IMG/VR virus record: IMGVR_UViG_3300032226_000829
Source of the DNA: a virus
Lineage: Duplodnaviria; Caudoviricetes
Reading direction: 5' to 3' (one strand)
Length of the DNA stretch: 64,000 nt
The notes below the pieces were generated by a model that did not search any database, had not been told where the DNA came from, and saw nothing but the letters and a program-made list of their open reading frames with translations. Shown here piece after piece: positions 1 through 64,000 of this stretch (position 1 is its first letter; every line of letters starts with the position of its first letter). Made by a program: the position numbers and the translations under genes.

Positions 1-3
1 GGC

Positions 4-609
4 ATGAGCAGATTCAATCAACCCGAAAATGGTTGGATCAATAGAGTGTGGGAAACTGAACACTGTCGTCGTTGTCACATAGACGTGGTGGATGCTAGAC
101 AAAGCAAAGGTCTTTGGATGATGCATGTGTGTGTATTTCCACATTTGCACAACAATGGTCCTATCTATGGATTCGATGTGATTGCCGGAGAACACAAAAT
201 GACCGGCGCATTTCATGACTTTTCACGCAGCTCAGGTGGTGATCAACATCCACTGATAGAATGGTATCACCAAGCAGTGGCAGAGTTCATTCCTTCTAAA
301 AGAAGAAAACTACCAGAGTGGGCACTGAATATATTTTCAGGTAGCATGATTGCCGCAGGCAATGTGCAAACAGACGAAGAAGCCAACACCATTGTGAATC
401 TTGCAGTGAACAACCTACAAGTGTATTTTGACAGCATAGGACAATATGCTCACACTGCCAAGGAAGCAGATACCATTGAGGCACAAAACTATTATTGTCA
501 TAATCAGCAACAGAATCCACACACACCTAGAGTGATGAAAAGTTTAGGTTTGGCAGAAGCAGACGTAGAATTATTTTGCACAGACGCACTATTTCCAAAA
601 ATAAAATAA
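4..609 (+). CDS. pcyX: Ferredoxin-dependent bilin reductase, PcyX/PcyA family (probably 5'-truncated by the window edge)
   Basis: HIDVVDAR...WMMHVCVFP...GFDVIAG...TGAFHDFS and C-terminal QQQNPHTPRVMKSLG. Asp-x13-His-x16-Asp spacing, with Asp where PcyA has Glu, fits PcyX. Confidence 0.85.
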   Translation: MSRFNQPENGWINRVWETEHCRRCHIDVVDARQSKGLWMMHVCVFPHLHNNGPIYGFDVIAGEHKMTGAFHDFSRSSGGDQHPLIEWYHQAVAEFIPSKRRKLPEWALNIFSGSMIAAGNVQTDEEANTIVNLAVNNLQVYFDSIGQYAHTAKEADTIEAQNYYCHNQQQNPHTPRVMKSLGLAEADVELFCTDALFPKIK

Positions 610-617
610 TCCACAGC

Positions 618-646
618 AAAAAGTCGCATAAACTGTGGCTTTTTTT
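618..646 (+). terminator. Probable intrinsic terminator
   Basis: AAAAAGTCGCA-TAAAC-TGTGGCTTTTTTT hairpin (with G-U pairs) and U-tract after the pcyX stop. Confidence 0.55.
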
Positions 647-659
647 GGCCCTACACTGT

Positions 660-688
660 TTGACTTGTGCGAGCAATCCTGTTATATT
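660..688 (+). promoter_or_regulatory. Sigma70-type promoter
   Basis: TTGACT-N17-TATATT. Confidence 0.6.
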
Positions 689-736
689 ATAATGATGCAC
701 ACTACTTACAATCTTGTGATTAAAAAAACTCAAGCC

Positions 737-880
737 ATGTATGAAAAGTCTTTAGAATTAAACCGATTGATCAATGAAACACCTTGCACAGTGTCCGAAG
801 AAGAGTTAAGATTTTTAATCAATGATATTCAAACATTGGCCAGAGAAATTGCCAACACTTACGATTTGATACCACAATGA
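737..880 (+). CDS. Small hypothetical protein
   Basis: ATG at 737 downstream of the promoter; stop overlaps the next ATG. Confidence 0.55.
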   Translation: MYEKSLELNRLINETPCTVSEEELRFLINDIQTLAREIANTYDLIPQ

Positions 881-1359
881 TTATTTCTATCACAGGCGGC
901 AGTGCCAAACTCAAAGACCTAGCAGAAAGTATCACAAGATATTCAGCTGAATTGTTGTTGAACAAAAAATTAATAGAAAAATTAATAGTGGATATAGAAT
1001 TCAGTAGAACACTGCTCAAAGAAGATGGCATGTTGGCTGAAATAGACTTTGATGACAGAACAAATAAACCTAGAGAATTTACTATCACTGTGGACAGCAC
1101 AGTGCCACAGAGACGCATTATGGAATCCATTGCTCATGAAATGGTACATTTAAAACAGTATGCAGTGGGAGAAATGAGCGACACTGACCATTCCAACATT
1201 GTGCAATGGAAAAAGAAACATATAGATCTAACCAAGTGGCAATATTGGGATCGCCCATGGGAGATTGAAGCACATGGCAAAGAATTAGGACTGTTTATTA
1301 GATGGGCTGAACACAATGATTTGAGCAAAGAGTCTTGGACCCAGGAGCAATATGTCTAA
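877..1359 (+). CDS. Putative zincin-like metalloprotein (HEXXH)
   Basis: SIAHEMVHLKQY, with downstream PWEIEA supplying a possible third ligand. Confidence 0.7.
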   Translation: MIISITGGSAKLKDLAESITRYSAELLLNKKLIEKLIVDIEFSRTLLKEDGMLAEIDFDDRTNKPREFTITVDSTVPQRRIMESIAHEMVHLKQYAVGEMSDTDHSNIVQWKKKHIDLTKWQYWDRPWEIEAHGKELGLFIRWAEHNDLSKESWTQEQYV

Positions 1360-1459
1360 AACACAGAATAAAACTCCCAGTTTAATCAAGTTTTTTTACA
1401 CAGTTTTAACAATAATGCTGGTGTTGATGATGTTTTGTTTGTGGGGAATACTTAAATAA
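1352..1459 (+). CDS. 35-aa single-TM membrane protein (not in ORF track)
   Basis: AGGAG RBS; MSKTQNKTPSLIKFFYTVLTIMLVLMMFCLWGILK. Confidence 0.5.
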   Translation: MSKTQNKTPSLIKFFYTVLTIMLVLMMFCLWGILK

Positions 1460-1483
1460 TGCTGAAACGTTTGGTGTGTTATT

Positions 1484-1945
1484 ATGAAAAAAAAGAGTTC
1501 ATTTGCTCATGTTAATAGAATTAAAAATGCATTGCATCGCCATAGCCACATTAAAGATTTTAGACCCACTCAAAGCCAAACTAAGATTTGGTTCAATATA
1601 ATCAATAAAGAAATATTTGAATCTCAATTAAAAAGACCCAAGATCACTGTGAGTCAAAAGAAACTTTTATTTGGGCAGTGTGTGGCCAACTGGGACGCTA
1701 GAGTATTGGGACGCAAGGGCGAATGGGATCAAAAGAAAATTCCCTATCATAACCCCACCATAAAATACTTGATTGAAATGCATCACAAATTTGACACTTG
1801 GAGAGACTATATTGAAACACTGGCACATGAAATGATTCATTTATATCAAATGACAGTGGAAGAAGATTCTACTGCCAATCACAATGACAGCTTCTATGCT
1901 TGGAAGAATCGTTTCAAAAAATTTGGATTAAATTTAAGTAGATAA
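1484..1945 (+). CDS. SprT-like metalloprotease domain protein
   Basis: TLAHEMIHLYQ...NHNDSF (HEXXH plus distal His, SprT pattern). Confidence 0.7.
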   Translation: MKKKSSFAHVNRIKNALHRHSHIKDFRPTQSQTKIWFNIINKEIFESQLKRPKITVSQKKLLFGQCVANWDARVLGRKGEWDQKKIPYHNPTIKYLIEMHHKFDTWRDYIETLAHEMIHLYQMTVEEDSTANHNDSFYAWKNRFKKFGLNLSR

Positions 1946-1951
1946 TAAACC

Positions 1952-2131
1952 TTATTTATCAAGATTTGGATTAGTCAGGTGTTCTAGGGTGATTATTTCA
2001 TCTTTTGGTAAAACTTCTGACTCTGATGCGTTCTTCGCAAAAGATTTGCTTTTTGCCCAAGATTTATAAGACATTTCCTTGTCCGCTTTGGCTTCTATTC
2101 TTCTGATCTGTCTTAAACTCTTTTTGGACAT
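1952..2131 (-). CDS. 59-aa basic hypothetical protein (not in ORF track)
   Basis: MSKKSLRQIRRIEAKADKEMSYKSWAKSK...; late-like ATAAGTA 4 nt upstream on the minus strand; fills an otherwise empty gap. Confidence 0.6.
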   Translation of the reverse strand: MSKKSLRQIRRIEAKADKEMSYKSWAKSKSFAKNASESEVLPKDEIITLEHLTNPNLDK

Positions 2132-2149
2132 ACAATACTTATCTTAAGG

Positions 2150-2178
2150 TTGACTTAGGCACCAAATAGTGCTATATT
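2150..2178 (+). promoter_or_regulatory. Sigma70-type promoter of rpsU
   Basis: TTGACT-N17-TATATT. Confidence 0.6.
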
Positions 2179-2211
2179 TTAGTATATTTAACACAAACTA
2201 GAAAACATCGA

Positions 2212-2409
2212 ATGAAAGTTGAAGTAAGAAACAACAATGTGGAGAAAGCTCTGCGTATTCTCAAGAAGAAGCAGAAACGTGATGGTTTTTTCCAACTGCT
2301 CAAGGACAAAGAATTTTATTCCAAGCCCAGTGAGCGAAAACGTGAAGAACGCAAGAAGAATATTGCCAATTGGAGACGGGCTAAGAAACTTAGAGACCAG
2401 CTTAGATAA
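2212..2409 (+). CDS. rpsU: Ribosomal protein bS21
   Basis: VEVRNNNVEKALRILKKK...EFYSKPSERKREE, 65 aa, very basic. Confidence 0.92.
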   Translation: MKVEVRNNNVEKALRILKKKQKRDGFFQLLKDKEFYSKPSERKREERKKNIANWRRAKKLRDQLR

Positions 2410-2411
2410 AA

Positions 2412-2606
2412 ATGAAATGGTTGATGTACAAGGTGCCAGAGCATCTGGTGGTGCATTATGGCATCATGCTGATGATCATCACTGTGTTCATGCCTATGTA
2501 CATTTTGGATAGACCATTGGATAGCATTCATTATTTTAATAATTTTATAATTTTTGATGTTATCTACTATATTTTTTATGAAAAATTAAACTTTACAAAC
2601 GATTAG
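2412..2606 (+). CDS. Small membrane protein
   Basis: Two hydrophobic stretches; coupled to rpsU. Confidence 0.55.
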   Translation: MKWLMYKVPEHLVVHYGIMLMIITVFMPMYILDRPLDSIHYFNNFIIFDVIYYIFYEKLNFTND

Positions 2607-2620
2607 AAAGATAGTATAAT
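2592..2620 (+). promoter_or_regulatory. Sigma70-type promoter
   Basis: TTTACA-N17-TATAAT, ATG 6 nt after the -10 box. Confidence 0.65.
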
Positions 2621-2626
2621 ACAAAC

Positions 2627-2839
2627 ATGAATCAAACAACTCATTTAGACAAAATTCCCGTGTACTGCTCAGACACAGACAAAACTGTGATGGCAGAAGT
2701 ATTAGAATTCAAACCTAGACAATTTTTAAACGTGGCCGTGGAGAGATCCATCAGGCTCACAATGAGGTATGATGCCAAACATGATCAATATGTGGGCAAC
2801 ATGGCCAATTTGGAATTCACAGCGAAAGGACCAAAATAA
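2627..2839 (+). CDS. Hypothetical protein
   Basis: 70-aa ORF abutting clpP. Confidence 0.65.
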   Translation: MNQTTHLDKIPVYCSDTDKTVMAEVLEFKPRQFLNVAVERSIRLTMRYDAKHDQYVGNMANLEFTAKGPK

Positions 2840-3430
2840 ATGCCAGCATTGGTTCCCATAGTGATTGAACAAGAAGCCAGAGGCGAACGTTCCTACGACA
2901 TTTACAGCCGACTGCTCAAAGATAGATTGGTGATGTTGGATACAGAAGTATCTCCAGTGTCTTCCAGTCTTATTGTGAGTCAACTGCTATTTTTAGAAAG
3001 CGAAAATACCAAACCCATACATTTTTATATCAACTCACCAGGAGGATTGGTTACAGCAGGCATGGCAATCTACGATACCATGCAATATATCAAATCTCCA
3101 GTGTACACCTATGTGATTGGTCAGGCTTGCTCTATGGGCAGTCTATTGTCACAATCAGGTGAAGCAGGTCACAGATACATGTTGAAACATGCCAGACACA
3201 TGATACATCAACCATCAGGTGGTACTCAAGGTCAGGCCACAGACATACAAATTCATGCTCAAGAGATCCTTAAACTTAAAAAGGAACTCACTCAGATCTA
3301 TGTTAATCACAATTCCAAAGGCAAAACCTTTGAGCAATTGAGTGCTGACATGGAACGAGATAAATTCATGAACGCCCAAGAATCCTTTGAGTATGGATTG
3401 ATAGATAAAATTCTATCTAAAAAAGACTAA
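2840..3430 (+). CDS. clpP: ATP-dependent Clp protease proteolytic subunit
   Basis: [24 protein letters not shown] (catalytic Ser), MIHQPSGG (His), MERDKFM (Asp). Confidence 0.97.
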
Positions 3431-3559
3431 AAAAACGGAGGACCAACTATGAAAAATACATTGACTAGAACCAAAAAATCTAGTAATATAATAACAAGAT
3501 TATTTAGAAACTTTGTTTCTGATAATGCAACAACAAGAAAAAAAGAAGGAGTACTCTCA

Positions 3560-3823
3560 ATGAGAAAAACTACAAGTATCCAAGATAGAGTGGAAGCTGC
3601 TTTAGAAGCTGGTCAAGCTCTTACAGCGTCAGCGATCAAAAATAGATTCGGTGCCGCAAATCCAGGTGCTGTAATTCAAAGCCTAAGATTCAAAGGCTTC
3701 CCAGTATTTTTAAACACAAATAAAAAAACTGGTGCAAAAGTTTACAGAACAGGAAAAGCCCCAAGAAAAGTAATCGGTGCTGGTTATCAGGCCATTGCTA
3801 GAGGTTTAGTACAAGTAGACTAA
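3560..3823 (+). CDS. Small winged-HTH-like DNA-binding protein (alternative longer start at 3449)
   Basis: ALEAGQALTASAIKNRFGAANPGAVIQSLRFKGFPVFLN; AGGAG RBS; sigma70 promoter TTGACT-N17-TAATAT at 3461-3489. Confidence 0.55.
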   Translation: MRKTTSIQDRVEAALEAGQALTASAIKNRFGAANPGAVIQSLRFKGFPVFLNTNKKTGAKVYRTGKAPRKVIGAGYQAIARGLVQVD

Positions 3824-3843
3824 TTTCTACTTCTGTTAGTTTT

Positions 3844-3876
3844 AAAAAGGGCGGCTCTTAGGGGTCGCCTTTTTTA
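3844..3876 (+). terminator. Intrinsic terminator
   Basis: AAAAAGGGCGGCTC-TTA-GGGGTCGCCTTTTTT GC-rich hairpin flanked by A- and T-tracts. Confidence 0.8.
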
Positions 3877-3946
3877 TTTTAAGACAATCCATTTTAAGTC
3901 ATTGATTTATATGACCTTTTAGATGGGTTTAAGGCACCAATATATT

Positions 3947-3975
3947 TTGACTTTTTGCTTCAAAGAAGTTAATAT
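3947..3975 (+). promoter_or_regulatory. Sigma70-type promoter
   Basis: TTGACT-N17-TAATAT upstream of the AAA ATPase. Confidence 0.6.
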
Positions 3976-4010
3976 ATACATATTAGGCAAACAAACTATA
4001 GGCAAAACAT

Positions 4011-5015
4011 ATGAAAAGGCAAATCTACGTTCTAGAAGGCAGTTACAGAAATAAAAAAATTGAAAATCAGGTATTTGAACTTGTGAAACCATATCATCCA
4101 TATCCACACAAAGAAGGTGGCTTTGTCACTGTTAAGGTGGAAGACATCAAAGAATTTCCAGGAGCCTCAGATAAAGAGATCAGAGTATCAGTGGATTCAG
4201 AATCCCAACTGAGAGACAACGCACCAGAAACTCCCAAAGAAGAATCAGATGAGCAAGTGGTGGAAAGATTAAGAAAAAGATTTGACATATTAACTGCCAT
4301 GACCAAGGCTTGTAAAAAAGGTGATGTGAGAGCAATGATTGTGTCAGGTCCTCCAGGAGTGGGCAAGTCATTTGGTGTGGAAGCTGTGCTACAAAAACAC
4401 GACATCCTAGCCACATTGGGAGAGAGTAAACCCAAGTATGAAGTGGTCAAAGGCGCTATGAGTGCTTTGGGCTTGTATTGTAAATTGTATCATTTCAAAG
4501 AAAAAGACAATGTATTGGTGTTTGACGATTGCGATAGTATATTGTTGGAAGACCTATCATTGAACATATTGAAGGCAGCATTAGATTCCAAAAGATCTAG
4601 AAGAATTTGTTGGAACACAGAAGCATACAGACTGAGAGAAGAAGGTGTGCCCAGCAGTTTTGAATTCAAAGGATCTGCTATATTCATTACCAATATTAAA
4701 TTTGATAATGTTAAGAGCAAAAAACTAAGAGATCATTTGGAGGCACTGGAGTCTAGAAGTCACTATATTGATCTCACAATAGATACTATCAGAGAAAAAA
4801 TATTGAGAATTAGACAGATTGTGACTGATGGCATGTTGAAAGAATATGAGTTGTCACCAGAAACTGAAAATCAGATAGTGGAGTTTGTGGTGGAACATCA
4901 ACGCAGACTGAGAGAGATCAGTCTTAGAACTGTGCTGAAGGTGGCAGATTTGGCCAAAGCATTTCCTGACACTTGGGCAGAAACTGCTGTGCATACCATA
5001 TTAAAACCTAGATAG
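4011..5015 (+). CDS. AAA+ family ATPase, function unknown
   Basis: Walker A GPPGVGKS, Walker B VLVFDDCD, sensor FITN, ALESR. Confidence 0.85.
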   Translation: MKRQIYVLEGSYRNKKIENQVFELVKPYHPYPHKEGGFVTVKVEDIKEFPGASDKEIRVSVDSESQLRDNAPETPKEESDEQVVERLRKRFDILTAMTKACKKGDVRAMIVSGPPGVGKSFGVEAVLQKHDILATLGESKPKYEVVKGAMSALGLYCKLYHFKEKDNVLVFDDCDSILLEDLSLNILKAALDSKRSRRICWNTEAYRLREEGVPSSFEFKGSAIFITNIKFDNVKSKKLRDHLEALESRSHYIDLTIDTIREKILRIRQIVTDGMLKEYELSPETENQIVEFVVEHQRRLREISLRTVLKVADLAKAFPDTWAETAVHTILKPR

Positions 5016-5022
5016 TAGTAAG

Positions 5023-6357
5023 ATGAGAACTCAACCACAAGAAGTAATTGCTAAATTGGAAGCAGACAACAGCAGATTGGCCAAGGAAGCCATTCTGTTG
5101 TCAGCCATGCAGGAAGGATTGGATGAGTTCTTTGAAGGTGTGCGTATGTGTTTGGACAAACTGTACACATTTGGTGTTAAGCAAGTGCCTGAAAAAGACA
5201 CTGTAATATCTGCTCAAGGATGCGAATGGAAGATATTTAAAAAATTAGCAGAACAATTACATCGTAGAGAGCTCACAGGTCATGCGGCTCGTGATGCCAT
5301 TAATCTTGTGATGGGCACAGCCACAGCAGAACAATGGAATGGTTTTTACAGAAGAATATTAATCAAAGACCTAAGATGTGGAGTGAGTGAAAAAACTGTA
5401 AACAGTGTGGCCACTAAGAACAAATTTAAGCAATATGAAGTGCCAGTGTTCACTTGCCAATTAGCACATGACAGCGCCAACCACGAAAAGAAGTTGGTGG
5501 GTAAGAAAATGTTGGAAGTTAAATTGGATGGTGTGAGAGTGATCACTATTGTGTATCCAGATGGCAAAGTGGACATGTTCAGCCGCAATGGCAAAGAGTT
5601 TACCAACTTTGGACACATAGCAGATCAGATATCACAAGTGGTTAAAAAATCACCTCCTCCCTATCCTGTGGTATTGGATGGTGAAGTGATGAGTGAAAAT
5701 TTTCAGGATTTAATGAAGCAGGTACACCGTAAAGAATCAGTGGGTGCTTTGGATGCTGTGTTGCACTTGTTTGATTTCTTACCATTGTCCGATTTTATGG
5801 AAGGTAGTTGGAATAAGAAACAAACAGATAGAACCATCATGCTGAAGGCTTGGTATGATCAACACAAGAGCGATTTAAACGCCGTTACAGTGTTGGCTCA
5901 TGAGATTGTGGACTTGGACACAGCAGAAGGACAAAAGACTTACACAGAGGTTAATAAGAGGGCAGTAGAAGGTGGATATGAAGGCATTATGATCAAGGAC
6001 TTGTCAGCAGGCTATGAATGCAAAAGAAGTCATGCTTGGTTAAAACTAAAACCATTTATTGAAGTGAGCCTCACAATAAAAGATGTGGAAGAAGGCACAG
6101 GTAAGAATGTGGGCAAATTGGGAGCCTTCATTGTGGAAGGCATGGATGATAACAAATTGATCAAAAGTAATGTAGGCTCAGGATTAACAGATGAAGATCG
6201 TGAGACTTTTTGGAAAGACAAAGATTCACTGATTGGACAAGTGATTGAAGTGAGAGCAGATGCTGTGACACAAAATCAAGATGCTGTGGATGAGTATTCC
6301 CTGCGTTTTCCAAGATTTATGAAGTTCAGAGGGTTTGACAAAGGAGAAAAACTGTGA
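5023..6357 (+). CDS. lig: ATP-dependent DNA ligase
   Basis: KLDGVR (adenylated Lys), LDGE, EGIMIK, WLKLK, VGSG, SLRFPRF. Confidence 0.96.
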   Translation: MRTQPQEVIAKLEADNSRLAKEAILLSAMQEGLDEFFEGVRMCLDKLYTFGVKQVPEKDTVISAQGCEWKIFKKLAEQLHRRELTGHAARDAINLVMGTATAEQWNGFYRRILIKDLRCGVSEKTVNSVATKNKFKQYEVPVFTCQLAHDSANHEKKLVGKKMLEVKLDGVRVITIVYPDGKVDMFSRNGKEFTNFGHIADQISQVVKKSPPPYPVVLDGEVMSENFQDLMKQVHRKESVGALDAVLHLFDFLPLSDFMEGSWNKKQTDRTIMLKAWYDQHKSDLNAVTVLAHEIVDLDTAEGQKTYTEVNKRAVEGGYEGIMIKDLSAGYECKRSHAWLKLKPFIEVSLTIKDVEEGTGKNVGKLGAFIVEGMDDNKLIKSNVGSGLTDEDRETFWKDKDSLIGQVIEVRADAVTQNQDAVDEYSLRFPRFMKFRGFDKGEKL

Positions 6358-6542
6358 GTGAACTGGAGATCATTAAAAAAGCAATGATGGAAAACAAGAA
6401 ACTGTTCTTGAGTGAGATGAAACAATTGAATGACAAGGTGGATGCTTTGAATACCAAATTAAGCAAACACATATCATTCATTGAACAGGTGTATGCTCCG
6501 TTGAGCAACAGCATAGATAAATTTAAAAAATTATTCAAATGA
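6354..6542 (+). CDS. Small coiled-coil protein
   Basis: GTG start overlapping the lig stop; heptad-like sequence. Confidence 0.55.
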   Translation: MSELEIIKKAMMENKKLFLSEMKQLNDKVDALNTKLSKHISFIEQVYAPLSNSIDKFKKLFK

Positions 6543-6826
6543 AAAATATATTCAAACACATATTACCAGAAATATTTGACGCAGACACTGCTTTTAATAG
6601 TTCATTGCCTAAGGTTACTAGATTTCAAATACTGATGGTGCTTGCCACCATGTGGGCTTTTATATTTGCATTGATTGTGGCAGAGTTTATTGCATTTGGA
6701 ATCACTGTGACCACCAGTGTGATTGCCCATGCTTTGGTGATAGGTGGCATAATCTTCACAAGAAAAAAATTAAATCAAAGAATTGACGGCTACAATGGTA
6801 GAGCACAGGGTGGAGAGCACGAATGA
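6539..6826 (+). CDS. Membrane protein (2 TM)
   Basis: Two long hydrophobic segments; ATGA overlaps. Confidence 0.6.
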   Translation: MKNIFKHILPEIFDADTAFNSSLPKVTRFQILMVLATMWAFIFALIVAEFIAFGITVTTSVIAHALVIGGIIFTRKKLNQRIDGYNGRAQGGEHE

Positions 6827-7038
6827 AAAAATACACAATAGAAATATCAGTGGGCGACACAGTGGAAGTGGGTAGATTCCGTAATGTGGTGGCTAAAATT
6901 ACAGATATACAAATGGACGATCATGGTCAACCAGTGATTTATACCAACAAAGGACCTAAAAAATTATTCAGTTGTAGATTGAGTAAATTAACACCAGGGT
7001 CTAAGACACCCAAGCAGATACTGCAGGAGAAACGATGA
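6823..7038 (+). CDS. Small KOW/SH3-like protein
   Basis: ISVGDTVEVGRF...AKITDI. Confidence 0.5.
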   Translation: MKKYTIEISVGDTVEVGRFRNVVAKITDIQMDDHGQPVIYTNKGPKKLFSCRLSKLTPGSKTPKQILQEKR

Positions 7039-7250
7039 ATACTGATATCACACTGCTGATGGGCATAGTATTATTGCTGATGTTGGGTGCTTTAATCGGT
7101 TGGTATCTGAGTGAAAGATGGTATTCCCAAAGACTTTTTATCATACTGGAAGAGTGCAAAAAATTAAATGCAGCCACCATCACACTGTGGCAAGACATAC
7201 TCAAACACAAAGAAAAAAATCTTCAAGATCAAGACAATTTACCTAAATAG
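7035..7250 (+). CDS. Small single-TM protein
   Basis: N-terminal hydrophobic helix. Confidence 0.55.
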   Translation: MNTDITLLMGIVLLLMLGALIGWYLSERWYSQRLFIILEECKKLNAATITLWQDILKHKEKNLQDQDNLPK

Positions 7251-7259
7251 GTTGATTTT

Positions 7260-8129
7260 ATGTTCAAATGGCTATATAGCTGTTATAGCATGAATGATAC
7301 CGCAGAAAAATATCGTCCCAGCATACAGGATAGAATCGCAGAGAGAGTGCGTGAAATAGTTGTGCCAGTGGAAGACTGGTTGGATCGATTGATTACCATG
7401 CCTGATAGATTTAATCCTGAAACATTCCAACTGATAGAACATTTCAAAAAAGAAAAAGTGGGTGGCGTGCATGCCCGTAAGATTATAGAAATGTACGAAA
7501 CTCAATACAAAGAATACAAGGATCTATTGGAACTGAGAAAAAAGAATTTAAAATTTAAAGAGATTGACGAAGAAGGAGAAGGTGATTCTGAAGAAAGACA
7601 ACTGTTGGAATCATACGAAGACGTCAGCAATGAAGTGATAGAAAAAGGTATCAAAGCTCATGATAACATATTCAAAGCCTGCGATTATATGATAGATATT
7701 GCCAATGCCAATCGTAAACCACGCAAGAAGAAACTCATCAGCAAAGAAAAAATGGTATCCAAATTACAATATTGTGTGGAAGACACCAAGTACAATTTAA
7801 AAAGCATTGATCCCAAAGATATTATCACAGCCGAACAGGTATGGGTGTTCAATACAAAAACTAGAAAATTAGGCATATATGTGGCCAGTGTGTTGGATCC
7901 TAGAGGACTCAACAGAGAGGGCACAGGATTGAGTGTGAAAGGTGCCAGCATACAAGGATTTAACCCAGAAAAAAGCATACAAAAGACCCTTAGAAAGCCT
8001 GAACTGCAACTGAATGAATTTATGAAGTGTGGCCCAGTTAAATCCAAGACCTTTTTCACAGAGATCAACAGCATGGAAATTGCCCTCTCAGGACGCATTA
8101 ATTCGGACACCGTATTATTAAAAGTTTAG
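7260..8129 (+). CDS. Hypothetical phage protein
   Basis: 289-aa ORF with normal codon usage. Confidence 0.75.
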   Translation: MFKWLYSCYSMNDTAEKYRPSIQDRIAERVREIVVPVEDWLDRLITMPDRFNPETFQLIEHFKKEKVGGVHARKIIEMYETQYKEYKDLLELRKKNLKFKEIDEEGEGDSEERQLLESYEDVSNEVIEKGIKAHDNIFKACDYMIDIANANRKPRKKKLISKEKMVSKLQYCVEDTKYNLKSIDPKDIITAEQVWVFNTKTRKLGIYVASVLDPRGLNREGTGLSVKGASIQGFNPEKSIQKTLRKPELQLNEFMKCGPVKSKTFFTEINSMEIALSGRINSDTVLLKV

Positions 8130-8130
8130 A

Positions 8131-8138
8131 TATAAATA
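8131..8138 (+). promoter_or_regulatory. T4-type late promoter
   Basis: Exact TATAAATA 7 nt before the ATG at 8146. The NTAAATA core recurs at 9498, 10723, 13450, 24416, 25138, 27687, 29056, 38541, 40855, 43282, 44011, 44233, 56744 (+) and 9492, 13422, 31935 (-). Confidence 0.75.
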
Positions 8139-8145
8139 GTAGTGT

Positions 8146-9036
8146 ATGTCAAAATCCATTGAACGCAATATAGCATCAGTTAATAAAGGAGCAGACGATT
8201 TTACCACTGGTTTAAAACAGTTGGCACAATCTGCAGCAGATGCCATCAACAACAAGCATATTCAAGAGAAACCCATTGAGTTCATGGGCACTGCTGACAA
8301 TGGTATCTACGGCAAAGGACTACAGTGGACCGGAGTTGGACAAACCAAATATCTAGTGCTGCAGGCCACTCCAGACAGAATTTGGAGCAACGTCAACATA
8401 GATTTAAAACCAGAGAATCATTACAGCATTGACAACACATCAGTATTGAGTGCCAATGAGTTGGGCAAAACCGTGACCAAGAGCAATCTACGTCAGGTGG
8501 GCACATTGAATAATCTGGTGGTGTCAGGCAATTTAAACGTGAGTCAATTTGTTATTTTTGATTCGGGCATGAACAGACTGGGCGTGGGCACAGAAACTCC
8601 AAATGCCACATTATCAGTGGCCAGCAACACTGTGGAATTTATTGTGCAACCAGGTGTGTCTGCAGCAGACATAGGCACTCATACCAACAGTGGTCTTAAT
8701 ATTAAAACTGACAACACAGATAGAATTTCAATCACAGCCAATGGCCATATCACTTTGGGATTGAAAGGCAACACTGAAACTAAAATTAATATGTACGGCA
8801 GAGTGGGTATTGGTGTTACCAGTGTGGAATCAGATGTGAGTCTCAGCACTTCAGGAGCAGTGAAATTCCAAAACAAAAAATTTGAAATTGGCAACAGTGA
8901 GCCTTTGGCAGGATCTTACACTCAGGGTGATGTGGTATGGAACAGTGCACCAACTCCAGGCAACGTAATAGGTTGGGTGTGTGTGTTGACCGGCACTCCA
9001 GGACAGTGGAAATCATTCGGCGCAATAGCCAATTAA
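8146..9036 (+). CDS. Probable virion structural/fibre-related protein
   Basis: Late promoter; beta-rich RLGVGTETP / RVGIGVT repeats; C-terminal GDVVWNSAPTPGNVIGWVC seen in tailspike-type proteins. Confidence 0.6.
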   Translation: MSKSIERNIASVNKGADDFTTGLKQLAQSAADAINNKHIQEKPIEFMGTADNGIYGKGLQWTGVGQTKYLVLQATPDRIWSNVNIDLKPENHYSIDNTSVLSANELGKTVTKSNLRQVGTLNNLVVSGNLNVSQFVIFDSGMNRLGVGTETPNATLSVASNTVEFIVQPGVSAADIGTHTNSGLNIKTDNTDRISITANGHITLGLKGNTETKINMYGRVGIGVTSVESDVSLSTSGAVKFQNKKFEIGNSEPLAGSYTQGDVVWNSAPTPGNVIGWVCVLTGTPGQWKSFGAIAN

Positions 9037-9037
9037 T

Positions 9038-9484
9038 CTAAGTACTCATCACATCTTTGAGATATTTCTTATTCCAATATTTGTAATAATTCTTTGATCG
9101 CAAGAATTTTCTAGCAGACTCTAATTTGGATCTTTTTTGACACAGTATAAGATTGTACAAACCGTTGTTGGTTCTCACGTTTTTAATTTGAGTTTCTTCA
9201 TCCCAATGATCAGCTAGGAATACATATTCCTTATGAGTATCATTCAATTGATCGCACAACTCATACATGTCTTTCTTTTTCATGCGAAATTCTTTGAGAT
9301 ACAACAGCACGTCCAAGGTTTCCAACAGTGTTTGGTCTTTTTCAAATCTAATCTTTTTGCGTACTCTGTCTAGGATCTTATATCGGGCACGGACAGCATA
9401 AGGACACACTGCCAACCCTCCCAATTCTGATTGAACCATGCTGAGATGTTTGGTCCAGAGCTTGATGTGTGATTTCATAGACAT
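9038..9484 (-). CDS. Hypothetical protein (GGLAVCPYA motif)
   Basis: Divergent late-like TTAAATA 7 nt upstream; ORF-track frame trimmed to the ATG at 9484. Confidence 0.6.
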   Translation of the reverse strand: MSMKSHIKLWTKHLSMVQSELGGLAVCPYAVRARYKILDRVRKKIRFEKDQTLLETLDVLLYLKEFRMKKKDMYELCDQLNDTHKEYVFLADHWDEETQIKNVRTNNGLYNLILCQKRSKLESARKFLRSKNYYKYWNKKYLKDVMST

Positions 9485-9509
9485 ATATGTGTATTTAATA
9501 AATATAGAC

Positions 9510-10094
9510 ATGTTTGTAATAGGCAACGGTGAAAGTCGAAAGCACATAAACCTCGACAAAATTAATCAAACCAAGATAGGCTGCAATGCTGTGTTTAGAG
9601 ATTGGCAAATGGATCATCTAGTTTGTTGTGATCGCAAGATGGTGTTGGAAGCTCTGCATGAAACCAATCCAGACCTTACCAAAATACACACCAGAGCTGA
9701 ATATATCAGTATGGATTCAAGATTGAGTTGTGTGCCAGATTTGCCTTATGAGAGCAAACTGAGACAGGATCAACCCATTCATTGGGGCAGTGGTCCTTAT
9801 GCTGTGCTGTTGGCCATAAAACTTATTCATTCCGATGAAACCATCCACCTGTTGGGATTTGATCTATATGGCACCGGAGAGAGAATCAATAATGTGTACA
9901 AAGACAGTGTGGGTTATAAAAAATCGCATGAAAGAGCAGTGGATCCTAGATATTGGATACATCAGTTGCACCAGTTGTTTGAATTGCATCCAAACATAAA
10001 ATTTGTGATGCATGTGACAGAATCTTTCGTCAAACCCACTGAATGGCATCATACCAATTTAGAATATCAGAGCTTGACAATGTTGCGGCAATAA
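9510..10094 (+). CDS. MptE/DUF115/sialyltransferase-fold (GT29/GT42-like) protein
   Basis: VIGNGESR...IGCNAV...SGPYA...LLGFDL. Confidence 0.6.
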   Translation: MFVIGNGESRKHINLDKINQTKIGCNAVFRDWQMDHLVCCDRKMVLEALHETNPDLTKIHTRAEYISMDSRLSCVPDLPYESKLRQDQPIHWGSGPYAVLLAIKLIHSDETIHLLGFDLYGTGERINNVYKDSVGYKKSHERAVDPRYWIHQLHQLFELHPNIKFVMHVTESFVKPTEWHHTNLEYQSLTMLRQ

Positions 10095-10102
10095 TGTAAT
10101 AA
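10074..10102 (+). promoter_or_regulatory. Sigma70-type promoter of queD
   Basis: TTGACA-N17-TAATAA. Confidence 0.5.
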
Positions 10103-10113
10103 TATATGATGTT

Positions 10114-10178
10114 TGTAATTTATGACAATTACGCATAGAGGACTTGGTATAATCCCTCTTTAAAAATTCTTCTACCAT
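10114..10178 (+). ncRNA. Candidate preQ1-I-like riboswitch (variant H-type pseudoknot) in the queD 5' UTR
   Basis: P0 GTAATT/AATTAC; P1 AGAGG(10137-41)/CCTCT(10155-59) preceded by C10154; A-rich TTAAAAA linker; P2 TGGTA(10145-49)/TACCA(10173-77). Confidence 0.55.
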
Positions 10179-10198
10179 ATTAAACAATAGGAGATAAT

Positions 10199-10726
10199 AT
10201 GGTGAAATATTACAGTACAAAAACATACGGCAACGACCGAGGTTTGAGTTGTTGTTTTAGACAGTGGCAGAGCACTCATTCACACTGTTCTTTGCTGCAT
10301 GGTTACAGCATAGGTATTAAATTAATTTTTGAATCAGAGACTCTGGATGATCGCAATTGGGTCATGGACTTTGGTGGATTGAAAGCATTCAAAGAATGGA
10401 GTGAACACATGTTTGATCACACATTGGTGGTGGCTGAAAATGATCCACACCTAGACAAATTTAAAGCATTGGCAGCATTGGGATTAAATTCAGTGGGCGG
10501 CATCTGTGATCTACGCATAGTGCCAGCAGTGGGCTGTGAAAAATTCAGCGAGTTGGTTTACAATGAGATGAACAAGATATTGAAAACTTTTCAGTCAGGC
10601 AAGACTTACAAGTTGCCCAACGGTAAAGGATTTGATTGCAGGTATCCTGTGGGTCAAGGAGTCAAATTGCATTCAGTAGAAGTGTTTGAACACGCAGGGA
10701 ATTCGGCCATATATCAAGCACAATAA
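10199..10726 (+). CDS. queD: 6-carboxy-tetrahydropterin synthase / PTPS (QueD family)
   Basis: HCSLLHGYS, WVMDFGGLK, FDHT, GCEKFSE, VEVFEH; AGGAG RBS. Confidence 0.85.
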   Translation: MVKYYSTKTYGNDRGLSCCFRQWQSTHSHCSLLHGYSIGIKLIFESETLDDRNWVMDFGGLKAFKEWSEHMFDHTLVVAENDPHLDKFKALAALGLNSVGGICDLRIVPAVGCEKFSELVYNEMNKILKTFQSGKTYKLPNGKGFDCRYPVGQGVKLHSVEVFEHAGNSAIYQAQ

Positions 10727-10738
10727 ATACTCCTGACC

Positions 10739-11443
10739 ATGTCTAACAATTATGTGTTGTGTCTCAAACACGGCAACAAATACAGTGCTGAATATGTGAA
10801 TGTGTTAAAAAAAATGACACAACGCAATCTCACAGTGGCACATGAATTTGTGTGTTTCACTGAAGATCCCAAAGGCATAGATCCAGACATCAGAATATTG
10901 CCACTGCCTGCAGTTGTTCTCAAAGGATGGTGGTACAAAACCATGCTGTTCAATCCCCACTTGCCCATACAAGGCACCATGCTGTTCATTGATTTGGATG
11001 TGATTATTTTTAAAAACATAGACAAATTGTTCACCCACAAGCCTGGAGAATTCTGTGTGTGCAGAGACTTCAACAGATGTTTTCAACCCAACTGGCAGAA
11101 GATGAACAGTTCAGTGGTGCGTTGGAGCACAGGACAACACCCACAGATTTACAACAATTTTATCAAAGATCCACACACCATCAGCAAGAGATTTCATGGA
11201 GATCAAGACTGGTTGTTTGATCAGGTCAAAAAACACTATCAGTTCTGGCCTGATGAATGGATACAATCCTACAAGTGGGAGATGCGTGGCAATCCCAAAT
11301 TGGTGAGACAGAAGACAGGTTTCAAAAACTTCACATCACCTGGTGAGCCCAAAATTAAATCAGACACTGCTGTGGCTGTGTTTCACGGTGATCCCAATCC
11401 TAGAGAATGCGTGGATCCTTGGTGTCAAACCCATTGGAAATAG
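10739..11443 (+). CDS. GT-A glycosyltransferase (GT8-like)
   Basis: CLKHGNKYS, GWWYK, FIDLDVII (DxD), NSSV, GDQDW, VFHGDPNP. Confidence 0.8.
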   Translation: MSNNYVLCLKHGNKYSAEYVNVLKKMTQRNLTVAHEFVCFTEDPKGIDPDIRILPLPAVVLKGWWYKTMLFNPHLPIQGTMLFIDLDVIIFKNIDKLFTHKPGEFCVCRDFNRCFQPNWQKMNSSVVRWSTGQHPQIYNNFIKDPHTISKRFHGDQDWLFDQVKKHYQFWPDEWIQSYKWEMRGNPKLVRQKTGFKNFTSPGEPKIKSDTAVAVFHGDPNPRECVDPWCQTHWK

Positions 11444-11457
11444 CCATTGAATTCACA

Positions 11458-11486
11458 TTGACTGCAGTCAAAATATCGCATATACT
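11458..11486 (+). promoter_or_regulatory. Sigma70-type promoter of uvsE
   Basis: TTGACT-N17-TATACT, ATG 6 nt later. Confidence 0.65.
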
Positions 11487-11492
11487 AATAGT

Positions 11493-12545
11493 ATGATCAA
11501 AAGAATAGGTTTCTGCTGTCAATGGTTTCATCATGATAGAACTCTTAAAAAGAAACAACTGGAAGAATTAGAACGTCCTTACAATACCAGAGCTACCACT
11601 GTGCGTTGGTTGAACGAACACAAGGAACAAGCCGAAGAAAAACTGGCATTTGTGTTCAAACACAATATAGATGGCATCAAGAATTTAATATTAAAAGTGT
11701 CTGAACTGCCTGTGAGCAGAAGAATGTGCAGAATATCATCACCCATACTGCCAGTGGCCACTGAAAACACTTGGAGATACTATTGGGATAAACCAGAAAT
11801 TATAAAGTATTGCGAACAACATTTTGCTGAAGCAGGCGATTTGGCTCGCAAACACAATGTTAAAGTATCTTTCCATCCAGGACAATTCACGGTGTTGGCA
11901 TCGGATAATCCAGACATAGTGGAAAGAAGCATAGACGAATTTGAATATCATGTGCGTATGGCGAAAATGATGGGTTTTGGTAAGAAATGGCAGGATGGTT
12001 GTAAAATCAATGTACACATATCCGGTCGTCAAGGTCCAGAAGGTATTATAAAAGCATTGCCTAGATAAAGCCCTGAAGCTCGTAACTTAATCACCATTGA
12101 AAATGATGAAATGGGTTGGGGGTTGGATGCCACACTCAAATTAGAGAAACATGTGGCACTGGTGCTGGACATACATCATCACCTTATACGAGATGAAGAA
12201 TACATACGTCCCACTGATGACAGAGTCAAAAGAGTCATAGACAGTTGGAGAGGCGTGCGACCCACCATGCATTATTCTTATTTTAGAGATGAAGCTTTAA
12301 TGCCAGCATTTGATGCTGACACACAGCACATGATGCATAAAAATATGTTGCCCATGAAAGACTTAATAACGTTGGGCTGTCAAAAGGTAAAATTGAGATC
12401 TCACAGTGATCTGTTGCCCAATGCAGCACACAATGAATGGGCACTGTCATTTTTAGAATGCATGGACATTCAGGTGGAAGCAAAGGCCAAGAACTTGGCA
12501 GCTGAACAACTGCACAATCAGGCACAAGCTCTGGGTCTACTGTAA
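11493..12545 (+). pseudogene. uvsE: UV-damage endonuclease UvsE/UVDE interrupted by one in-frame TAA at 12066-12068
   Basis: RIGFCC, RMCRISS, SFHPGQF, INVH, then KALPR*SPEARNLITIENDE, LDIHHH, HYS, HSD, EAKAK all in one frame. Confidence 0.85.
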
Positions 12546-12556
12546 TAAATACTGCC

Positions 12557-13126
12557 ATGCAAGACATGAAGCAGTGGATCGAATTGTTCGAAACCAAACA
12601 AAAACGTGAAAAAACCCTAGTGTTGGAAACATTGCCTTATGGCATGGGTGATTTGGATCCTGTGCTGAGCCGTGCCAATGTGGAATATCATTATGGAGTA
12701 TTGAGCCGAGGTTATGTGAATCGATACAACACAGGAGAAGGTGATCCTGATTTCAATTATGGTGGTGCTAAATTGCACAATTTATTTTGGGCTCAATTGC
12801 AAGCACCCCGAGGCAGCAATCTTCCTCAAGGCACAATAAAAGAATTCATAAACGAACATCATAAAGATTATGACAGTTTTAAAGAAACGTTACTTTTGAC
12901 CACTATGAAACTGCAAGGATCTGGATGGGTGTACTTGTCTCGATCAGGAGAGATCAAAACCACTCCCAATCAAACATATCGAACTGATATTTTAATGCCC
13001 ATAGATATGTGGGAACATTCATTTATGGATTATGTGCCGGCAAAAGATGCCAAGAAACGCTACATTACAAATATTTTTAAAATAATCAATTGGTCTACAA
13101 TCAACGACCGTTTGAACACAAAATAA
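12557..13126 (+). CDS. sod: Fe/Mn superoxide dismutase
   Basis: LPY, EYHYG, LHNLFW, QGSGW, DMWEH; four metal ligands present. Confidence 0.88.
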   Translation: MQDMKQWIELFETKQKREKTLVLETLPYGMGDLDPVLSRANVEYHYGVLSRGYVNRYNTGEGDPDFNYGGAKLHNLFWAQLQAPRGSNLPQGTIKEFINEHHKDYDSFKETLLLTTMKLQGSGWVYLSRSGEIKTTPNQTYRTDILMPIDMWEHSFMDYVPAKDAKKRYITNIFKIINWSTINDRLNTK

Positions 13127-13414
13127 TCACAATTCATCTATAGGTGTATCACTGCTGACATTCATGTCCAGTATTTTGCGTTGCCGCACACCTTGTTGCT
13201 GTGCAAAACGCTTGGGATCACATGCACCGCACACATGCTTGTAATCATTGCTGATGCGTTTGATGGCTATGCTGCCTTTCTCCCTTTCAAACAGTGCATT
13301 GCAACTGTCACACTGGAACTTATAGTAGGTTTTGTGACGCACACAGGTGTGTTTTGTGCCCAGTTTACTGATGCGTTCAGTAAGATGTTGTTTCACAACT
13401 TTTTCTAAAAACAT
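13127..13414 (-). CDS. Putative Zn-binding protein
   Basis: CDSC...CGAC; late-like GTAAATA 7 nt upstream. Confidence 0.6.
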   Translation of the reverse strand: MFLEKVVKQHLTERISKLGTKHTCVRHKTYYKFQCDSCNALFEREKGSIAIKRISNDYKHVCGACDPKRFAQQQGVRQRKILDMNVSSDTPIDEL

Positions 13415-13477
13415 ATACTTGTATTTACATTAGGATTTGTGTTTTTTTAATAAATAATTGAAACAGAACGGAAACAC

Positions 13478-13825
13478 ATGGCTGTAATCACTGTCACTGA
13501 AAGAGCAATCGAAAAGATCAAAGAGTTGTGTCATCACAACAACAAATATGCTGTGAGACTCAGCATCAAAGGTGGTGGGTGTGCAGGTTATTCCTACGAT
13601 TGGGGATTTGCTGATCAATCAGAAATTGCACCTGGAGATGAGCTGTTAAACTTTGGCAATGGAACCAAGTTCACCATAGATGCTGCCAGTGTGATGTATA
13701 TTCTAGGCACTGAGTTGGATTATGTGACTGAAGTGTTTGGATCACATTTTGACATTCGCAATCCCAATGCCAAGAGCGCATGTGGTTGTGGTGAGAGCAT
13801 CAGTTTTGAAAAGGAGACAGCATAA
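13478..13825 (+). CDS. iscA: A-type Fe-S cluster carrier (IscA/HesB/ErpA family)
   Basis: GGGCAGYSY...NPNAKSACGCGES. Confidence 0.93.
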   Translation: MAVITVTERAIEKIKELCHHNNKYAVRLSIKGGGCAGYSYDWGFADQSEIAPGDELLNFGNGTKFTIDAASVMYILGTELDYVTEVFGSHFDIRNPNAKSACGCGESISFEKETA

Positions 13826-13828
13826 CAC

Positions 13829-16800
13829 ATGGCCAAACAGAATATCAATATCGGAGTGGAAGGTAACGACGGTACCGGCGATAGTATTCGCGATGCGTTT
13901 AGGAAAGCGAATGAAAACTTCACGGAACTTTATGCAGTTTTTGGACAAGGTGGACAGATTGCTTTCACATCACTGAGTGACACTCCTGACACACTGGGCA
14001 TATTCAAACTGCCTATCAGCAACAGCACCGGCACAGAATTAGAAATGAGATCATTGTCTGGTGGTGTGGGTATCTCTGTGAGTTTAGCCACAGCAGGTCA
14101 GATTGTGATCAGCAACACCGGCAGTGAGTTGGTGGATGACCTTTCACCCAGTCTAGGAGGTCCGCTGAATGCCAATGGGTTTGCAGTGGGCAACGCAGAA
14201 GTCACCAGCCAAGCAGTGAGCAATTTTAATTCCACACATGGAACCAACATCACCATAGATGAATTATTAATCACCAAAGGCTACGCAGATCAAAGATATA
14301 TCAAACTGGGTGGAGGAGCATCAGGAGCAGCAGGTCAGATACGAGTGAGAAGTGAGCCTGTGGATGCCACAGCCTACACCAAGACCATCTCCAGCTACTC
14401 TGCAGGCAACGCAGTGGTCACAGCTCACGGTTTTGACAGCAGTGTGAATGGTTTAGAAGTAATTTACAACACCACTGGTTCTGCTGCTTCAGGATTGGTG
14501 AATGGCAGCACATATTACATCAGATATGTGAATGATAATCAATTAAGTTTTCACGCTAGTTTTGCTCAAGCCACCAACAATGATGACGTTACCAGAATAA
14601 AAATCACTGTGGCAGGCGGCACAGGCACACAGACATTCACTGATGCTGCTTATGATGACACACTGGCAGGATTCTTCCTCAGCGATGAGGCCATGCCAAG
14701 AGAATCTATTGTGAGACGTCAAGGAGACACCATGACTGGTGCTCTTTATCTGCATGACCATCCAGGAGATTTGTCAGGATTAGGCGCACCCAATGGTACA
14801 GATGATTTACAAGCAGCCACTAAATTTTATGTGGACAACACCAGTTATGCTTCAGAGTCCAATCTATTTGTGAGCACTAGAGGTGATGACAGAATGGATG
14901 GTGTGCCACCAGATAAGGTAGGCAGATCATTCAGTTACGCATACAAAAGTATCAATGCTGCTTGTGTAAAAGCTGAAGAAATCATGCTGGCCACTCCAGT
15001 AGAGTTAGGACCTTACACTCAGACCATCACTTATGATGATGGAGCCAGTGATTCCATAGTGGTCACAGAAGGTGTCACCAGCGGCAGCGGTTACAACAAT
15101 GTGAAATTGTTGATAGACGCCAACAGAACATTCATTATCAAACAGATGATAGGCTTTGTGAATGCTACCTATCCCAACTTTACCTATGATGAATTGATTT
15201 GTGAAAGAGATTTAGGATATATTCTGGATGGTATTGTGATTGATGTGTTGGCAGATCTCAATTCCAATGTTCGCAGCATTCAAGCAGGTATCAGATACTA
15301 CAGCAATGTGAGTGCTGCCAAGGCCATCAATCAGCAACTCACAGAAACACTGGCAGGTATCAACTATGCCAAAAGCATCACCAACACTGTGTTACAAAAT
15401 AATGCTGTGACCCCTATCTACAACGCTGGCTTCACTCAAACATTTGATGCGCCCAGCACTGTGAACTCCACAGGTAGATCATCAGTGGGAGCAAAATTTG
15501 ACATCATCACCAACATCATTCAGAATGGTATCAGCAGTGCTCCACCAGAAGTGGAAGGCAGCACATACACCATGACCATCAGCAATGGTGGATTTGGCAA
15601 TGTGGATCAAAATGATCCCAGCAATCAAGATTTGATTCCAGGCAAATTGATCCGAGGCAAGACCACTGGTGCCATAGGCAGAATTGTTTCTGTCGCAGCA
15701 GGCGGCGCAGCAGACACAGTGCAAGTGATATTGATTGAACCATTGGAGTTTTTAGTGGGTGAAGGTTTGGAATTTGCTTCACAATTCAAACGCAACAACA
15801 TCACCATCAGAGTGGAGAGCGGTACCTATCTGGAAGATTTCCCCATCAGAGTGCCAGATGGAGTCAGCATCAAAGGTGATGAATTTAGACGAGTGATCAT
15901 TCGACCCAAGAATAGAATTTCACAATCTCAGTTTGCCAACACATATTTCTACAGAGATTTAGTGATAGATGGTCTCACAGTGACCACCACCAACTTTGGA
16001 CGTCACTATCTAGTGAATCCCACTGCAGTGGTCAACACTGGTGTCAATTATACGAACGTGGGTGGCTATGACACTCAGGCCTTGACCATATTAAATGCCA
16101 AACCTGCCATACAGAATGCTGTGGTGAGTTATGTGAATTCATTGTTGAGTCCCAGCTCGTTGAATGCTGCCAATGAAGCAAGGAATCGCAGAGAGACTGG
16201 TACAATTGTGGATGCCATATTTTCAGATTTGAAGACTGGTGGCAATGAAAAAATATTGGAAGTGCAAGGCAACTTCTACAACTCAGGACTGATTGCTCAA
16301 GAGCAAGCAGGCATCAGCTACATTGCTACCTATATCAATGCCTCAGTGATTGCATCTGCTTCTGCAACCATTAAAAACATTGTCACCGCACAGATGGCTC
16401 GTGTGGTGTATGCATTCAATGGTTCATACAATCCTCCCAAACACAACAGAAACATGGATATGTTCCTCATGGGAGAAGCTACCATTTTGAGAAATATCAG
16501 TTCGCAAGGTCAAGGTGGATTCATGTGCGTGTTTGATCCTGCTTCACAAATTTTAAACAAATCACCTTACATTCAAACAGCTTCCAGTTTTTCTGCCAGC
16601 ATCAACACTCAAGCATTCCGAGGTGGTATGTTTGTGGATGGTTCATGCGGCAACATACCCATCAACATCACCAATGTGGTTAACCCATTCGAATTGGATG
16701 TGGACAGCAACGCTGGTCAAGGATTATTCATAAGAAAACCACTCACTCCCACTGCGTTCTATATTGATGGTGTGAGATATCAAGTGGATGCGATCAAAAA

Positions 16801-19800
16801 TTATGACGGACCAGCAGGCACAGCAACTTTATTGTTGAATGCCAGCAGCAATGGCGGATCAGGCTTTGTGATCACTTCACCCATTCCTTACACCACTATT
16901 CTGCAGACAGCAGGCAATAGATCCATGTTGGCCAATGACTTCACACAAGTGAACGATTTGGGTTATGGTCTTTTGGTTACCAATGGTGCATTGTCTGAAC
17001 AAGTGAGCACATTCACTTACTACTGTCATGCTGCCTACATGGCATTGAATGGAGGACAGATCAGATCTTTGAACGGCAGTAATGCCAATGGTGTGTATGG
17101 ATTAGTGGCTCAAGGTTCAGATCCTTTGGAAGTTCCAGATGATGTGGATCTGGTACGCAACATGGCACAAGTGGCCAAAGTGTATGATGATGGAGCCACC
17201 TATGATCACCCATTGCTGGCACTGAGCATTTATGTGTACGATTTAGAATATGTACCTCACAACAGATCTGAAATTGAAATAGATCACGATCCTTTGGATT
17301 CATCTGTGACTCTGGGCATACAAAGATATGAAGTGGCCAGTGTGGAATTGGTATCACCACCCATCACTGTGACAGGTCCTTCTGTCACACGTAATGGCAC
17401 AGTGTACAAATTAAATCTCAGCACTGCCGGCACTGACAATGCTTCCACCACAGGACTCAAAGCAGTGTTGTCTAATCAACAGAACGTGACCATCAGAGCC
17501 AGTCAATCGCATCAATTCAGCAACGTGGGCAATGTGTCTCCCACACGTCCCAGCACAGCATTGGTATTTTATGATGACACCACTGATGTAGTTTATAGAA
17601 CCACAGCATTCAACACCACCAACGCAGTGGGCACAGCATTGCCATCCAACAACGTGATTGCTTCTTTTGATACCACATTTGATTCTGTAAGATTACAAAT
17701 ACGACCAGCATCAGCTGTGTTAACTACCTACGCTGGCACAGGAACTACCATGGGAGCCACAGCAGGCGACGTGGTGTTGGCCATTGAACAAATCACTGAA
17801 GCTGTGGACATTACCAGATTGAACACAGGCAACATGAGCTTTGGTTGGGCAGGTAAAACACACAGAGTCACAGGCTATGTGGACCGAGGCACTTATGCCA
17901 CTGTGAGCATTGTGGATATCAGCAATATCAATACCTCAGGACCAGCAGCGGGAATTCAAGAAACATTGGTGCGTGGTGCTGGCACAGAAAACATTGTGTT
18001 GCGTTGCGGACTATTGGCTGGTGCCAATGCAGACATCACAGTGAAAATTTCCACCTGTAGAGCCACAGGACACGATTTCTTAGACATTGGCACAGGATCA
18101 TTCAACAACAGCAACTACCCCAATAATATTTTTGGTGATCCCACAGCATTGCCTGCACAAGAAAATGAAGTGGATGAACGAGGCAAAGGTAGAGTGTTCT
18201 ATGTGAGCACCGATCAAGACGGTGTGTTTAGAGTGGGTAGATTCTTCACAGTGGATCAAGGCACTGGATCAGTCACATTCTCAGCTTCAATTGCACTCAG
18301 CAACTTGGATGGATTAGGATTCAAACGAGGTGTGGTAGCATCAGAATTCAGCACAGACTCTGCTATGACAGACAATGCTTCGGATACCATACCCACAGAA
18401 TCAGCTGTGCGTGGTTACGTGGATAGAAGATTACATTACACACAAGGCAGTTCATTGGTGGGCAATCCTATTGGACCTGGTGCAATAGCCAGAGATGGAA
18501 CCACCAGTTTCACTGCTGATATCAGTGCAGGCGGATTCAAACTGATCACATTGGGCGCTCCCACTTCATCACAGGATGCTGCCAACAAAGCCTATGTGGA
18601 TCAAACATTGTATGCCAGTGATCAGGTAGAAAATTTAAGAAATGTGGACATTGCAGGGTTTGCTGCCAATCAGATATTGGTGTTCAATGGCAGACTTAGA
18701 ATATTCACCACACCAGAAACAGGCGGATTGTTTGCAGTGGGCAACACCATCACAGGCAGCAGCACAGGCACAGTGGCCACCATAGTGGATTATGAATCAG
18801 TGGTATTGCCGGGCGCATTGAATGCAAGACGCATAACTTTTGCATCAGTGTCAGGTCCTGGCTTCAGCACATTGGATTCTATCAGCACAGGTGGTGGGGT
18901 ATCAGCACAAATAATTGATGGTCCAATGAATGAATTGGCCAATGGAGTGATGAGTGGCAGTACAGATATTTCAATCACAGCCACAAGAAGCACTGCACAA
19001 ACAGATTTAAATTTACAAATAGTAGCTGGCAGCATCATCAATGCAGATGTGAACGCAGCCGCAGCCATTCAGCAGAGCAAGTTGGCCATGACAGCTGCCA
19101 CCACCAGAGTGAACGCCACAGGCATCAGTCAGGCAGATCTTGGATTGGCCAGCTTTGATTCCAGCACTTTCACAGTGACCAACGGCTGGGTGCAGATTGA
19201 TTCAGGTGATTTGGCCATCAGCAAGATTGAGAACATGGCCACTGACACAGTGATAGGTCGCAGTGCAGCTGGCACAGGAGCTCCCAGCGCCATAGCATTC
19301 AGCACAGTGATCAGTGATGGTGGAGGATTAGAAGATGGAGATTTTGCCACAGAATTACTGGCTGCATTGGATCCAGGAGAAGCACTGATCAAAACAGGTG
19401 CCACTTCATATGCTCGAACCAATGTGAGCACCTCAGGCGAAGTGAACAGTATTATTAAATCAGATGCCACAGGCATTGTGGATGTGGCAGCATTGAAGTT
19501 GGATGGACAACTGTTGATAGACAGCAACACCGGCACCAACACTTCGCTGTTCTACACCAGAGGCAGCGTTAATTTTTTACAAGCAGTGGGCAATACCACT
19601 GCCAACACCACACTCACATTCACAGGTAGAAAATTTCAATTTGGTGGTAGCACAGTGCCCAATTCACCCACTGCTGATGCACTGCAGAGCGCGGCATTGA
19701 ATGAAGGCCGAGGCATAGCCACACCTCACTTGTTCACAAAATTCATTGAAACAGATTCAGTGGAATCAGGCGGCACAGGTATAGCACTGGGAGCAGGTGG

Positions 19801-20386
19801 CAGCACATTGGCTGGCGCAGGCAAGATCAGTATTGTGTTGGCAGGAGCAGTGCCATTCATATTTGCAGGTGATGCAGACGATTCCACTATCACCACACCA
19901 GGAGTTTATCCTGACGCAACTGACACATACACCATTGGTAATGCTTCGGCCAGATACAAAACAATTTTTGCTGAAGTGTTCCACGGCACAGCAACCAACG
20001 CATTGTACGCAGATTTGGCAGAGAAATATTTGGCAGACCAGGAATATGATTCGGGCACTGTGTTGCAGTTTGGTGGTGACAAAGAAGTTACCATCACCAC
20101 AGAAGCCAACACCAACAAGATAGCAGGTGTGGTGACCACAGCACCAGCATTTTTGATGAATGATCAATTGAATGAAGAGAACACAGTGGCAGTGGCACTG
20201 CAGGGTCGTGTGCCATGCAAGGTGATTGGAAAAATTGCCAAAGGTGACATGCTGGTGGCCAGTGCAATGTCAGGTGTGGCCTGTGCAGCTGAAGGTGAAA
20301 TTAAAATAGGCACAGTGATTGGTAAATCGCTGGAGCATTATGATTCAGATCAAGTGGGTGTGATTGAGATTGCGATAGGTAGATAA
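13829..20386 (+). CDS. Giant tail/baseplate fibre-type structural protein (2185 aa)
   Basis: N-terminus KQNINIG..GNDGTGDSIRDAFRKANENFTELY resembles T4 gp9/gp10; DAANKAYVD / AATKFYVD fibre repeats; C-terminal ADLAEKY...GVVT..PAFLMN...VALQGRVPCKV chaperone-like domain. Confidence 0.8.
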   Translation: MAKQNINIGVEGNDGTGDSIRDAFRKANENFTELYAVFGQGGQIAFTSLSDTPDTLGIFKLPISNSTGTELEMRSLSGGVGISVSLATAGQIVISNTGSELVDDLSPSLGGPLNANGFAVGNAEVTSQAVSNFNSTHGTNITIDELLITKGYADQRYIKLGGGASGAAGQIRVRSEPVDATAYTKTISSYSAGNAVVTAHGFDSSVNGLEVIYNTTGSAASGLVNGSTYYIRYVNDNQLSFHASFAQATNNDDVTRIKITVAGGTGTQTFTDAAYDDTLAGFFLSDEAMPRESIVRRQGDTMTGALYLHDHPGDLSGLGAPNGTDDLQAATKFYVDNTSYASESNLFVSTRGDDRMDGVPPDKVGRSFSYAYKSINAACVKAEEIMLATPVELGPYTQTITYDDGASDSIVVTEGVTSGSGYNNVKLLIDANRTFIIKQMIGFVNATYPNFTYDELICERDLGYILDGIVIDVLADLNSNVRSIQAGIRYYSNVSAAKAINQQLTETLAGINYAKSITNTVLQNNAVTPIYNAGFTQTFDAPSTVNSTGRSSVGAKFDIITNIIQNGISSAPPEVEGSTYTMTISNGGFGNVDQNDPSNQDLIPGKLIRGKTTGAIGRIVSVAAGGAADTVQVILIEPLEFLVGEGLEFASQFKRNNITIRVESGTYLEDFPIRVPDGVSIKGDEFRRVIIRPKNRISQSQFANTYFYRDLVIDGLTVTTTNFGRHYLVNPTAVVNTGVNYTNVGGYDTQALTILNAKPAIQNAVVSYVNSLLSPSSLNAANEARNRRETGTIVDAIFSDLKTGGNEKILEVQGNFYNSGLIAQEQAGISYIATYINASVIASASATIKNIVTAQMARVVYAFNGSYNPPKHNRNMDMFLMGEATILRNISSQGQGGFMCVFDPASQILNKSPYIQTASSFSASINTQAFRGGMFVDGSCGNIPINITNVVNPFELDVDSNAGQGLFIRKPLTPTAFYIDGVRYQVDAIKNYDGPAGTATLLLNASSNGGSGFVITSPIPYTTILQTAGNRSMLANDFTQVNDLGYGLLVTNGALSEQVSTFTYYCHAAYMALNGGQIRSLNGSNANGVYGLVAQGSDPLEVPDDVDLVRNMAQVAKVYDDGATYDHPLLALSIYVYDLEYVPHNRSEIEIDHDPLDSSVTLGIQRYEVASVELVSPPITVTGPSVTRNGTVYKLNLSTAGTDNASTTGLKAVLSNQQNVTIRASQSHQFSNVGNVSPTRPSTALVFYDDTTDVVYRTTAFNTTNAVGTALPSNNVIASFDTTFDSVRLQIRPASAVLTTYAGTGTTMGATAGDVVLAIEQITEAVDITRLNTGNMSFGWAGKTHRVTGYVDRGTYATVSIVDISNINTSGPAAGIQETLVRGAGTENIVLRCGLLAGANADITVKISTCRATGHDFLDIGTGSFNNSNYPNNIFGDPTALPAQENEVDERGKGRVFYVSTDQDGVFRVGRFFTVDQGTGSVTFSASIALSNLDGLGFKRGVVASEFSTDSAMTDNASDTIPTESAVRGYVDRRLHYTQGSSLVGNPIGPGAIARDGTTSFTADISAGGFKLITLGAPTSSQDAANKAYVDQTLYASDQVENLRNVDIAGFAANQILVFNGRLRIFTTPETGGLFAVGNTITGSSTGTVATIVDYESVVLPGALNARRITFASVSGPGFSTLDSISTGGGVSAQIIDGPMNELANGVMSGSTDISITATRSTAQTDLNLQIVAGSIINADVNAAAAIQQSKLAMTAATTRVNATGISQADLGLASFDSSTFTVTNGWVQIDSGDLAISKIENMATDTVIGRSAAGTGAPSAIAFSTVISDGGGLEDGDFATELLAALDPGEALIKTGATSYARTNVSTSGEVNSIIKSDATGIVDVAALKLDGQLLIDSNTGTNTSLFYTRGSVNFLQAVGNTTANTTLTFTGRKFQFGGSTVPNSPTADALQSAALNEGRGIATPHLFTKFIETDSVESGGTGIALGAGGSTLAGAGKISIVLAGAVPFIFAGDADDSTITTPGVYPDATDTYTIGNASARYKTIFAEVFHGTATNALYADLAEKYLADQEYDSGTVLQFGGDKEVTITTEANTNKIAGVVTTAPAFLMNDQLNEENTVAVALQGRVPCKVIGKIAKGDMLVASAMSGVACAAEGEIKIGTVIGKSLEHYDSDQVGVIEIAIGR

Positions 20387-20387
20387 C

Positions 20388-20639
20388 ATGGCCAAACAAA
20401 CAGTGAACATAGGCACATCTGCGAACAAGGGCAATGGTGATCCTTTACGCACAGCGTTCACAAAAATCAATCAAAACTTTACAGAATTGTACGTGCAAGA
20501 TGTTCCAGCTACCAGTGCTGGAAAAACAGGTGACGTTAAAGGTATGCTAGCTGTTGACACATCTTATCTTTACGTGTGTTTTAAAAATTATGACGGCGCC
20601 GGAGCAATTTGGAAACGTATTGCTCTAGCAAGTTTTTAA
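20388..20639 (+). CDS. Small baseplate/fibre-associated protein
   Basis: Same gp9/gp10-like N-terminal motif; C-terminal GMLAVDTSYLYVC...WKRIAL. Confidence 0.7.
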   Translation: MAKQTVNIGTSANKGNGDPLRTAFTKINQNFTELYVQDVPATSAGKTGDVKGMLAVDTSYLYVCFKNYDGAGAIWKRIALASF

Positions 20640-20652
20640 CAAAGGATAAATT

Positions 20653-22749
20653 ATGGCAAATAGAATACCACTCATAGTAGACACCGGAGACGGCAACAAG
20701 ATCAAAGAGTTGCCCATAGGTGATAATTTAGATCTCACAGGCTCAGGCATCAGTGGTGCCAGCAGCATTCAAGCCAATTCTATGGCCACCACCACTGGCA
20801 GCATTGGCACACTCACTAGCAATAATATCACTGTGAACACCACAGCTGATTTGGGCAATGTGTCAGGTCTCACCATAGAAGGCGGCACAGTGGGTCAGGT
20901 GTTGACCACAGATGGCACCGGAGTACTCAGCTGGAGCACATTGGGCAACTACGATCAAAGTCTCAACACCACTGACAATGTACAATTTAATTTTATCAAT
21001 GCTAGAAGATTGGAAGCACCCATCAATGTCACTGCTGAGATACGCACCAGCAGCACAGGCAGTGGTGTAAAAACTTGGCAATTCAGCAGCGTGGGCAATT
21101 TAACTCTGCCAGCAGGTGGTGACATACGCAACAGCGATGGAAATTCCATCATAGGTTACACCAGTATTCAATCAGATGTGTTGGCAGACACCAACAACAC
21201 CAGAGACATAGGATCCAGTGCAGTAAAATGGGCTGAAGGACATTTCACCAATCTATACGGCACACTCACAGGCAATGTGGTGGGCAATGTCACTGGCAAT
21301 GTCACAGGCAATTTAACAGGCACAGCAGATGTGGCCACCACAGTGGCACTGACAGCCACCAACACCACCAATGCCACTCATTTTCCCATTTTTGTGGACT
21401 CTGCCACTGGCAATGAATCCATCAGAACCGACACAGGTTATACCTACAATCCCAGCACAGGAGTGATCAGCAGCACTGGTGTGTCAGTCACAGATGCCAC
21501 AGTGTCCGGCACTGCCTACAGTTTCAATATCAGTTCCACAGGCACTGCCAACCTGACCACAGTGAATGTGGGCAACACACTGTCAGTCACTGCAGGTATA
21601 GAAGGAGATCTCACAGGTTCTGTGTATTCAGACAATTCCACACAGATGATCAATGGTGTCACTGGCAAAGTGGTAGGACCCATAGAAGTCAACATTGCCA
21701 ACATCAGCATCACAGGAGGCACGCCCAACCAAGTGATCAAAACCAATGGTTCGGGAGTTTTGAGTTTTGTGGATCAAATAGGTGGTGGAGGTGGAGGTGG
21801 ACCAGTGGCATTGGATGATCTCACAGATGTCACTATCACTTCAGCAGCCAATGGACAGATTTTAAAATACAATGGAGCAGCCTGGGTCAACAGTGTGGTG
21901 CCCATCAATACTTTTGGCATCATTGCCACCACAGGATCAGCAGTGACCATCACTCCCGCAACCTTGGATGACACATTCACTTTCACAGCAGGCACAGGCA
22001 TCAGCATCGCACCCACTGCATTGAGCAAGACTTTGACCATCACCAACTCTGCTCCCAATGTGACACAAAATGTATTCACCACCATAGCAGTGGCAGGACA
22101 ATCATCAGTGGTGGCAGACACCAGCACAGACACATTAACATTGGTGGCTGGCAACAATGTGACCATTACCACCAGTGACAGCACAGACACTGTGACCATC
22201 AATGCCACTCATCCCAACACATTCACCAACATAGCAGTGGCAGGACAGAATTCACTGCTGGCAGACAATGTGAATGACACTCTGACAATCACAGCTGGTT
22301 CAGGCATCACTATCACCACCAGTGACAGCACAGACACCATCACCATTGCTGCCACAGCAGTGAGTGGATTGGAGAGCAGAAGCACAGCCGCAGGCACCAC
22401 CAGTTCATTGGCCAACACAGCTTCAGCGGATTTAAACATCACAGGATTCAAAGGATATGCTCTTTTAAAAATTCAAACATCAGTGGCTGCCTGGGTGAGA
22501 TTGTATACTGATGCTGCTAGTCGTTCCTCAGATTCAAGCAGACTGGAGACTGTGGATCCCACAGCAGGATCAGGAGTAATTGCAGAAGTGATCACCACAG
22601 GTGGACAGACCATACTGATGTCACCAGGAGTGTTAGGATTCAATAATGAAACATCACCCACAACCACCATCCCTGTGAGAGTGACCAACAAAAGTGGCAG
22701 CACTGCTGCTATCACAGTGACATTGACCTTGATAAAATTGGAGGCATAA
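20653..22749 (+). CDS. Tail fibre-like protein with internal repeats
   Basis: T/G/S-rich; GTVGQVLTTDGTG and GTPNQVIKTNGSG repeats; GNV(V/T) x4; LDDLTDV motif. Confidence 0.75.
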   Translation: MANRIPLIVDTGDGNKIKELPIGDNLDLTGSGISGASSIQANSMATTTGSIGTLTSNNITVNTTADLGNVSGLTIEGGTVGQVLTTDGTGVLSWSTLGNYDQSLNTTDNVQFNFINARRLEAPINVTAEIRTSSTGSGVKTWQFSSVGNLTLPAGGDIRNSDGNSIIGYTSIQSDVLADTNNTRDIGSSAVKWAEGHFTNLYGTLTGNVVGNVTGNVTGNLTGTADVATTVALTATNTTNATHFPIFVDSATGNESIRTDTGYTYNPSTGVISSTGVSVTDATVSGTAYSFNISSTGTANLTTVNVGNTLSVTAGIEGDLTGSVYSDNSTQMINGVTGKVVGPIEVNIANISITGGTPNQVIKTNGSGVLSFVDQIGGGGGGGPVALDDLTDVTITSAANGQILKYNGAAWVNSVVPINTFGIIATTGSAVTITPATLDDTFTFTAGTGISIAPTALSKTLTITNSAPNVTQNVFTTIAVAGQSSVVADTSTDTLTLVAGNNVTITTSDSTDTVTINATHPNTFTNIAVAGQNSLLADNVNDTLTITAGSGITITTSDSTDTITIAATAVSGLESRSTAAGTTSSLANTASADLNITGFKGYALLKIQTSVAAWVRLYTDAASRSSDSSRLETVDPTAGSGVIAEVITTGGQTILMSPGVLGFNNETSPTTTIPVRVTNKSGSTAAITVTLTLIKLEA
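21904..22360 (+). repeat. Three tandem ~50-aa beta repeats in the fibre (approximate ends)
   Basis: FTTIAVAGQSSVVAD..TDTLTLVAG..VTITTSDSTDTVTI / FTNIAVAGQNSLLAD..NDTLTITAG..ITITTSDSTDTITI, plus a more divergent first copy. Confidence 0.75.
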
Positions 22750-22750
22750 C

Positions 22751-24403
22751 ATGTCAGACATGAAAGAATATGTGGTCACTGTGCGTAACCGTTCAGACAT
22801 AGACAGTTTCTATGATGACATGGAGAGCGTGGGCGGAGATCTACACATTCCCAATCGCAGAGTGGAAATAACAGCACTAAGAGAGATTAGTAGAAGTACA
22901 GATTATCTTTTAACTGATCAAGAAGCAGAATTATTACGTAAAGATCCTAGAATACTAGATGTTTTATTAAAAGAATCTATTAAGACTGCTAAACCTAGTT
23001 TTACACAAACAGGAAATTTTGATAAATCTAGTGTTAATAATAATACGCATATAAATTGGGCTTTATTAAGATGTGAAGAAGGAGTACAAAGATCAAATTG
23101 GGGAGGTTCTGGTTGGTCAGGTAATCAGATAGTTGGAAATACAAATCAATCAGCAACTGTTTCTATCACAGGACAAGGAGCACATGTTGACGTAGTAATT
23201 GTGGATGGACATCTAAATCCTAATCATCCAGAATTTGCTGTCAATGCAGATGGTACAGGTGGCAGTAGAGTAATACAGTATAATTGGTTTCAACATAACC
23301 CTTCAGTGACATTTGGCTCTGTTGGAAATTATCTTTATACTGTGGGAGTAAGTGGTACACAGTTAAGTGATGACAATCACGGCATGCACGTGGCTGGCAC
23401 CGTGGCTGGCAACACTCAAGGTTGGGCTAGAAAAGCCAATATTTACAATATTAATCCATATGGTACTAATCCTAATGGTAATATAGTTTCTTACATAGTG
23501 GATTATATTAGACAATTTCATCTTAATAAATCAATTAACCCTGTCACCGGTCGTAAAAATCCCACAATAGTCAATAACAGTTGGGCATTTATTGGTGCCT
23601 CTTATCTACCTAATCAAATTAGTTCTGTTACATATAGAGGAACCACATATAATGGTCCTTTCAATTTAAACACATTGAAGAATTCCTATGGAATTCTTAA
23701 TGATGGAACATATGCTTACACTCCTGGTGTGATTTATAGTTTCATAAACGCTGAAATAGAAGATGCTATTGATGATGGTATAATAATTGTAGCAGCAGCA
23801 GGAAATGAATATTATAAAGTTGATGCTTACGGTGGATCTGATTATAATAATTTTATGACGGCTAATGGCTTTATAGAATATTATCACAGAGGAAGTCATC
23901 CTGGATCTGCTTACAGATCTGACAACACAAGAACTACAATAACCGTTGGTGCTTTAGATGCTACTGTGAACGAATACAAAACGGAATTTAGTAATTGTGG
24001 AGCAAGAATAGATGTTTATGCTCCTGGGGCTTTTATTATGAGCAGTGTACATACTGGTGGAACAACTGATTCTAGAAATAATGTCTATAGATTAGAAAAA
24101 TACAGTGGAACTAGCATGGCTAGTCCGCAAGTAACAGGAGTTTTAGCCTGTGCATTAGAAAAATTTCCAAATATGTCTAATGATGAAGCGTTAAATTATT
24201 TAAGTGCTTATAGCAAATTAAATCAGGTAGCTGACACAGGTGGAGGATATGGTGATTATAGGTCATTACAAGGGTCAACAAATAGATATTTGTTTTTTAA
24301 AAAAGAAAGACCTTTGTTAGGCGATATATCACTTAATACATTCAAAACCAGGCAATCCACAGGTGCTGCTTACCCAAGAACACGGATCAGAAGATTTGGT
24401 TAA
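22751..24403 (+). CDS. Subtilisin-like S8 serine protease in the tail module
   Basis: VVIVDG (Asp), HGMHVAGTVAG (His), AAAGN (oxyanion Asn), SGTSMASPQVTG (Ser). Confidence 0.92.
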   Translation: MSDMKEYVVTVRNRSDIDSFYDDMESVGGDLHIPNRRVEITALREISRSTDYLLTDQEAELLRKDPRILDVLLKESIKTAKPSFTQTGNFDKSSVNNNTHINWALLRCEEGVQRSNWGGSGWSGNQIVGNTNQSATVSITGQGAHVDVVIVDGHLNPNHPEFAVNADGTGGSRVIQYNWFQHNPSVTFGSVGNYLYTVGVSGTQLSDDNHGMHVAGTVAGNTQGWARKANIYNINPYGTNPNGNIVSYIVDYIRQFHLNKSINPVTGRKNPTIVNNSWAFIGASYLPNQISSVTYRGTTYNGPFNLNTLKNSYGILNDGTYAYTPGVIYSFINAEIEDAIDDGIIIVAAAGNEYYKVDAYGGSDYNNFMTANGFIEYYHRGSHPGSAYRSDNTRTTITVGALDATVNEYKTEFSNCGARIDVYAPGAFIMSSVHTGGTTDSRNNVYRLEKYSGTSMASPQVTGVLACALEKFPNMSNDEALNYLSAYSKLNQVADTGGGYGDYRSLQGSTNRYLFFKKERPLLGDISLNTFKTRQSTGAAYPRTRIRRFG

Positions 24404-24427
24404 AAACACAGAAAGATAAATACTGAT

Positions 24428-25129
24428 ATGCCCATAAGCAACATAAACATAGGAACCATTGCCAATGACGGCACAGGTGATGATTTACGCGAAGCGTTTA
24501 TCAAAGTCAATAATAATTTTGCTGAACTCAACGCAAGAGATCCTGAATCAACCACAGTCAGCAACAGACTCACTGACACCAACTCTATTAAAGGGTTATT
24601 TTATCAAAAATCAGGTGTGGATCTACAATTCAAAAGTTTAGAAGCAGGCAGTAACATATCATTCACCAGCAACAATGACAAAATCACCATCACTTCATCA
24701 GGAGTGGTGAGCATATTGGTGTTTGGTGACACAGGTCCTCATTTGACCATCAACAGCGTGGGCATGTTGGAAGTGTTTGGCACCGGTGGTGCTGCCACAA
24801 GAACTCTCAGCAATGGAACCACTTTAGAAATAGAATCTTTGTTGGCCAATGAAAGTAATCCCACACTCAGTGCCACTCTTACAGGTGCTGGCAATGACAT
24901 AGTGGGCATTGACAACATTCAAGCTGCCAATGTGGATGCATTGGTGTATGATATTGATGTGAGTGATAGAAATTCATTCATTGGTTTTGACATGGGTGAG
25001 ATTCAATTGGATGCTGCCAACAATGAGAACATCACCAACTTATTGGATCTTTATTTCAGCCAAAATCCAGTGGACATGGGCACCATTGCATCTCCCAACG
25101 CCACTGTGTTTGACTTCGGCGCTATATAA
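24428..25129 (+). CDS. Baseplate/fibre protein with gp9/gp10-like N-terminus
   Basis: NINIGTIANDGTGDDLREAFIKVNNNFAEL; late promoter at 24416. Confidence 0.7.
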   Translation: MPISNINIGTIANDGTGDDLREAFIKVNNNFAELNARDPESTTVSNRLTDTNSIKGLFYQKSGVDLQFKSLEAGSNISFTSNNDKITITSSGVVSILVFGDTGPHLTINSVGMLEVFGTGGAATRTLSNGTTLEIESLLANESNPTLSATLTGAGNDIVGIDNIQAANVDALVYDIDVSDRNSFIGFDMGEIQLDAANNENITNLLDLYFSQNPVDMGTIASPNATVFDFGAI

Positions 25130-25150
25130 TTCTCTCGATAAATACAACAT

Positions 25151-27670
25151 ATGAGCAACTTGTGGACACAGCCAACCGGATATTCATTGGGCACTATTGC
25201 TGAAAGAACTGTAACCACCATCAGTTTGCCAGTGAACACAGTGGATTCCATACTTGTGATAGCAGGCACTTTGCCTGGTGGTTTGAGACTGCAGGGCACT
25301 GCTATTGTGGGCACCACAGTGGAGGTTGCTAGAACCACACAATCAAGATTTGTGCTGCGAGCTCGATTGGGCAACGATATTCAAGATAGAACCTACAGTA
25401 TCACAGTGGCAGGACCAGATGATCCTGTTTGGATCACTCCATCAGGTCAATTGCCTGTGGGTGTAAACAATGCATTATTTGTGTTGGACAGTGCTTACAT
25501 AGATTATCAATTGGAAGCCACTGATACAGATCTTTCAGCTGGTGATGAATTGGAATATTATATTGCCAGAGGTGATGGAGAATTACCACCAGGCATCACA
25601 CTCACCAAAACAGGCAGATTGACCGGAGTGATAGATCCTGTGTTGGCTTTGGACATAGCAGCCAGCAGTGGTCATTATGATGTCAATACTTTCAGTGCAT
25701 TTCCTTATGATTTTGGATTGAGAAGTGCCAGTGGATTTGAAAGTTTTTATTATGACGTGGAATTTTATGATTATGCCATAAGCACCAAATCACCCAAAAA
25801 ATTAAATCGTTATTATGAATTCACAGTGAGTGTGAGTGATGGTGACAGTGTAGTCAAACGCACTTTTAGAATATTTGTGGTGGGAGATGATTTTTTACGA
25901 GCAGACAACACCATATTACAAGTGGGTGGCGGAACATTCACTTCAGATGGCACTTATATCAGAACTCCACAGTGGCTCACTCCAAGAGATTTGGGCTACA
26001 GAAGAGCCAACAATTATGTCACACTGTATCTAGAACTGTATGACCCCAACACCATCACAGGTTATGTGGCCTACACACTGAGACCCACCAATGATGACGC
26101 CACAGTGAGCACACTGCCTCCAGGTTGCACATTGGACAGCACTTCAGGTGAAGTGGCAGGTCGAGTGCCTTATCAACCAGCAGTGACCAAAGAATATAAA
26201 TTCACTGTGAGAGCCACAAGATTTGGAGCCAACAATGAAAGTCTAGCCATCAAAGACAAAACATTTGTGGTGAAAGTACTGGGAGAAGTGGACAGTGTGA
26301 TCAATTGGAACACTGACAGTGATTTGGGCAGTATCAATGCCAACTTTGTGAGCACTCTATTCATTGCAGCCACTACCACAGTACCCAACGCTCAATTGAG
26401 ATATGTGATCACTGCAGGTGCGTTGCCCAACGGATTAACATTGGCATTGGACGGAGAAATATTAGGCAAAGTGAGACAGTTTCCTTTGAATGGATTATTG
26501 GGACTCACCACATTTGACAACAGAGATTTAACTTTGGACAACAATCAAACCAGCGTGGACAGAACTTTTGTGTTCACAGTGGAAGCCAGAGATCAATTTG
26601 GATACAGTGCTACCACAAGAACTTTCACGTTAAAGGTGATAGCTGCCAGTGATTTATTATACAGCAATCTTTATGTGAGACCTTTTTTAAAAATTGATCA
26701 AAGAAATTCTTATCTAGCATTGATAGGAGATCCAGAAATTTTTAAACCCAGTTCCATATATAGACCCAATGACGAACTGTTTGGCATACAAAAACAATTA
26801 AAAATGTTGGTGTATGCTGGTATTGAAACCAAGACCATTAATTATTACGTGGCTGCCACAGCAAAAAATCATCGCAGAAAAAGATATCAGTTGGGCTCAG
26901 TGAAGACAGCAGAAGCCAAGGAACCCGGCACCAACACAGTGCTGTATGAAGTGGTGTATGTGGAAATTGTGGATCCCCTAGATGATGCGTCACAACAGGT
27001 GGCCAGCAAGATCAAGATCAAAAACAACAACATCATAACCATCAGTCAAACTGAAATTGAAGTGTTGGATGATGTGACCAAATTAAACGTGGGTGGCAAC
27101 ACCTACACATTGTACGCCAACAATAATCTGCCCATTGCTGTGGGCACCATAGGCAACAATCTGCAGATCTATGCCCGAACAGGCAGTCTTATTTTAAACA
27201 CAGTGACTGGCATATTGAGTGTGACTCTACAGAATGGCACAGTATTGAATGTGGGCACAGTGGTGAATAATCCCACAGACGCATTTAGATTCAGACCCAA
27301 TCACAGTGTGATCAGAGTGGACAGCAACATATTAAACATTGCCAATCCCAATGACATCGAAAGATATGTGAGCAATACCACCAACATGCGTGCCAATCTT
27401 AAATTGATAGGTGAAACAGAATCAGAGTTTTTGCCCTTATGGATGCGTACAGCACAGAAAGAACAAACACAGCCATTGGGATATATCACAGCAGTGCCAT
27501 TGTGTTATTGCAAACCAGGCACCAGTGCTGCCATTGTGACAGCATTAAAGAACAATGATTTTGATTTTAAACAGATAGATTTCGAAATAGACAGATACAT
27601 CATAGACAGCACCACTGAAAGCGGCACAGAACAGTATGTTATGTTCCCCAATTATCAATATAACATTTAA
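25151..27670 (+). CDS. Probable baseplate wedge protein with Ig-like (He_PIG-type) repeats
   Basis: Repeated G.LP.GL.L....G.I.G...F.V.A.D units; late promoter at 25138. Confidence 0.7.
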   Translation: MSNLWTQPTGYSLGTIAERTVTTISLPVNTVDSILVIAGTLPGGLRLQGTAIVGTTVEVARTTQSRFVLRARLGNDIQDRTYSITVAGPDDPVWITPSGQLPVGVNNALFVLDSAYIDYQLEATDTDLSAGDELEYYIARGDGELPPGITLTKTGRLTGVIDPVLALDIAASSGHYDVNTFSAFPYDFGLRSASGFESFYYDVEFYDYAISTKSPKKLNRYYEFTVSVSDGDSVVKRTFRIFVVGDDFLRADNTILQVGGGTFTSDGTYIRTPQWLTPRDLGYRRANNYVTLYLELYDPNTITGYVAYTLRPTNDDATVSTLPPGCTLDSTSGEVAGRVPYQPAVTKEYKFTVRATRFGANNESLAIKDKTFVVKVLGEVDSVINWNTDSDLGSINANFVSTLFIAATTTVPNAQLRYVITAGALPNGLTLALDGEILGKVRQFPLNGLLGLTTFDNRDLTLDNNQTSVDRTFVFTVEARDQFGYSATTRTFTLKVIAASDLLYSNLYVRPFLKIDQRNSYLALIGDPEIFKPSSIYRPNDELFGIQKQLKMLVYAGIETKTINYYVAATAKNHRRKRYQLGSVKTAEAKEPGTNTVLYEVVYVEIVDPLDDASQQVASKIKIKNNNIITISQTEIEVLDDVTKLNVGGNTYTLYANNNLPIAVGTIGNNLQIYARTGSLILNTVTGILSVTLQNGTVLNVGTVVNNPTDAFRFRPNHSVIRVDSNILNIANPNDIERYVSNTTNMRANLKLIGETESEFLPLWMRTAQKEQTQPLGYITAVPLCYCKPGTSAAIVTALKNNDFDFKQIDFEIDRYIIDSTTESGTEQYVMFPNYQYNI

Positions 27671-27715
27671 AGCATGAAGCAAACAGATAAATAAGTACAA
27701 ACAGTAAGGAAAAAT

Positions 27716-28279
27716 ATGCCCAGCAACATCAACACAACCAGCATTGATCAGACATACCCTGTGGCAGGGCAGGACAACAACAGCCAAGGATTTAGAGATA
27801 ATTTTACCACTATCAAAAGTAATTTTGTCACAGCCAAAGCAGAAATAGAAACATTACAAACCAATACTGCCAAACTGAATGCTGCCAATAATTTTGGCAA
27901 CAACAGCATCACAGGTGCTAAATTTATCAACAACACCACCACAGTGTACAGTGCAGGCACCATAACCACTCCACAAAATATCAGCATAGAGAATGGAAAT
28001 TTTCAAACATTCATCGTGGGAGCAAATTTAACACTGACTTTCACTGATTGGCCCACAGTAACCAATGGCTTGTCCAGCATCATTGTGGAATTAAAAAGTG
28101 ATAGCACACTGAGAACTGTGGTATGGAGCACAGAGAACGCAGGATTGATCTACAAAGACTCAGATTTCCCCACACCATTCACAGTGCCTGCCAATCAAAA
28201 TCCTCTGTATGTGGAATTTTGGACCTACAATCAGGGCGCCACAGTGTTTGGCAAATACTTGGGTTCATTCAGCAACTAA
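27716..28279 (+). CDS. Probable structural protein
   Basis: YPVAGQDNNSQGFRDNFTTIK; late promoter at 27687. Confidence 0.6.
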   Translation: MPSNINTTSIDQTYPVAGQDNNSQGFRDNFTTIKSNFVTAKAEIETLQTNTAKLNAANNFGNNSITGAKFINNTTTVYSAGTITTPQNISIENGNFQTFIVGANLTLTFTDWPTVTNGLSSIIVELKSDSTLRTVVWSTENAGLIYKDSDFPTPFTVPANQNPLYVEFWTYNQGATVFGKYLGSFSN

Positions 28280-28288
28280 TTCACTGTC

Positions 28289-28522
28289 ATGTTTCATCCA
28301 CTCAGCGAGGATCTTAATCAGTACAGCATCAGTCAATTGGAATCCAAACTATCGGATTTACGTACCAAATATTTTCAAAGCCGCAATCCACAACTGCGTC
28401 AACAGATTGGTGTGTTTGTAGAAGTGTACAATCAAGAGCTCAAACAAAGATTGGCTGCAGAACAATTGAAAATGGCAAAAGATACCGGAAAAGATCTTGA
28501 CAATCTCATCAATATCGATTAA
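28289..28522 (+). CDS. Small helical hypothetical protein
   Basis: 77-aa ORF. Confidence 0.6.
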   Translation: MFHPLSEDLNQYSISQLESKLSDLRTKYFQSRNPQLRQQIGVFVEVYNQELKQRLAAEQLKMAKDTGKDLDNLINID

Positions 28523-28543
28523 TATACAGCATAATATTACATT

Positions 28544-29059
28544 ATGCGAACAGACAGTTTAGGTTTACCCATATTCGATCATCATGACGCTGTAGATTTA
28601 ATTTACCAAAATAAATTATCAGTGCTCACAGATCTTCAGTTTGAATCTCATCAAGACATTGATACTTTTAATCAATCAGCACAACTCACAGGAGTGGGCA
28701 CACCTTTGAGAGTGTACAAGCCCATGCTGGTGGATGTGAAAGAATTTGACAAGTTGCTGCAGAGTGAATGGTTCATGCCAGACAGTATGAAAAAATTTGA
28801 CATTGAATCACACATATTAAACATTGCTCCCAAACATGCTCAGGCGAGAGTACAGGAGGAATTGGCAGCATTCAAACAACACAATTATTTGAATCTATTG
28901 AAATTTTTGCATTATTTGGTACAAAACATGCGTGAGAACCAAATTCTTTGGGGAGTGGGCCGAGGCAGTTCAGTGGCATCCTATGTGCTGTATCTGTTGG
29001 GTGTACACAGAATTGATTCCATCCAATATGGCTTGGACTGGCGAGAGTTCCTTAGATAA
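28544..29059 (+). CDS. Stand-alone fragment homologous to DNA polymerase III alpha (DnaE)
   Basis: WGVGRGSSVASYVLYLLGVHRIDSIQYGLDWREFL matches DnaE GPGRGSAAGSLVAY.LGIT.IDP..Y.LLFERFL; promoter TTGACA-N17-TAATAT at 28497. Confidence 0.75.
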   Translation: MRTDSLGLPIFDHHDAVDLIYQNKLSVLTDLQFESHQDIDTFNQSAQLTGVGTPLRVYKPMLVDVKEFDKLLQSEWFMPDSMKKFDIESHILNIAPKHAQARVQEELAAFKQHNYLNLLKFLHYLVQNMRENQILWGVGRGSSVASYVLYLLGVHRIDSIQYGLDWREFLR

Positions 29060-29086
29060 ATACACACATAATAGGAGACAACAAAT

Positions 29087-29386
29087 ATGGCTATCAAACA
29101 GAGTGGTAACAAAGTTTACAAGAGTATGCAGGGCAAACAGATTGATATTGATCTGTTGAGACAACGCAACGAATTAACTCCAGCTGTGGGCAATGCTAGA
29201 GTGAATGCTCGCGGTGACGAATTAGGCGCTGGTGGAAAAATTGTTCGCAAACGTGAGGAAGTTTTGGCTGATTATTACAGAGATCATCCTAAGACTGTGC
29301 CTACCACAAGAGCAAAAGCAAAAGCAGACAACACCAATGAAGAGTGGGTGGAAGATGCTGAAGGTAATTTCGTTAAGAAAAAATAA
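29087..29386 (+). CDS. Hypothetical phage protein
   Basis: AGGAG RBS; late promoter at 29056. Confidence 0.7.
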   Translation: MAIKQSGNKVYKSMQGKQIDIDLLRQRNELTPAVGNARVNARGDELGAGGKIVRKREEVLADYYRDHPKTVPTTRAKAKADNTNEEWVEDAEGNFVKKK

Positions 29387-29389
29387 ACT

Positions 29390-29749
29390 ATGAGCTCATA
29401 CAAGATTCTTGAGGGAGAATTGATTCCGATCAAGGATCGTGTGATTGTGAGCGACATGAGTTTCGATTCTATAACCACCAAAGGTGGCATCATATTGAAT
29501 TCAGATGATGGCAAGGTGCATGGTATCAAACCTAGATGGGCCAAAGTGTACGCCAAAGGCAAGGACAACACAGATGAATACACTGTGGGTGATTGGATTT
29601 TAGTGGAGCATGGCAGATGGACCAGAGGTGTCAAAATCAAAACCAACCACACAGAACAAGTGCTGCAGATGGTGGAAGCCAAAAGTGTTATGATTTGGTC
29701 AAAAGAAAAACCAGAAGAATCCTACGTGAACAAAGAAAATCAACTCTAA
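29390..29749 (+). CDS. groES: GroES-like co-chaperonin
   Basis: LIPIKDRVIV...TTKGGIIL...VYAKG...VGDWIL. Confidence 0.8.
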   Translation: MSSYKILEGELIPIKDRVIVSDMSFDSITTKGGIILNSDDGKVHGIKPRWAKVYAKGKDNTDEYTVGDWILVEHGRWTRGVKIKTNHTEQVLQMVEAKSVMIWSKEKPEESYVNKENQL

Positions 29750-29789
29750 AATACTTGACTTTCCACACAATCTGTCATATACTGATGGT

Positions 29790-29957
29790 ATGAAATTTCC
29801 TGAAACTAGAAATCCTGGATTAAACACCACTGGTGTGTTGGGGATCACATTGATGATATTGCATATCATAGGATATCTTATGGGATGGTGGTGGATGTTG
29901 ATATACATACCTTTGATACTGTCAGGCATGGGACAAGAATTTTTAAAAAGGAACTAA
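29790..29957 (+). CDS. 55-aa membrane protein (not in ORF track)
   Basis: Promoter TTGACT-N17-TATACT (29755-83), ATG 6 nt later; hydrophobic; TAATG overlap with the next gene. Confidence 0.6.
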   Translation: MKFPETRNPGLNTTGVLGITLMILHIIGYLMGWWWMLIYIPLILSGMGQEFLKRN

Positions 29958-30874
29958 TGAAAGAACTTTGGACAGAAAAATACAGACCTAAAACACTGGA
30001 TCAATATGTGTTTAGAGATGAACATCAGAAAAAACAAATTCAAACTTGGGTCAAAGACAAGAGCATTCCTCATTTATTGTTCAGCGGCAATGCTGGCATA
30101 GGCAAAACCACATTGGCCAAGATACTATTGAATGAATTACAAGTGAATGATCTGGATGTGTTGGAAATCAACGCCAGCAGAACAAACTCTGTGGATGATG
30201 TTAGAGCAAAAATTGTTAACTTTGTGCAGATGATTCCGTTTGGTGATTTTAAGGTGGTATTGTTGGATGAAGCAGACTATCTATCTCCCAACGCACAGGC
30301 AGCACTGCGTGGTGTGATGGAAGAATATCACACAACATCAAGGTTTATATTAACTTGCAACTATCCCAACAGAGTTATACCAGCATTACACAGCAGATGT
30401 CAAGGATTCCACATTGAACGTGTGGATCAAACAGAATTCACAGCCAGAGTGGCTGAAATATTAATGAAAGAAGGAGTAACTCCAGATTTAGAAACATTGG
30501 ACACTTATGTTAAAGCCACATATCCAGATCTTAGAAAGTGTATCAATGTGGTACAAATGAACGCACAGAATGGCGTGTTATTAAAACCACAAAAAAGCGA
30601 CACAGGAGAATCAGATTACAAACTGGGCATGGTAGAATTATTCAAAGCAGGTAAAATCACTGAAGCAAGGAAGTTGGTATGCAGTCAAGTGAGACCCGAT
30701 GAAGTGGAAGACATTTACAAATGGATGTATGATAATATCACATTGTTTGGTAATGACACACGCCAAGAAAAAGCTATTATAATCATAAAACAAGGACTAG
30801 TGGATCATACACTGGTGGGAGATCCTGAAATAAATCTTGCTGCCACCATGATCAAACTTTCCCATATGGAATAA
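29957..30874 (+). CDS. Clamp loader ATPase subunit (RFC small / T4 gp44-like)
   Basis: WTEKYRP, LLFSGNAGIGKTT, INAS, LLDEAD, AQAALR, SRC. Confidence 0.93.
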   Translation: MKELWTEKYRPKTLDQYVFRDEHQKKQIQTWVKDKSIPHLLFSGNAGIGKTTLAKILLNELQVNDLDVLEINASRTNSVDDVRAKIVNFVQMIPFGDFKVVLLDEADYLSPNAQAALRGVMEEYHTTSRFILTCNYPNRVIPALHSRCQGFHIERVDQTEFTARVAEILMKEGVTPDLETLDTYVKATYPDLRKCINVVQMNAQNGVLLKPQKSDTGESDYKLGMVELFKAGKITEARKLVCSQVRPDEVEDIYKWMYDNITLFGNDTRQEKAIIIIKQGLVDHTLVGDPEINLAATMIKLSHME

Positions 30875-30875
30875 C

Positions 30876-31187
30876 ATGTACAGAGCCAGTCATATATTAA
30901 TCGGTTATCAAGGTGCAATGAGATACACAGGTCCTAGAACACAGGAAGAAGCCATGTTTGAAACTGCAAGAATAAGAAATGAAATTGCTCAAGGTGTGAT
31001 CACATTTGAAGATGCTGCTGTGAAATACAGTGATTGTCCCAGCAAACAGAATCAAGGAAATTTAGGCACATTCAAACCCAGCACAATGGATCAAGATTTT
31101 ATTGCTTTTATTGACACATTACAAGTGTCTGAAGTCAGTGGAGTTTGTCCCACTGTGTACGGATATCATATTATCCGAAAAAATTAA
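30876..31187 (+). CDS. Parvulin-type peptidyl-prolyl isomerase
   Basis: ASHILI, FEDAAVKYSDCPS, GNLGTF, M...F, TVYGYHII. Confidence 0.9.
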   Translation: MYRASHILIGYQGAMRYTGPRTQEEAMFETARIRNEIAQGVITFEDAAVKYSDCPSKQNQGNLGTFKPSTMDQDFIAFIDTLQVSEVSGVCPTVYGYHIIRKN

Positions 31188-31903
31188 TCTCCGTAAATAT
31201 CCAACACTTCTTTCACAGCAGGATGACGTTCAATGTCCCCTTTGTGAAAACTCACTATATCAATGCGTTGAGCTTTGTCTGTTTTATTTAATTTTTCTAT
31301 AAAATCCAACAATCCATTATCGTGCTGTCTGTCTGCTTGATTTAAATCACCTGTCACAGCCATTTTAGATCCTTGACTCAAACGTGTGAGCAACATCTTC
31401 ATTTGACTGTGTGTGGTATTTTGACACTCATCTGCCACTATGAATGCTCGTACAAAATTCCTGCCTCGCATGAATGCCAAAGGTGCTATTTCAATCACGC
31501 CTTCATACATCATACTTCTAAGATCTTCTGTGCGAAAGTATTCTTGAAACACATCAAATATAGGACGTGTCCATGGTGCCATTTTTTCTTCCAGTGTGCC
31601 AGGTAAAAAACCAATGTCTTCATCCACACTCACTGCTGGTCTGGTGATGATGATGCGATCCACCTGTCTTTGTTTGAACATTTTGATGGCCACCTGAACT
31701 GCCAGCAATGTTTTGCCTGTGCCAGCAGGTCCCACACCGAATACAATGTCTTTGCTGGGGTCTAACAGTTTGATTAGGTAGGATTCTTGATTCTTATTGC
31801 GGGGTATTATTTGGACATCTTTTTGTTTTTCTATTTGATATTGATTAATTTTGAGTACATTATTGTGCTTGGATTGCTTTTTGAAAGCATTTTTTGAACC
31901 CAT
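31184..31903 (-). CDS. phoH: PhoH family ATPase
   Basis: GPAGTGKT, ITRPAV, GFLPG, MRGR, DECQN, GDLNQAD, RHP; AAGGAG RBS. Confidence 0.95.
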   Translation of the reverse strand: MGSKNAFKKQSKHNNVLKINQYQIEKQKDVQIIPRNKNQESYLIKLLDPSKDIVFGVGPAGTGKTLLAVQVAIKMFKQRQVDRIIITRPAVSVDEDIGFLPGTLEEKMAPWTRPIFDVFQEYFRTEDLRSMMYEGVIEIAPLAFMRGRNFVRAFIVADECQNTTHSQMKMLLTRLSQGSKMAVTGDLNQADRQHDNGLLDFIEKLNKTDKAQRIDIVSFHKGDIERHPAVKEVLDIYGD

Positions 31904-32015
31904 CGACGCTCCTTGGTTAATGGTAATGTACAAGTATTTATGGAGATTAAGTGTCTATAAAACTACCATGTTATACCTATTGCTATGGCTAAATAATGTA
32001 CATCAGGGATATAAT

Positions 32016-32525
32016 ATGCACGATACAGCAGATATTTTAAAAAATATAGAAAGCATCTACAGCAATGATAATGCTTTTGCTATTATTAAAGATTTTGAAA
32101 GAGTACTGGACGAATTGGATCTATATGTGTATGCCAATTGGCAGGATGGTGAATTGATTGAAGGACCAATCATGACCAAACATTATGTGTCCTGCAAATT
32201 TATGTGGCCTATGCTGCAAATGCCAGACCCCATGGGCGGCAAAAGATTATTGGATTATGACTGCCGAGTAACTTATAAAAAAGATCAATTGGTCACTGCT
32301 AGAAAAATTGTGGAACCTGATGATGTGAGACCAGGCACTAAAAAAGGCAAGTTGGACACTGTGCCTGTGTGGATTGTGGAAATCACCATGCCAATTAATC
32401 TTATGAAAAATATATTTGATGGCATGCAAAATCAAGTGGACTTTAATCAAGAGCCAACCAAGAACAATACCATTACTGATATTCAAGATACTGCTGCAGT
32501 TCAACCCATAAATCCAGAAATATAA
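32016..32525 (+). CDS. Hypothetical phage protein
   Basis: ATG at 32016; normal codon usage. Confidence 0.7.
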   Translation: MHDTADILKNIESIYSNDNAFAIIKDFERVLDELDLYVYANWQDGELIEGPIMTKHYVSCKFMWPMLQMPDPMGGKRLLDYDCRVTYKKDQLVTARKIVEPDDVRPGTKKGKLDTVPVWIVEITMPINLMKNIFDGMQNQVDFNQEPTKNNTITDIQDTAAVQPINPEI

Positions 32526-32526
32526 T

Positions 32527-33237
32527 ATGTCACTCAAAACAGGAGATCTTCAATACTGCGTGGATGATATTTTTGAAGTGGATTCATATCAATCCAAAAT
32601 GGGCATGGATGACAAGATTGTGGTGTTGAGTTTCAGAGTCAAACCCACACAAGCAGCAGAAGATTTGGTAAACTTTATTGAAAAAGGTTACGACTTTGTG
32701 TTGGATGCAGACAAAACCAGTGGTGAACAATCTGATGGTTACTACAGAGTATTTGTGGAGATTGAAAGAAGCAAAAAGATTGGTGCGCAAATTATGGAAG
32801 TACTGGATGGTGTAAAAAAATTATCAGATTTGAAAGAATTTAAATTTAGATACTACAAAAATTTTAGAAGTCAACCAGCAGATCAGGCCACACTGGAAAA
32901 CATTGTGCCCAAGGATGGCAATGAGTACAGCATACGCAAAAATGAAACTGCAATGGAAAATTACAAAAACTTTTTTGCCAACAGCTATGTGGATGAAGTG
33001 ATAATGGAAGGCGATCACATTGTGTTCAGTAAAAAATATGCTGAGCCATTAAGATTTAGATTTGTGGATTTTGGTATCACAGTGGACAAACTGCAAGAGC
33101 TCAAAGAAGGTTATAATTTGAACAAATTTCCTGAAATACTCTATCTCAGCAAGTACATGGGAAATTACAACATAAGTATCTATGGCAACAAATACATATT
33201 TGAAAATGATAACAAATGTGTGATACTGGAAAAATAA
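32527..33237 (+). CDS. Hypothetical phage protein
   Basis: 236-aa ORF in the same operon. Confidence 0.7.
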   Translation: MSLKTGDLQYCVDDIFEVDSYQSKMGMDDKIVVLSFRVKPTQAAEDLVNFIEKGYDFVLDADKTSGEQSDGYYRVFVEIERSKKIGAQIMEVLDGVKKLSDLKEFKFRYYKNFRSQPADQATLENIVPKDGNEYSIRKNETAMENYKNFFANSYVDEVIMEGDHIVFSKKYAEPLRFRFVDFGITVDKLQELKEGYNLNKFPEILYLSKYMGNYNISIYGNKYIFENDNKCVILEK

Positions 33238-33238
33238 C

Positions 33239-33706
33239 ATGAATCTATCAGAAAATTTTACCGTGACAGAATTTACCAAAAGTCAAACAGCAGCTCGTCT
33301 GGGTATAGACAACATGCCCACACCTGAGCATTTGGAAAATGCCAAAAGATTATTTGAAAATGTGGTACAGAGAGTGCGAGATCACTTTGGTGCCACCACT
33401 ATTAACTCTGGATACAGAGGCGCAGCACTGAACAAAGCAGTGGGCGGTGCATCCACCAGTCAACATTGCAACGGTGAAGCAGCTGATATAGAAGTGCCTG
33501 GAGTGGCCAACTATGATGTGGCACTATGGATTGAACAAAATTGTGAATATGATCAACTGATACTGGAAGCAGCCAAAAAAGATGATCCAGCAGCAGGTTG
33601 GGTGCATGTGAGCTACAAAAAAGGCAAGAATAGAAAACAAAGTCTCACAGCAGTGTTTGTGAATGGCAAACCCATCTACAGCAACGGATTAGGAGTGTAC
33701 GAATAA
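33239..33706 (+). CDS. Endolysin, peptidase M15A family
   Basis: INSGYR...NKAVGGASTSQH..GEAAD...WVHVS. Confidence 0.88.
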   Translation: MNLSENFTVTEFTKSQTAARLGIDNMPTPEHLENAKRLFENVVQRVRDHFGATTINSGYRGAALNKAVGGASTSQHCNGEAADIEVPGVANYDVALWIEQNCEYDQLILEAAKKDDPAAGWVHVSYKKGKNRKQSLTAVFVNGKPIYSNGLGVYE

Positions 33707-34191
33707 TGTTTGGATTGTTTGGATCAGCCAAATTAATCATGATAGGCATCATGGTGATAGGATTGTCTGGAGGAGTTAGTTATGTGTACAAACTCAAAGC
33801 GGACAATGCCACACTCAAAGGCAATCAGGTCAAGATGGAACAGGCCTTGGAAACACAGACCAAGTTCATCGAAGATCAAAAGAGAGACTTTGAGGCTATT
33901 ATGAAAGCCAATCAAGAAGTCAACAAGTTAGTGGGCAATCTTAAAAAAGATATCGATGACTTGGATAAAAGATTCAACAAAGGCACCAGAGACTTGGGCA
34001 AGACAGCAATGGAAAGACCTGAAGCCATGGAAAGAATTATCAACAAAGCATCAGACAAAGCACTGAGATGTGTGGAGATCGCAGGCGGTGCCAAACTTAC
34101 AGAAGCAGAAAAAACAGCCACTAAGAAATCAGAGATCAATTCCGAGTGTCCAGCCATAGCCAACCCAGCTTACAAGCCATACAACGAATAA
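33706..34191 (+). CDS. Putative inner-membrane spanin (Rz-like)
   Basis: N-terminal TM followed by a long coiled coil, next to the endolysin. Confidence 0.65.
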   Translation: MFGLFGSAKLIMIGIMVIGLSGGVSYVYKLKADNATLKGNQVKMEQALETQTKFIEDQKRDFEAIMKANQEVNKLVGNLKKDIDDLDKRFNKGTRDLGKTAMERPEAMERIINKASDKALRCVEIAGGAKLTEAEKTATKKSEINSECPAIANPAYKPYNE

Positions 34192-34192
34192 T

Positions 34193-34555
34193 ATGATTAA
34201 AATAATTTCCGTGATAGCTTTGAGTTTGTTGCTGACCAATTGCAGCATCCTTGGAGAAAAAGTGATCAAAGTGTTGACACAAGAACAGTCTCGTGAGAAA
34301 TTAAATTTCAAGACTCCCACACTGGAAGAGATGGAGAAGTTGAGATGGATAGTGATCACCAGCAACAATGCCCAAGAAGTATTTGCCAAAATGAAAGCAG
34401 AAGGATTGGATCCTGTGTTGTTTGGATTGAGTGATGAGGACTATGAATTGCTGGCTAAAAATTTTGCACAAATTCGCAGCACACTAAAACAAACCCAAGA
34501 CATATTGGATCGCTACAAAGAATACTATGAAGGAACGACTAAAACAAATAATTAA
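34193..34555 (+). CDS. Putative outer-membrane lipoprotein spanin (Rz1-like)
   Basis: Lipobox LLTNC after a signal peptide. Confidence 0.65.
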   Translation: MIKIISVIALSLLLTNCSILGEKVIKVLTQEQSREKLNFKTPTLEEMEKLRWIVITSNNAQEVFAKMKAEGLDPVLFGLSDEDYELLAKNFAQIRSTLKQTQDILDRYKEYYEGTTKTNN

Positions 34556-34901
34556 TTCCACAGTTACCGTTGCCAAAAATACATGGCCTTGTGTGAAGAA
34601 TTTCAGTACACAAGCATACAGCCAATGCAAAATTTTATTTTGTGCAATTTACAAATATTCTGTAATAATCTTCAAAAATACTTGGTCTGGCATGATGTGG
34701 ATCTACAACATCATAGCAGACATGTTTCGAAAAGTGCCAGCAGAATTGACCTATTGGCATGATGGAGTACAGAATGTGGTGCAGGTGGATGATTTTGTGG
34801 AATTGGCTCCCAATATGATACAGTATGAAGACACAGACACCAAAAAAAGAGTCAAAGTAAAAGCCGAATATCCCATCAAATATATCTTGAAAGAAAAATA
34901 A
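34527..34901 (+). CDS. Hypothetical protein
   Basis: 124-aa ORF; start uncertain. Confidence 0.5.
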   Translation: MKERLKQIINSTVTVAKNTWPCVKNFSTQAYSQCKILFCAIYKYSVIIFKNTWSGMMWIYNIIADMFRKVPAELTYWHDGVQNVVQVDDFVELAPNMIQYEDTDTKKRVKVKAEYPIKYILKEK

Positions 34902-34949
34902 ACCTTTCAATCACTTGACTTTTTATCAAAATACACTATATTATAGCAT

Positions 34950-35786
34950 ATGGATCCATACAAAGTTTTAGGTGTTGATCGCAACATCAACGAAAACGAT
35001 TTGAAAAAAGCCTACAAGAGCAAGGCCATGAAACATCATCCTGACAGAGGTGGTGATGAAAACAAATTTAAAGAACTAAACGAAGCCTACGACATACTGA
35101 AAGATCCACAAAAAAAAGCTGCCTATGACAGATACGGCACTGCAGATCCCAATCAAATGAATTCACAAAATTTTAATTTTAATGGTGATATCAATGATGT
35201 GTTCAACACATTCTTTGGTGGTGGTTTCAATAGAGCAAACAGTGCGAGACACAGACCTCGCAACGCCGACATAAACATAGAAGCCACATTGGATTTAGTA
35301 GATGTGCAAAATGGAAAATCCTTAATTGCCAGTTATAGATTACCCAACGGTCGACAGGAGAGTGTGAACATTGACATTCCGCCAGGAGTGGAACACAACA
35401 ACATGATCAAATTTAATGGTTTGGGTTCTGATTCAGTGAGCAATGCTCCCAGAGGAGATTTGATTGTGAGAGTAAAAATTCTAAGACATAAAACATGGGA
35501 AAGAGATGGCCCTCATCTACTCACAAGAATAAAAGTCAATATATTGGATTTGATATTGGGCACAAAGGAAGAAATACACACACTGTCTGGCAAGAACCTT
35601 TCAATCAGCATACCCAAAGGCACTCAGAACGGCACAGTGTTCAATGTCACAGGAGAAGGATTGCCCAATGTGCATAATCCTAGACAGAAAGGCAACATCT
35701 ATGTCACAGTGCAGGCAGATACGCCACGAGTGGATGACGCAGAATTATTACAAAAAATAAAAAATTTAAAAGATGAACTTAATTAA
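34950..35786 (+). CDS. dnaJ: DnaJ/CbpA-type co-chaperone
   Basis: J-domain with HHPDRGG, G/F region, C-terminal domain, no Zn finger; promoter at 34915. Confidence 0.92.
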   Translation: MDPYKVLGVDRNINENDLKKAYKSKAMKHHPDRGGDENKFKELNEAYDILKDPQKKAAYDRYGTADPNQMNSQNFNFNGDINDVFNTFFGGGFNRANSARHRPRNADINIEATLDLVDVQNGKSLIASYRLPNGRQESVNIDIPPGVEHNNMIKFNGLGSDSVSNAPRGDLIVRVKILRHKTWERDGPHLLTRIKVNILDLILGTKEEIHTLSGKNLSISIPKGTQNGTVFNVTGEGLPNVHNPRQKGNIYVTVQADTPRVDDAELLQKIKNLKDELN

Positions 35787-36267
35787 ATATCCTGATCAGA
35801 GACTGCAACAGACTGTAAAAGATTTTGATTTCAATTCTTTGGATGCTAAAAAAATAGAGCATGAGATGATTCAAACCATGCAAACAGAAATGGGCATTGG
35901 TCTGTCTGCCAATCAGGTTGGATTGGATGCCAAAATATTTGTGATGCAACCACACAGTGTGCTTGGAAAAACCCAACCATTTGCAGTGATAAATCCTGTG
36001 ATACAGGAAGCTTCCACAGATTTGGTTCTGATGGAAGAAGGCTGTTTGAGCTTTCCAAAATTATATCTTAAAATACTCAGACCAAACACCATAGTGGTTA
36101 AATATATTGACAGTGATCAAAAAGAATGTATAATAAAATTAGATAGAATAAATGCTAGAATTTTTTTACATGAATTTGATCATTTGTACGGTATCAACTT
36201 TATCGACAGAGTCAGCAAGTTAAAATTAGATATGGCCCTTAAGAAACAACAGAGATTGCTAAAATAA
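35773..36267 (+). CDS. def: Peptide deformylase
   Basis: GIGLSANQVG, EGCLS, HEFDH. Confidence 0.96.
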   Translation: MNLIKYPDQRLQQTVKDFDFNSLDAKKIEHEMIQTMQTEMGIGLSANQVGLDAKIFVMQPHSVLGKTQPFAVINPVIQEASTDLVLMEEGCLSFPKLYLKILRPNTIVVKYIDSDQKECIIKLDRINARIFLHEFDHLYGINFIDRVSKLKLDMALKKQQRLLK

Positions 36268-36268
36268 T

Positions 36269-38527
36269 ATGGTAGAACCCAGCGACGAACTACAACGCAT
36301 ATTTGACAAAGCAGTAGAAAATGCTGCCAAACTCAAACATGAATACATCACAGTGGAACATCTGTTGTTCTCCATGCTGTGCTATGATAAATTTGTGAAA
36401 AATTTGTCTGACTTTGGCGCAGATGCTGAATCAATCAAAAAAAATCTTGAAAAATATCTTAAGGACAATCTAAAAGAGATTGAACTGTTGGAAGTGCCTG
36501 CAAAATTCAAACCCAAAAAGACTGTGGCTGTGGAGCGAGTACTCAACAGAGCATTCACACAGGTGTTGTTCAGTGGTCGTCAACAGATTGAACTGACTGA
36601 TGTGTTTTTGAGCATGATGAGTGAAAAGAAGAGCTGGAGTTATTATTACATTGCCAAAAGCAACATCAGCAAAGACAAATTTGCTGATTTTTTAAACAGT
36701 GAATTAGAAACTGATTATGAAGCAGAAGAAAACAGTTCTGCCACTCAAAGAGCATTGAATCTATACACTACAAATTTGAATTCGGAAGCAAAAAAAGAAA
36801 AAATAGATCCCGTGATAGGTCGACATGCTGAGTTGGATCAAATTTCATTGGCTTTGGGTCGTAGAATGAAAAACAATGTGATATTAGTGGGTGATCCAGG
36901 AGTGGGTAAAACTGCCATAGCAGAAGGATTGGCATTGAACATTGTGACCAATAAGGTTCCAGACTTTTTAAAAGAGTATCAGGTGTATAATTTAGACATT
37001 GGTGCCATGTTGGCTGGTAGCAAATACAGAGGAGATTTTGAAGAAAGATTCAAAATGGTGTTGCAAGCACTAAAGAAAAAAGGCAAAACCATTGTGTTCA
37101 TAGACGAAGCACACAATATCAGCGGAGCAGGAGCAGGTGGTGGAGACAAAGGATCCAATGATTTAGCAAATTTATTAAAACCAGTGCTGACCAAAGGCAC
37201 ACTAAAAGTTGTGGCCAGTACCACTTGGGAAGAATACAGAAAATACTTTGAAAAAGATCGTGCTCTTATGAGAAGATTCCAAAGAATCACTGTGGATGAG
37301 CCCAGTCAATCAGTGGCCATAGACATATTGAAAGGTCTTAAAAAATATTATGAAAATTATCACAAAGCTGAAATCACAGATGCAGCCATTGAAGCAGCAG
37401 TAAAATTAAGTTGCAAATATCAAACTGATAAGAAATTACCTGACAAGGCCATTGATTTAATAGATCTATCTGGCAGTAGATTCAATATCAGTCCCAAAGA
37501 AAATCGTAAGATTGATGTGGCTGAAGTAGAATTTGAATTAAGTAAACTGATCACCATGCCTGTGGAAAACATTCAACAGAGAGAGAACAGCAACTTGGTA
37601 CATCTTGAAAAAAATTTAAAATCTGAAGTGTACGATCAGGATGAAGCTATTGACAATATTGTGGACAAAGTGTTCATTGCTCAAGCAGGATTGAAAGCAG
37701 AAAATAAACCCATAGGTTCATTTATATTCATGGGACCAACTGGATGTGGTAAAACAGAGACAGCCAAGCAACTCAGCAAACATTTGGGAGTAAAATTGAT
37801 AAGATTTGACATGAGTGAATATCAAGAAAAACACAGTATCAGCAAACTGATTGGATCCCCTCCAGGTTATGTGGGCTATGAAGAAAATGCTGGATCATTG
37901 ATTACAAAATTACAAGAATCACCCAACTGTGTGTTACTGTTGGATGAAATAGAAAAAGCACATCCTGATATTTCACAAATATTGCTTCAGATTATGGATG
38001 AAGGCACAGTGACTGGCAGCAACGGCAAAGTGGCTGACTGCAGGAACATTATGTTGATATTAACCACCAATCTTGGTGCTGAACAGGCAGAAAAAGGCAG
38101 TATAGGTTTTGCTCAGTACATGGATGAAGCATATTCTGACACAGCATTAAAAAAATTCTTCACGCCTGAATTTAGAAACAGATTGGATGCTGTGGTCACA
38201 TTCAAAAAATTAGGCAAACCTACCATGATCAAAATTGTGGGCAAATTCTTGACCGAATTAAAAAAATTCTTAACTGAAAAAAATATTCAAGTAACAGTGT
38301 CTGATGAAGCCATTGATTATCTTGTGGACAAAGGATTTGATCCTAAAATGGGTGCTAGACCCATGCAGAGAACCATTGACAGAGAAATTAAAAAACCATT
38401 GTCAAGAGAACTGCTGTTTGGTGCTTTAAAAAAGGGTGGAAAACTTGTGATCAATGCCAAAGACAATAAAATAGTATTAGAAGTGTCGAATTCGTCGCAG
38501 ACCATAGAAATCGCCACAAACATCTAA
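36269..38527 (+). CDS. clpA: ClpA-type AAA+ unfoldase
   Basis: N-domain [46 protein letters not shown]; no ClpB middle domain. Confidence 0.93.
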
Positions 38528-38552
38528 CAGCATACAAGGACTAAATATACGT

Positions 38553-38915
38553 ATGCCAGCATACAGCGAAACAATATTAACAGCACAAAACCATCCCAAT
38601 GACAGCACATCCACCACTGTCACAGGACAGCAATACAAAGGCGACGGATATTATGGTCGCAGTGATGGATTTCACACAGTGCAGTTGACTGTGACTGATT
38701 TTGTGGGTACCATAGTGATACAAGCCTCATTGGCCACTGAACCCACTGCCACAGATTGGTTTGATGTCACAGGCACTGCACACACCAGCACCAACAATGC
38801 TCATGCAAATGCTGATGGTAGTTTTTTTTATAATTTTACCGGTAATTTTGTGTGGATCAGAGCCAAAGTGGTGTACACAGCAGGCGATATAGCATCAATC
38901 AAACTGAATCACTAA
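38553..38915 (+). CDS. Late, probably structural protein
   Basis: CTAAATA 5 nt upstream; beta-rich. Confidence 0.6.
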   Translation: MPAYSETILTAQNHPNDSTSTTVTGQQYKGDGYYGRSDGFHTVQLTVTDFVGTIVIQASLATEPTATDWFDVTGTAHTSTNNAHANADGSFFYNFTGNFVWIRAKVVYTAGDIASIKLNH

Positions 38916-38916
38916 T

Positions 38917-39504
38917 ATGCAACATTTTTTCAGCATCATAGGCAAAGACATCAATCCAGAATCATTGTTGAACACAGCAATGAGCGAGAGCGCTATTGGA
39001 TTGTTGGAAGACCAAACCACATATGAGATTTTTGAGGATGAAGATGACAATCAAGTATTGCGAGTGGAACTGCACAGATCATTGGATTCGACTGAAGCAG
39101 ATGAATTGGCAGAAAGTTTAAACGAAAAACTGAAAGCCATGGGATTGAATGAATTTGACATTGAAATCAGCACTGACGAAACATTGGATGAAGAAACACT
39201 GGAAGGTGACGATTTTCATTCAGCCTATGATGTGATGTGGTTCAATGAAGATGAAAATTTAGATGAAGCAGAATACAGAGGACGCAAAGTGCCTTTGGGT
39301 AAACCCATGCGTGGTGATCGAAAAAAATTTAAAGTGTATGTGCGAAAACCCAACGGCAATGTGGTCAAAGTGAACTTTGGTGATCCCAACATGAGAATTA
39401 GAAAATCCAATCCAGCAAGACGTAGAAGTTTTAGAGCAAGACACAACTGTGCTAACCCAGGTCCAAGAACAAAGGCCCGTTATTGGAGTTGTCGCAAATG
39501 GTAA
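38917..39504 (+). CDS. Acidic N-region fused to a basic C-terminal domain (candidate head-internal protein)
   Basis: ENLDE|AEYRGRKVPLGKP...VNFGDPNM...RRRSFRARHNC...ARYWSCRKW. Confidence 0.65.
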   Translation: MQHFFSIIGKDINPESLLNTAMSESAIGLLEDQTTYEIFEDEDDNQVLRVELHRSLDSTEADELAESLNEKLKAMGLNEFDIEISTDETLDEETLEGDDFHSAYDVMWFNEDENLDEAEYRGRKVPLGKPMRGDRKKFKVYVRKPNGNVVKVNFGDPNMRIRKSNPARRRSFRARHNCANPGPRTKARYWSCRKW

Positions 39505-39689
39505 AAATTACAGATTACAAAACTCATAAAAAAACTATCTCCAAGGAAGATCAAGAAGTATTCGATTGGATTGGACAGCAATTACAAGATGTTTATGATG
39601 GCAAGAATGTATATCTTTCAGATGAGTCAGTGGAGAAAGATAAACAAGCATGGTTAAAAACACAAATCACAACAGAGGAGATCAAATAA
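39498..39689 (+). CDS. Small hypothetical protein
   Basis: Overlapping ORF in the operon. Confidence 0.5.
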   Translation: MVKITDYKTHKKTISKEDQEVFDWIGQQLQDVYDGKNVYLSDESVEKDKQAWLKTQITTEEIK

Positions 39690-39690
39690 C

Positions 39691-39966
39691 ATGTGGGAAA
39701 TGATTGAAAGAATGGTAGGAGATCGTCTGTGGATATACACAGGCATAATGGGTTCAATATTTGGTGCATTGTTTCTGACCTATATCAAAGACACTCGCAT
39801 TGGCTTATGGGTGTACAGCAAGTGGGACGGAGCCATTGATTTCTTGCGTGATAGATATGGTTGGACTTGGTTAAATCAAGATCCAGATGCTTGGAAAAAA
39901 TCAAATCCTGGTGCGGCCAAAAAGATAGACGAATTAGAAGCAAGAATTAAAAGATTGGAAAAATAA
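39691..39966 (+). CDS. Small membrane protein
   Basis: One TM plus C-terminal coiled coil; AGGAG RBS. Confidence 0.6.
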   Translation: MWEMIERMVGDRLWIYTGIMGSIFGALFLTYIKDTRIGLWVYSKWDGAIDFLRDRYGWTWLNQDPDAWKKSNPGAAKKIDELEARIKRLEK

Positions 39967-39968
39967 TC

Positions 39969-40295
39969 ATGGTCAAGATGAAAGATTTCACAGCAATTAC
40001 CAGAGACAATATGGGATATGATGTGGTAGAGGACATATATCAATTCATGTTGAATGACAGTGTTTTTTTTAGGAAACATTTCTTTCCAGTGGCCAAACAA
40101 GTCACAGACAATCATATGATTGAAAAAGATGTCAACATGTGGAGCAATTGTGTGGAAAATGCCATCCAAGAATATTTTAAAAAATTTAAAATCAAAGCCA
40201 AACCAGAAAAAATAATCAATGCAGATGATCGCGTGAATCTTGTGGGCAAGATTACCAAAGGGTTGGCACAACATCCGGTCAAGAATGCACAATGA
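39969..40295 (+). CDS. Hypothetical protein
   Basis: 108-aa ORF. Confidence 0.6.
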   Translation: MVKMKDFTAITRDNMGYDVVEDIYQFMLNDSVFFRKHFFPVAKQVTDNHMIEKDVNMWSNCVENAIQEYFKKFKIKAKPEKIINADDRVNLVGKITKGLAQHPVKNAQ

Positions 40296-40858
40296 GACTC
40301 ATAGAAATAAGTCAGCCAGCGCCTAAAATTGCCGCATTTGCTTACGGCAGAATGAATCCACCCACCACAGGTCATAAAAAATTAGTGGATACCATTGCGT
40401 CTCAGCCAGGAGATCATTTTTTATTTTTAACACACACTCAAGATGCCAAAACAAATCCTTTGAGTTTTGAAGACAAAGTGCTGTATGCTCAAAAAATGTT
40501 CCCCACAGTCACAGTGGGAGATGCAGGAGTTAAAACCATCATTGATGCCATGAAGAAATTACAAGGCATGGGCTACCGAGATATCATATATGTGGCAGGT
40601 TCAGACAGAGTACAACAATTTGATCAATTGCTGAGCAAATACAATGGCAAAGATTATCAGTTTGACAGTATTAGAACTGTGAATGCTGGCATGAGAGATC
40701 CAGATGCCGAAGGTGCTGCAGGTGTGAGTGCCAGCAAAGCCCGTGAATATGCTGTGCAAGGTGCTAGACGCAGCTTTTTAAGCACCATTCCCGCAGATGA
40801 AAAAATTGGCAACGAGATATATCAAAAAATACGTCAAAACCTAAAGCAAACAGCATAA
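40292..40858 (+). CDS. Cytidylyltransferase-like (HxGH nucleotidyltransferase superfamily) protein
   Basis: FAYGRMNPPTTGHKKL, VAGSDR, GVSASKAR. Confidence 0.8.
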   Translation: MRLIEISQPAPKIAAFAYGRMNPPTTGHKKLVDTIASQPGDHFLFLTHTQDAKTNPLSFEDKVLYAQKMFPTVTVGDAGVKTIIDAMKKLQGMGYRDIIYVAGSDRVQQFDQLLSKYNGKDYQFDSIRTVNAGMRDPDAEGAAGVSASKAREYAVQGARRSFLSTIPADEKIGNEIYQKIRQNLKQTA

Positions 40859-40865
40859 ATATTGT

Positions 40866-41084
40866 ATGAACGAGATTGATAAATTAAAAAAACTGGCAGG
40901 CATAGACACTCTTTCACACACAATGCCATCAGTGGAAAATATCAGTCACACAGCACAGGCATTAAAAGACAAAGAAAAAAAATTAGGCTTGAAACCAGGT
41001 GATCCAGATTGGTTCAAACTGTGGTTCAGTCTGCCACACATGACTGGTTCAGTAGACAGTAAATTTAGAGGAAGAAAGAAATGA
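40866..41084 (+). CDS. Small late protein
   Basis: ATAAATA 4 nt upstream. Confidence 0.6.
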   Translation: MNEIDKLKKLAGIDTLSHTMPSVENISHTAQALKDKEKKLGLKPGDPDWFKLWFSLPHMTGSVDSKFRGRKK

Positions 41085-42196
41085 AGCTAAGACACATCAT
41101 CAACGAAATGGGTTCTAGAATGCCATCATCTATGGTAAAAACTAAATCTAAACTGGACATGATGAATCCAGATGAGATTAGAGCGTTCTTTAAAAATAGA
41201 GAAGATTTTGCAGCACAACACAGAGGCGGAAAGATAGCACCAGGATTTTCAGCCAAAGAATTAGCACAGAGACAGGAGTTCAGCTATGGCAGAGAATTTG
41301 CCAAAGGTCGTCCTTACTCTAAACATTTTGAAAGCACAGAATTAGACGAAGGTTTAAAAGATTGGTTACAAAAAATGGCTGTGGCTGGAATTATTGTGGG
41401 CAGTGTGGCAGGCATAGGTTCCATCAATAATGCCATCAATAATAATGTGCCAGTGATACAAGCCATGAACAAAGCATTAGATGTTGCTAATCAAAAAGGC
41501 GACAAACAATTGATACAGAACATAAAACAAGATATTGATGTGGCTAAAATAAGTTTGGATTCAGGCAAAGATTTGAATACTGTAAAGCAATTACAAGATA
41601 GATATGCAAAATTTATGCCAGCTGATTATAAACCTTCTACTCCTGCTCCTAAATTTAAAGAAGCAGAACAGAACATTGCATATGATCCTACAAATAACAA
41701 ATACGAACATCCTGAATATATTGTATTCTATGCAAAAAGTCGTTCTCACAAAATGAAAGGCGAATATTTTGATTCAAAAGAAGAAGCAGAAAAATTTAGA
41801 GATCAATTGATAGCACAAAAATTTAAAATTGTAGATCTTACACCTTATATGGATCACGTAAATGCTTTAACAAGAAGAAATCGACCATCTAATCCTAAGA
41901 CAGTGGGCGAAGAAGTGGCTAAAACAGACACACTGACCATAGACATACCTATGTTTATTAGATTGATGGAATATGCCAGAGAAGATGCCAAGACTGATAT
42001 GGATCTACACAATGTTACCACAAATTTATTAAAGATCAAAGACAAAACTATCAGCATGGCTGATTATGATCAAGTGGTTCAGTCCACAGATGTTGACACT
42101 GCTGACGAAAGTTTCAAAGATAAAATTGCTAAAAAAATTGTTCAACCCATAAAAGATTACAACAAAGATAAAGAGCAAGAACCAAAAAAATCTTAA
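41081..42196 (+). CDS. Multi-module candidate internal head protein
   Basis: MKLRHIINE tag; unrelated modules separated by Glu-ending linkers. Confidence 0.6.
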   Translation: MKLRHIINEMGSRMPSSMVKTKSKLDMMNPDEIRAFFKNREDFAAQHRGGKIAPGFSAKELAQRQEFSYGREFAKGRPYSKHFESTELDEGLKDWLQKMAVAGIIVGSVAGIGSINNAINNNVPVIQAMNKALDVANQKGDKQLIQNIKQDIDVAKISLDSGKDLNTVKQLQDRYAKFMPADYKPSTPAPKFKEAEQNIAYDPTNNKYEHPEYIVFYAKSRSHKMKGEYFDSKEEAEKFRDQLIAQKFKIVDLTPYMDHVNALTRRNRPSNPKTVGEEVAKTDTLTIDIPMFIRLMEYAREDAKTDMDLHNVTTNLLKIKDKTISMADYDQVVQSTDVDTADESFKDKIAKKIVQPIKDYNKDKEQEPKKS

Positions 42197-42200
42197 TCAT

Positions 42201-42362
42201 ATGATCAAAGAAAAACCATACTGTGTCAACTGCGGTGGGTCAACTCATTGTGGTAAAACTTTCAAAAGAAAAGAGAGCGAAACTGTCAATAACAAAGTCA
42301 CACGTGAATGGACCATAGAAGTATGCCGCAATTGTTGTTGTTCAAAATGTGACAAAGAGTAA
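42201..42362 (+). CDS. 53-aa Cys-rich Zn-finger-like protein (not in ORF track)
   Basis: MIKEKPYCVNCGGSTHCGK...VCRNCCCSKCDKE; TAATG overlap with the next gene. Confidence 0.7.
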   Translation: MIKEKPYCVNCGGSTHCGKTFKRKESETVNNKVTREWTIEVCRNCCCSKCDKE

Positions 42363-43081
42363 TGAAAATAGCCGAAATCACACATACCAAAATAACACTT
42401 GATTTGCACAACGAAAAGTTGTATAATAATACTTGCATGACAGAACAAAATCAAGTGAGACCCACTGTGTATTTGGACATGGATGGTGTGATTGCTGACT
42501 TTTTTGGTGGAGTGGAGAAATTGTACGGTGTGGATCACTGGAAACAATTGACTTCTGACAAAACCAAAGATCTCAAACAAGAAGTGATAGACAGAATAGC
42601 CGGCACAGATTTCTTTGCTAATCTGCCTAAATTTCCCACAACTGACACACTGATTGAAATGATTAAAAAATTCACTGGTGGAAAATACAGCATACTAACA
42701 TCTCCATTGAGAGGTGACACTGAAAACAGTGGATATTACAAAAAGATTTGGATAGGTAAAAACATAGTCAAGCCTGATGAGATTATTGTTACAGGCAGCA
42801 AAGAAGGTTGGGCCACAAAGAATGGTGTGAGCAACATATTGATTGACGATAGACCTATCAATATTGAAAAGTGGCGTGCCAAAGGTGGATATGGCATACT
42901 GTATCAAGCCAACAAAGATCCATTGAGCAAAGTCACACAAGCATTTGAAAATTATCATAAAAAACAATTGGAACCTGTGGAAGATGCAGCAGGCGTGGGC
43001 ATCATTACCAAACAAAATACCACTCGAGATGTCAAACCAGGTGAGATCCGCAGACAAGCAAAAAAATTAAAACTGGTTTAA
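42362..43081 (+). CDS. HAD-family 5'(3')-deoxyribonucleotidase-like (NT5C type) with N-terminal tag
   Basis: YLDMDGVIADF, ILTSP, K, LIDDRPIN, GGYGILY; MKIAEI leader; second Met at 42437. Confidence 0.82.
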   Translation: MKIAEITHTKITLDLHNEKLYNNTCMTEQNQVRPTVYLDMDGVIADFFGGVEKLYGVDHWKQLTSDKTKDLKQEVIDRIAGTDFFANLPKFPTTDTLIEMIKKFTGGKYSILTSPLRGDTENSGYYKKIWIGKNIVKPDEIIVTGSKEGWATKNGVSNILIDDRPINIEKWRAKGGYGILYQANKDPLSKVTQAFENYHKKQLEPVEDAAGVGIITKQNTTRDVKPGEIRRQAKKLKLV

Positions 43082-43085
43082 TACC

Positions 43086-43289
43086 ATGAAGATTCGTGAA
43101 GTAACAGAAAATTTTGCAGATGGCAAAGGTCCAGGCAAACCAGGTGACAGCAAGCGAGCAGGCATACCCAAAGGTGCTACCATCACACAATTAAAGAAGA
43201 TACGCAGTTCTAAAACAGCATCCGCACGCAAGAAACAACTGGCACACTGGCAGATAAACATGCGCCAAGGTCGCAAACGCAATAAATAA
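43086..43289 (+). CDS. Small basic tagged protein
   Basis: MKIREVTE|NFADGKGPGKPG... Confidence 0.7.
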   Translation: MKIREVTENFADGKGPGKPGDSKRAGIPKGATITQLKKIRSSKTASARKKQLAHWQINMRQGRKRNK

Positions 43290-43306
43290 TAGTGTAAAAC
43301 ACTATT

Positions 43307-43468
43307 ATGAAACTCAAAGAAATCACTCAAGGACTGCAAGAAAAACAGGATGCCTGCTATCGTAAGGTCAAATCCAGATACAAAGTGTGGCCCAGTGCCT
43401 ATGCATCAGGTGCATTGGTTCAGTGTCGTAAAAAAGGTGCAGCCAACTGGGGCAACAAGAGCAAATGA
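43307..43468 (+). CDS. 53-aa basic tagged protein (not in ORF track)
   Basis: MKLKEITQGLQE|KQDACYRKVKSRYKVWPSAYASGALVQCRKKGAANWG. Confidence 0.75.
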   Translation: MKLKEITQGLQEKQDACYRKVKSRYKVWPSAYASGALVQCRKKGAANWGNKSK

Positions 43469-43809
43469 AATATAGAGAGATTTTAGAAAAATGCTGGCAA
43501 GGTTATGTGCAGCGTGGCATGAAACCCAAAGGTGATAGAATGGTACCCAACTGTGTGCCCGTGAAGGAAATGGAAGAAGATTTAAAAAAATGGTTCCGTC
43601 AGAAGTGGGTGAGATTTGGTCCAGACGGCAAAATCAAAGGTGATTGTGCCAGAGGTTCTAGTAAAGAAGGCAAGCCCAAATGTTTGCCACAAGCCAAAGC
43701 ACACGCACTGGGTAAAAAAGGTCGTGCCACAGCAGCAGCAAGAAAAAGACGCGAGGATCCCAATCCAGAACGTCGTGGCTCTGCCAAGAATGTGAAGACA
43801 AAAAAATGA
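43465..43809 (+). CDS. Two-module basic tagged protein
   Basis: MKYREILE|KCWQGY...VPNCVP / MEE|DLKKWFRQKWV...GKPKCLP. Confidence 0.75.
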   Translation: MKYREILEKCWQGYVQRGMKPKGDRMVPNCVPVKEMEEDLKKWFRQKWVRFGPDGKIKGDCARGSSKEGKPKCLPQAKAHALGKKGRATAAARKRREDPNPERRGSAKNVKTKK

Positions 43810-43997
43810 AGATACGTGAAATAGTAGAATCCCGAGCAGATTATCATTACGGCATTGATCCAGCACAGTTGAGCTACACATTCAAAGTGGGCGATATATA
43901 CGGTCCAAAAAATCTCAAAGTGCCACACGCAAGGCTTTACAAAGGTGGCAAAGCAGTGAAAAAGCTGGGCATCACTGTGCCCAAAGTTCACAAATAA
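43806..43997 (+). CDS. Small tagged protein
   Basis: MKIREIVE. Confidence 0.65.
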   Translation: MKIREIVESRADYHYGIDPAQLSYTFKVGDIYGPKNLKVPHARLYKGGKAVKKLGITVPKVHK

Positions 43998-44035
43998 TCC
44001 CAAACACCACATAAATACAGCATAGGCGAAACACA

Positions 44036-44236
44036 ATGAAAATAAGAGACATCATAAGAGAAGTGGCTTCTGTGGGATCAACGTCTGCGGGCAATATTGC
44101 CAGCATAGCCAATCCACAAGTGACCAATCCTTATGCTTACAAAAGTGCCAAAGCCAAACCCAAAAAACAAAAACCCACTGATAATGCACTGGACATGAAA
44201 AACGTCAGCATATTCGGCGGCCCATTAAAAAGATAA
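44036..44236 (+). CDS. Small tagged protein
   Basis: MKIRDIIRE; late promoter at 44011. Confidence 0.65.
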   Translation: MKIRDIIREVASVGSTSAGNIASIANPQVTNPYAYKSAKAKPKKQKPTDNALDMKNVSIFGGPLKR

Positions 44237-44244
44237 ATACTCAT

Positions 44245-44622
44245 ATGAAATACAAACAGATCAAAGAAGGTTTAGGAGATGCAGCTCACAAAGCAGAGTT
44301 GGATCACGAAGTTCAAATGGCTCGTGCTGACTTATACAAGTTGGCCAAATACAGCATCAAACTGCATGAGTTATTAAAGAACGTTTCCGAAGCAGAAGGT
44401 CTGGAAGGTTGGGTTCAAGCCAAGATTACTAAAGCATCTGATTACATCAGTTCTGTGTATCATTACATGGATTATGATGAAAAATTTGATCAAGCTGAAA
44501 TTGACAGCATACCTGTGCAAGACATTGCGAAACAATCCGACGGCAAAATAGAAACCTACGAAGAGATTCTTTTTAAAATCTTAAATAAAAAAGTCACAGA
44601 GAAGAAAAATAACAAAAAATAA
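44245..44622 (+). CDS. Tagged hypothetical protein
   Basis: MKYKQIKE; late promoter at 44233. Confidence 0.7.
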   Translation: MKYKQIKEGLGDAAHKAELDHEVQMARADLYKLAKYSIKLHELLKNVSEAEGLEGWVQAKITKASDYISSVYHYMDYDEKFDQAEIDSIPVQDIAKQSDGKIETYEEILFKILNKKVTEKKNNKK

Positions 44623-44639
44623 AAAATTGGAGTGCTGGA

Positions 44640-45158
44640 ATGAAAATTAATGAAATAGTTTCAGAAGCACCTTTTGTCAAAGCATTAAAAAGTTTCCCTG
44701 CTCAAGCAACCAAAGCTATAAAAAATTTCCCCAATCAAATAAAACAAGGCGCCAAAGACGTTAAACAAACAGTAAAAAACTTTCCAGGAAGTGTTCAAAA
44801 TTATTTGTCAAAAGACGACAATATGTCTAAAATAGCCACTGATATTTCCACCATAGGTGGTGGCCCAGGTCTTAAAGACTATGGAGCTGGTGACAAATCA
44901 TCAGATGCACAATTTCAGGATCTGTTAAATGTGCTACAGGATAAATCCTTGAGCAAAAAAATTGACAAGCAAAAAATTACCACAGCAATGACAAACATGT
45001 ATCAATCAGATAAACAACTTCCCACTGATAGACAGTATTTTATAAATGCAATCAAGCATTTATCCGCAACACATCCAGCGATCACGCCTGATAAAATATA
45101 CAGCGAGTATAAACCAATATTCAAAAGATATCAAATCAATCCTAACGAAATAAAATAA
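44640..45158 (+). CDS. Tagged hypothetical protein with K(S/N)FP repeats
   Basis: MKINEIVSE; KSFP/KNFP/KNFP. Confidence 0.65.
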   Translation: MKINEIVSEAPFVKALKSFPAQATKAIKNFPNQIKQGAKDVKQTVKNFPGSVQNYLSKDDNMSKIATDISTIGGGPGLKDYGAGDKSSDAQFQDLLNVLQDKSLSKKIDKQKITTAMTNMYQSDKQLPTDRQYFINAIKHLSATHPAITPDKIYSEYKPIFKRYQINPNEIK

Positions 45159-45178
45159 TTGATTGATAACTATTGTGT

Positions 45179-45829
45179 ATGAATTTCGTAGTGAACACGC
45201 CATACATTCAAGCCTACATCAAAAAAGAATATCTGTATGACTTTCAAAAAGGTCATGGAGAATTTGTGCCTTGCACTTGGGTCACATTAAAGTCTATTCC
45301 TCGCAGAGCATTCTACATAGAAGCATATCTACCAGAATATGGTGCATTGTATGACAAATTGCCTTTGAGTGCATTCACTTGGCGCACAGATATCAAACCA
45401 GAAGAACAGTTGCCTTTGGATTACTTGCAATTGTGGGATGGTTTCAGCTATCATATCACCATCATTGAAAAACAATATCTACAGTACAGCCGAGTGGATG
45501 TGATTCTCAAAGATGGCAAAAAGATGTCAGGGGTATATCTGTTCACAGTGGACAGTGCTCATTCAGATCCCAACACTCCCAATGTGACTGAATCAGAAGT
45601 GCCATCTGAACACAAAGGACACAACATAGGCCAATTGGACAATGGTCAATTTTTTGCTCAGCCCAACAATAGAATGATCTGGCATGAATCCAGTGCCAAT
45701 CCAGGCAAGTTAAAAACACCCGATTTCAAAGTGAGTACCAAATATTGGCACTGTGAACAGAATGCCAAATGGGTGTTTGGTGATTCTGATGAATATTTTT
45801 ACAAAGAATCCAAAAAAGAAGACAAATAA
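45179..45829 (+). CDS. Hypothetical protein
   Basis: EHK...LDNGQFFAQPNNR segment; normal codon usage. Confidence 0.75.
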   Translation: MNFVVNTPYIQAYIKKEYLYDFQKGHGEFVPCTWVTLKSIPRRAFYIEAYLPEYGALYDKLPLSAFTWRTDIKPEEQLPLDYLQLWDGFSYHITIIEKQYLQYSRVDVILKDGKKMSGVYLFTVDSAHSDPNTPNVTESEVPSEHKGHNIGQLDNGQFFAQPNNRMIWHESSANPGKLKTPDFKVSTKYWHCEQNAKWVFGDSDEYFYKESKKEDK

Positions 45830-45890
45830 ACCTTGACAATTGTGTGATAATCGATTACAATATAACAATCTAAATCAAAGGAGAAATAAA

Positions 45891-46148
45891 ATGGCAAGAA
45901 CATATGGCCCAGAAGAACAAGCCAAACTGAAAAAAATAGTGGATGAAGGTGTTAATGTGCTTTCAGAAATTGAAGATTTAAGCACAGGTTTGAAAGACAC
46001 TATCAAAGCAGTGGCAGAAGAATTAGAAATTAAACCAGCCATCATCAACAGAGCAATCAAAATTGCTCAAAAAGGTGATTGGAACAAAGTTGCTGAAGAG
46101 TTTGACAATTTAGAAAACTTGGTGATAGCAGTAGGCAAAGACAAGTAA
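45891..46148 (+). CDS. T4 DsbA/GapR(DUF2312)-like dsDNA-binding protein
   Basis: KLKKIVDEG...LKDTIKAVAEELEIKPAIINRAIKIAQK; promoter TTGACA-N17-TACAAT at 45833; AGGAG RBS. Confidence 0.65.
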   Translation: MARTYGPEEQAKLKKIVDEGVNVLSEIEDLSTGLKDTIKAVAEELEIKPAIINRAIKIAQKGDWNKVAEEFDNLENLVIAVGKDK

Positions 46149-46157
46149 TCTATTAAG

Positions 46158-46382
46158 ATGATTAGATGGGTCGCAGCAGGGTTTGGTATCACAGCAGCCA
46201 CCATTCATGCCACGGCCATCATCTCCCTACAATGGTTGGGTTGGCTGATCTGCCTAGCATCCATATCCTTATGGTATTATATTGCCATACTGGACAAAGA
46301 CAGAGCTAGACAAACTCAACAGATATATTTTCTTATCATTGCTGTGATAGCAGTGTACAATTGGTCAAAACACATTTGGTAA
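46158..46382 (+). CDS. Small multi-TM protein
   Basis: Three hydrophobic segments. Confidence 0.6.
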   Translation: MIRWVAAGFGITAATIHATAIISLQWLGWLICLASISLWYYIAILDKDRARQTQQIYFLIIAVIAVYNWSKHIW

Positions 46383-46386
46383 TCCT

Positions 46387-46680
46387 ATGAAGTACATCAT
46401 TGACATTGACAACACAATTTGCTATAATAAAGACAGCGATTATGTCAACAGTACACCTGACATCACACGCATAGCCCGAGTTAATCAGTTGTATGATGAT
46501 GGACACGAGATTCATTATTACACAGCAAGAGGTGGCAACAGTGGCAAAGACTGGAGTGAGTTAACTCGTCAACAGTTGACTGAATGGGGGTGCAAATTCC
46601 ATTCAGTAAATTTGGGCAAACCAGTGTATGATGTTTGGGTGGATGACAGAGCTGTTAAAGCAGAGGATTTTTTTAAATGA
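46387..46680 (+). CDS. Minimal HAD-family phosphatase
   Basis: IDIDNTI, YTARG, GKP, VDDRA. Confidence 0.8.
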   Translation: MKYIIDIDNTICYNKDSDYVNSTPDITRIARVNQLYDDGHEIHYYTARGGNSGKDWSELTRQQLTEWGCKFHSVNLGKPVYDVWVDDRAVKAEDFFK

Positions 46681-47735
46681 GAATAGATTATAACATACAT
46701 TTGGATTACGCAGACGTACTATTAAAACCCAAAAGATCCACACTGAGTTCAAGACGTGATGTGGACATGACTAGAGATTTCACATTTCGTAACAGCAAAC
46801 AGCAGATCTCATTTGTGCCTGTGGTTGCCAGCAACATGGATGGTGTGGGCACATTCAGTATGGCCAGAGTATTACAAGAATATAAACTTTTAACTGTGTT
46901 AAGAAAACATTACACCATTGCGGATTGGGACAGAGCAATAGGCACAGGATTAAAATTACAATATGTGAGTGCGTGTACAGGCACAGGAGCTATGTGGGAC
47001 AACAATTCACCAGACTATCAAACTTTAAAAAAAGTTATGGAGAAATATCCAGATGTGAGCATGATTACCATAGATGTGGCCAATGCTTATCATGAACAGT
47101 TTGTGGACTTTGTTAAGAGAATAAGATCTGAATTTCCCGACAAGACCATCATAGCAGGCAATGTGGTATCACCAGAGATGGTGGAAGAATTAATCATCAA
47201 TGGAGCAGACGTGGTCAAAGTGGGCATAGGTCCAGGATCAGTGTGTACCACTCGTACACAAACAGGAGTGGGAGTGCCACAGTTTTCTGCCATCATAGAA
47301 TGTGCTGATGCTGCCAACGGAGTGGGTGGACACATCATTGCTGATGGTGGTTGCACACAGCCAGGAGACATAGCCAAAGCATTGGCTGCAGGTGCTCACA
47401 TGGTGATGTTGGGTGGCATGCTGGCAGCACATGATGAATCAGAATTAGAATTGAAAGATGGCAAAAGAGTATTCTACGGCATGAGTTCCGAATCAGCATT
47501 TGAAAAACACGGCGCAAGAAAAGATGGCTACAGAGGCACTGAAGGCAAAACAGTAAAATTAGACAACAAAGGTCCTGTGAAAGACACTGTGGAACAGATA
47601 TTGGGTGGAGTCAGAAGCACTTGCACTTATATAGGAGCAAGAAGAATCAAAGACATGCCCAAGTGTGCTCACTTCGTGAGAGTGAACAATGTGATCAACA
47701 GAGTTTTTGACAGATATGAAACAAATAAAAATTGA
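46677..47735 (+). CDS. guaC: GMP reductase
   Basis: LDYADVLLKPKRS, SNMDGVG, IDVANAY, KVGIGPGSVCTTR, ADGG, FYGMSS, GGVRSTCTYIGA. Confidence 0.93.
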   Translation: MRIDYNIHLDYADVLLKPKRSTLSSRRDVDMTRDFTFRNSKQQISFVPVVASNMDGVGTFSMARVLQEYKLLTVLRKHYTIADWDRAIGTGLKLQYVSACTGTGAMWDNNSPDYQTLKKVMEKYPDVSMITIDVANAYHEQFVDFVKRIRSEFPDKTIIAGNVVSPEMVEELIINGADVVKVGIGPGSVCTTRTQTGVGVPQFSAIIECADAANGVGGHIIADGGCTQPGDIAKALAAGAHMVMLGGMLAAHDESELELKDGKRVFYGMSSESAFEKHGARKDGYRGTEGKTVKLDNKGPVKDTVEQILGGVRSTCTYIGARRIKDMPKCAHFVRVNNVINRVFDRYETNKN

Positions 47736-47955
47736 TCTAATTCTCAAATGGATAGCCACAGCCATATTGATTGTGGGCACATTTGTTAATGCTGGATTTC
47801 CAGAACTATATCCCGTGGGACCAATACTGTTGGCCTTGGGTGGAGTATTTTGGTTGGTAGTTTCATTGATTTGGCGAGAACCTGCACTGATTGTGACCAA
47901 CATTGTGTTGACATGTGTGGGCTTTGGTGGTATAATACTATATTACATTAGATAA
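47716..47955 (+). CDS. Small multi-TM protein (similar pattern to 46158)
   Basis: LKWIATAILIVG... three hydrophobic segments. Confidence 0.6.
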   Translation: MKQIKIDLILKWIATAILIVGTFVNAGFPELYPVGPILLALGGVFWLVVSLIWREPALIVTNIVLTCVGFGGIILYYIR

Positions 47956-48007
47956 GGCATAATCGGCCATAAGCGATTATTTGGTATGTGTCAGCCTTAA
48001 ATGACAC
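47953..48007 (+). promoter_or_regulatory. Structured leader / candidate translational operator of the DNA polymerase
   Basis: ATAATCG/CGATTAT and GTGTCA/TGACAC stems with near-identical 8-nt loops. Confidence 0.45.
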
Positions 48008-48019
48008 GGATTGGAACAT

Positions 48020-50692
48020 ATGAGTTACATAGACGCATTCTTCGATAGAAATCAAGATTTTATTCGTGTGGTAGAACGCAAAGAAGGCAAAAGAATCTAC
48101 AAAGAATATCCCATTAGATACACATTCTTTTATGAAGATGCCAATGGCAAATTCAAAAGCATATATGGCAATTCTCTCAGCAGAATTGTCAGCAAGAGCA
48201 CCAAAGACTTTCATAAAGAATTAGCCATCAATAGAAACAAAAAATTATTTGAATCCGACATCAATCCCATATTTCAATGTCTCAGTGCCAACTACCTCAA
48301 TCACGATGCTCCCAAACTGAATGTGGCATTTTTTGATATAGAAGCAGACTTTGATCCTGAAAAAGGATTCGCTGATCCCTCAGATCCGTTCATGCCAGTC
48401 ACAGCTATCACTGTGTATCTGCAATGGATAGACAGCATGGTGACTTTTGCACTGATTCCTAAAACCTTAACACTTCAACAAGCCAAGGATCAGACCAAAG
48501 ACACAAAGAATTTATATCTGTATGAGCGTGAAGCAGACATGTTGCAGGCATTTTTAGACATAATAGAAGATGTGGATGTGTTGAGCGGTTGGAACTCAGA
48601 AGGTTATGACATGCCTTATCTAGTGAATAGAGTCAGCAAAGTATTGAGTAAAGATGACACTAGACGTTTTTGTTTATGGTCACAGATGCCTAAAAAAAGA
48701 ACATTTGAAAAGTATGGCAGAGAACAAGAAACTTATGATTTAATAGGCAGAGTACACATAGACAGTTTGGAACTGTATAGAAAATATACCTATGAAGAAC
48801 GCCACACATACAGACTGGATGCCATAGGAGAAATTGAATTGGGAGAAACAAAAACTGTGTATGAAGGCACGTTGGATCAACTGTACAACAATGACTTTAA
48901 AACTTTTATAGAATACAACAGACAAGACGTGCAACTGTTGAACAACTTGGATAAAAAACTTAAATTTTTAGATCTCAGCAATGAACTAGCTCATGCCAAC
49001 ACAGTGCTGATGCAAACTACTATGGGTGCTGTGGCAGTGACCGAACAAGCCATCATCAATGAAGCACACAAAAGAGGATTGCAGGTTCCCAATAGACCAC
49101 ACAGATCCGATGAAGAAAACACCACAGCAGCAGGTGCCTATGTGGCATTTCCCAAAAAAGGACTGCATGATTGGATAGGATCCATGGACTTGAATTCACT
49201 GTATCCAAGTGTGATCAGAGCTCTAAACATGGCTCCTGAATGTGTGGTGGGGCAATTGCGTAACACCTACACAGAATCATTTCTACAGGATCAAATAAAT
49301 CTACAAGGCAAATCATTTGCGGCAGCATGGGAGAATAAGTTTGGCAGTTTGGAGTATGAATATGTGATGACTCAAAGACGAGACATGCCTATCACAATAG
49401 ATTGGGAGAATGGTACCACAGAAGAAAAAAGTGGCGCAGAGATTTACAAGATGATATTTGACAGCCACAAGCCCATCATGATCAGTGCCAATGGCACCAT
49501 GTTTACCACAGAGTTTGAAGGTGTGATTCCTGGATTATTAAAAACATGGTATCAAGAAAGAACTGAGATGCAGGCCATGAAAAAGAAAGCACAAAGTGCC
49601 AGCAATCAAGCAGAGATAGAATTTTGGGACAAAAGACAATTGGTTAAAAAAATTAATTTGAACTCACTGTATGGTGCCATACTTAATCCAGGCTGTAGAT
49701 TCTTTGACAAACGCATAGGACAATCAACCACACTCACAGGTAGAACCATCAGCAAACACATGGCAGCAAAAATAAATGAAGTGATCACAGGCACATACGA
49801 TCATTTGGGAGATGCTGTGATATATGGTGATACAGACTCTGCTTATTTCAGTGCTTATAAAGTTTTAAAGAAAGACATTGATGCTGGATTGATTCCATGG
49901 ACCAAAGAGAGTGTGATCAAACTGTATGATCAAGTGGCTGAAGAAGTCAACAACAGTTTTAAAACATTCATGGGTGAAGCATTTCATTGTCCCAAAACAA
50001 GAGCAGAAGTGATTCAAGCAGGACGTGAATCCATCAGTGAAACAGGATTGTTTATCACTAAAAAAAGATATGCTGTGTTGATATATGAATTGGAAGGCGA
50101 TCGTATGGATGTGAATGGTAAACCAGGCAAGGTAAAAGCCATGGGATTGGATCTTAAACGTTCAGACACTCCGGTGTTTGTGCAGGATTTTTTAAGTGAA
50201 ATATTACTGATGGTGCTGACCAAATCAGACGAAAAAGCAGTATTGGAAAGAATCAGCACATTTAGAAATGAATTTAAATTGCGTCCAGGTTGGGAAAAAG
50301 GTTCTCCCAAACGTGCCAACAATGTGGCAGATTATCAAAGAAAAGAAAAAGCACAAGGCAAAGCCAACATGCCAGGACACGTGCGAGCTTCAATCAATTG
50401 GAACACATTAAAACGTATGAACAATGATCGTTACAGTTTGGAAATTGTGGATGGCATGAAAGTGATTGTGTGTAAACTCAGAAACAATCCTTTGGAGTAC
50501 ACCAGTGTGGCCTATCCCACAGATCAATTGAGAATACCTCAATGGTTTAAAGAATTACCTTTTGATCACTCAGCCATGGAAACCACAGTGATCGATAGTA
50601 AATTGGGCAACCTGTTGGGAGTGCTGGATTGGGATATTCAAAGCACAGAAACAGGCAACACATTCAACACATTATTTGACTTTGGAGATTAA
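48020..50692 (+). CDS. Family B DNA polymerase (T4 gp43-like) with proofreading domain
   Basis: FFDIEAD, GWNSEGYD, YNRQD, DLNSLYPS, KINLNSLYG, YGDTDS, KKRY. Confidence 0.97.
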   Translation: MSYIDAFFDRNQDFIRVVERKEGKRIYKEYPIRYTFFYEDANGKFKSIYGNSLSRIVSKSTKDFHKELAINRNKKLFESDINPIFQCLSANYLNHDAPKLNVAFFDIEADFDPEKGFADPSDPFMPVTAITVYLQWIDSMVTFALIPKTLTLQQAKDQTKDTKNLYLYEREADMLQAFLDIIEDVDVLSGWNSEGYDMPYLVNRVSKVLSKDDTRRFCLWSQMPKKRTFEKYGREQETYDLIGRVHIDSLELYRKYTYEERHTYRLDAIGEIELGETKTVYEGTLDQLYNNDFKTFIEYNRQDVQLLNNLDKKLKFLDLSNELAHANTVLMQTTMGAVAVTEQAIINEAHKRGLQVPNRPHRSDEENTTAAGAYVAFPKKGLHDWIGSMDLNSLYPSVIRALNMAPECVVGQLRNTYTESFLQDQINLQGKSFAAAWENKFGSLEYEYVMTQRRDMPITIDWENGTTEEKSGAEIYKMIFDSHKPIMISANGTMFTTEFEGVIPGLLKTWYQERTEMQAMKKKAQSASNQAEIEFWDKRQLVKKINLNSLYGAILNPGCRFFDKRIGQSTTLTGRTISKHMAAKINEVITGTYDHLGDAVIYGDTDSAYFSAYKVLKKDIDAGLIPWTKESVIKLYDQVAEEVNNSFKTFMGEAFHCPKTRAEVIQAGRESISETGLFITKKRYAVLIYELEGDRMDVNGKPGKVKAMGLDLKRSDTPVFVQDFLSEILLMVLTKSDEKAVLERISTFRNEFKLRPGWEKGSPKRANNVADYQRKEKAQGKANMPGHVRASINWNTLKRMNNDRYSLEIVDGMKVIVCKLRNNPLEYTSVAYPTDQLRIPQWFKELPFDHSAMETTVIDSKLGNLLGVLDWDIQSTETGNTFNTLFDFGD

Positions 50693-51232
50693 ATGGCAAG
50701 ATACGGCATGGTAGATTTGGAAACATTAGGCACAAGACCAGATGCTGCCATATTGACTGTGGGTGCTATCAAGTTTGATCCACATTCAGACTCAGAACCC
50801 TACGAAGGTAGATATTGGAGATTAAATGTGGATGAACAAACAGCATTGGGTAGAACAGTGGACGAAGGTACCATTGAATGGTGGGGCCGACAGGCACCTG
50901 AGATACGTGATGAGGCATTGGGAGACACAGATCGTGTGATCATAGCAGACTTTGCCAAAGAATTCAACAAATGGTGTGTGGGATTGGATCAGCTGTGGTG
51001 TCAAGGTCCATTGTTTGATTATGCCATCATACAAAATTTATATGACCAAGCTCGCACTCCTGTGCCTTTCAACTATTGGCAAATCAGAGACAGTCGCACA
51101 CTGTTTGATTTGATGCCACAGGATCCTAGAAAGAGCATGCAGAGCAGTCTACACAACGCATTGGCTGATTGTTACTATCAAGCCAAATGTGTGCAACAAG
51201 TTTTTAAACATTTAGGAGTAAAGAAAAAATGA
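50693..51232 (+). CDS. DEDDh 3'-5' exonuclease (DexA/Rv2179c-like)
   Basis: MVDLETLG...FDY...HNALAD. Confidence 0.85.
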   Translation: MARYGMVDLETLGTRPDAAILTVGAIKFDPHSDSEPYEGRYWRLNVDEQTALGRTVDEGTIEWWGRQAPEIRDEALGDTDRVIIADFAKEFNKWCVGLDQLWCQGPLFDYAIIQNLYDQARTPVPFNYWQIRDSRTLFDLMPQDPRKSMQSSLHNALADCYYQAKCVQQVFKHLGVKKK

Positions 51233-51960
51233 AAATATTATTGACAGGACATCTAGGGTTTATAGGCAGTGCTTTGTACAATGAACTGATCAAAGAACAC
51301 ACAGTGATAGGCATAGACATCAAAGATGGCAAAGATTTATTAACTTGTGATTTGAATTACACAGTGGATCTTGTGATACATTTGGCAGGAATAGCTTCTG
51401 TAAGAGATAGTCTTAAAGATCCTTTAAAATACTGGCATAATAATGTGTTGGCCAGTCAAAAAGTATTTGATTCATTTAAAGACACAAGAATTATATATGC
51501 TAGTTCCAGTTCAGCTGTTGAACCATCATTAAATCCTTATGGATTTAGTAAATTTGCTCTTGAAAAAATTGCACCAAAAAACAGTTTGGGTTTAAGATTT
51601 ACCACTGTGTGGGCTGAAGATGGCCGCTCAGATATGTTTATGTCAAAATTATTTAAAAATAATATTCAATACATCACTAACCATCATAGAGATTTTGTAC
51701 ATGTGTCTGACATAATATCAGCAATTAAATTATTAATGAACAAAGACATCACAGGAGTAATGGATGTAGGTACCGGAATCAGCAACAGTTTAAAAATTTT
51801 GGTTGATTTAGCAGGCATCAAGAATTATGAATCCGAATTAGGTGACGTATATGAAAGAATGGACAATTGTGCCGATATCAAAGAATTAAGAGATTTAGGT
51901 TGGGAACCAAAAGTTAACGTGATTAATTACATAAAAAACAAATATCACTTGACTTCTTAG
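51229..51960 (+). CDS. NAD-dependent epimerase/dehydratase (extended SDR)
   Basis: TGHLGFIG, HLAG, YASSSS, YGFSK, RDFVHVSD. Confidence 0.9.
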   Translation: MKILLTGHLGFIGSALYNELIKEHTVIGIDIKDGKDLLTCDLNYTVDLVIHLAGIASVRDSLKDPLKYWHNNVLASQKVFDSFKDTRIIYASSSSAVEPSLNPYGFSKFALEKIAPKNSLGLRFTTVWAEDGRSDMFMSKLFKNNIQYITNHHRDFVHVSDIISAIKLLMNKDITGVMDVGTGISNSLKILVDLAGIKNYESELGDVYERMDNCADIKELRDLGWEPKVNVINYIKNKYHLTS

Positions 51961-51977
51961 CCAGGCCTAAATATAAT
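51949..51977 (+). promoter_or_regulatory. Sigma70-type promoter
   Basis: TTGACT-N17-TATAAT. Confidence 0.7.
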
Positions 51978-52001
51978 GCATATAACACAACGGAGAACAA
52001 A

Positions 52002-52730
52002 ATGAAAGACATCTTACAAGACGTGGTAGCACACACTCATCAACTGGGGTTTTTGAGTCTAGTGAAAGTTACCAATGAAGAACAAACTAAAATTGAAAGC
52101 ATGGCTGAAGACAGATCAGTTATTCTTTCAGCAACAACCAATAACAAAGTGATGGAATTCACAGGCACATTTGGTATGCCTAACTTGGACAAACTATCAT
52201 TACATTTGAAATGTCCTGAGTATCAAAAAGATGCCAAATTAAATGTGGTCAAAGCCACACGCAATGGCGTGGAAATTCCCACACACATTCACTTTGAAAA
52301 TGCATCAGGTGATTTCCAAAATGATTACAGATTTATGAACACTGAGATTATCAATGAAAAATTGAAATCAATCAAATTCAAAGGTACATCTTGGAACATC
52401 GAGTTTGAACCAGCTCTTGCTAGTATTCAAAGATTAAAATTGCAAGCGGCAGCACACACAGAAGAAACTGTGTTCACAGTTAAAACTGAAAATAAAAATT
52501 TAATGTTTTACTTTGGTGATGCAAACTCTCATGCAGGAAGTTTTACTTTTCAAGCCAATGTGGCGGGTGAATTAAAACAAGGTTGGAGTTGGCCTATTCA
52601 ACAAGTGATTAGTATATTAAATCTTGATGGCAAAATCAAAATGAAGATTAGTGATCAAGGTGCTATGCAAATTTCTGTGGATAGCGGTATTGCTGAATAC
52701 AATTACATATTGCCAGCACAGACCAAATAA
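52002..52730 (+). CDS. Probable DNA sliding clamp (gp45/PCNA-like)
   Basis: 242 aa, two-fold alpha/beta pattern, C-terminal YNYILPA; near polB, with a clamp loader in the window. Confidence 0.55.
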   Translation: MKDILQDVVAHTHQLGFLSLVKVTNEEQTKIESMAEDRSVILSATTNNKVMEFTGTFGMPNLDKLSLHLKCPEYQKDAKLNVVKATRNGVEIPTHIHFENASGDFQNDYRFMNTEIINEKLKSIKFKGTSWNIEFEPALASIQRLKLQAAAHTEETVFTVKTENKNLMFYFGDANSHAGSFTFQANVAGELKQGWSWPIQQVISILNLDGKIKMKISDQGAMQISVDSGIAEYNYILPAQTK

Positions 52731-52756
52731 ATTAAGGCAAGTAAAATAGTAAAATT

Positions 52757-54220
52757 ATGCACACTGACTTAACAGCACAGCAAAAAGACTATGCAGTGTT
52801 TCTGCCGGCGTTGAGCAGTTTCTATGCAAGAGATTTGGGCAAGGCCAGACATGAGAAGGATTATATCCTGCCTCACAGAATTCCGGCTGCTTTTAATCAT
52901 GGCATAGAAGGCATGAATTATCTTGTGCCCACCAACACATATTTTCATTACAGATGGCATTTGTACAGTGCAGGTCATGCTGACTTGAACATGGACAAAT
53001 TTAGTGCCAGAGATGACATCATAAGAAATCGAGATAGAAAAACCAGTTTTGTACTGGGTGATTCAGGAGGGTTTCAGATTGGTAAAGGAGTATGGGAAGG
53101 CAATTGGAAAGATCCCACTTGTCCTCGAGCCAAGAAGAAGCGAGAACAGGTGCTCACTTGGATGGATGCCAACATGGATTATGGTATGATATTGGATATT
53201 CCAGCATGGGTTTCACGTTCTCCAGAAGGTGCCAAAGCCAGCAATATCAACTCCTATCAGGAAGCAGTGGATGGCACAAGAATCAATAATGATTACTTCA
53301 TGAAGACTAGAACAGGTGCTTGTAAGTTTTTAAATGTGCTGCAAGGTGAAAACTTTCAACAAGCAGATGATTGGTATCAGCAGATGAAAGATTACTGCGA
53401 TCCTAAAAAATATCCCACAACTCACTTTAATGGTTGGGCAATGGGTGGTCAGAACATGTGTGATGTGCATCTTATATTGAAAAGATTAGTGGCATTAAGA
53501 TTTGATGGTTTATTAGAAAAAGGCATTCATGATTGGATGCATTTTTTAGGCACATCCAAACTGGAATGGGCAGTGCTATTGACAGACATCCAAAGAGCAG
53601 TAAGAAAATATCACAATCCAAACTTTACTGTGTCATTTGATTGTGCTTCACCTTTCTTAGCATCAGCCAATGGACAAATTTACACAGAAGTGGATGTCAG
53701 AGACAAACAAAAATGGTCATATAGAATGGCTGCCAGCATAGATGATAAAAAATATGCCGGTGACACCAGAGCATTTAGAGATGCTGTGTTACAAGAAAAG
53801 ATATTTGACAATTTTCAAGACAGTCCTATCAGTAAAAGATTACAGTTGAAAGATGTCACTTGTTATGCTCCAGGAGATAAAAACAAAGTGGGCGGTGATC
53901 CCAAAACATCTTGGGATTCATTCAGTTATACCTTACAAATGGCACACAATGTTTGGACACACATCAATGCTGTGCAAGAAGCCAACAGACAGTATGATGC
54001 AGGATTAACTCCACGCATGTTGGTGGAAGAAAAGTTTGATAAAGTGGCATTCAAAGACATAGTGGAAGCAATATTTGCCACAGACAACAGAGACACAGCA
54101 GAAGCAGTGATTGAGGAATACAGCAGATTTTGGATGAGTATCATAGGTACCAGAGGCGCCACAGGCAAAAAAACAGTGAATGCTTCAACACAGTTTTCTA
54201 ACTTATTTGAGGAGGTATAA
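52757..54220 (+). CDS. dpdA: TGT-fold base-exchange enzyme, DpdA-like DNA 7-deazaguanine transglycosylase
   Basis: GDSGGFQ, MILDIP, VLQG, AMGG, HFLG, SFDC, AHN: the TGT catalytic and substrate motifs. Confidence 0.75.
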   Translation: MHTDLTAQQKDYAVFLPALSSFYARDLGKARHEKDYILPHRIPAAFNHGIEGMNYLVPTNTYFHYRWHLYSAGHADLNMDKFSARDDIIRNRDRKTSFVLGDSGGFQIGKGVWEGNWKDPTCPRAKKKREQVLTWMDANMDYGMILDIPAWVSRSPEGAKASNINSYQEAVDGTRINNDYFMKTRTGACKFLNVLQGENFQQADDWYQQMKDYCDPKKYPTTHFNGWAMGGQNMCDVHLILKRLVALRFDGLLEKGIHDWMHFLGTSKLEWAVLLTDIQRAVRKYHNPNFTVSFDCASPFLASANGQIYTEVDVRDKQKWSYRMAASIDDKKYAGDTRAFRDAVLQEKIFDNFQDSPISKRLQLKDVTCYAPGDKNKVGGDPKTSWDSFSYTLQMAHNVWTHINAVQEANRQYDAGLTPRMLVEEKFDKVAFKDIVEAIFATDNRDTAEAVIEEYSRFWMSIIGTRGATGKKTVNASTQFSNLFEEV

Positions 54221-54221
54221 T

Positions 54222-54416
54222 ATGAGTAAGAAAAATAAAAGTTTAAAGAAATTAGAACATGAGTTTGATTACTATCATAGAAAAACTGAAGAAATGGAAC
54301 AAGAGCGAGAACATGATAGAAGTTGGGAGAGTAAAGCATTATTAAAGAATTATAAGAAAATTAAACTGGCAATCAAAACACAGATAGAAGAATACAGAAA
54401 ACAATTAAAAGCATGA
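54222..54416 (+). CDS. Small coiled-coil protein (DUF465-like)
   Basis: GGAGG RBS; LKNYKKIKLAIK. Confidence 0.55.
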   Translation: MSKKNKSLKKLEHEFDYYHRKTEEMEQEREHDRSWESKALLKNYKKIKLAIKTQIEEYRKQLKA

Positions 54417-55300
54417 AAACATTGGTTATAGGATTGGGTATTGGACAATTGTATGTTAGAGTCTTAACACAGTTGGGTCATACAGTATTCACAGTGGATC
54501 CTGATCAAAACAAACAAGCCACATTCACAAATTTAAAAACAGCTCTATTGGCTCATCCCAAATTGGATGCAGTGTTCATATGCACTCCTAATTATACACA
54601 TGATTCAATAGCTCAAACAGTTGCACCACACAGTAGAGTGGTATTTGTAGAAAAACCAGGAGTGCTTAATTCTAAAAGATGGCAGAGTCTTCAACTCACA
54701 TATCCAAACGCTAAATTTATCATGATGAAAAACAATATGTGGCGCACAGTGGAAGAAGAAATGCGTATTAGAATAGATGATGCTGAAGAAATACATATTA
54801 ATTGGATCAATCGTAATAGAGTGCCTGCACCAGGCAGTTGGTTTACCACTAAAAAATTATCATTTGGTGGAGTCAGCAGAGATCTTATGCCACATTTATT
54901 GAGTATGTTCATCTGGTTGAATCCTGATACATATTCTCAATATCAAATAGTTTCTTCCAATCGTAAACAAAATTGGAAATTAAGTGATCTTACTGATACA
55001 GAATATGGTGCAGTAAATTTAGATGGCACATATGATGTGGATGATTGGGCTGAAATGGTGTTCAATAACGGTAAAAAAACATTCAAACTTACTGCTGATT
55101 GGCGCAGTATGGACAAAGATGACAGAGCACTGCACTGTTATAAAAGAGAAAAATTAATTAAAAGTTTTGAACTAGGATTATGTCCTGAATCAGCTTATGC
55201 TGCAATGATTCAAGATGTTTTCAATAATATTAACCATGAAGAGTTTTGGAATCAACACAAGCAGTATGATGTGTGGATTCATAATTTAATCAATGACTGA
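54413..55300 (+). CDS. Gfo/Idh/MocA family oxidoreductase
   Basis: VIGLGIG, FICTPNYTH, VEKPG, GGVSRDLMPH. Confidence 0.88.
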   Translation: MKTLVIGLGIGQLYVRVLTQLGHTVFTVDPDQNKQATFTNLKTALLAHPKLDAVFICTPNYTHDSIAQTVAPHSRVVFVEKPGVLNSKRWQSLQLTYPNAKFIMMKNNMWRTVEEEMRIRIDDAEEIHINWINRNRVPAPGSWFTTKKLSFGGVSRDLMPHLLSMFIWLNPDTYSQYQIVSSNRKQNWKLSDLTDTEYGAVNLDGTYDVDDWAEMVFNNGKKTFKLTADWRSMDKDDRALHCYKREKLIKSFELGLCPESAYAAMIQDVFNNINHEEFWNQHKQYDVWIHNLIND

Positions 55301-56201
55301 AACTAAACTGTTATACACCAAAGGAGATGGCATGTTTCATGAAGGAACCATTGACATTCCTGCAGTGAAAGATAATCAGATTCAAGTAAAAAATATCATG
55401 ACAGGAGTATGTCGCAGTGATGTGGACATGATGTTGGGCAAATTCAAAACATTACCATTAAACATGCAAGGTCATGAAGGATTGGCTCAGGTCACACAAG
55501 TGGGTGCTCATGTGCGAGATGTTCAGGTGGGAGATCATGTGGCTACCAGAGGTGAACCTGCTTATGCTGATATTTACAATTGTGATTTTGAAACTTATGT
55601 TAAAGTTCCCACAGCAGATCCCAAATACATTGTGGAACCTGTGGCATGTGGCATTAATGTGATCAAACAATTTGAAACTGCCATTGCTCACAAAGCCAAC
55701 TACAACAGTAGACTGCTGCTGATAGGCAGTGGATTTTTATCCTATGTGGTTTACACCTATCTAAAAATAAAAAATTATCATTTTGATATCACTGTGTTGG
55801 GCAATCATAACAAACAGTTTTGGGGAGATAAACTCACTCACAATGCTGAAGGCGTGTTTGATGTTATTATAGATTTGAACAACAGATCAGAGGTGTTTGA
55901 CAAGAACATGTTTAACACTGAAGCATTGTTGATACTGGCTGCTGAAAAAACAGAATCCATTCGCACTAATTTTGCTGATTTATTATGGAATGCTGTAACA
56001 GTAGGCTTTCCTAGTCCTAGAAATAAAAAATTTATAGAGTGCATGCGTGAAGCAGTGGAATTAATCTCTGCAGGCAAACTGGATGTGTCTAATTTTTGGA
56101 CCAAAGGTTACAGCAGAAGCACAGAGTGGAACAATGCATTTGCAGATGCTACAAATAGAAAAAATGGCTATGCCAGAGGTTATATAGATTGGAGAAAATA
56201 A
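55293..56201 (+). CDS. Zn-dependent medium-chain dehydrogenase (MDR)
   Basis: GVCRSD, GHEG...VG..V...VGDHV, VEPVAC, LIGSG; lacks the structural-Zn lobe. Confidence 0.85.
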   Translation: MTETKLLYTKGDGMFHEGTIDIPAVKDNQIQVKNIMTGVCRSDVDMMLGKFKTLPLNMQGHEGLAQVTQVGAHVRDVQVGDHVATRGEPAYADIYNCDFETYVKVPTADPKYIVEPVACGINVIKQFETAIAHKANYNSRLLLIGSGFLSYVVYTYLKIKNYHFDITVLGNHNKQFWGDKLTHNAEGVFDVIIDLNNRSEVFDKNMFNTEALLILAAEKTESIRTNFADLLWNAVTVGFPSPRNKKFIECMREAVELISAGKLDVSNFWTKGYSRSTEWNNAFADATNRKNGYARGYIDWRK

Positions 56202-56722
56202 TGTTGGACACACAATCAAGAAAAAAAGTAAAATTTTTTATAGGCAAAGAAGTGGAGAACACTGCTATGAAAGATCAAACCACACTGTTTGTGGTGGGTG
56301 TACAAAACGTGGTGAATATTATAAAGTACATCATGCAAACTGATGTGGAACATGTGTATCTAGGAACCAGTCAAAGTTTTACTCCCAACTCCAAAGAAGA
56401 ATGGCAGGATTGGAATAATTTGATCAATAAATTATTGGAAGGTGGTTATTGGGTTACATTGGATTATGATGTGCAATATGCTGAAGAAGTCAGCAAAATG
56501 AACTGGCATCTAAACAATCACTTTATCAATATGATATCTGTCAAAATACCCAATATCAAAGTATTCAATGCCAACACAGTGATCAAATTGGATGATGTCA
56601 CTTGGGGTGCTACCAATACAGGAGTTTGGACACATGATTTGGAAAAATTAATGACCAAAAAAACCTATACAGATTGGAGTGAATACAAAGGAGATCACCC
56701 TATAGACATTGACAGTGATTAA
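56201..56722 (+). CDS. Hypothetical protein inside the modification cluster
   Basis: FFIGKEVE...HVYLG...VTLD...KLDD....TNTGVW. Confidence 0.7.
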   Translation: MLDTQSRKKVKFFIGKEVENTAMKDQTTLFVVGVQNVVNIIKYIMQTDVEHVYLGTSQSFTPNSKEEWQDWNNLINKLLEGGYWVTLDYDVQYAEEVSKMNWHLNNHFINMISVKIPNIKVFNANTVIKLDDVTWGATNTGVWTHDLEKLMTKKTYTDWSEYKGDHPIDIDSD

Positions 56723-56750
56723 AAAAGTTGTTATACTATAAACCTAAATA
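56709..56750 (+). promoter_or_regulatory. Tandem sigma70 and late promoters before dpdL
   Basis: TTGACA-N17-TATACT followed by CTAAATA. Confidence 0.6.
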
Positions 56751-56759
56751 CTGAAACAC

Positions 56760-57161
56760 ATGAGCAATTTAAAATCTAAAATTTGGGTTACATTTCGCAG
56801 AGAAGGCATACACAAGTATCCTGCAGCATTAACAGATCCAAAATTAAAAACTGGTGATGAATATGATGTGAGTTTTTTGGGTTATCCTCACAGACACATA
56901 TTTCATTTTAAGGTGGCTATTGAAGTGTTTCATGATGATAGAGACATTGAGTTTATACAGTTTAAAAGATGGTTGGAAAACTTGTATGGCAAAGGCACAT
57001 TAGAGTTGGATTATAAAAGTTGTGAAATGATTGGCGCTGATCTTTATCAACAGATCAATTCAAGATATCCCAATAGAGAAGTCACAATAGACGTGAGCGA
57101 AGATGGTGAGAACGGTGCCACAATGACTTGGGCAGCCAATTCATCCATAACAATCAACTAG
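56760..57161 (+). CDS. dpdL: QueD-paralogous T-fold protein, DpdL-like (CDG decarboxylase)
   Basis: EGIHKYP, LGYPHRHIF (LxxxHRHxF in place of QueD CxxxHGH), DRDIEF, SCE, VSEDGENG. Confidence 0.7.
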   Translation: MSNLKSKIWVTFRREGIHKYPAALTDPKLKTGDEYDVSFLGYPHRHIFHFKVAIEVFHDDRDIEFIQFKRWLENLYGKGTLELDYKSCEMIGADLYQQINSRYPNREVTIDVSEDGENGATMTWAANSSITIN

Positions 57162-57169
57162 GGCGGGCC

Positions 57170-58261
57170 ATGAAGATTTACATTGTGGATCTAGAAGAAG
57201 TAGAAACTAGATATACCAAACAATGGAAAAAATATCTACCCATTCAATTAAAAAGACACACCAATAATGAAATCCAAGTGATCAGCGGAGGAAATGCTGT
57301 GAAAAGTACCACCCCGGGTGCTTTTTTAAACTTTGGATTCACCAACATGTACAAGAGCAGACAATTGGAACAGATTGCTGAAATGTTCTGCAATGGAGAT
57401 ATCAAAGATGGTGATTATTTCTTATACACTGATGCTTGGAATCCCACAGTGCTGCAACTCAAGTACATGGCAGAATTATTAAATGTAAAAATTAAAATAG
57501 GTGGCATGTGGCACGCAGGATCATATGATCCACAAGACTTTTTGGGCAGACTGATAGGTGATAAACCTTGGGTGCGTCTGGCTGAACGCAGCATGTTTGA
57601 ATCATTTGATCACAATTACTTTGCCACTGATTTTCATATTGATATGTTCTTACACAATTTGATGGATCTGGGCAGACTGGCTGACAAAGAAACTGTGGAT
57701 CAAATGTTTCACACAGGCAAAATAGTGAGATCGGGATGGCCCATGGAATATTTGGATGCTGACTTGACTGGTTATAAAAACATTGAAAAAAAGAATATTA
57801 TTCTTTTCCCGCATAGATTGGCTCCGGAAAAACAACACAACATATTTCAAGATTTGGCAAAAGAAATGCCACAGTATGAATTTGTCACTTGTTTGGATCG
57901 TTGCCAGTCAAAAAATGACTATCACAATCTTTTAGCAGAAGCCAAATTGATTTTCAGTGCTAATTTACAAGAAACATTAGGAATCAGTTGGTATGAAGGT
58001 GCAGTATTAGGAGTTATTCCAATGATTCCTGATCGTTTAAGTTACAAAGAAATGGCTCAAGAAGAATTCAAATATCCTTCAGAATGGACAGAATCTTTTG
58101 AGCTGTATAAGAAACACAAAGATTTGTTAAAAGCAAGAATAGATGACTATATGATCAACTACAAAAAGTATGCTCCATTGGTACACAAACAAAAAATATC
58201 ATTGGCTGAAAACTTTTTTAGTGGCAAACAACTTTACCAAAGGATTACAAATGGAAAATAA
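57170..58261 (+). CDS. GT-B (GT4-like, retaining) glycosyltransferase
   Basis: FPHRLAPEK and ETLGISWYE (E-x7-E); HAGSYD. Confidence 0.85.
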   Translation: MKIYIVDLEEVETRYTKQWKKYLPIQLKRHTNNEIQVISGGNAVKSTTPGAFLNFGFTNMYKSRQLEQIAEMFCNGDIKDGDYFLYTDAWNPTVLQLKYMAELLNVKIKIGGMWHAGSYDPQDFLGRLIGDKPWVRLAERSMFESFDHNYFATDFHIDMFLHNLMDLGRLADKETVDQMFHTGKIVRSGWPMEYLDADLTGYKNIEKKNIILFPHRLAPEKQHNIFQDLAKEMPQYEFVTCLDRCQSKNDYHNLLAEAKLIFSANLQETLGISWYEGAVLGVIPMIPDRLSYKEMAQEEFKYPSEWTESFELYKKHKDLLKARIDDYMINYKKYAPLVHKQKISLAENFFSGKQLYQRITNGK

Positions 58262-58622
58262 AACTTTAGAACAAAATCAACCAGACAGCACAACGTATAA
58301 AGTAGATATAAACTATCAAGCAAATGTGGGCACAAATAACATTGTGGCCAGCACAGTGAGCGTGCCATATGGATTTGGTGGATCAGGCAATGGTGTTACT
58401 ACCACAGGCATAGATTTTGAAGCAGATGCAATGAAAGGTATAAACTTTGAGGATTACAAACTGCCTATTATGTTTGAGGATATCATGCCTGAAATGCACA
58501 AAATAAAAGAAATGTGTGAGTTGTATCCGTCATTGGATATTGCTTTTCAAAAATTTAAAAATGTTTACAATATTGTGATAGATGATTATGACAATAAAAT
58601 GCAACTGAAAATGCCTTTTTAA
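58251..58622 (+). CDS. Hypothetical protein
   Basis: C-terminal MCELYPSLDIAFQKFKNVY. Confidence 0.6.
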   Translation: MENKTLEQNQPDSTTYKVDINYQANVGTNNIVASTVSVPYGFGGSGNGVTTTGIDFEADAMKGINFEDYKLPIMFEDIMPEMHKIKEMCELYPSLDIAFQKFKNVYNIVIDDYDNKMQLKMPF

Positions 58623-58623
58623 T

Positions 58624-59079
58624 ATGGAAACAGCCAATAAAAATTATTTTACCATGATCCAGATGCGTGCAGCTCTGCTGAATATACATCAGCAATTGAC
58701 TGAACAACAATGGCAACCTCAGGTAATATTAGGATTAAACAGAGGAGGATGTATTCCTGCTATCTATTTGTCACACAAATTGGATGTTCCTCATCATGTG
58801 TTAAATGTAAGTTTACGAGATCATGCTGATACTCCTGATTTACACACATTGGAAAAAGTATATGCTTGGCAAAAAAGAGTATTGATAGTGGATGATATCA
58901 ATGATACAGGTGCCACATTTAATTATATTATGAATAACTTTGGCAAACCAGAAAGATTAAAGTTTGCTGTGATATTGCACAACACAGTGAGCACCTACAA
59001 AGATATAGATTACAAAGGTTATGAAATCAACAAACTGGAAGATCCACGTTGGATAGTGTTTCCTTGGGAGCAATGGTAG
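58624..59079 (+). CDS. Type I purine phosphoribosyltransferase (Gpt-like)
   Basis: LGLNRGGCIPA, VLIVDDINDTGAT, WIVFPWE. Confidence 0.9.
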   Translation: METANKNYFTMIQMRAALLNIHQQLTEQQWQPQVILGLNRGGCIPAIYLSHKLDVPHHVLNVSLRDHADTPDLHTLEKVYAWQKRVLIVDDINDTGATFNYIMNNFGKPERLKFAVILHNTVSTYKDIDYKGYEINKLEDPRWIVFPWEQW

Positions 59080-59080
59080 T

Positions 59081-59458
59081 ATGGAAAAAATTGACACTTT
59101 GAATCAAGCTCAAAAAGAAGGCAGAGCTCCTTGGACCAAAGTGATATATGATTTGAAAGATTGTGTGTGGTATGAGGATGGATATCCTGTGACTGAAGGA
59201 CATGCATTGCTGGTACCCAAACAAGCCAGTCAAAATATGATTGTGAAATGTTTTGAATTAGCATTAAAAATTGGCAATGAAAATATTGCCAAAGGTTTGA
59301 TTGACGGCTACAACATAGGTATCAACATGGGCGAGGCAGCAGGTCAAACTGTTCCTTATCCGCATGTTCATTTGATTCCAAGACGCAAGGGTGACATGGA
59401 AGATCCTAGGGGTGGGGTACGGCATGTGATCCCTCACAAAGGAAATTATAAAAAATGA
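59081..59458 (+). CDS. HIT-family nucleotide hydrolase
   Basis: PVTEGHALLVPK, GEAAGQTVPYPHVHLIPR. Confidence 0.9.
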   Translation: MEKIDTLNQAQKEGRAPWTKVIYDLKDCVWYEDGYPVTEGHALLVPKQASQNMIVKCFELALKIGNENIAKGLIDGYNIGINMGEAAGQTVPYPHVHLIPRRKGDMEDPRGGVRHVIPHKGNYKK

Positions 59459-60282
59459 GCAGAGCACTTTTCATAGGAGACAGTCACACTTGTGGATATG
59501 TCACTGTGCCTAACAAAACAGGTCCAGGCAGTTATACCTATTGGAATGATAACAACTATGCTGAAATTTACAACACAGTGAACGATAAACCCGTGAGTAT
59601 CTATGCACATGCTGGAACTGTCAATAGAATGTACACTGATTGGATGAAACACATGTTTAACACATTTCCAGACACCGATGAAGTTTTTCTTTGTTTGGCT
59701 CCATTGAATAGATTTGTGTTGGCTTTTGATGAGAAACTCACAGATGAAGCACTGCCTTTGGATTATTTTGTGCATGAATGTGTGGAAAGCACACCCACAG
59801 TAAAAAAGTATATGGATTTATTGGTCAAAGAAGGCAGAGTGCAATTATACAACAAACCCACAGCAGAAGATTATGAAAAATTTCCAGGTTTAAAAATTTC
59901 TGAAACAGATGGATTGCAACAACCGGACATAAGAAAAAACACATTTATGGAGATAAAATTATTTTTTGAATTGAACACACATTTGGAAAGACGTGATTTT
60001 TTATTGAATGTGTTTGCTTGGGATAGAATTTGTGCTGAAAACAATGCCAAACTTTATGTGTTTAATTTTATGAATAGATTGAAATGGCCCAAGAGTTTGG
60101 AATATTACGGTGCATTAAAAAATACCACAGTAGCAAAAAAAACTGTTGAGCAATATATGTTGGACAATGGCATTGATCCTCAAAAATATTTGCTGCATGA
60201 CAAAGAACATTACAATACAGAATATCACAAAACGATTGTGGAAAGATACATACCATGGCTAAAAAATCAAAAAAAATCCTAA
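59455..60282 (+). CDS. SGNH/GDSL-like hydrolase or acyltransferase
   Basis: FIGDSHTCG; C-terminal DKEHY (DxxH). Confidence 0.65.
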   Translation: MSRALFIGDSHTCGYVTVPNKTGPGSYTYWNDNNYAEIYNTVNDKPVSIYAHAGTVNRMYTDWMKHMFNTFPDTDEVFLCLAPLNRFVLAFDEKLTDEALPLDYFVHECVESTPTVKKYMDLLVKEGRVQLYNKPTAEDYEKFPGLKISETDGLQQPDIRKNTFMEIKLFFELNTHLERRDFLLNVFAWDRICAENNAKLYVFNFMNRLKWPKSLEYYGALKNTTVAKKTVEQYMLDNGIDPQKYLLHDKEHYNTEYHKTIVERYIPWLKNQKKS

Positions 60283-60872
60283 TCATTGGTGATAGTTTTG
60301 CTTGTGAGTGGCCCAATGGCCTTGCTGGATGGCCCGCTCAGTTGGCTCAACAACATGATGTGACCAATTTGGCTCAGGCAGGTGTGGGCGAATATAAAAT
60401 ATTAAGACAACTGCTAAACTTTACCAAAGAAAATCCTTGGTGGCAGCATGACTATGATTGTGTGATTGTGTGTCATACCAGTCCCAGCAGAGTACACACT
60501 CCCGTTCATCCCATACACAAAGAAGGACTGCACAAAGATTGTGATCTCATATGGAATGACATTGAATCTCGCAACAGTTGGTTCAATAAAAGTTTAGACA
60601 CTGCTAAAAATTGGTTCAAGTATCACTATGATGATCAATACCAAAAAGACATCTACAGATTGATACGCAGAGATATCAACAGAAAACTGGAGCAAATCAC
60701 CAGTTTACACATAGATAATTTTGGTATCAGTAACCATTTTGTTGAGGAACAGAATCTGTTGGACTTCAGTATGATCTGGCCTAACTACAGAGGAGAAATT
60801 AATCATTACAATGATGAAGGAAACCAAATTGTTTTGGCACAAATCATTGACAAACTGGAACAAATCTGTTAA
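60255..60872 (+). CDS. SGNH/GDSL-like protein
   Basis: IIGDSF, NLAQAG, NHYNDEGN. Confidence 0.65.
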   Translation: MAKKSKKILIIGDSFACEWPNGLAGWPAQLAQQHDVTNLAQAGVGEYKILRQLLNFTKENPWWQHDYDCVIVCHTSPSRVHTPVHPIHKEGLHKDCDLIWNDIESRNSWFNKSLDTAKNWFKYHYDDQYQKDIYRLIRRDINRKLEQITSLHIDNFGISNHFVEEQNLLDFSMIWPNYRGEINHYNDEGNQIVLAQIIDKLEQIC

Positions 60873-60895
60873 AATAGTACAATATAAGGAGTATA

Positions 60896-61582
60896 ATGAA
60901 AGTATCAGAAAAGATTAAACAAAGACTGATTGAGGCTGGTGTGAATTATCATGCTGATGATAATATTTCAGCCTATGTTGAAAAAGATGAACTGGTTCTA
61001 TTGGAAAAAGAATTAACAGAATCATTCAAATCTGTTTTAAACAGTCTTGTGATTGATACTGAAAATGATCCTAATAGTAAAAACACAGCACACAGACTGG
61101 CCAAGATGTATTTGAAAGAATTAATGAGTGGAAGATATGAATCCAGACCTGATGCCACAGCATTTCCCAATGTGGGAGAAAATGCCTACACAGGCATGTT
61201 GGTGGTGCGTAGTGAATTAAAATCAGTGTGCAGTCATCATCATCAACCAGTGAGCGGAGTAGCATACATTGGAATCATACCCAATGGCAAAGTGATAGGA
61301 TTGAGCAAATACACAAGAATAGCACAATGGTGTGCTAGAAGAGGCACACTGCAAGAAGCACTGTGCAATAACATTGCCAATGAGATTGAAATGGCCACTG
61401 GAGCCAAAGATCTAGGAGTGTACATACAAGCCACACATGGCTGTTGTGAAAACAGAGGCATAATGGCACACAGTTCATTGACTCAGACCACTGTGTTAAA
61501 AGGTGCTTTCAAAGATGATGCTGGCACTAAAAAAGAATTTATGGATAATATTAACCTGCAACAACAATTTGCACCAAGATAG
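60896..61582 (+). CDS. folE: GTP cyclohydrolase I
   Basis: TAHRLAKMY, SVCSHHH, GLSKYTR, LQE, HGCCENRG; promoter TTGACA-N17-TAAAAT at 60847. Confidence 0.95.
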   Translation: MKVSEKIKQRLIEAGVNYHADDNISAYVEKDELVLLEKELTESFKSVLNSLVIDTENDPNSKNTAHRLAKMYLKELMSGRYESRPDATAFPNVGENAYTGMLVVRSELKSVCSHHHQPVSGVAYIGIIPNGKVIGLSKYTRIAQWCARRGTLQEALCNNIANEIEMATGAKDLGVYIQATHGCCENRGIMAHSSLTQTTVLKGAFKDDAGTKKEFMDNINLQQQFAPR

Positions 61583-61591
61583 GAGACACAG

Positions 61592-61795
61592 ATGACCAAT
61601 AAAGAAGGACCATTTTACGCAGCATTCGGAGGTGATACCACAGGTATTATCAAACAAGAATTAATCACTTACAAAGTTAAAGATGGTGTGCTGTACAAAG
61701 AAACAGTGAAGAGAGATTATCACAGCCAAGGAGATTACATTGATTCATGTGAGTCAATTCCTTTGAAAGAAAACAAACATGAACATACAGCCTAA
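61592..61795 (+). CDS. Small hypothetical protein
   Basis: AGGAG RBS. Confidence 0.6.
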   Translation: MTNKEGPFYAAFGGDTTGIIKQELITYKVKDGVLYKETVKRDYHSQGDYIDSCESIPLKENKHEHTA

Positions 61796-61946
61796 AGACA
61801 CCAGTAAAGGTCATTTCTATGTGTCACTAATCAAGAGTGCATTTAGAATCATTGCAGGCATTAGTTTAATATTTGGTAACTTTATTACTGCTGGATTTTT
61901 ATTCATACTGGCAGAATTATTAGGAGTGGTAGAGGAATTAGTATAA
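61779..61946 (+). CDS. 55-aa membrane protein (not in ORF track)
   Basis: MNIQPKDTSKGHFYVSLIKSAFRIIAG...AELLGVVEELV; TAATG overlap with queE. Confidence 0.65.
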   Translation: MNIQPKDTSKGHFYVSLIKSAFRIIAGISLIFGNFITAGFLFILAELLGVVEELV

Positions 61947-62806
61947 TGAGCAAAATTAAAATAGCAGAATTATTTTACAGCATACAAGGAGAAGGCAGGT
62001 ACATGGGTGTGCCTTCAGTGTTCTTGAGAACATTTGGCTGCAACTTTACTTGTGCTGGCTTTGGTTTGCCTCGAGGCATGCGTAGTGATGAGAATGACAA
62101 AGTATTTGAACAGCACAAACAATTTCCTTTTAAAAGCTATGAAGAATTGCCATTGGTGAACACAGGCTGTGATTCGTATGCATCTTGGGATCCTCGATTC
62201 AAAGATTTATCTCCCATGCTGACATCAGATGCTATTGTGGAAAGAACAATGGAAATATTGCCACACAAACAATGGGTGGATGAACATTTTATATTCACAG
62301 GCGGTGAACCATTGCTGGGTTGGCAACGTGCTTATCCAGATGTATTGGAACATGCAAAGATGCAGGCTTTAAAAGAGATCACTTTTGAAACCAATGGCAC
62401 ACAAAAACTACACAAAGATTTTAAAGATTATTTGACTCAATGGAATCAGAAGAATGGTAGAACTAAAGAATCCATATCATTCTCTGTGAGTGCAAAATTA
62501 AGTGTGAGCGGAGAAAAACGTGAAGAAGCTATACTGCCTGAAGTGGTGGCAGAATATGGAGATGTAGGGCATGTGTATTTGAAATTTGTGGTGGCCACCA
62601 AGGAAGATGCTGATGAGGCATTCCAAGCAGTGGCTGATTATCGTAAAGCAGGATTCTCGGGATCAGTTTATTTGATGCCTGTGGGTGGAGTAGAAAGTGT
62701 CTATCATATGAACAATAGAACAGTGGCAGAACTGGCAATGAAGATGGGATATAGATACAGTGATAGATTACAAGTGCCATTGTTTAAAAACGCATGGGGT
62801 ACATAA
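61946..62806 (+). CDS. queE: 7-carboxy-7-deazaguanine synthase (radical SAM)
   Basis: ELFYSIQGEG..MGVPSVFLRTFGCNFTC...CDS, FTGGEP, ETNGT, SVSAK, RLQ. Confidence 0.9.
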   Translation: MSKIKIAELFYSIQGEGRYMGVPSVFLRTFGCNFTCAGFGLPRGMRSDENDKVFEQHKQFPFKSYEELPLVNTGCDSYASWDPRFKDLSPMLTSDAIVERTMEILPHKQWVDEHFIFTGGEPLLGWQRAYPDVLEHAKMQALKEITFETNGTQKLHKDFKDYLTQWNQKNGRTKESISFSVSAKLSVSGEKREEAILPEVVAEYGDVGHVYLKFVVATKEDADEAFQAVADYRKAGFSGSVYLMPVGGVESVYHMNNRTVAELAMKMGYRYSDRLQVPLFKNAWGT

Positions 62807-63195
62807 TGGAGAAAAAAGATATGGGAATATTTGATAAAGTTAAAAAAATATTTAAAAAAGAAGACACAACAGAAAACAAAAGCGAATCACATCAAGCATT
62901 GTTGCGTGAAAAAGAAGCAGCAACCAAAGAAGGCAAGCCTTGGGTGGCAGTGTTGGAGACTCACGTGAACAAAGAAAACATCAGAAATGGATTTTTTGAA
63001 CTGGATTGGAACAATGCTTTCATAGAGGATTTATTAGATGCAGGTTACAAAGGTGAAACCAATGAAGAAATAGTGGAAGGTTGGTTTAAAGAAGTCACTA
63101 GAAACGTGCTGAAGGATCAAGGACAGGACGCCACACGTGATGCTGGATACATCAATGTGAACAAATTAGGAAAAGATAGATCGGAAATCAGTTAA
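62806..63195 (+). CDS. Hypothetical phage protein
   Basis: PWV.V.......GFFELDWN. Confidence 0.65.
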   Translation: MEKKDMGIFDKVKKIFKKEDTTENKSESHQALLREKEAATKEGKPWVAVLETHVNKENIRNGFFELDWNNAFIEDLLDAGYKGETNEEIVEGWFKEVTRNVLKDQGQDATRDAGYINVNKLGKDRSEIS

Positions 63196-64000
63196 TGACC
63201 TACTTGCTTGTGGATTTAGCCAATGTATTTTTTAGATCACGTCACGTAACTGACGGAAGTCTTAATGATAAGATTGGTATGGCTCTACATATTACTCTTA
63301 ACGGTGTAAGAAAAGTATGGAAAGATTTCAAAGGAGACCATGTGGTATTCTGTTTGGAAGGACGCAGTTGGCGCAAAGATTATTATCTTCCATACAAACG
63401 CAATAGATCTGATGCTCGTGCAGCACTCACAGCCAAAGAAAAAGAAGAAGAAACAATATTTTGGGAAACTTTTGATAATTTTAAAGAATTTATACAAACT
63501 AAGACCAATTGCACAGTGTTGCAAAATCCAAGATTAGAAGCAGATGATTTAATCTCTGCTTGGATACAAGCTCATCCCAAAGACCAGCACGTGATCATCA
63601 GCACAGACAGTGATTTTGCACAATTGATTGCTCCCAATGTGAAACAATACAATGGTATTTCAGAAGTGACCATCACTGATAAAGGTTATTTTGATCAAAA
63701 AGGTAATCCTGTAAAAGATAAAAAAACAGGTGAAAACAAAACAGCACCTGAACCAGAATGGCAATTGTTTGAAAAATGTGTGCGTGGAGACAGCACAGAC
63801 AATATATTTTCTGCTTTTCCAGGAGTAAGAACCAAAGGAACCAAGACCAAAGTAGGATTGCGTGAAGCATATGAAGATAGAAAAAATAAAGGGTTTAACT
63901 GGAACAACATGATGTTGCAACGTTGGATGGATCATGAAGGAGTAGAGCACAGAGTATTGGATGATTACAATAGAAATGTTATATTGTGCGATTTACGAGC
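63195..64000 (+). CDS. rnh: T4 RNase H-like 5'-3' exonuclease (3'-partial; not in ORF track)
   Basis: YLLVDLANVF, LEGRSWRK..Y..YKRNR, EADD, ISTDSD, GDSTDNI; frame open to the window end. Confidence 0.88.
   Translation, partial: MTYLLVDLANVFFRSRHVTDGSLNDKIGMALHITLNGVRKVWKDFKGDHVVFCLEGRSWRKDYYLPYKRNRSDARAALTAKEKEEETIFWETFDNFKEFIQTKTNCTVLQNPRLEADDLISAWIQAHPKDQHVIISTDSDFAQLIAPNVKQYNGISEVTITDKGYFDQKGNPVKDKKTGENKTAPEPEWQLFEKCVRGDSTDNIFSAFPGVRTKGTKTKVGLREAYEDRKNKGFNWNNMMLQRWMDHEGVEHRVLDDYNRNVILCDLR

Follow-up and report, generated by a model that had tools for sequence, protein, structure and literature searches.

The stretch of DNA analysed here (64,000 nucleotides, hereafter the window) carries all of its long open reading frames on the + strand, among them genes for a T4-type DNA polymerase, tail-fibre and baseplate-like proteins, and an AAA protease. 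The nearest matches to it are lake-metagenome contigs in IMG/VR; judging from these relatives and from its gene content, the window is part of a large uncultured freshwater phage. It contains the gene whose leader is the subject of this work, along with further genes that we relate to the same pathway:

10199 to 10726, + strand: queD, the regulated gene, encoding a phage-type PTPS/QueD protein with the motif CxxxHGY (Pfam PTPS, 52 bits; PHROG QueD-like)
56760 to 57161, + strand: gene for a DpdL-signature protein of 133 aa (LxxxHRHxF present as LGYPHRHIF; no Pfam match, assigned on the motif alone)
58624 to 59458, + strand: genes for a phosphoribosyltransferase (58624-59079) and a HIT hydrolase (59081-59458), located by tblastn with Pfam-assigned G002 island proteins
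60896 to 61582, + strand: folE, encoding GTP cyclohydrolase I, 70% identical to G002 FolE, with its own promoter (60847-60875) and a short leader
61946 to 62806, + strand: gene for a QueE-like radical SAM enzyme that shares 50% identity with the G002 homologue

The queD product scores above the Pfam PTPS cut-off and below that of NCBIfam QueD (35.8 against a cut-off of 89). The published QueD signature is CxxxHGH (PMC10516641), in place of which the window's family has CxxxHGY. Phage Iggy, one of the cultured phages with deazaguanine clusters whose QueD proteins are 43–49% identical to that of the window, has HGY in its QueD as well. Iggy, with a cluster of the form QueC-QueD-FolE-DpdA, is reported to make dPreQ0 in its DNA (PMC10484667). 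It is at the QueD step that dihydroneopterin triphosphate becomes committed to the 7-deazaguanine pathway.

The remaining genes help to narrow down the product of this pathway. For the QueE-like family, a homologue in L192 (53% identical to the G002 copy) found its best NCBIfam matches exclusively among QueE models, all below their cut-offs. The sequence LxxxHRHxF is the signature of DpdL, a candidate CDG decarboxylase (PMC10516641). Neither QueC nor an Iggy-type DpdA was found in the 64-kb window, and two relatives rated 99–100% complete by CheckV, both with FolE and QueE-like genes, yielded no QueC above the Pfam cut-off, no TGT and no Iggy DpdA in searches that distant DpdA3-type enzymes would escape. 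The window's set of FolE, QueD, QueE-like and DpdL-signature proteins with no QueC resembles that of Cellulophaga phage phiST, which has FolE, QueD, QueE and DpdL, lacks QueC, and carries 7-deazaguanine in its DNA (PMC10516641). Since the window has no QueC, preQ1 is an unlikely product, in agreement with the first-pass annotation of this sequence, which had doubted that the phage makes it. Instead, the gene content suggests that the pathway probably leads, via QueE and the DpdL-signature protein, to a CDG- or 7-deazaguanine-type DNA base.

Among the window's pathway genes, only queD has a structured leader. The first-pass annotation had set this leader against other genes with a start codon right behind the promoter, a contrast well illustrated by folE at 60896, whose promoter lies about 20 nt upstream of the ATG. 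The elements that the annotation described (P0, P1, C10154, the UUAAAAA tract, P2 and the AGGAG) can all be read where it placed them in the intergenic stretch 10095-10198, and together with those added here they are as follows:

10074 to 10103, + strand: sigma70-type promoter, TTGACA at 10074, 18 nt, then TG-n-AATAAT (10098-10103); score 11/12 with the TG extension
10114 to 10133, + strand: P0 hairpin, GUAAUU/AAUUAC plus a U-G extension, read from sequence
10137 to 10141, + strand: P1 5' strand, AGAGG
10142 to 10144, + strand: L1, ACU, with C and U invariant in the family and the first nucleotide variable
10145 to 10152, + strand: P2 5' strand, UGGUA (10145-49), U10150 facing C10172, then A10151 and A10152 (proposed 2-bp P2 extension)
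10145 to 10153, + strand: TGGTATAAT, a perfect extended -10 look-alike within the P1 loop
10153 to 10154, + strand: junction dinucleotide UC before the P1 3' strand, with C10154 invariant
10155 to 10159, + strand: P1 3' strand, CCUCU
10160 to 10172, + strand: L3, UUAAAAAUUCUUC, beginning with the UUAAAAA tract (10160-10166)
10170 to 10206, + strand: sequestor hairpin in the MFE and centroid folds, 10170-72 and 10174-82 paired with 10195-10206, burying AUG 10199-201 and holding the SD in a 12-nt loop
10173 to 10177, + strand: P2 3' strand, UACCA, also part of the sequestor helix
10189 to 10193, + strand: SD, AGGAG, 11 nt past P2, with the ATG at 10199

The promoter is kept in the clade relatives L001–L013 and predicts a transcription start near 10110, hence a queD leader of about 89 nt. 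Hairpins with other stems (UGCGAU/AUUGCA and UGUGAU/AUUGCA) occupy the place of P0 in these relatives; P0 is restricted to the window's clade and is absent from other clades, where the promoter adjoins P1. The RNA is about 45 nt long, and both the queD promoter and the SD are of E. coli type.

Parts of the window stretch are contained in 24 lake or marine metatranscriptome runs, and we compared the contigs of eight lake runs. These begin at 10125, 10128, 10134, 10134, 10155, 10165, 10169 and 10202, and all run into queD; four of the eight contain all of P1 and three begin inside the aptamer (10155-10169), though as low-depth assembled contigs they do not fix a transcription start. No RNA contig of the eight runs covers 10077-10124, though one run also covers 9926-10076. 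This gap, with starts from 10125 on, fits transcription initiating near the predicted 10110 and speaks against read-through or DNA carry-over.

The three contigs beginning at 10155-10169 could also be read in another way: the perfect extended -10 at 10145-10153 might be the functional feature of the window's clade, in which case transcripts would begin near 10160 and the pseudoknot would be a relic, never transcribed in full. A chance blastn match between this string and a Brevibacillus phage promoter region likewise marks it as promoter-like. However, extended -10 elements of the TGGTATAAT type are not enriched in the window (6 found versus 4.0 expected), the string lacks a -35 at 17 nt and does not occur in other clades, and half of the RNA contigs start upstream of it (10125-10134) and include P1. 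A transcript from 10160 would, moreover, stay permanently sequestered, and a relic would not keep P1, P2, the A/U double change described below and the sequestor, all of which are intact in the clade and covary with codon 2. We therefore judged the string to be probably incidental, a by-product of P2 and junction sequence, and give the relic explanation hardly any credence; within the loop, TGGTATAAT could nonetheless provide a second promoter in the window's clade.

We assembled related leaders by searching IMG/VR with the back-translated QueD protein, which found 430 stretches, of which 80 were kept. The same leader architecture was present at 71 of the 77 queD loci with readable upstream sequence, and its register is rigid: a 5-bp P1, an L1 of N-C-U plus 0–6 nt, a P2 strand of 5–7 nt, U-C-A-H-C, the P1 3' strand, a 13-nt L3 and, directly after it, the P2 3' strand. 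Across 39 leaders P1 forms standard pairs in 99.5% of cells with two covarying pairs, its variants in the family being AGAGG/CCUCU, AGCGG/CCGCU, UGCGG/CCGCA and AGUGG/CCACU. For P2 we relied on an ungapped 37-nt alignment (A3) and a model-based alignment (A4), as MAFFT alignments (A1 and A2) misplace the P2 register; the invariant L1 columns are visible in A1 as well. Both sides of P2 change at every pair in the ungapped alignment, with 4–6 pair types at each core pair, and its covariation score was 0.68 versus 0.23 for shuffled alignments (0/500), while registers slid along the sequence gave at most 0.27.

A covariance model built from this first set found one match in the window and one in each of 99 new loci, taken from the IMG/VR core-pattern scan described below. 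Among the 76 distinct sequences of this independent set, P2 again covaried (0.50 versus 0.17 shuffled; 0/500), such that covariation of P1 and P2, which the first-pass annotation had proposed to look for among queD leaders of related phages, now spans more than 120 distinct uncultured phage sequences. Many unpaired nucleotides, about 15, are invariant across 123 unique aptamers, whereas the proteins encoded downstream share as little as about 35% identity. The preQ1-I-like pseudoknot that the annotation had drawn in this leader thus has an H-type topology upheld by covariation, and we regard the structure as almost certainly real.

P2 may extend further than the five pairs recognized at the outset. 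At junction nucleotide 2 and L3 nucleotide 12 (A10151 and U10171 in the window), the combination is CG in 121 and AU in 2 of the 123 unique aptamers, and CG in 75 and AU in 1 of the independent set; mixed combinations never occur among the 123. The A/U state is confined to the window's clade; the A and U next to these positions do not vary. These patterns suggest that P2 continues beyond a conserved U.C mismatch by two pairs, A10151-U10171 and A10152-U10170, but since the change from C/G to A/U is a single evolutionary event, they are suggestive only. With this extension, the junction would shrink to two nucleotides (U10153 and C10154) and L3 to ten, giving the fold a look closer to that of preQ1-I.

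The 3' strand of P2 also takes part in a second helix. In the MFE fold of the window leader, P1 forms alongside a hairpin (10170-72/10174-82 with 10195-10206) that buries AUG 10199 and leaves the SD in its loop. Because the 5' strand of this sequestor is the 3' strand of P2, the two helices are mutually exclusive. A sequestor is found in the MFE folds of five clades, with pairings of UGYCAUC with GAUGGCA, UGUCAUUGUU with AACAAUGGCA, or AAGUCAU with AUGACUU, and one clade pairs GCCUAUG with CAUAGGAG, spanning the SD. In 103 distinct leaders, the duplex of the anti-strand with its own ribosome-binding region averaged -8.4 kcal/mol versus -4.5 kcal/mol for shuffled anti-strands and was the stronger of the two in 99 leaders (p about 3e-18); the AUG lies within the duplex in 63 leaders, the SD in 39. 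Codon 2 covaries three ways with the 3' and 5' strands of P2, as GUR/UACC/GGUA in the window's clade, GCA/UGYC/GGCA in most and ACU/AGUC/GACU in another, or in longer form as AUGGUR/UACCAU/UGGUA, AUGGCA/UGYCAU/GGCA and AUGACUU/AAGUCAU/GACUU. The P2 strand in the loop is, in effect, a mimic of the start region.

In stability, the platform hairpin exceeds the bare P2 duplex in 116 of 120 leaders (mean -9.0 versus -5.6 kcal/mol). A closed default state is therefore expected, and stabilization of the pseudoknot should open the start site. A terminator or attenuator mechanism was considered and rejected, no terminator-like site having been found in 9000-12000. Taken together, these features make it very probable that the leader is a two-state translational switch. 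We infer its ON direction from pairing potential alone. ON logic is unusual for the leader of a biosynthetic gene.

The first-pass annotation described this leader as a variant of preQ1-I. One rival explanation is an ordinary, if divergent, preQ1-I riboswitch that would bind preQ1 or preQ0 and repress queD by feedback. The likeness is considerable. Both RNAs are H-type pseudoknots with a 5-bp P1 and a P2 formed between the P1 loop and the 3' tail, and both precede a 7-deazaguanine pathway gene as part of its 5' leader. In the B. subtilis preQ1-I aptamer, P1 is AGAGG/CCUCU, followed by AUAAAAAA (PMC10639078); this agrees with the stem given in the annotation, and the window P1 is identical to it. 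In preQ1-I, the P1 3' strand is directly preceded by a specificity C, which belongs to a UC dinucleotide in type I and to an AC dinucleotide in types II/III (PMC11625349). The C that the annotation pointed to in this ligand-pairing position is invariant (123/123 unique aptamers) and follows U in 90, C in 21 and A in 12, the CC variant not being a preQ1-I form. The 3' tail, UUAAAAA in the window, begins W-U-A-A-A in the family with invariant A's (UA.A.A), as in preQ1-I.

Other features set the two RNAs apart. A U or UU is conserved directly after the P1 5' strand of preQ1-I (PMC11625349), whereas the nucleotide is variable here and is followed by an invariant C-U (L1 is ACU in 49, UCU in 41 and CCU in 33 of 123 aptamers). 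The A in the window and the long L3, both flagged by the annotation as deviations, are therefore traits of the whole family. Where preQ1-I has a short A-rich L3, these leaders add an invariant Y-U-C-U-G-C before the variable P2 strand (extra nucleotides UCUUC in the window's clade), within an L3 consensus of W-U-A-N-A-H-A-Y-U-C-U-G-C that is invariant at positions 3, 5, 7, 9, 10, 11 and 13 across the 123 aptamers. P2 comprises 5–7 bp here, with a probable U.C mismatch and two further pairs, compared to about 4 bp in preQ1-I. The expression platform turned out to be the reverse of the preQ1-I type: there, the P2 3' strand holds the SD or favours a terminator (OFF), while here it is an anti-start or anti-SD strand, free of the SD in the window, and P2 would expose the start codon (ON, as predicted from pairing).

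Searches with Rfam models did not bear out a preQ1-I assignment either. Rfam 15 at gathering thresholds gave no relevant match in the window or 20 relatives, and at E ≤ 10 the window (9950-10350) and the L080 leader produced chance snoRNA and miRNA matches only, never preQ1-I, -II or -III; the preQ1-I model itself (RF00522) was thus without a match at gathering, and in these two leaders even at the relaxed threshold. The leader motif is no recognisable member of preQ1-I and matches no catalogued Rfam family. With QueC missing from the window and from two complete relatives, neither preQ0 nor preQ1 is an expected product, and the motif, in another departure from preQ1-I, was found in uncultured phages only. 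Despite the shared topology, P1 and invariant C, we consider feedback repression by an ordinary preQ1-I riboswitch improbable.

The distribution of the motif points to a close tie with phage queD. A scan of IMG/VR with the core pattern returned at least 120 stretches, every one of those listed being the motif, and among the matches listed 193 of 196 downstream open reading frames belong to a single phage-type QueD family. The motif is single-copy per genome, and no second copies were found before folE, queE or other genes. Its habitats are lake viromes and some marine samples. In bacteria and archaea (185,579 species), the same pattern gave 83 matches, approximately the chance expectation. Six of these have P1 and P2, and all six precede queD on MAG contigs of 3.8–33 kb, four of them below 9 kb, which we take to be binned phage DNA. 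No motif was found in clearly bacterial chromosomes of this set, in which exact pattern matches only were detectable.

Cultured phages searched by blastn with three leaders gave chance matches only. One such hit, a 38-nt match in Brevibacillus phage Jimmer, lies in a promoter-like region with no P1 partner and was set aside as a chance match. The covariance model found no match at the queD loci of Iggy, BUCT-ZZ01, Motura, PhiXhv-15 and Pan1, where queD is leaderless and lies in tight operons. Our literature search found no published description of the motif.

We propose that 10137-10177 is the aptamer, and 10170-10206 the expression platform, of a phage-specific cis-regulatory RNA that probably acts as a ligand-driven translational ON riboswitch. 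As long as the pseudoknot is unstabilized, the stronger sequestor hairpin would bury AUG 10199 and queD would go untranslated. A small ligand would bind at the P1/P2 junction, contacting the invariant C10154 (the candidate ligand-pairing base), the C-U of L1, the U.C mismatch and the A's of L3. Binding would lock P2, free the start site and turn translation on. The invariant C and the likeness to preQ1-I favour a ligand with a guanine-like face, presumably a substrate-side pterin or purine, or a 7-deazaguanine.

A switch of similar architecture might also work with no metabolite at all, either as a protein-binding operator, like the pseudoknot in the T4 gene 32 leader, or as a ligand-free kinetic or thermal device. 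In the kinetic version, the pseudoknot would form first during transcription and permit a burst of translation before the mRNA refolds to the sequestor. Conservation of both alternative helices is compatible with such a device, as are the transcription of P2 ahead of the start region and the thermodynamic preference for the sequestor, and pseudoknot or start-codon-hairpin operators are known in T4-like phages. Nevertheless, about 15 invariant unpaired nucleotides in 123 aptamers from very divergent phages are typical of a ligand pocket and exceed what a timer needs. No partner protein gene was found alongside the motif at every locus, though downstream genes vary between loci, and the motif resembles a known small-molecule aptamer. 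We therefore see metabolite-free switching as unlikely, though it deserves more weight than feedback by a preQ1-I riboswitch.

For the ligand-driven ON riboswitch, activation at a committed step would be at least as compatible with a feed-forward signal, such as the pterin substrate or a guanine nucleotide, as with a 7-deazaguanine product. The first-pass annotation suggested retuning to another deazapurine, which is possible. A fuller interpretation, which we advance only tentatively, is that the motif represents a phage-only riboswitch class, derived from or convergent on the preQ1-I fold, with a pocket remodelled to accept something different from preQ1 (CDG, 7-deazaguanine, dihydroneopterin triphosphate or another pterin); it would switch on the committing enzyme of a pathway by which guanine in phage DNA is replaced.

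Phage riboswitches are reportedly rare, the known examples being copies of bacterial classes, such as glutamine riboswitches (PMC9004378). The queD-leader motif is abundant (>120 sequence variants), shows strong covariation and is absent from Rfam. If it does bind a small molecule, it would constitute a new riboswitch class with its origin or diversification in viruses, and a natural example of the smallest known aptamer fold being converted from an OFF to an ON device and possibly adapted to a new ligand. As a phage-specific ON class, it would be without precedent both as a phage-specific riboswitch class and as an ON-acting preQ1-like pseudoknot. The proposed switch would also show how phages regulate the flow of GTP into 7-deazaguanine modification of DNA, which is currently of interest as an anti-restriction system.

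Two further known systems invite comparison. The adenine riboswitch of Vibrio vulnificus add is a translational ON switch with a sequestor/anti-sequestor platform, and its regulated gene degrades or exports the ligand. The queD leader would resemble it in having a strand common to the aptamer and the start-masking helix, and in the release of the start site upon ligand binding. The folds are unrelated, however, with a three-way junction aptamer in add and a pseudoknot here, and the gene controlled is a ligand-degrading or -exporting one in the former and a committed biosynthetic step in the latter. Closer to the phage setting, T4-like phages have a pseudoknot operator in gene 32 mRNA and start-codon hairpins in gene e and soc. 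As in the queD leader, a 5' leader pseudoknot or hairpin in a T4-like phage governs access to the start codon. These T4-like elements differ in being recognized by a protein or circumvented through an internal late promoter, and they do not have the queD-leader consensus, whose many invariant loop nucleotides point instead to a small ligand.

Among the 196 downstream open reading frames listed, the preQ1-I-like pseudoknot motif (helices P1 and P2) precedes a gene other than queD in only two cases, both IMG/VR loci. In one of these (L239 6409-6750, minus strand), the motif is followed by a 113-aa protein that appears cupin-like from a His-rich motif read by eye, and in the other (L251 4432-5163, plus strand) by a 243-aa protein. 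A marine variant of the motif, found at loci L111 and L139 (MAG 'Rickettsiales bacterium MED657'), has a 4-bp P1 (GAGG/CCUC) and a P2 of GACUU/AAGUC and stands upstream of a queD-like gene, which shows that the motif family is present beyond lakes too. A 38-nt stretch of Brevibacillus phage Jimmer1 (L284 1490-1540), 84% identical to the P2-to-P2 segment of the window, lies within a divergent promoter region (TTGGTATAAT); having no P1 partner, it was rejected as a chance look-alike.

The phage QueD family carries CxxxHGY where the canonical Zn-binding motif is CxxxHGH (window 10199-10726; L289 1492-1950), and lacks the first Zn histidine, with FRQW replacing an AAHR-like sequence. Since the HGY motif is also present in QueD of the cultured phage Iggy, this type of QueD, widespread among phages, differs from bacterial QueD in its active site.

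Downstream of queD, the window encodes:

11493-12068, UV-damage endonuclease UvdE, first open reading frame (191 aa)
12111-12545, UvdE, second open reading frame (144 aa)
12557-13126, Fe/Mn superoxide dismutase (Pfam Sod_Fe_N and Sod_Fe_C)

The two UvdE frames cover Pfam profile positions 26-156 and 193-258 of a protein that is a single frame of ~348 aa in related phages; the split could have arisen through a frameshift or a stop, could mark a pseudogene, or could be an error of assembly. The superoxide dismutase gene lies directly 3' of UvdE, and this pair is also found downstream of queD in related phages. A short distance beyond the queD block is a single 2185-aa open reading frame (13829-20386).

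Phosphoribosyltransferase (PRTase) genes were found in three settings:

L290 (G002:C1:156000-172000) 10895-11473, PRTase lying between the queD and queE genes of a complete 344-kb relative
window 58624-59079, PRTase in the window's own cluster
L285 695-1156, PRTase of Synechococcus phage BUCT-ZZ01, annotated as xanthine-guanine PRTase

Together, these occurrences hint that PRTase may convert a deazaguanine base to its nucleotide in these phages, instead of or besides a transglycosylase.

Candidate genes for DNA base modification include one with the signature of DpdL, a candidate CDG decarboxylase (PMC10516641):

window 56760-57161, 133-aa protein with the DpdL signature LxxxHRHxF (here LGYPHRHIF)

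This protein had no Pfam match, and a Pfam search of window 52757-54220 was likewise without a match. Nearby are folE, a QueE-like gene, and the PRTase and HIT protein genes, with no QueC. Because the DpdL signature occurs with this gene set, the phage may produce a CDG- or 7-deazaguanine-type DNA base, as is made by Cellulophaga phage phiST.

Follow-up and report, generated by a model that had tools for sequence, protein, structure and literature searches.

Unrelated proteins with a shared N-terminal leader in an uncultured jumbo phage: a putative capsid-targeting tag of the T4 type

The internal proteins of T-even phages form a diverse set whose sole common feature is the capsid-targeting sequence, CTS (PMC3012670, PMC9026906, PMC8442874). 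In T4 this sequence reads MKTYQEFIAE, and the internal proteins are basic (PMC8442874). Residues 4 and 7 of the CTS serve targeting and residues 8 and 10 processing, the prohead protease gp21 cutting after L/I-x-E (PMC9026906). In phiKZ, 201phi2-1 and SPN3US, a diverged homologue of gp21 cleaves dozens of head-internal proteins behind Glu, in some cases at several sites, and these proteins are not reported to have a single N-terminal address tag in common (PMC9026906, PMC5694885). Polyvalent proteins are single polypeptides made up of several effector-like modules, and their packaging and delivery along with the DNA have been predicted (Iyer et al. 2017, PMC5512222).

The locus considered here lies in a stretch of 64,000 nucleotides (the window); its source is an uncultured jumbo phage, and its late-promoter-like motifs resemble those of T4. 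Between positions 40292 and 45158, 10 of 12 consecutive genes on the + strand open with a leader of 8-9 residues that fits ^M[KR][ILY]x[EDQH][IV], a pattern derived post hoc, after the data had been seen (Table 1). A scan of the window, of the kind that the original prediction had proposed for the whole genome, found this pattern in none of the 82 other called genes (Fisher p = 7e-12, for a post hoc pattern), and the other ATG-led open frames on both strands of the window gave no further match. That prediction had spoken of about 11 unrelated proteins with a common tag; all eleven N-termini that it quoted lie where it had placed them and 10 of the genes fit, but 40866 (MNEIDKL), which it had named the weakest match, fails the pattern and is a variant at best. 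Orthologues of 40866 carry the leader MNIEDLKRLAGITE before a Phe. The only other misfit within the array is the Cys-rich gene 42201, which the prediction had left out of its list. Immediately 5' of the array, orthologues of gene 39969 start MKAKEFTA, MKQKEFTA or MKITEFID, the window copy, MVKMKDFTA, being shifted by one residue.

Table 1. Genes and promoter-like elements of the array, in window coordinates; a slash marks the predicted end of a leader.
Feature	Position	Strand	Basis
Possible first member, 108-aa gene just 5' of array	39969..40295	+	tag-like in relatives
Tagged nucleotidyltransferase, MRLIE/ISQPAP..., HIGH/PPAT-like fold, TTGH motif	40292..40858	+	phrog_3041, AF2, Foldseek
ATAAATA late-promoter-like motif	40855..40861	+	
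72-aa protein, variant leader MNEIDKLKKLAGI...	40866..41084	+	orthologues
Tagged 371-aa multi-module protein, MKLRHIINE/M...	41081..42196	+	tag, internal junction
Untagged 53-aa Cys-rich protein (zinc-ribbon-like), within array	42201..42362	+	conserved in relatives
Tagged NT5C/HAD 5'-nucleotidase, MKIAE/IT..., C-terminal AAGVGIITKQNTT... module	42362..43081	+	Pfam NT5C, phrog_2643, homologues
Tagged 67-aa very basic protein, MKIREVTE/NFADGKG..., mature pI 12	43086..43289	+	
ATAAATA late-promoter-like motif	43282..43288	+	
Tagged 53-aa DUF5872-like basic protein, MKLKEITQGLQE/KQDACY...	43307..43468	+	phrog_727 E 3e-22, junctions
Tagged 114-aa basic two-module protein, MKYREILE/KCWQGY...	43465..43809	+	
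Tagged 63-aa basic protein, MKIREIVE/SRADYHYG...	43806..43997	+	
ATAAATA late-promoter-like motif	44011..44017	+	
Tagged 66-aa basic protein, MKIRDIIRE/VASVGSTSAGNIA...	44036..44236	+	
ATAAATA late-promoter-like motif	44233..44239	+	
Tagged 125-aa acidic helical protein, MKYKQIKE/GLGD...	44245..44622	+	
Tagged 172-aa protein, no family assigned, MKINEIVSE/APF...	44640..45158	+	

The bodies behind these leaders are unrelated, since an all-against-all BLASTP of the array proteins yields a single match, which pairs the first 12 residues of 43086 with those of 43806. They are mostly small, of low complexity and very basic, as had been predicted of many of them (8/13 predicted mature bodies at pI 9.6-12); a Pfam search with seven array or relative proteins and a Megablast of the array against cultured phages returned no match. 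The codons of the tag vary synonymously (Ile as ATA, ATT or ATC; Arg as AGA or CGT; Lys as AAA or AAG; Leu as CTA or CTC), so that conservation acts at the protein level, and this variation together with the unrelated bodies points to selection on the peptide. What is conserved are amino-acid classes at positions 3, 5, 6 and 8/9, and these are kept in orthologues of 50% identity. The common start might instead serve translation initiation or a co-translational step, through early codons rich in A or restarts coupled at ATGA, or might stem from a cassette by which recombination shuffles genes; the peptide as such would then have no role. Several array genes do overlap the preceding stop codon (ATGA) and lack a clear Shine-Dalgarno sequence, and Lys AAA is a frequent second codon among highly expressed genes. 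Such an origin is nevertheless very improbable, given the codon variation at the conserved Ile, Leu, Arg and Lys, the retention of amino-acid classes in orthologues and the presence of the same motif at internal module junctions, where no initiation takes place.

Compared with the T4 CTS, the window tag has the same Met-Lys, hydrophobic residues at i, i+3 and i+4 and a final Glu, both sequences being too short for statistics; MKIRDIIRE, MKLRHIINE and MKINEIVSE align with it once one residue is removed. The likeness extends to a short leader on unrelated, mostly basic proteins in which hydrophobics three apart are followed by [I/L/V]-x-Glu, to a gp21-family protease predicted in relatives and to a late-promoter-like context. 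The tag is, however, 8-9 residues long against 10 in T4, with identity only at M, K and E. All ten tagged leaders contain [I/L/V]-x-E within their first 12 residues, eight of them at residues 6-9 or 10-12, whereas MRLIE and MKIAE have it at residues 3-5 only, that is, as an early site after residue 5. Cleavage in phiKZ, 201phi2-1 and SPN3US, which belong to a different jumbo-phage clade, follows S/A/G-x-E rather than the I/L/V-x-E found here.

IMG/VR orthologues with body identities of 50-90% keep the tag pattern, those of the nucleotidyltransferase starting MRLVE, MRFLE, MLITEILE, MRLRHVFE or MQLRE. In these comparisons a tag was also accepted at an internal Met within 20 residues, because taking the longest ORF masked several tags behind earlier in-frame starts; a scoring matrix derived from the window was overly strict for the more distant relatives. 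The same bodies occur in relatives either inside polyproteins or as separate genes, each with its own tag, and at most module junctions of the polyproteins there is a Glu, usually as [I/L/V]-x-Glu. Thus NFADGKG follows MKIREVTE/ in the window and ...NSIQE/ and ...DMVE/ in two relatives (L007 and P0070); KQDACY follows ...GLQE/ in the window, ...DITE/ in L007 and ...KLAE/ in G007; ASxGxTSAG follows ...IIRE/, ...IISE/ or ...MIRE/, and ...EIGE/ inside a 629-aa protein of G008; and KCWxGY follows ...EILE/ in the window and ...TLFE/ inside gp114 of cyanophage S-CAM9. Within 41081, the internal junction ...IRLME/YAREDAK matches a stand-alone tagged gene of the relative G010. Of 11 junctions in an automated set, four fit [ILVF]-x-E and one more does so on visual reading, where the background rate is 1.6% per position; read by eye, Glu stands exactly at the boundary in 7/11. 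Some junctions have Glu without a hydrophobic P3 residue (QHE/G, KKE/G) or have Asp (MFD/N), and the S-CAM9 junction GSG/KKDACY has no acidic residue.

Array modules are thus found fused in relatives of the window and in S-CAM9 gp114, in which they resemble polyvalent proteins; the window differs in having mostly separate genes with their own tags, and its modules fall outside the catalogue of PMC5512222 so far as compared. The alternation of the same modules between separate tagged genes and polyproteins also sets the lineage apart from T4. So does the number of tagged genes, which is at least 10 in the window array and about 20 of 470 (about 4%) in a 330-kb relative, against three T4 internal proteins. 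Relatives show, in addition, a second cluster of tagged genes and others that are scattered, and the notion of one discrete modular cargo locus did not hold.

Four array genes (40866, 43307, 44036 and 44245) have ATAAATA at most 25 nt upstream, in agreement with the claim that several follow such motifs. Of the 13 ATAAATA motifs on the + strand of the window, 11 are no more than 45 nt away from a gene start; four belong to the array, and most of the others precede tail-fibre-like genes. A scan for sigma-70-like promoters inside the array gave no strong candidate. One sigma-70 candidate in the leader of 42362 (TTGATT-17-TATAAT, a 10/12 match) is one of 27, with 22.6 +/- 3.4 in shuffles, and is no better than chance expectation.

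In relatives, the tags co-occur with a gp21-type protease predicted by profile match, and it is in these relatives only that the protease and T4-like head genes are seen. The PF03420 protease of G008 (91.7 bits) is encoded next to a portal, a scaffold-like protein and a gp23-like capsid protein, and the domain is also present in G010, a 93%-complete relative that carries the tagged array. It was not found in G007, the closest long relative contig (148 kb, partial), and neither protease nor capsid gene was found in the nearest record, a 48-kb fragment (G001). When the N-terminal 60 residues of one tagged protein of G008 were modelled in complex with the scaffold-like protein from the same relative, the score was 0.00 with both chains poorly folded, a result that speaks neither way on binding.

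The cultured phage PA5oct, a distant relative of the same broad clade, encodes a capsid protein 67% identical to that of G008 and a PF03420 protease (gp152, 85 bits). Its virion proteome, determined by ESI-MS/MS, comprises 93 virion-associated proteins among 461 (Lood et al. 2020, PMC7318152). Five of the 8-10 PA5oct proteins that match the tag pattern are among them (gp150, gp230, gp238, gp380 and gp381), an enrichment over the overall 93/461 with Fisher p 0.01-0.03, and several virion proteins start MKINDIITE, MKIKDILVE, MRLNEINLIE or MKILEFNLTE. The virion-protein cluster gp225-gp240 of PA5oct shares synteny with the second cluster of tagged genes in G007 and G010. None of the pattern-matching PA5oct proteins is homologous to any array protein; the array bodies are missing from PA5oct save for gp307, an untagged nucleotidyltransferase with no virion note. 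A term search of the main text of the PA5oct paper (PMC7318152) turned up nothing on a shared leader or processing.

Because the phage encodes ClpP and a ClpA-like ATPase, the N-terminus could also be recognised by another protease. As a degradation or recognition signal for this machinery, the leader would time protein lifetime, with the capsid not involved. ClpP (PF00574, 245 bits) lies at 2840-3430 of the window, a 752-aa Clp_N/AAA/AAA_2/ClpB_D2-small ATPase at 36269-38527, just 2 kb before the array begins, and DnaJ and peptide deformylase are encoded as well. This explanation is nonetheless hardly credible: it accounts neither for Glu, usually [I/L/V]-x-Glu, at internal polyprotein junctions, nor for late-promoter-like motifs common to fibre genes, nor for the T4 CTS pattern match and the excess among PA5oct virion proteins, and leaders beginning Met-Lys/Arg-Ile/Leu have neither an N-end-rule residue nor a known ClpX/ClpA N-motif.

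In contrast to T4, the putative cargo of the window includes a nucleotidyltransferase and a 5'-nucleotidase, and the expectation of two enzymes in the array was borne out, in one case by a Pfam score above the cut-off and in the other by a phrog match together with a PPAT-like fold. Gene 42362 matches Pfam NT5C (PF06941) at 26.4 bits, with a cut-off of 24.8, and phrog_2643 at E 9e-25; the DxDGV motif of its HAD core is present as YLDMDGVIADF, and a 221-kb ENA contig carries an NT5C gene 95% identical to it. The match of gene 40292 is to phrog_3041, 'cytidyltransferase' (E 2e-48), and the gene product has the TTGH motif, while its 17.5 bits against PF01467 fall under the 21-bit Pfam cut-off; PDB sequence searches gave marginal PPAT and NMNAT matches only. 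A Foldseek search with its AF2 model indicates a PPAT-like HIGH-nucleotidyltransferase fold (TM about 0.6). In this model residues 1-12 form low-confidence coil, with the first strand beginning only at residue 13, which places the tag outside the predicted folded domain. The two enzymes are fused in hundreds of relatives, and fusions of 388-391 aa have one tag, whereas the split genes of the window have one each.

These enzymes also bear on a narrower role for the leader, namely that of a prohead-core or processing propeptide only, in which its bearers would be scaffold, core or DNA-condensing fillers, degraded or retained, and the enzymes would act in assembly with no delivery to the host. 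Most bodies have the size, basicity and low complexity expected of fillers; T4 gp22, gp67 and gp68 are likewise cut at L/I-x-E, most of their fragments leaving the head (PMC9026906), and the tagged PA5oct gp150 directly follows the portal gene, in the place of T4 gp67/gp68. Against this, two of the putative cargo proteins are folded enzymes whose catalytic motifs are intact, five pattern-matching PA5oct proteins remain in mature virions and the array lies far from the head module, so we regard such a role as unlikely.

In line with the core of the original proposal, the shared N-terminus is probably a capsid-targeting propeptide of the T4 type, which a prohead protease related to gp21 would remove by cutting after [I/L/V]-x-Glu. 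The proposal draws support from the gp21 motif in which the tag ends, Glu at most junctions, the protease in relatives, the late-promoter-like motifs in common with fibre genes and the enrichment in PA5oct virions; targeting by the tag itself and cleavage are both what we infer from these patterns. The leader M-[K/R]-[I/L]-x-[E/D]-[I/L/V]-(x)-x-E would bring proteins made late into the core of the assembling prohead. There a serine prohead protease of the gp21 type, cutting behind the Glu of [I/L/V]-x-E, would release the mostly basic mature bodies, together with two nucleotide enzymes, next to the DNA within the head. That this cargo is later injected with the DNA, taken as a step on its own, is plausible but somewhat doubtful. 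The mechanism is already known from T4, and the window extends it without adding a new one. On a more far-reaching view, which we consider rather improbable, the array belongs to an open, fast-evolving cargo system whose nucleotidyltransferase and NT5C enzyme enter the host with the DNA and, ahead of any phage gene expression, target its nucleotide pools or the nucleotides of immune signalling. Modules breaking away from a packaged polyprotein would each gain an address tag of their own, and a large, swappable set of pre-made proteins would therefore be kept in the head.

If the capsid-targeting reading is true, late genes that open with M-K/R-hydrophobic-x-acid-hydrophobic...Glu would be predicted to encode capsid-borne proteins in an abundant clade of uncultured aquatic jumbo phages. 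Candidates for first-minute effectors and for proteins that pack DNA could then be listed directly, and a natural tag would be at hand with which foreign proteins could be loaded into jumbo-phage heads. PA5oct offers a cultured test bed that is ready at once, and the alternation between separate genes and polyproteins shows the evolution of such cargo sets.

Ten of the twelve consecutive genes in the array (named here by start coordinate) begin with the same short N-terminal pattern, M-[K/R]-[I/L/Y]-x-[E/D/Q/H]-[I/V], the leaders being MRLIEI, MKLRHIINE, MKIAEIT, MKIREVTE, MKLKEITQGLQE, MKYREILE, MKIREIVE, MKIRDIIRE, MKYKQIKE, and MKINEIVSE. The two genes outside the pattern are 40866, which starts MNEIDKL, and 42201, encoding a Cys-rich protein that relatives keep. 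The window is a single long run of + strand genes with a GC content of ~38%, and the pattern occurs in none of its 82 other called genes (Fisher p = 7e-12, for a pattern chosen post hoc on data already seen) nor in any of the remaining ATG-led open frames of the two strands. All-against-all BLASTP of the array proteins finds the leader as the only shared stretch, bearing out the original prediction of an array of unrelated proteins with a common N-terminal tag. Because nothing but the leader is common to these proteins and its conserved residues are encoded by varying codons, selection acts on the peptide, excluding both a DNA cassette and a paralogue family. The same codon variation, together with the conserved residue classes, contradicts a signal at the level of RNA or translation start, which is very improbable as an account of the leader.

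The DNA polymerase of the window is 42-48% identical to homologues in jumbo myophages (Sinorhizobium Phosso, Agrobacterium Atu_ph07, Vibrio 2.275.O, and others), and IMG/VR contains numerous lake and sea relatives. Three long contigs of relatives were assembled: G007 (148 kb), G008 (200 kb), and G010 (330 kb, 93% complete). Across orthologues the residues of the tag drift while its pattern stays, as in the leaders of the nucleotidyltransferase (MRLIE, MRLVE, MRFLE, MRLTE, MLITEILE, MRLRHVFE, MQLRE). A consensus built from 60 distinct leaders reads M, K or R, I or L, any residue, E or D, then I, L, F or V, and a seventh residue that is mostly hydrophobic or T; E is commonest at position 8 or 9, each position carrying it in roughly a quarter of the leaders. 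A relaxed pattern matches 20 of 470 N-termini of G010 versus 3 of its 1684 internal Met sites, the matches concentrating in the array homologue and in a second region, and G007 has a similar second tagged cluster.

Coordinates of the array and of associated features in the window and its relatives
Feature	Position	Remarks
Tagged array	window 40292-45158	
Nucleotidyltransferase gene	window 40292-40858	
NT5C nucleotidase gene	window 42362-43081	
Cys-rich protein, mid-array	window 42201-42362; L007:9191-9370 (relative)	53 aa, untagged; nine Cys, CxxC...C...CxxCCC...C
(A)AGVG-I-ITKQNTT module	window 42962-43081; L007:7648-7962; G008 (reversed) 66047-67798	C-terminal on window NT5C; directly behind N-terminal tag in relatives
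Tagged regions of relatives	G010 10-14 kb and 230-250 kb; G007 27-34 kb	
Protease and capsid L-x-E	G008 (reversed) 179644-182600; G010 139582-142498; PA5oct 84079-87037	
S-CAM9 gp114 gene	L110:3002-5101	annotated 'hypothetical protein'
Proteostasis genes	window 2840-3430, 34950-38527	
Superoxide dismutase gene	window 12557-13126	Fe/Mn type
Sigma-70-like promoters	window 45833-45861; 46400-46428	11/12; 12/12, extended TG

The bodies behind the leaders include two predicted enzymes, as originally proposed: a PPAT-like HIGH nucleotidyltransferase (40292), whose AF2 model (pLDDT 82.6) has residues 1-12 as low-confidence coil ahead of the first strand, and an NT5C-type nucleotidase (42362). The latter carries an additional C-terminal AAGVGIITKQNTT... 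module, which in other phages lies directly behind the tag; this module of ~30 residues, (A)AGVG-I-ITKQNTT-x-DV-x-PGE...KL-x-L, lacks a Pfam family and might serve as a second element for sorting or DNA binding. The products of 43307 and 43465, both small basic modules that contain Cys, also occur within gp114 (699 aa) of the Synechococcus cyanophage S-CAM9, 41081 looks like a multi-module protein, and the remaining array proteins belong to no known family. The S-CAM9 protein is itself a string of modules homologous to 44245, 43465, and 43307, with repeated YEPEGE-[QLV]-I-x-E linkers, and adjoins an annotated structural protein. The tagged proteins might also enter the head without being delivered and serve only to build it or to condense DNA, which is plausible for the small basic ones, though unlikely as a general account.

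The same bodies are found directly behind the tag in one phage and within a polyprotein in another, and in most of the junctions compared a Glu, usually as [I/L/V]-x-Glu, stands exactly at the boundary. With / marking the proposed cut, the junctions read VTE/, IQE/, and MVE/ for NFADGKG; LQE/, ITE/, and LAE/ for KQDACY; IRE/, ISE/, IRE/, and IGE/ for ASxGxTSAG; IKE/, VQE/, and VQE/ for the 44245-like helix pair; ILE/ and LFE/ for KCWxGY; and IDE/ twice for FIxxxTQWLK. An internal junction of 41081, ...IRLME/YAREDAK..., matches a stand-alone tagged gene of G010. In an automated set, 4 of 11 junctions fit [ILVF]-x-E and visual inspection adds a fifth, compared with a background of 1.6% per position; Glu precedes the proposed cut in 7 of the 11 printed junctions as read by eye. 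Exceptions to the usual motif exist: QHE/, KKE/, MFD/, and one cyanophage junction without an acidic residue. Fusion also involves the enzymes: in hundreds of database relatives the nucleotidyltransferase and the nucleotidase form one protein of ~390 aa with a single leader, and in others the nucleotidase is fused to the body of the following gene, whereas in the window all three are separate genes with a leader each. One leader per polypeptide is what would be expected if each polypeptide requires its own address. The fused proteins (PF01467+PF06941; for example P0072 and P0118) occur in many metagenomic relatives, some being named NaMN adenylyltransferase by JGI, and suggest that the two enzymes act in one pathway.

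The T4 capsid-targeting sequence, MKTYQEFIAE (PMC8442874), uses residues 4 and 7 for targeting and residues 8 and 10 for processing by the prohead protease gp21, whose cleavage site follows L/I-x-E (PMC9026906). Once one residue is deleted, the window's 9-residue tags align with the T4 sequence and keep its hydrophobic i, i+3, i+4 spacing and the final Glu. A gp21-type protease is documented in relatives only (G008, G010, and PA5oct, a cultured Pseudomonas phage). In G008 the protease (Peptidase_S77/gp21; PF03420, 91.7 bits) belongs to a T4-like head module, together with a portal (phrog_213), a scaffold-like gene, and a gp23-like capsid gene; the capsid protein shares 67-70% identity with its counterparts in Phosso, Vibrio 2.275.O, and PA5oct. 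G010 has the same protease, as does PA5oct (gp152). In all three, protease and capsid protein have conserved L-x-E sites near their own N-termini (for example capsid ...ALLE/GL, ...ALTE/GL), comparable to the LIE site described for T4 gp21.

PA5oct has virion proteins identified by mass spectrometry and marked in its GenBank record. The relaxed pattern, fixed before these marks were inspected, selects 10 ORFs, of which five (gp150, gp230, gp238, gp380, and gp381) are marked, compared with 93 of 461 overall (PMC7318152; Fisher p 0.01-0.03), a statistical enrichment in a distant relative. The nucleotidyltransferase homologue gp307 has neither tag nor mark. Synteny links the gp225-gp240 virion cluster to the second tagged cluster in both G007 and G010. 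A keyword search of the proteome paper's main text turned up no mention of a common leader or of processing (PMC7318152). The ClpP homologue of PA5oct also has a virion mass-spectrometry note.

ATAAATA late-promoter-like motifs, originally noted ahead of several tagged genes, are indeed found there: of the 13 + strand motifs in the window, 11 have a gene start no more than 45 nt downstream; four of these occur in the array, and most others precede tail-fibre-like genes. One precedes the superoxide dismutase gene, whose N-terminal extension (MQDMKQWIELFE/T) ends in L-x-E, although it is distinct from the array tag. Near-perfect sigma-70-like promoters occur only just downstream of the array, and their sequences mark a predicted switch to host-polymerase-type transcription units. 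The window also encodes a proteostasis set of ClpP (245 bits), DnaJ, peptide deformylase, and a 752-aa ClpA-like double-AAA ATPase. Since the phage encodes ClpP and, near the array, the ATPase, the leader might be thought a Clp degron, a very improbable reading, as it accounts neither for the motifs at internal junctions and ahead of late-type genes nor for the PA5oct virion data.

The leader is thus best read as a predicted T4-type capsid-targeting propeptide, which we consider likely. Complex prediction for a tagged protein and the scaffold-like protein of G008 scored 0.00 with poorly folded chains and weighs on neither side. By analogy with T4, the array proteins might also be injected into the host, a step for which the odds are somewhat short of even. 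The concept is established in T-even phages, whose diverse internal proteins have the targeting sequence as their sole common part (PMC3012670), and proteins of phiKZ-like giant phages are known to be processed after Glu (PMC9026906); a literature search of incomplete coverage found no paper connecting such targeting sequences with this jumbo clade, with RaK2- or PA5oct-like phages, or with cyanophages. To the known T4-type concept the array would add the evidence from junctions and from fission and fusion, enzymes as cargo, and, in PA5oct, a cultured test bed.

Follow-up and report, generated by a model that had tools for sequence, protein, structure and literature searches.

A QueC-less 7-deazaguanine cluster with a conserved glycosyltransferase in an uncultured marine jumbo phage: a candidate route to a sugar-bearing deazaguanine in DNA

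We asked whether a phage could both replace guanine in its DNA by a 7-deazaguanine and attach a sugar to the new base. The question is raised by a co-directional single run of genes on the plus strand (52757-62806) in the DNA of an uncultured marine jumbo phage from a widespread clade; the window that we analysed is the whole stretch of 64,000 nucleotides. A first-pass annotation had read this run as a 7-deazaguanine DNA-modification cluster interleaved with sugar-transfer and redox genes. All its open reading frames proved to be real and at the positions given below, and the gene calls of near relatives match those of the run. The genes of the run, together with those from elsewhere in the window, are:

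10199..10726, + strand: QueD-like 6-carboxytetrahydropterin synthase, remote from the cluster (PF01242, E 7e-14)
46677..47735, + strand: GMP reductase of the GuaC type, its link to the cluster uncertain (NF003470)
51229..51960, + strand: short extended-SDR sugar-nucleotide epimerase or dehydratase (PF01370, phrog_540, motifs)
52757..54220, + strand: DpdA-like TGT-fold transglycosylase, 487 aa, divergent large subfamily (fold, motifs, hhalign)
54222..54416, + strand: small ORF of about 64 aa (gene call in near relatives; no match in family searches)
54413..55300, + strand: Gfo/Idh/MocA NAD(P) oxidoreductase, accessory (PF01408, PF22725)
55293..56201, + strand: Zn-MDR-type dehydrogenase, 302 aa, accessory (ADH_N)
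56201..56722, + strand: conserved 173-aa protein, core cluster member (kept in 46/46 related loci)
56760..57161, + strand: DpdL-like T-fold protein, proposed CDG decarboxylase (LGYPHRHIF, phrog_17812, tblastn)
57170..58261, + strand: GT4-type GT-B glycosyltransferase (GT), 363 aa (AF2 fold, EX7E, synteny)
58251..58622, + strand: small ORF of about 121-123 aa (gene call in relatives; weakly conserved, 24/46 loci)
58624..59079, + strand: 6-oxopurine (xanthine/guanine-type) phosphoribosyltransferase (PRTase) (PF00156, PDB matches, NCBIfam)
59081..59458, + strand: Hint-like HIT nucleotide hydrolase (PF01230, PDB HIT/Hint matches)
59455..60282, + strand: possible SGNH/DUF6071-like protein, 275 aa (GDSH, DKEH motifs)
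60255..60872, + strand: possible SGNH/DUF6071-like protein, 205 aa (GDSF motif)
60896..61582, + strand: GTP cyclohydrolase I, FolE (PF01227, E 6e-41; phrog_2197; NCBIfam folE)
61946..62806, + strand: QueE-like radical SAM enzyme, CDG synthase (phrog_2076, E 6e-50)

The deazaguanine part of the annotation was confirmed, as ORFs, profile searches and fold searches agree on a TGT-fold DpdA-like gene, a DpdL-like gene, folE and queE on one strand. The DpdL-like sequence is an exact fit to LxxxHRHxF, the motif by which DpdL has been defined (PMC10516641), and tblastn with this protein matched phiST CGPG_00067, the founding DpdL, and gp125 of the Acidovorax phage ACP17. The QueE-like protein matches the NCBIfam QueE models with scores below their cut-offs. 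The queD gene was also correctly called; its motif reads CSLLHGY and departs from CxxxHGH, with the motif cysteine kept. The annotation had reported no queC, and tblastn across the 64-kb window indeed found neither QueC nor QueF; QueC was likewise not found in five relatives, including a 256-kb record rated 72% complete. These results support the view that the cluster is a QueC-less, DpdL-type 7-deazaguanine DNA-modification system.

We then considered the substrate of the transglycosylase. A Pfam search with the DpdA-like protein gave no hit. In its AF2 model (pLDDT 92), all the best PDB matches are tRNA-guanine transglycosylases (Foldseek E about 1e-6), and VIA-align against TGT structures gave Z 18-19 over about 300 residues. 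Alignment with E. coli Tgt by hhalign paired GDSGGFQ, LDIP~FDEC, GWAMGG~GYAVGG and FDCASP~FDCVMP, so that both catalytic Asp motifs of Tgt are matched, and the DpdA proteins of ACP17 and BUDD were found with an hhalign probability of 95%. Homologues in PA5oct (gp168) and in Vibrio phage 2.275.O (_468) adjoin que genes. As the fold is common to both kinds of enzyme and the catalytic motifs align with those of E. coli Tgt, the protein might modify tRNA in a queuosine-like manner and not DNA, but we consider this highly improbable. Its sequence lacks the zinc subdomain (CxCxxC...H) that tRNA TGTs possess; among its nearest viral fold matches are phiST DpdA3 and phage proteins that bear a TGT or queuine tRNA-ribosyltransferase annotation; and PA5oct, a relative, is reported to have G-modified DNA. 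Moreover, the gene adjoins a replication module, consisting of polB and a 242-aa gene that matches a Phosso gene annotated as sliding clamp. This upstream polB and clamp pair had been anticipated by the first-pass annotation, as had the SDR epimerase at 51229 (Pfam, phrog_540).

The GT directly follows dpdL, as had been claimed, with a likely ATG start at 57170, 9 nt past the dpdL stop. Its AF2 model (pLDDT 82) has a GT4/GT-B fold, and the top fold matches are BshA, MshA and PimA. The EX7E motif is intact: the first glutamate (E268) is invariant, together with R216 and K221, across the broad family (~24% identity), and the second (E276) is invariant among closer members. The retaining GT4 enzymes BshA and MshA, its best structural matches, share EX7E and the Arg/Lys pair with the phage protein; they are only 10-16% identical to it, however, their acceptor domain has no sequence relationship to that of the phage GT, and their context is thiol biosynthesis, not DNA modification. 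The computed pI of the GT is 6.6, and such a near-neutral value is unlike that of many DNA-binding enzymes.

Is the GT a true part of the cluster or a chance neighbour? Among related metagenomic loci, 46 had sufficient flank, and in all of them the 173-aa protein, DpdL and the GT lie downstream of the DpdA-like gene (median 1.5 kb). In addition, DpdA-like genes, DpdL genes or both adjoin the GT in at least six phage lineages and in four bacterial genome records. The order is gp168-gp167-gp166 in PA5oct (deazaguanine cluster including the GT family), gp122-DpdA-GT-DpdL-QueE in ACP17, DpdL-GT-FolE in Phosso, GT-DpdA-DpdL-QueE in BUDD (BUDD/X1), PIG-L-x-GT-DpdA in BCSR5 and Gat-QueC-PIG-L-GT-Gfo in PhiXhv-12; the records of Pseudooctadecabacter, Sulfitobacter, Pelagibacterium and Methylobacterium hold a Vut_1-like transporter with the GT and a DpdA-like gene. 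Among 22 GT-bearing records in a phage collection, 17 also have a DpdL match; the others are PhiXhv-12, the one of these five that was examined, in which Gat-QueC adjoins the GT, and four records of equal identity to the query. PIG-L deacetylase, Gfo/Idh/MocA, SDR, GNAT and MDR enzymes cluster round the GT in different lineages. Thus, the GT is a genuine, conserved member of the deazaguanine cluster, and the genetic link is strong. As it is found with DpdL, with Gat-QueC or with the transporter alone, these contexts do not point to one acceptor shared by all.

The accessory genes are less uniform. The Gfo/Idh/MocA protein (PF01408 and PF22725 above Pfam cut-offs, EKP and DxxxH motifs) has sugar and cyclitol dehydrogenases as best PDB matches (DgpA, glucuronide-3-dehydrogenase, inositol dehydrogenase), and the Zn-MDR protein (ADH_N above the cut-off) has Cys41 and the GHE zinc ligands. 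The two genes are always paired and are accessory (11/46 loci). The expectation that GT, dehydrogenases and the ORF at 56201 would co-occur with dpdA and dpdL was therefore borne out for the GT and that ORF (46/46) but not for the dehydrogenases, which are not core genes of the cluster. The 173-aa protein is homologous to ACP17 gp122, with 17 invariant residues in the alignment, and gave no match in Pfam and PDB-sequence searches. The PRTase (43/46 loci; homologue gp163 in PA5oct) has purine PRTase and XGPRT as best PDB matches, and NCBIfam points to xanthine PRTase; since it is of the purine type, salvage of guanine or deazaguanine is the simpler explanation. The HIT protein is kept in 33/46 loci. 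The two SGNH calls are the weakest item: block-I GDSH and GDSF motifs and language-model (Atlas) leads make an SGNH identity possible, but HMM searches gave no supporting hit, and the lead is to viral families only for the 275-aa protein and to DUF6071/Lipase_GDSL clusters for the 205-aa protein, whose gene occurs only in the closest relatives (7/46). The SDR carries TGxxGxxG and YxxxK motifs and possibly supplies the donor sugar; its gene is present in 29 of the 62 loci with enough upstream flank. The GMP reductase scores 477 bits against the NF003470 cut-off of 397, and its position ahead of polB is shared by the closest relatives alone.

How does the cluster compare with known systems? The phiST dDG system consists of FolE, QueD, QueE, DpdL and DpdA3 (Cui, Hutinet et al., NAR 2023, PMC10516641), and phiST DNA has 100% dDG (PMC10516641). 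Both systems have FolE, QueD, QueE, a DpdL with LxxxHRHxF, a TGT-fold DNA transglycosylase and adjoining replication genes, and both lack QueC. In contrast, the transglycosylase is 487 aa here and 259 aa in phiST (a distant subfamily, partial hhalign match of 76%), and phiST has no GT4 glycosyltransferase, 173-aa protein, PRTase, HIT or variable sugar and redox enzymes, all of which are present here. As phiST reaches complete replacement without it, the basic pathway does not depend on the GT. In the Pseudomonas jumbo phage PA5oct (Wroclawvirus), gp168-gp162 form one run adjoining polB, as here, and include homologues of DpdA-like (36% identity), GT (45%), DpdL (57%), PRTase and QueE. However, a homologue of the 173-aa protein was not detected in PA5oct, and the Gfo/MDR pair is absent, with an SDR fragment (gp164) instead. 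The compact ACP17 cluster (gp119-gp126) holds QueD, FolE, gp122, DpdA, GT, DpdL and QueE, without PRTase, HIT or dehydrogenase genes, and its DpdA is of a different subfamily (19% identity to the one here). In E. coli, ACP17 dpdA and dpdL by themselves did not yield dDG, for which the authors suggest that other enzymes are possibly needed (PMC10516641); the phiST pair failed too (PMC10516641), so the failure is not specific to GT-carrying phages. The T-even 5-hmC glucosyltransferases and the arabinosyl-5hoC systems (PMC13326640) share the logic of a handle base in DNA to which a phage GT adds a sugar, with sugar-tailoring genes that vary by lineage, as here. However, the base here would be a purine analogue inserted by transglycosylation, a hydroxyl handle is not evident, and the GT resembles GT4 enzymes such as BshA and MshA and differs in type from T4 AGT/BGT.

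From these data we propose the following pathway. By family assignment, FolE, QueD and QueE would convert GTP to 7-carboxy-7-deazaguanine, which the DpdL-like protein would turn into 7-deazaguanine, as has been proposed for phiST. The large DpdA-like enzyme, judging from fold, catalytic motifs and gene context, would put the deazapurine into phage DNA in place of guanine, and the GT, as synteny suggests, may transfer a sugar from an NDP-sugar to the deazapurine before or after insertion, so that virion DNA would contain a deazaguanine bearing a sugar. In two other lineages, PhiXhv-12 and BCSR5, the GT has a PIG-L partner, which hints at a HexNAc donor; the pairing resembles BshA-BshB and MshA-MshB with their LmbE/PIG-L deacetylases. 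The sugar or donor would probably be tailored by lineage-specific enzymes, here Gfo/Idh/MocA, Zn-MDR, SDR and perhaps the SGNH-like proteins, and the PRTase may most simply recycle guanine freed by base exchange or salvage the deazapurine. The glycosylated deazaguanine of the first-pass annotation thus keeps the strong genetic link of the GT to the DpdA-like and DpdL genes, but not its hydroxymethyl handle, since nothing was found that indicates reduction of the 7-carboxyl. Counting against the pathway are the C7 position of 7-deazaguanine, which offers no obvious oxygen or nitrogen as a handle, the plain dDG that phiST makes without a GT and the pI of the GT. We consider the chances about even that a QueC-less DpdL-type system has here been extended by a dedicated GT4-type glycosyltransferase.

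Other roles of the GT were weighed against this. With a modest chance of being right, the base could be plain dDG, while the GT and the sugar and redox genes act elsewhere (on hydroxylated pyrimidines in DNA, on proteins of the virion or host, or on the cell envelope) and are merely co-located in an early/middle nucleotide-metabolism region. This would fit phiST, which has dDG and DpdL and no GT, and the UDP-sugar genes of marine relatives (UDPG_MGDP_dh, epimerase, cytidylyltransferase), which resemble the arabinosyl-5hoC ones in RB69 and DLP3. A ThyA homologue in one relative points the same way, but none was found in the other four of five, including the 72%-complete record, and the GT keeps its DpdA-like and/or DpdL neighbours across phage lineages of otherwise different gene orders and likewise in the bacterial records. 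Somewhat less probable still, and rather unlikely, is that free deazapurines, as bases or nucleotides, are the substrates of GT, PRTase, HIT and GMP reductase, giving a deazapurine nucleotide, a glyco-conjugate metabolite or a dNTP incorporated at replication, with no sugar added to DNA. Toyocamycin and tubercidin biosynthesis, which uses a PRTase and a GMP-reductase-type enzyme, is the model for this logic; the conserved PRTase, a bona fide GMP reductase 5 kb upstream and the small-molecule acceptors of BshA and MshA agree with it. However, the compact clusters of ACP17, BUDD and the bacteria keep GT and the DpdA-like gene without PRTase, HIT or GMP reductase, and the constant presence of a DNA transglycosylase suggests that the DNA is modified once replicated. 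Finally, the invariable adjacency of GT and DpdA-like genes, even in minimal bacterial loci, would also be expected if the GT-fold protein assisted or regulated the transglycosylase, for example by binding a nucleotide cofactor or DNA, and put no sugar on the final base. We regard this as very unlikely, because the invariant residues include the first EX7E glutamate and the Arg/Lys pair that typifies NDP-sugar binding, and the neighbours of the GT include PIG-L deacetylases and sugar oxidoreductases.

A literature search found no paper describing glycosylated 7-deazaguanine in DNA. On the genes alone, an undescribed sugar-bearing deazaguanine in DNA is thus a serious candidate. In PA5oct DNA, G-containing restriction sites are resistant and hypermodification-sensing nucleases attack, while the chemistry is unsolved (PMC12191111). 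As related clusters occur in cultured phages, the idea of a sugar-bearing deazaguanine is directly testable.

Every gene that the first-pass annotation had listed was present in the window, and the genes of the cluster (52757–62806) are given below with their surroundings. The window has a G+C content of ∼38%, and nearly all of its genes lie on the + strand. A near-identity search of 50,697 phage records gave no near-identical cultured phage for the 10-kb region, and among the records compared the one nearest to the window was an IMG/VR fragment of 47.8 kb with an estimated completeness of 13%. Tara and other marine contigs of 200–335 kb carry homologues of the key proteins, and on this basis we read the source of the window as a marine jumbo phage, as yet uncultured. 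Its family is very common in ocean metagenomes, as each of two protein searches gave at least 8000 candidates, many of them Tara records. 5′ of the cluster lie polB, an Rv2179c-type exoribonuclease, a short SDR epimerase and a 242-aa protein whose homologue in phage Phosso is annotated as a sliding clamp.

Features of the window (cluster genes with strand)
5023–6357, ATP-dependent DNA ligase
10199–10726, QueD-like protein
11493–12068, fragment of a UvdE-like UV endonuclease
12557–13126, Fe/Mn superoxide dismutase
46677–47735, full-length GuaC-type GMP reductase (NF003470, 477 bits; cut-off 397)
48011–50692, polB
51949–51977, promoter-like site before the clamp-like gene
52757–54220, + strand, DpdA-like protein (487 aa)
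54413–55300, + strand, Gfo/Idh/MocA oxidoreductase
55293–56201, + strand, zinc MDR dehydrogenase
56201–56722, + strand, 173-aa protein
56709–56737, promoter-like site before dpdL and the glycosyltransferase gene
56760–57161, + strand, DpdL-like protein
57170–58261, + strand, GT4-type glycosyltransferase (GT)
58624–59079, + strand, phosphoribosyltransferase (PRTase)
59081–59458, + strand, HIT protein
59455–60282, + strand, possible SGNH-like protein (275 aa)
60255–60872, + strand, possible SGNH-like protein (205 aa)
60847–60875, promoter-like site before folE
60896–61582, + strand, FolE
61946–62806, + strand, QueE

The three promoter-like sites, each directly in front of the gene named, are near-consensus and sigma-70-like (11/12 matches), and the total of such sites in the window was not above the shuffled expectation. 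polB is a single uninterrupted 893-aa gene in the window; its homologue in phage PA5oct (5605–10831 of locus record L001) is split by a homing-endonuclease insertion. A 2185-aa ORF (13829–20386) lies in a stretch of raised G+C (0.45–0.48 versus ∼0.38 elsewhere).

The window proteins were run by tblastn against 91 loci, and the counts given here use the 46 metagenomic loci in which the DpdA-like gene has a downstream flank of 5 kb or more. The GT and the 173-aa protein, for which co-occurrence with dpdA and dpdL had been proposed as a check, were each found in all 46 loci, as was DpdL. The PRTase was present in 43, FolE in 42 and the HIT protein in 33 of them. The two dehydrogenases, to which the same check had been extended, did not behave in this way: the Gfo/Idh/MocA and MDR pair occurred in only 11 of the 46 loci (DpdA-like identity 67–98%, several sub-lineages). 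Among the 50,697 phage records, the GT family was found in 22 and DpdL in 28, with both in 17; the five GT-bearing records without a DpdL match were Xanthomonas phage PhiXhv-12 and four records of the same identity to the query. The neighbourhood persists in PA5oct, ACP17, Phosso, BUDD and BCSR5 despite differing gene orders.

Gene orders in phages
PA5oct: DpdA-like, GT (gp167), DpdL, x, SDR fragment, PRTase, QueE
ACP17: QueD, FolE, gp122 (homologous to the 173-aa protein), DpdA, GT (gp124), DpdL, QueE
Phosso: DpdL, GT, x, FolE, ..., QueE
BUDD: FolE, PAPS-reductase-like, x, x, GT, DpdA, DpdL, QueE
BCSR5: QueD, DpdL, AAA_28, PAPS-reductase-like, PIG-L, x, GT, DpdA-like, ..., QueE
PhiXhv-12 (L093, 4864–8950): GATase-QueC fusion, PIG-L deacetylase, GT homologue, Gfo/Idh/MocA oxidoreductase

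In PhiXhv-12, the one of these five records that was inspected, a GATase-QueC fusion (PF06508, E 2e-49) bears the annotation GlmS (glutamine-fructose-6-phosphate aminotransferase), and the locus appears to pair deazaguanine genes with sugar genes a second time, independently of DpdL. When 185,579 species genomes were scanned with a six-sequence GT alignment, 12 loci were obtained, several of which were mis-binned phage contigs bearing the full cluster. The four loci that came from bacterial genome records belong to Pelagibacterium, Methylobacterium sp. NFXW15, Pseudooctadecabacter and a Sulfitobacter MAG. All four have the GT directly next to a DpdA-like gene and to one for a small protein, whose match to the Vut_1 (YhhQ-type) transporter family falls just short of the threshold. 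In Pseudooctadecabacter jejudonensis CECT 8397 (L108, 7401–12318) the Vut_1-like membrane protein, the GT and the DpdA-like protein have a double Dcm methylase nearby; this locus and a second bacterial one (L107) have in common a 585-aa protein without assigned function and a further GT4 gene, and the neighbours in a third (L105) include a serine recombinase and VapE. A YhhQ/Vut_1-type transporter gene also stands immediately 5′ of the GT in the marine relatives L053 (11466–12008), L031 (6880–7422), L040 and L047, where it is homologous to the transporter gene that Vibrio phage 2.275.O has within its que cluster. As the GT is found with DpdL, with GATase-QueC, or beside a DpdA-like and a Vut_1-like gene, its distribution indicates that it travels with the transglycosylase and not with any single precursor route. 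The presence of the gene pair on bacterial genome records may point to a cellular counterpart of this modification.

The DpdA-like protein is predicted to have the (β/α)8 fold of TGT (AF2 pLDDT 92), and the best 50 Foldseek matches were all TGT. Against tRNA-guanine transglycosylases it aligned with VIA-align Z scores of 18–19 over ∼300 residues (Z 18.8 and 306 residues for the T. maritima enzyme). In an hhalign comparison with E. coli Tgt every hallmark motif was aligned, the E. coli motifs being TDSGGFQ for the catalytic Asp and MFDCV for the nucleophile Asp, and D102, S103, G105 (GDSGGFQ) and D295 (FDC) were invariant among 41 diverse homologues. The zinc subdomain of tRNA TGTs (CxCxxC...H) is absent, with just two Cys after D295. 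The protein gave no Pfam (PF01702), NCBIfam TGT or PHROG match at E ≤ 0.01, and sequence and profile searches against PDB sequences were empty; a library scan placed it in a family of 981 representatives at 50% clustering. Among viral proteins, the closest fold matches were large TGT-like ones from phages, those of Vibrio phages 2.275.O and nt-1 among them. In a comparison that covered a DpdA1, a DpdA3 and the DpdA proteins of ACP17 and BUDD, hhalign gave ∼95% probability for the ACP17 and BUDD proteins, a partial match only (76%) for DpdA3 of Cellulophaga phage phiST, and no detectable relatedness to DpdA1 of phage 9g. Judged by context, this enzyme would put 7-deazaguanine into DNA: its gene lies in the replication module in the company of que genes, and PA5oct has G-modified DNA.

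The 133-aa DpdL-like protein is a QueD-like T-fold protein with LGYPHRHIF in place of the CxxxHGH of QueD, which is the LxxxHRHxF signature that defines DpdL (PMC10516641). By tblastn it was 33% identical to the founding member, phiST CGPG_00067 (91% of query, E 5e-9), and it shares 55% identity with ACP17 gp125. It is accompanied by the DpdA-like protein and by FolE, QueE and a remote QueD, all three confirmed in the window; the QueD-like protein reads CSLLHGY against CxxxHGH, keeping the Cys and replacing the second His with Tyr. Neither QueC nor QueF was detectable within the window, which agrees with the absence of queC noted in the first pass, and a search of five relatives, including a 256-kb record with an estimated completeness of 72%, likewise gave no QueC. 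DpdL is a proposed decarboxylase of 7-carboxy-7-deazaguanine (CDG), and this holds for the founding phiST member too (PMC10516641).

The GT probably starts at the ATG at 57170, 9 nt past dpdL, and is predicted to form a two-Rossmann GT-B fold (AF2 pLDDT 82). Its closest structures are the GT4 enzymes BshA, MshA, PimA and GlgM (E 1e-8 to 1e-10, TM ∼0.6). Pfam Glycos_transf_1 stayed below its gathering score (19 bits versus 26.4), with sub-threshold matches in 9 of 18 GT homologues, and sequence and profile searches against PDB sequences were empty. The EX7E motif (E268-x7-E276) is invariant within the clade. E268, R216 and K221, the last two presumably the Arg/Lys pair for donor-diphosphate binding, stay invariant in a nine-sequence alignment reaching down to 24% identity; an active NDP-sugar enzyme would show this pattern. 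In PhiXhv-12 and BCSR5, the PIG-L partners suggest that the donor is a HexNAc. A GTDC1-type queuosine mannosyltransferase was considered as an analogue; it was outside the top 30 Swiss-Prot fold matches, and there was no DUF3524 Pfam match. The gene that follows the DpdA-like gene in Vibrio phage 2.275.O was not homologous to the GT. Structure-based complex prediction for the DpdA-like protein and the GT scored 0.02, which speaks neither for nor against their pairing.

The Gfo/Idh/MocA protein has an N-terminal Rossmann and a C-terminal domain (PF01408 and PF22725, both above cut-off) with the motifs VEKPG (EKP) and DLMPH (DxxxH), and its resemblance to sugar/cyclitol 3-dehydrogenases is weak. 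The MDR protein has a GroES-like domain (PF08240, 40.6 bits versus a cut-off of 23.5) and keeps the catalytic zinc ligands (C41, GHE), and its C-terminal dinucleotide motif is degenerate (GSGFLS). Of the SGNH blocks I to V, the two proteins first annotated as SGNH showed only readable block I motifs (GDSH, GDSF) and one DxxH, and a language-model search (Atlas) gave DUF6071/Lipase_GDSL as a lead only; neither had a Pfam, PHROG or NCBIfam match, so that the assignment stands at the level of motifs. The 173-aa protein had no Pfam or PDB match, and hhalign gave no homologue among the phiST, PA5oct, BUDD and Phosso neighbours; an Atlas lead to MupG_N (score 0.84) was below the reliable range and was set aside. 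The HIT protein is Hint-like. In some relatives (L004–L006, ∼7100–9000; L010, 7813–8448) the stretch from polB to the clamp gene, or the cluster itself, holds different genes, among them a UDP-glucose/GDP-mannose dehydrogenase fragment, a cytidylyltransferase-like gene and 2OG-Fe(II) oxygenases; the region is an apparent hotspot for the exchange of sugar and redox genes.

The system extends an already known kind of deazaguanine system, and cultured phages carry it. By family assignment, FolE, QueD and QueE convert GTP to CDG. From this the DpdL-like protein would make 7-deazaguanine; the DpdA-like protein would then insert this base into DNA, the GT would add a sugar, and the variable enzymes would tailor the sugar or its donor. 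The first-pass annotation had proposed such a glycosylated deazaguanine, a reading that is partly supported. Its core is strengthened by the retention of the GT with the DpdA-like protein and DpdL in every metagenomic locus counted, and the part given to the dehydrogenases and SGNH proteins is weakened by the scarcity of the former and the motif-level assignment of the latter. The main chemical difficulty is that 7-deazaguanine has no classical handle. A speculative solution, which we regard as improbable, is a carbon–carbon bond between the sugar and C7, giving a C-glycosylated purine analogue in phage DNA. Decarboxylation by DpdL would free an electron-rich pyrrole C7-H for attack on a glycosyl donor bound by the GT4 enzyme, and the sugar would be diversified by oxidoreductases or deacetylases specific to the lineage. 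Such a bond at a nucleophilic C7 would make sense of the DpdL–GT pairing. In phiST, which is without this GT, plain 7-deazaguanine in DNA (100% dDG) is the end product; its dDG gives [M+H]+ 267 and a base ion of 151 (PMC10516641).

In toyocamycin/tubercidin logic, a PRTase and a GMP-reductase-type enzyme work on deazapurines, and we kept a route of this type as a rival, in which the PRTase of the cluster and the GuaC-type enzyme would act on deazapurines. Both proteins are encoded in the window, and the PRTase is nearly constant among the related loci. The GMP reductase gene, ∼5 kb upstream of the cluster and just 5′ of polB, has this position only in the closest relatives, and the enzyme may shift purine pools during the replacement of G. 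The PRTase is a 6-oxopurine enzyme of the xanthine/guanine type, and its simplest reading is salvage: each site modified by base exchange sets one guanine free, which could be returned to the GTP pool that feeds FolE.

A literature search found no description of a glycosylated deazaguanine, in agreement with what had been stated in the first pass. In the literature examined, sugars on natural DNA bases are found on pyrimidines (glucosyl-hmC, arabinosyl-hoC) or in base J, and the eight known 7-deazaguanine DNA derivatives all have small substituents. A sugar-bearing deazaguanine would thus be a new chemical class of DNA base, and a C-glycoside, if true, would have no reported precedent in any natural DNA, either as a glycosylated purine-type base or as a C-glycoside base modification. 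The DNA of the therapy-relevant jumbo phage PA5oct is reported to carry a modified G of unidentified chemistry (PMC12191111), for which a sugar-bearing deazaguanine would account; it might also account for the failed reconstitution of ACP17 dpdA and dpdL in E. coli (PMC10516641). As the family is very abundant in the ocean, the modification could affect the sequencing, restriction and defence-system sensing of marine phage DNA.
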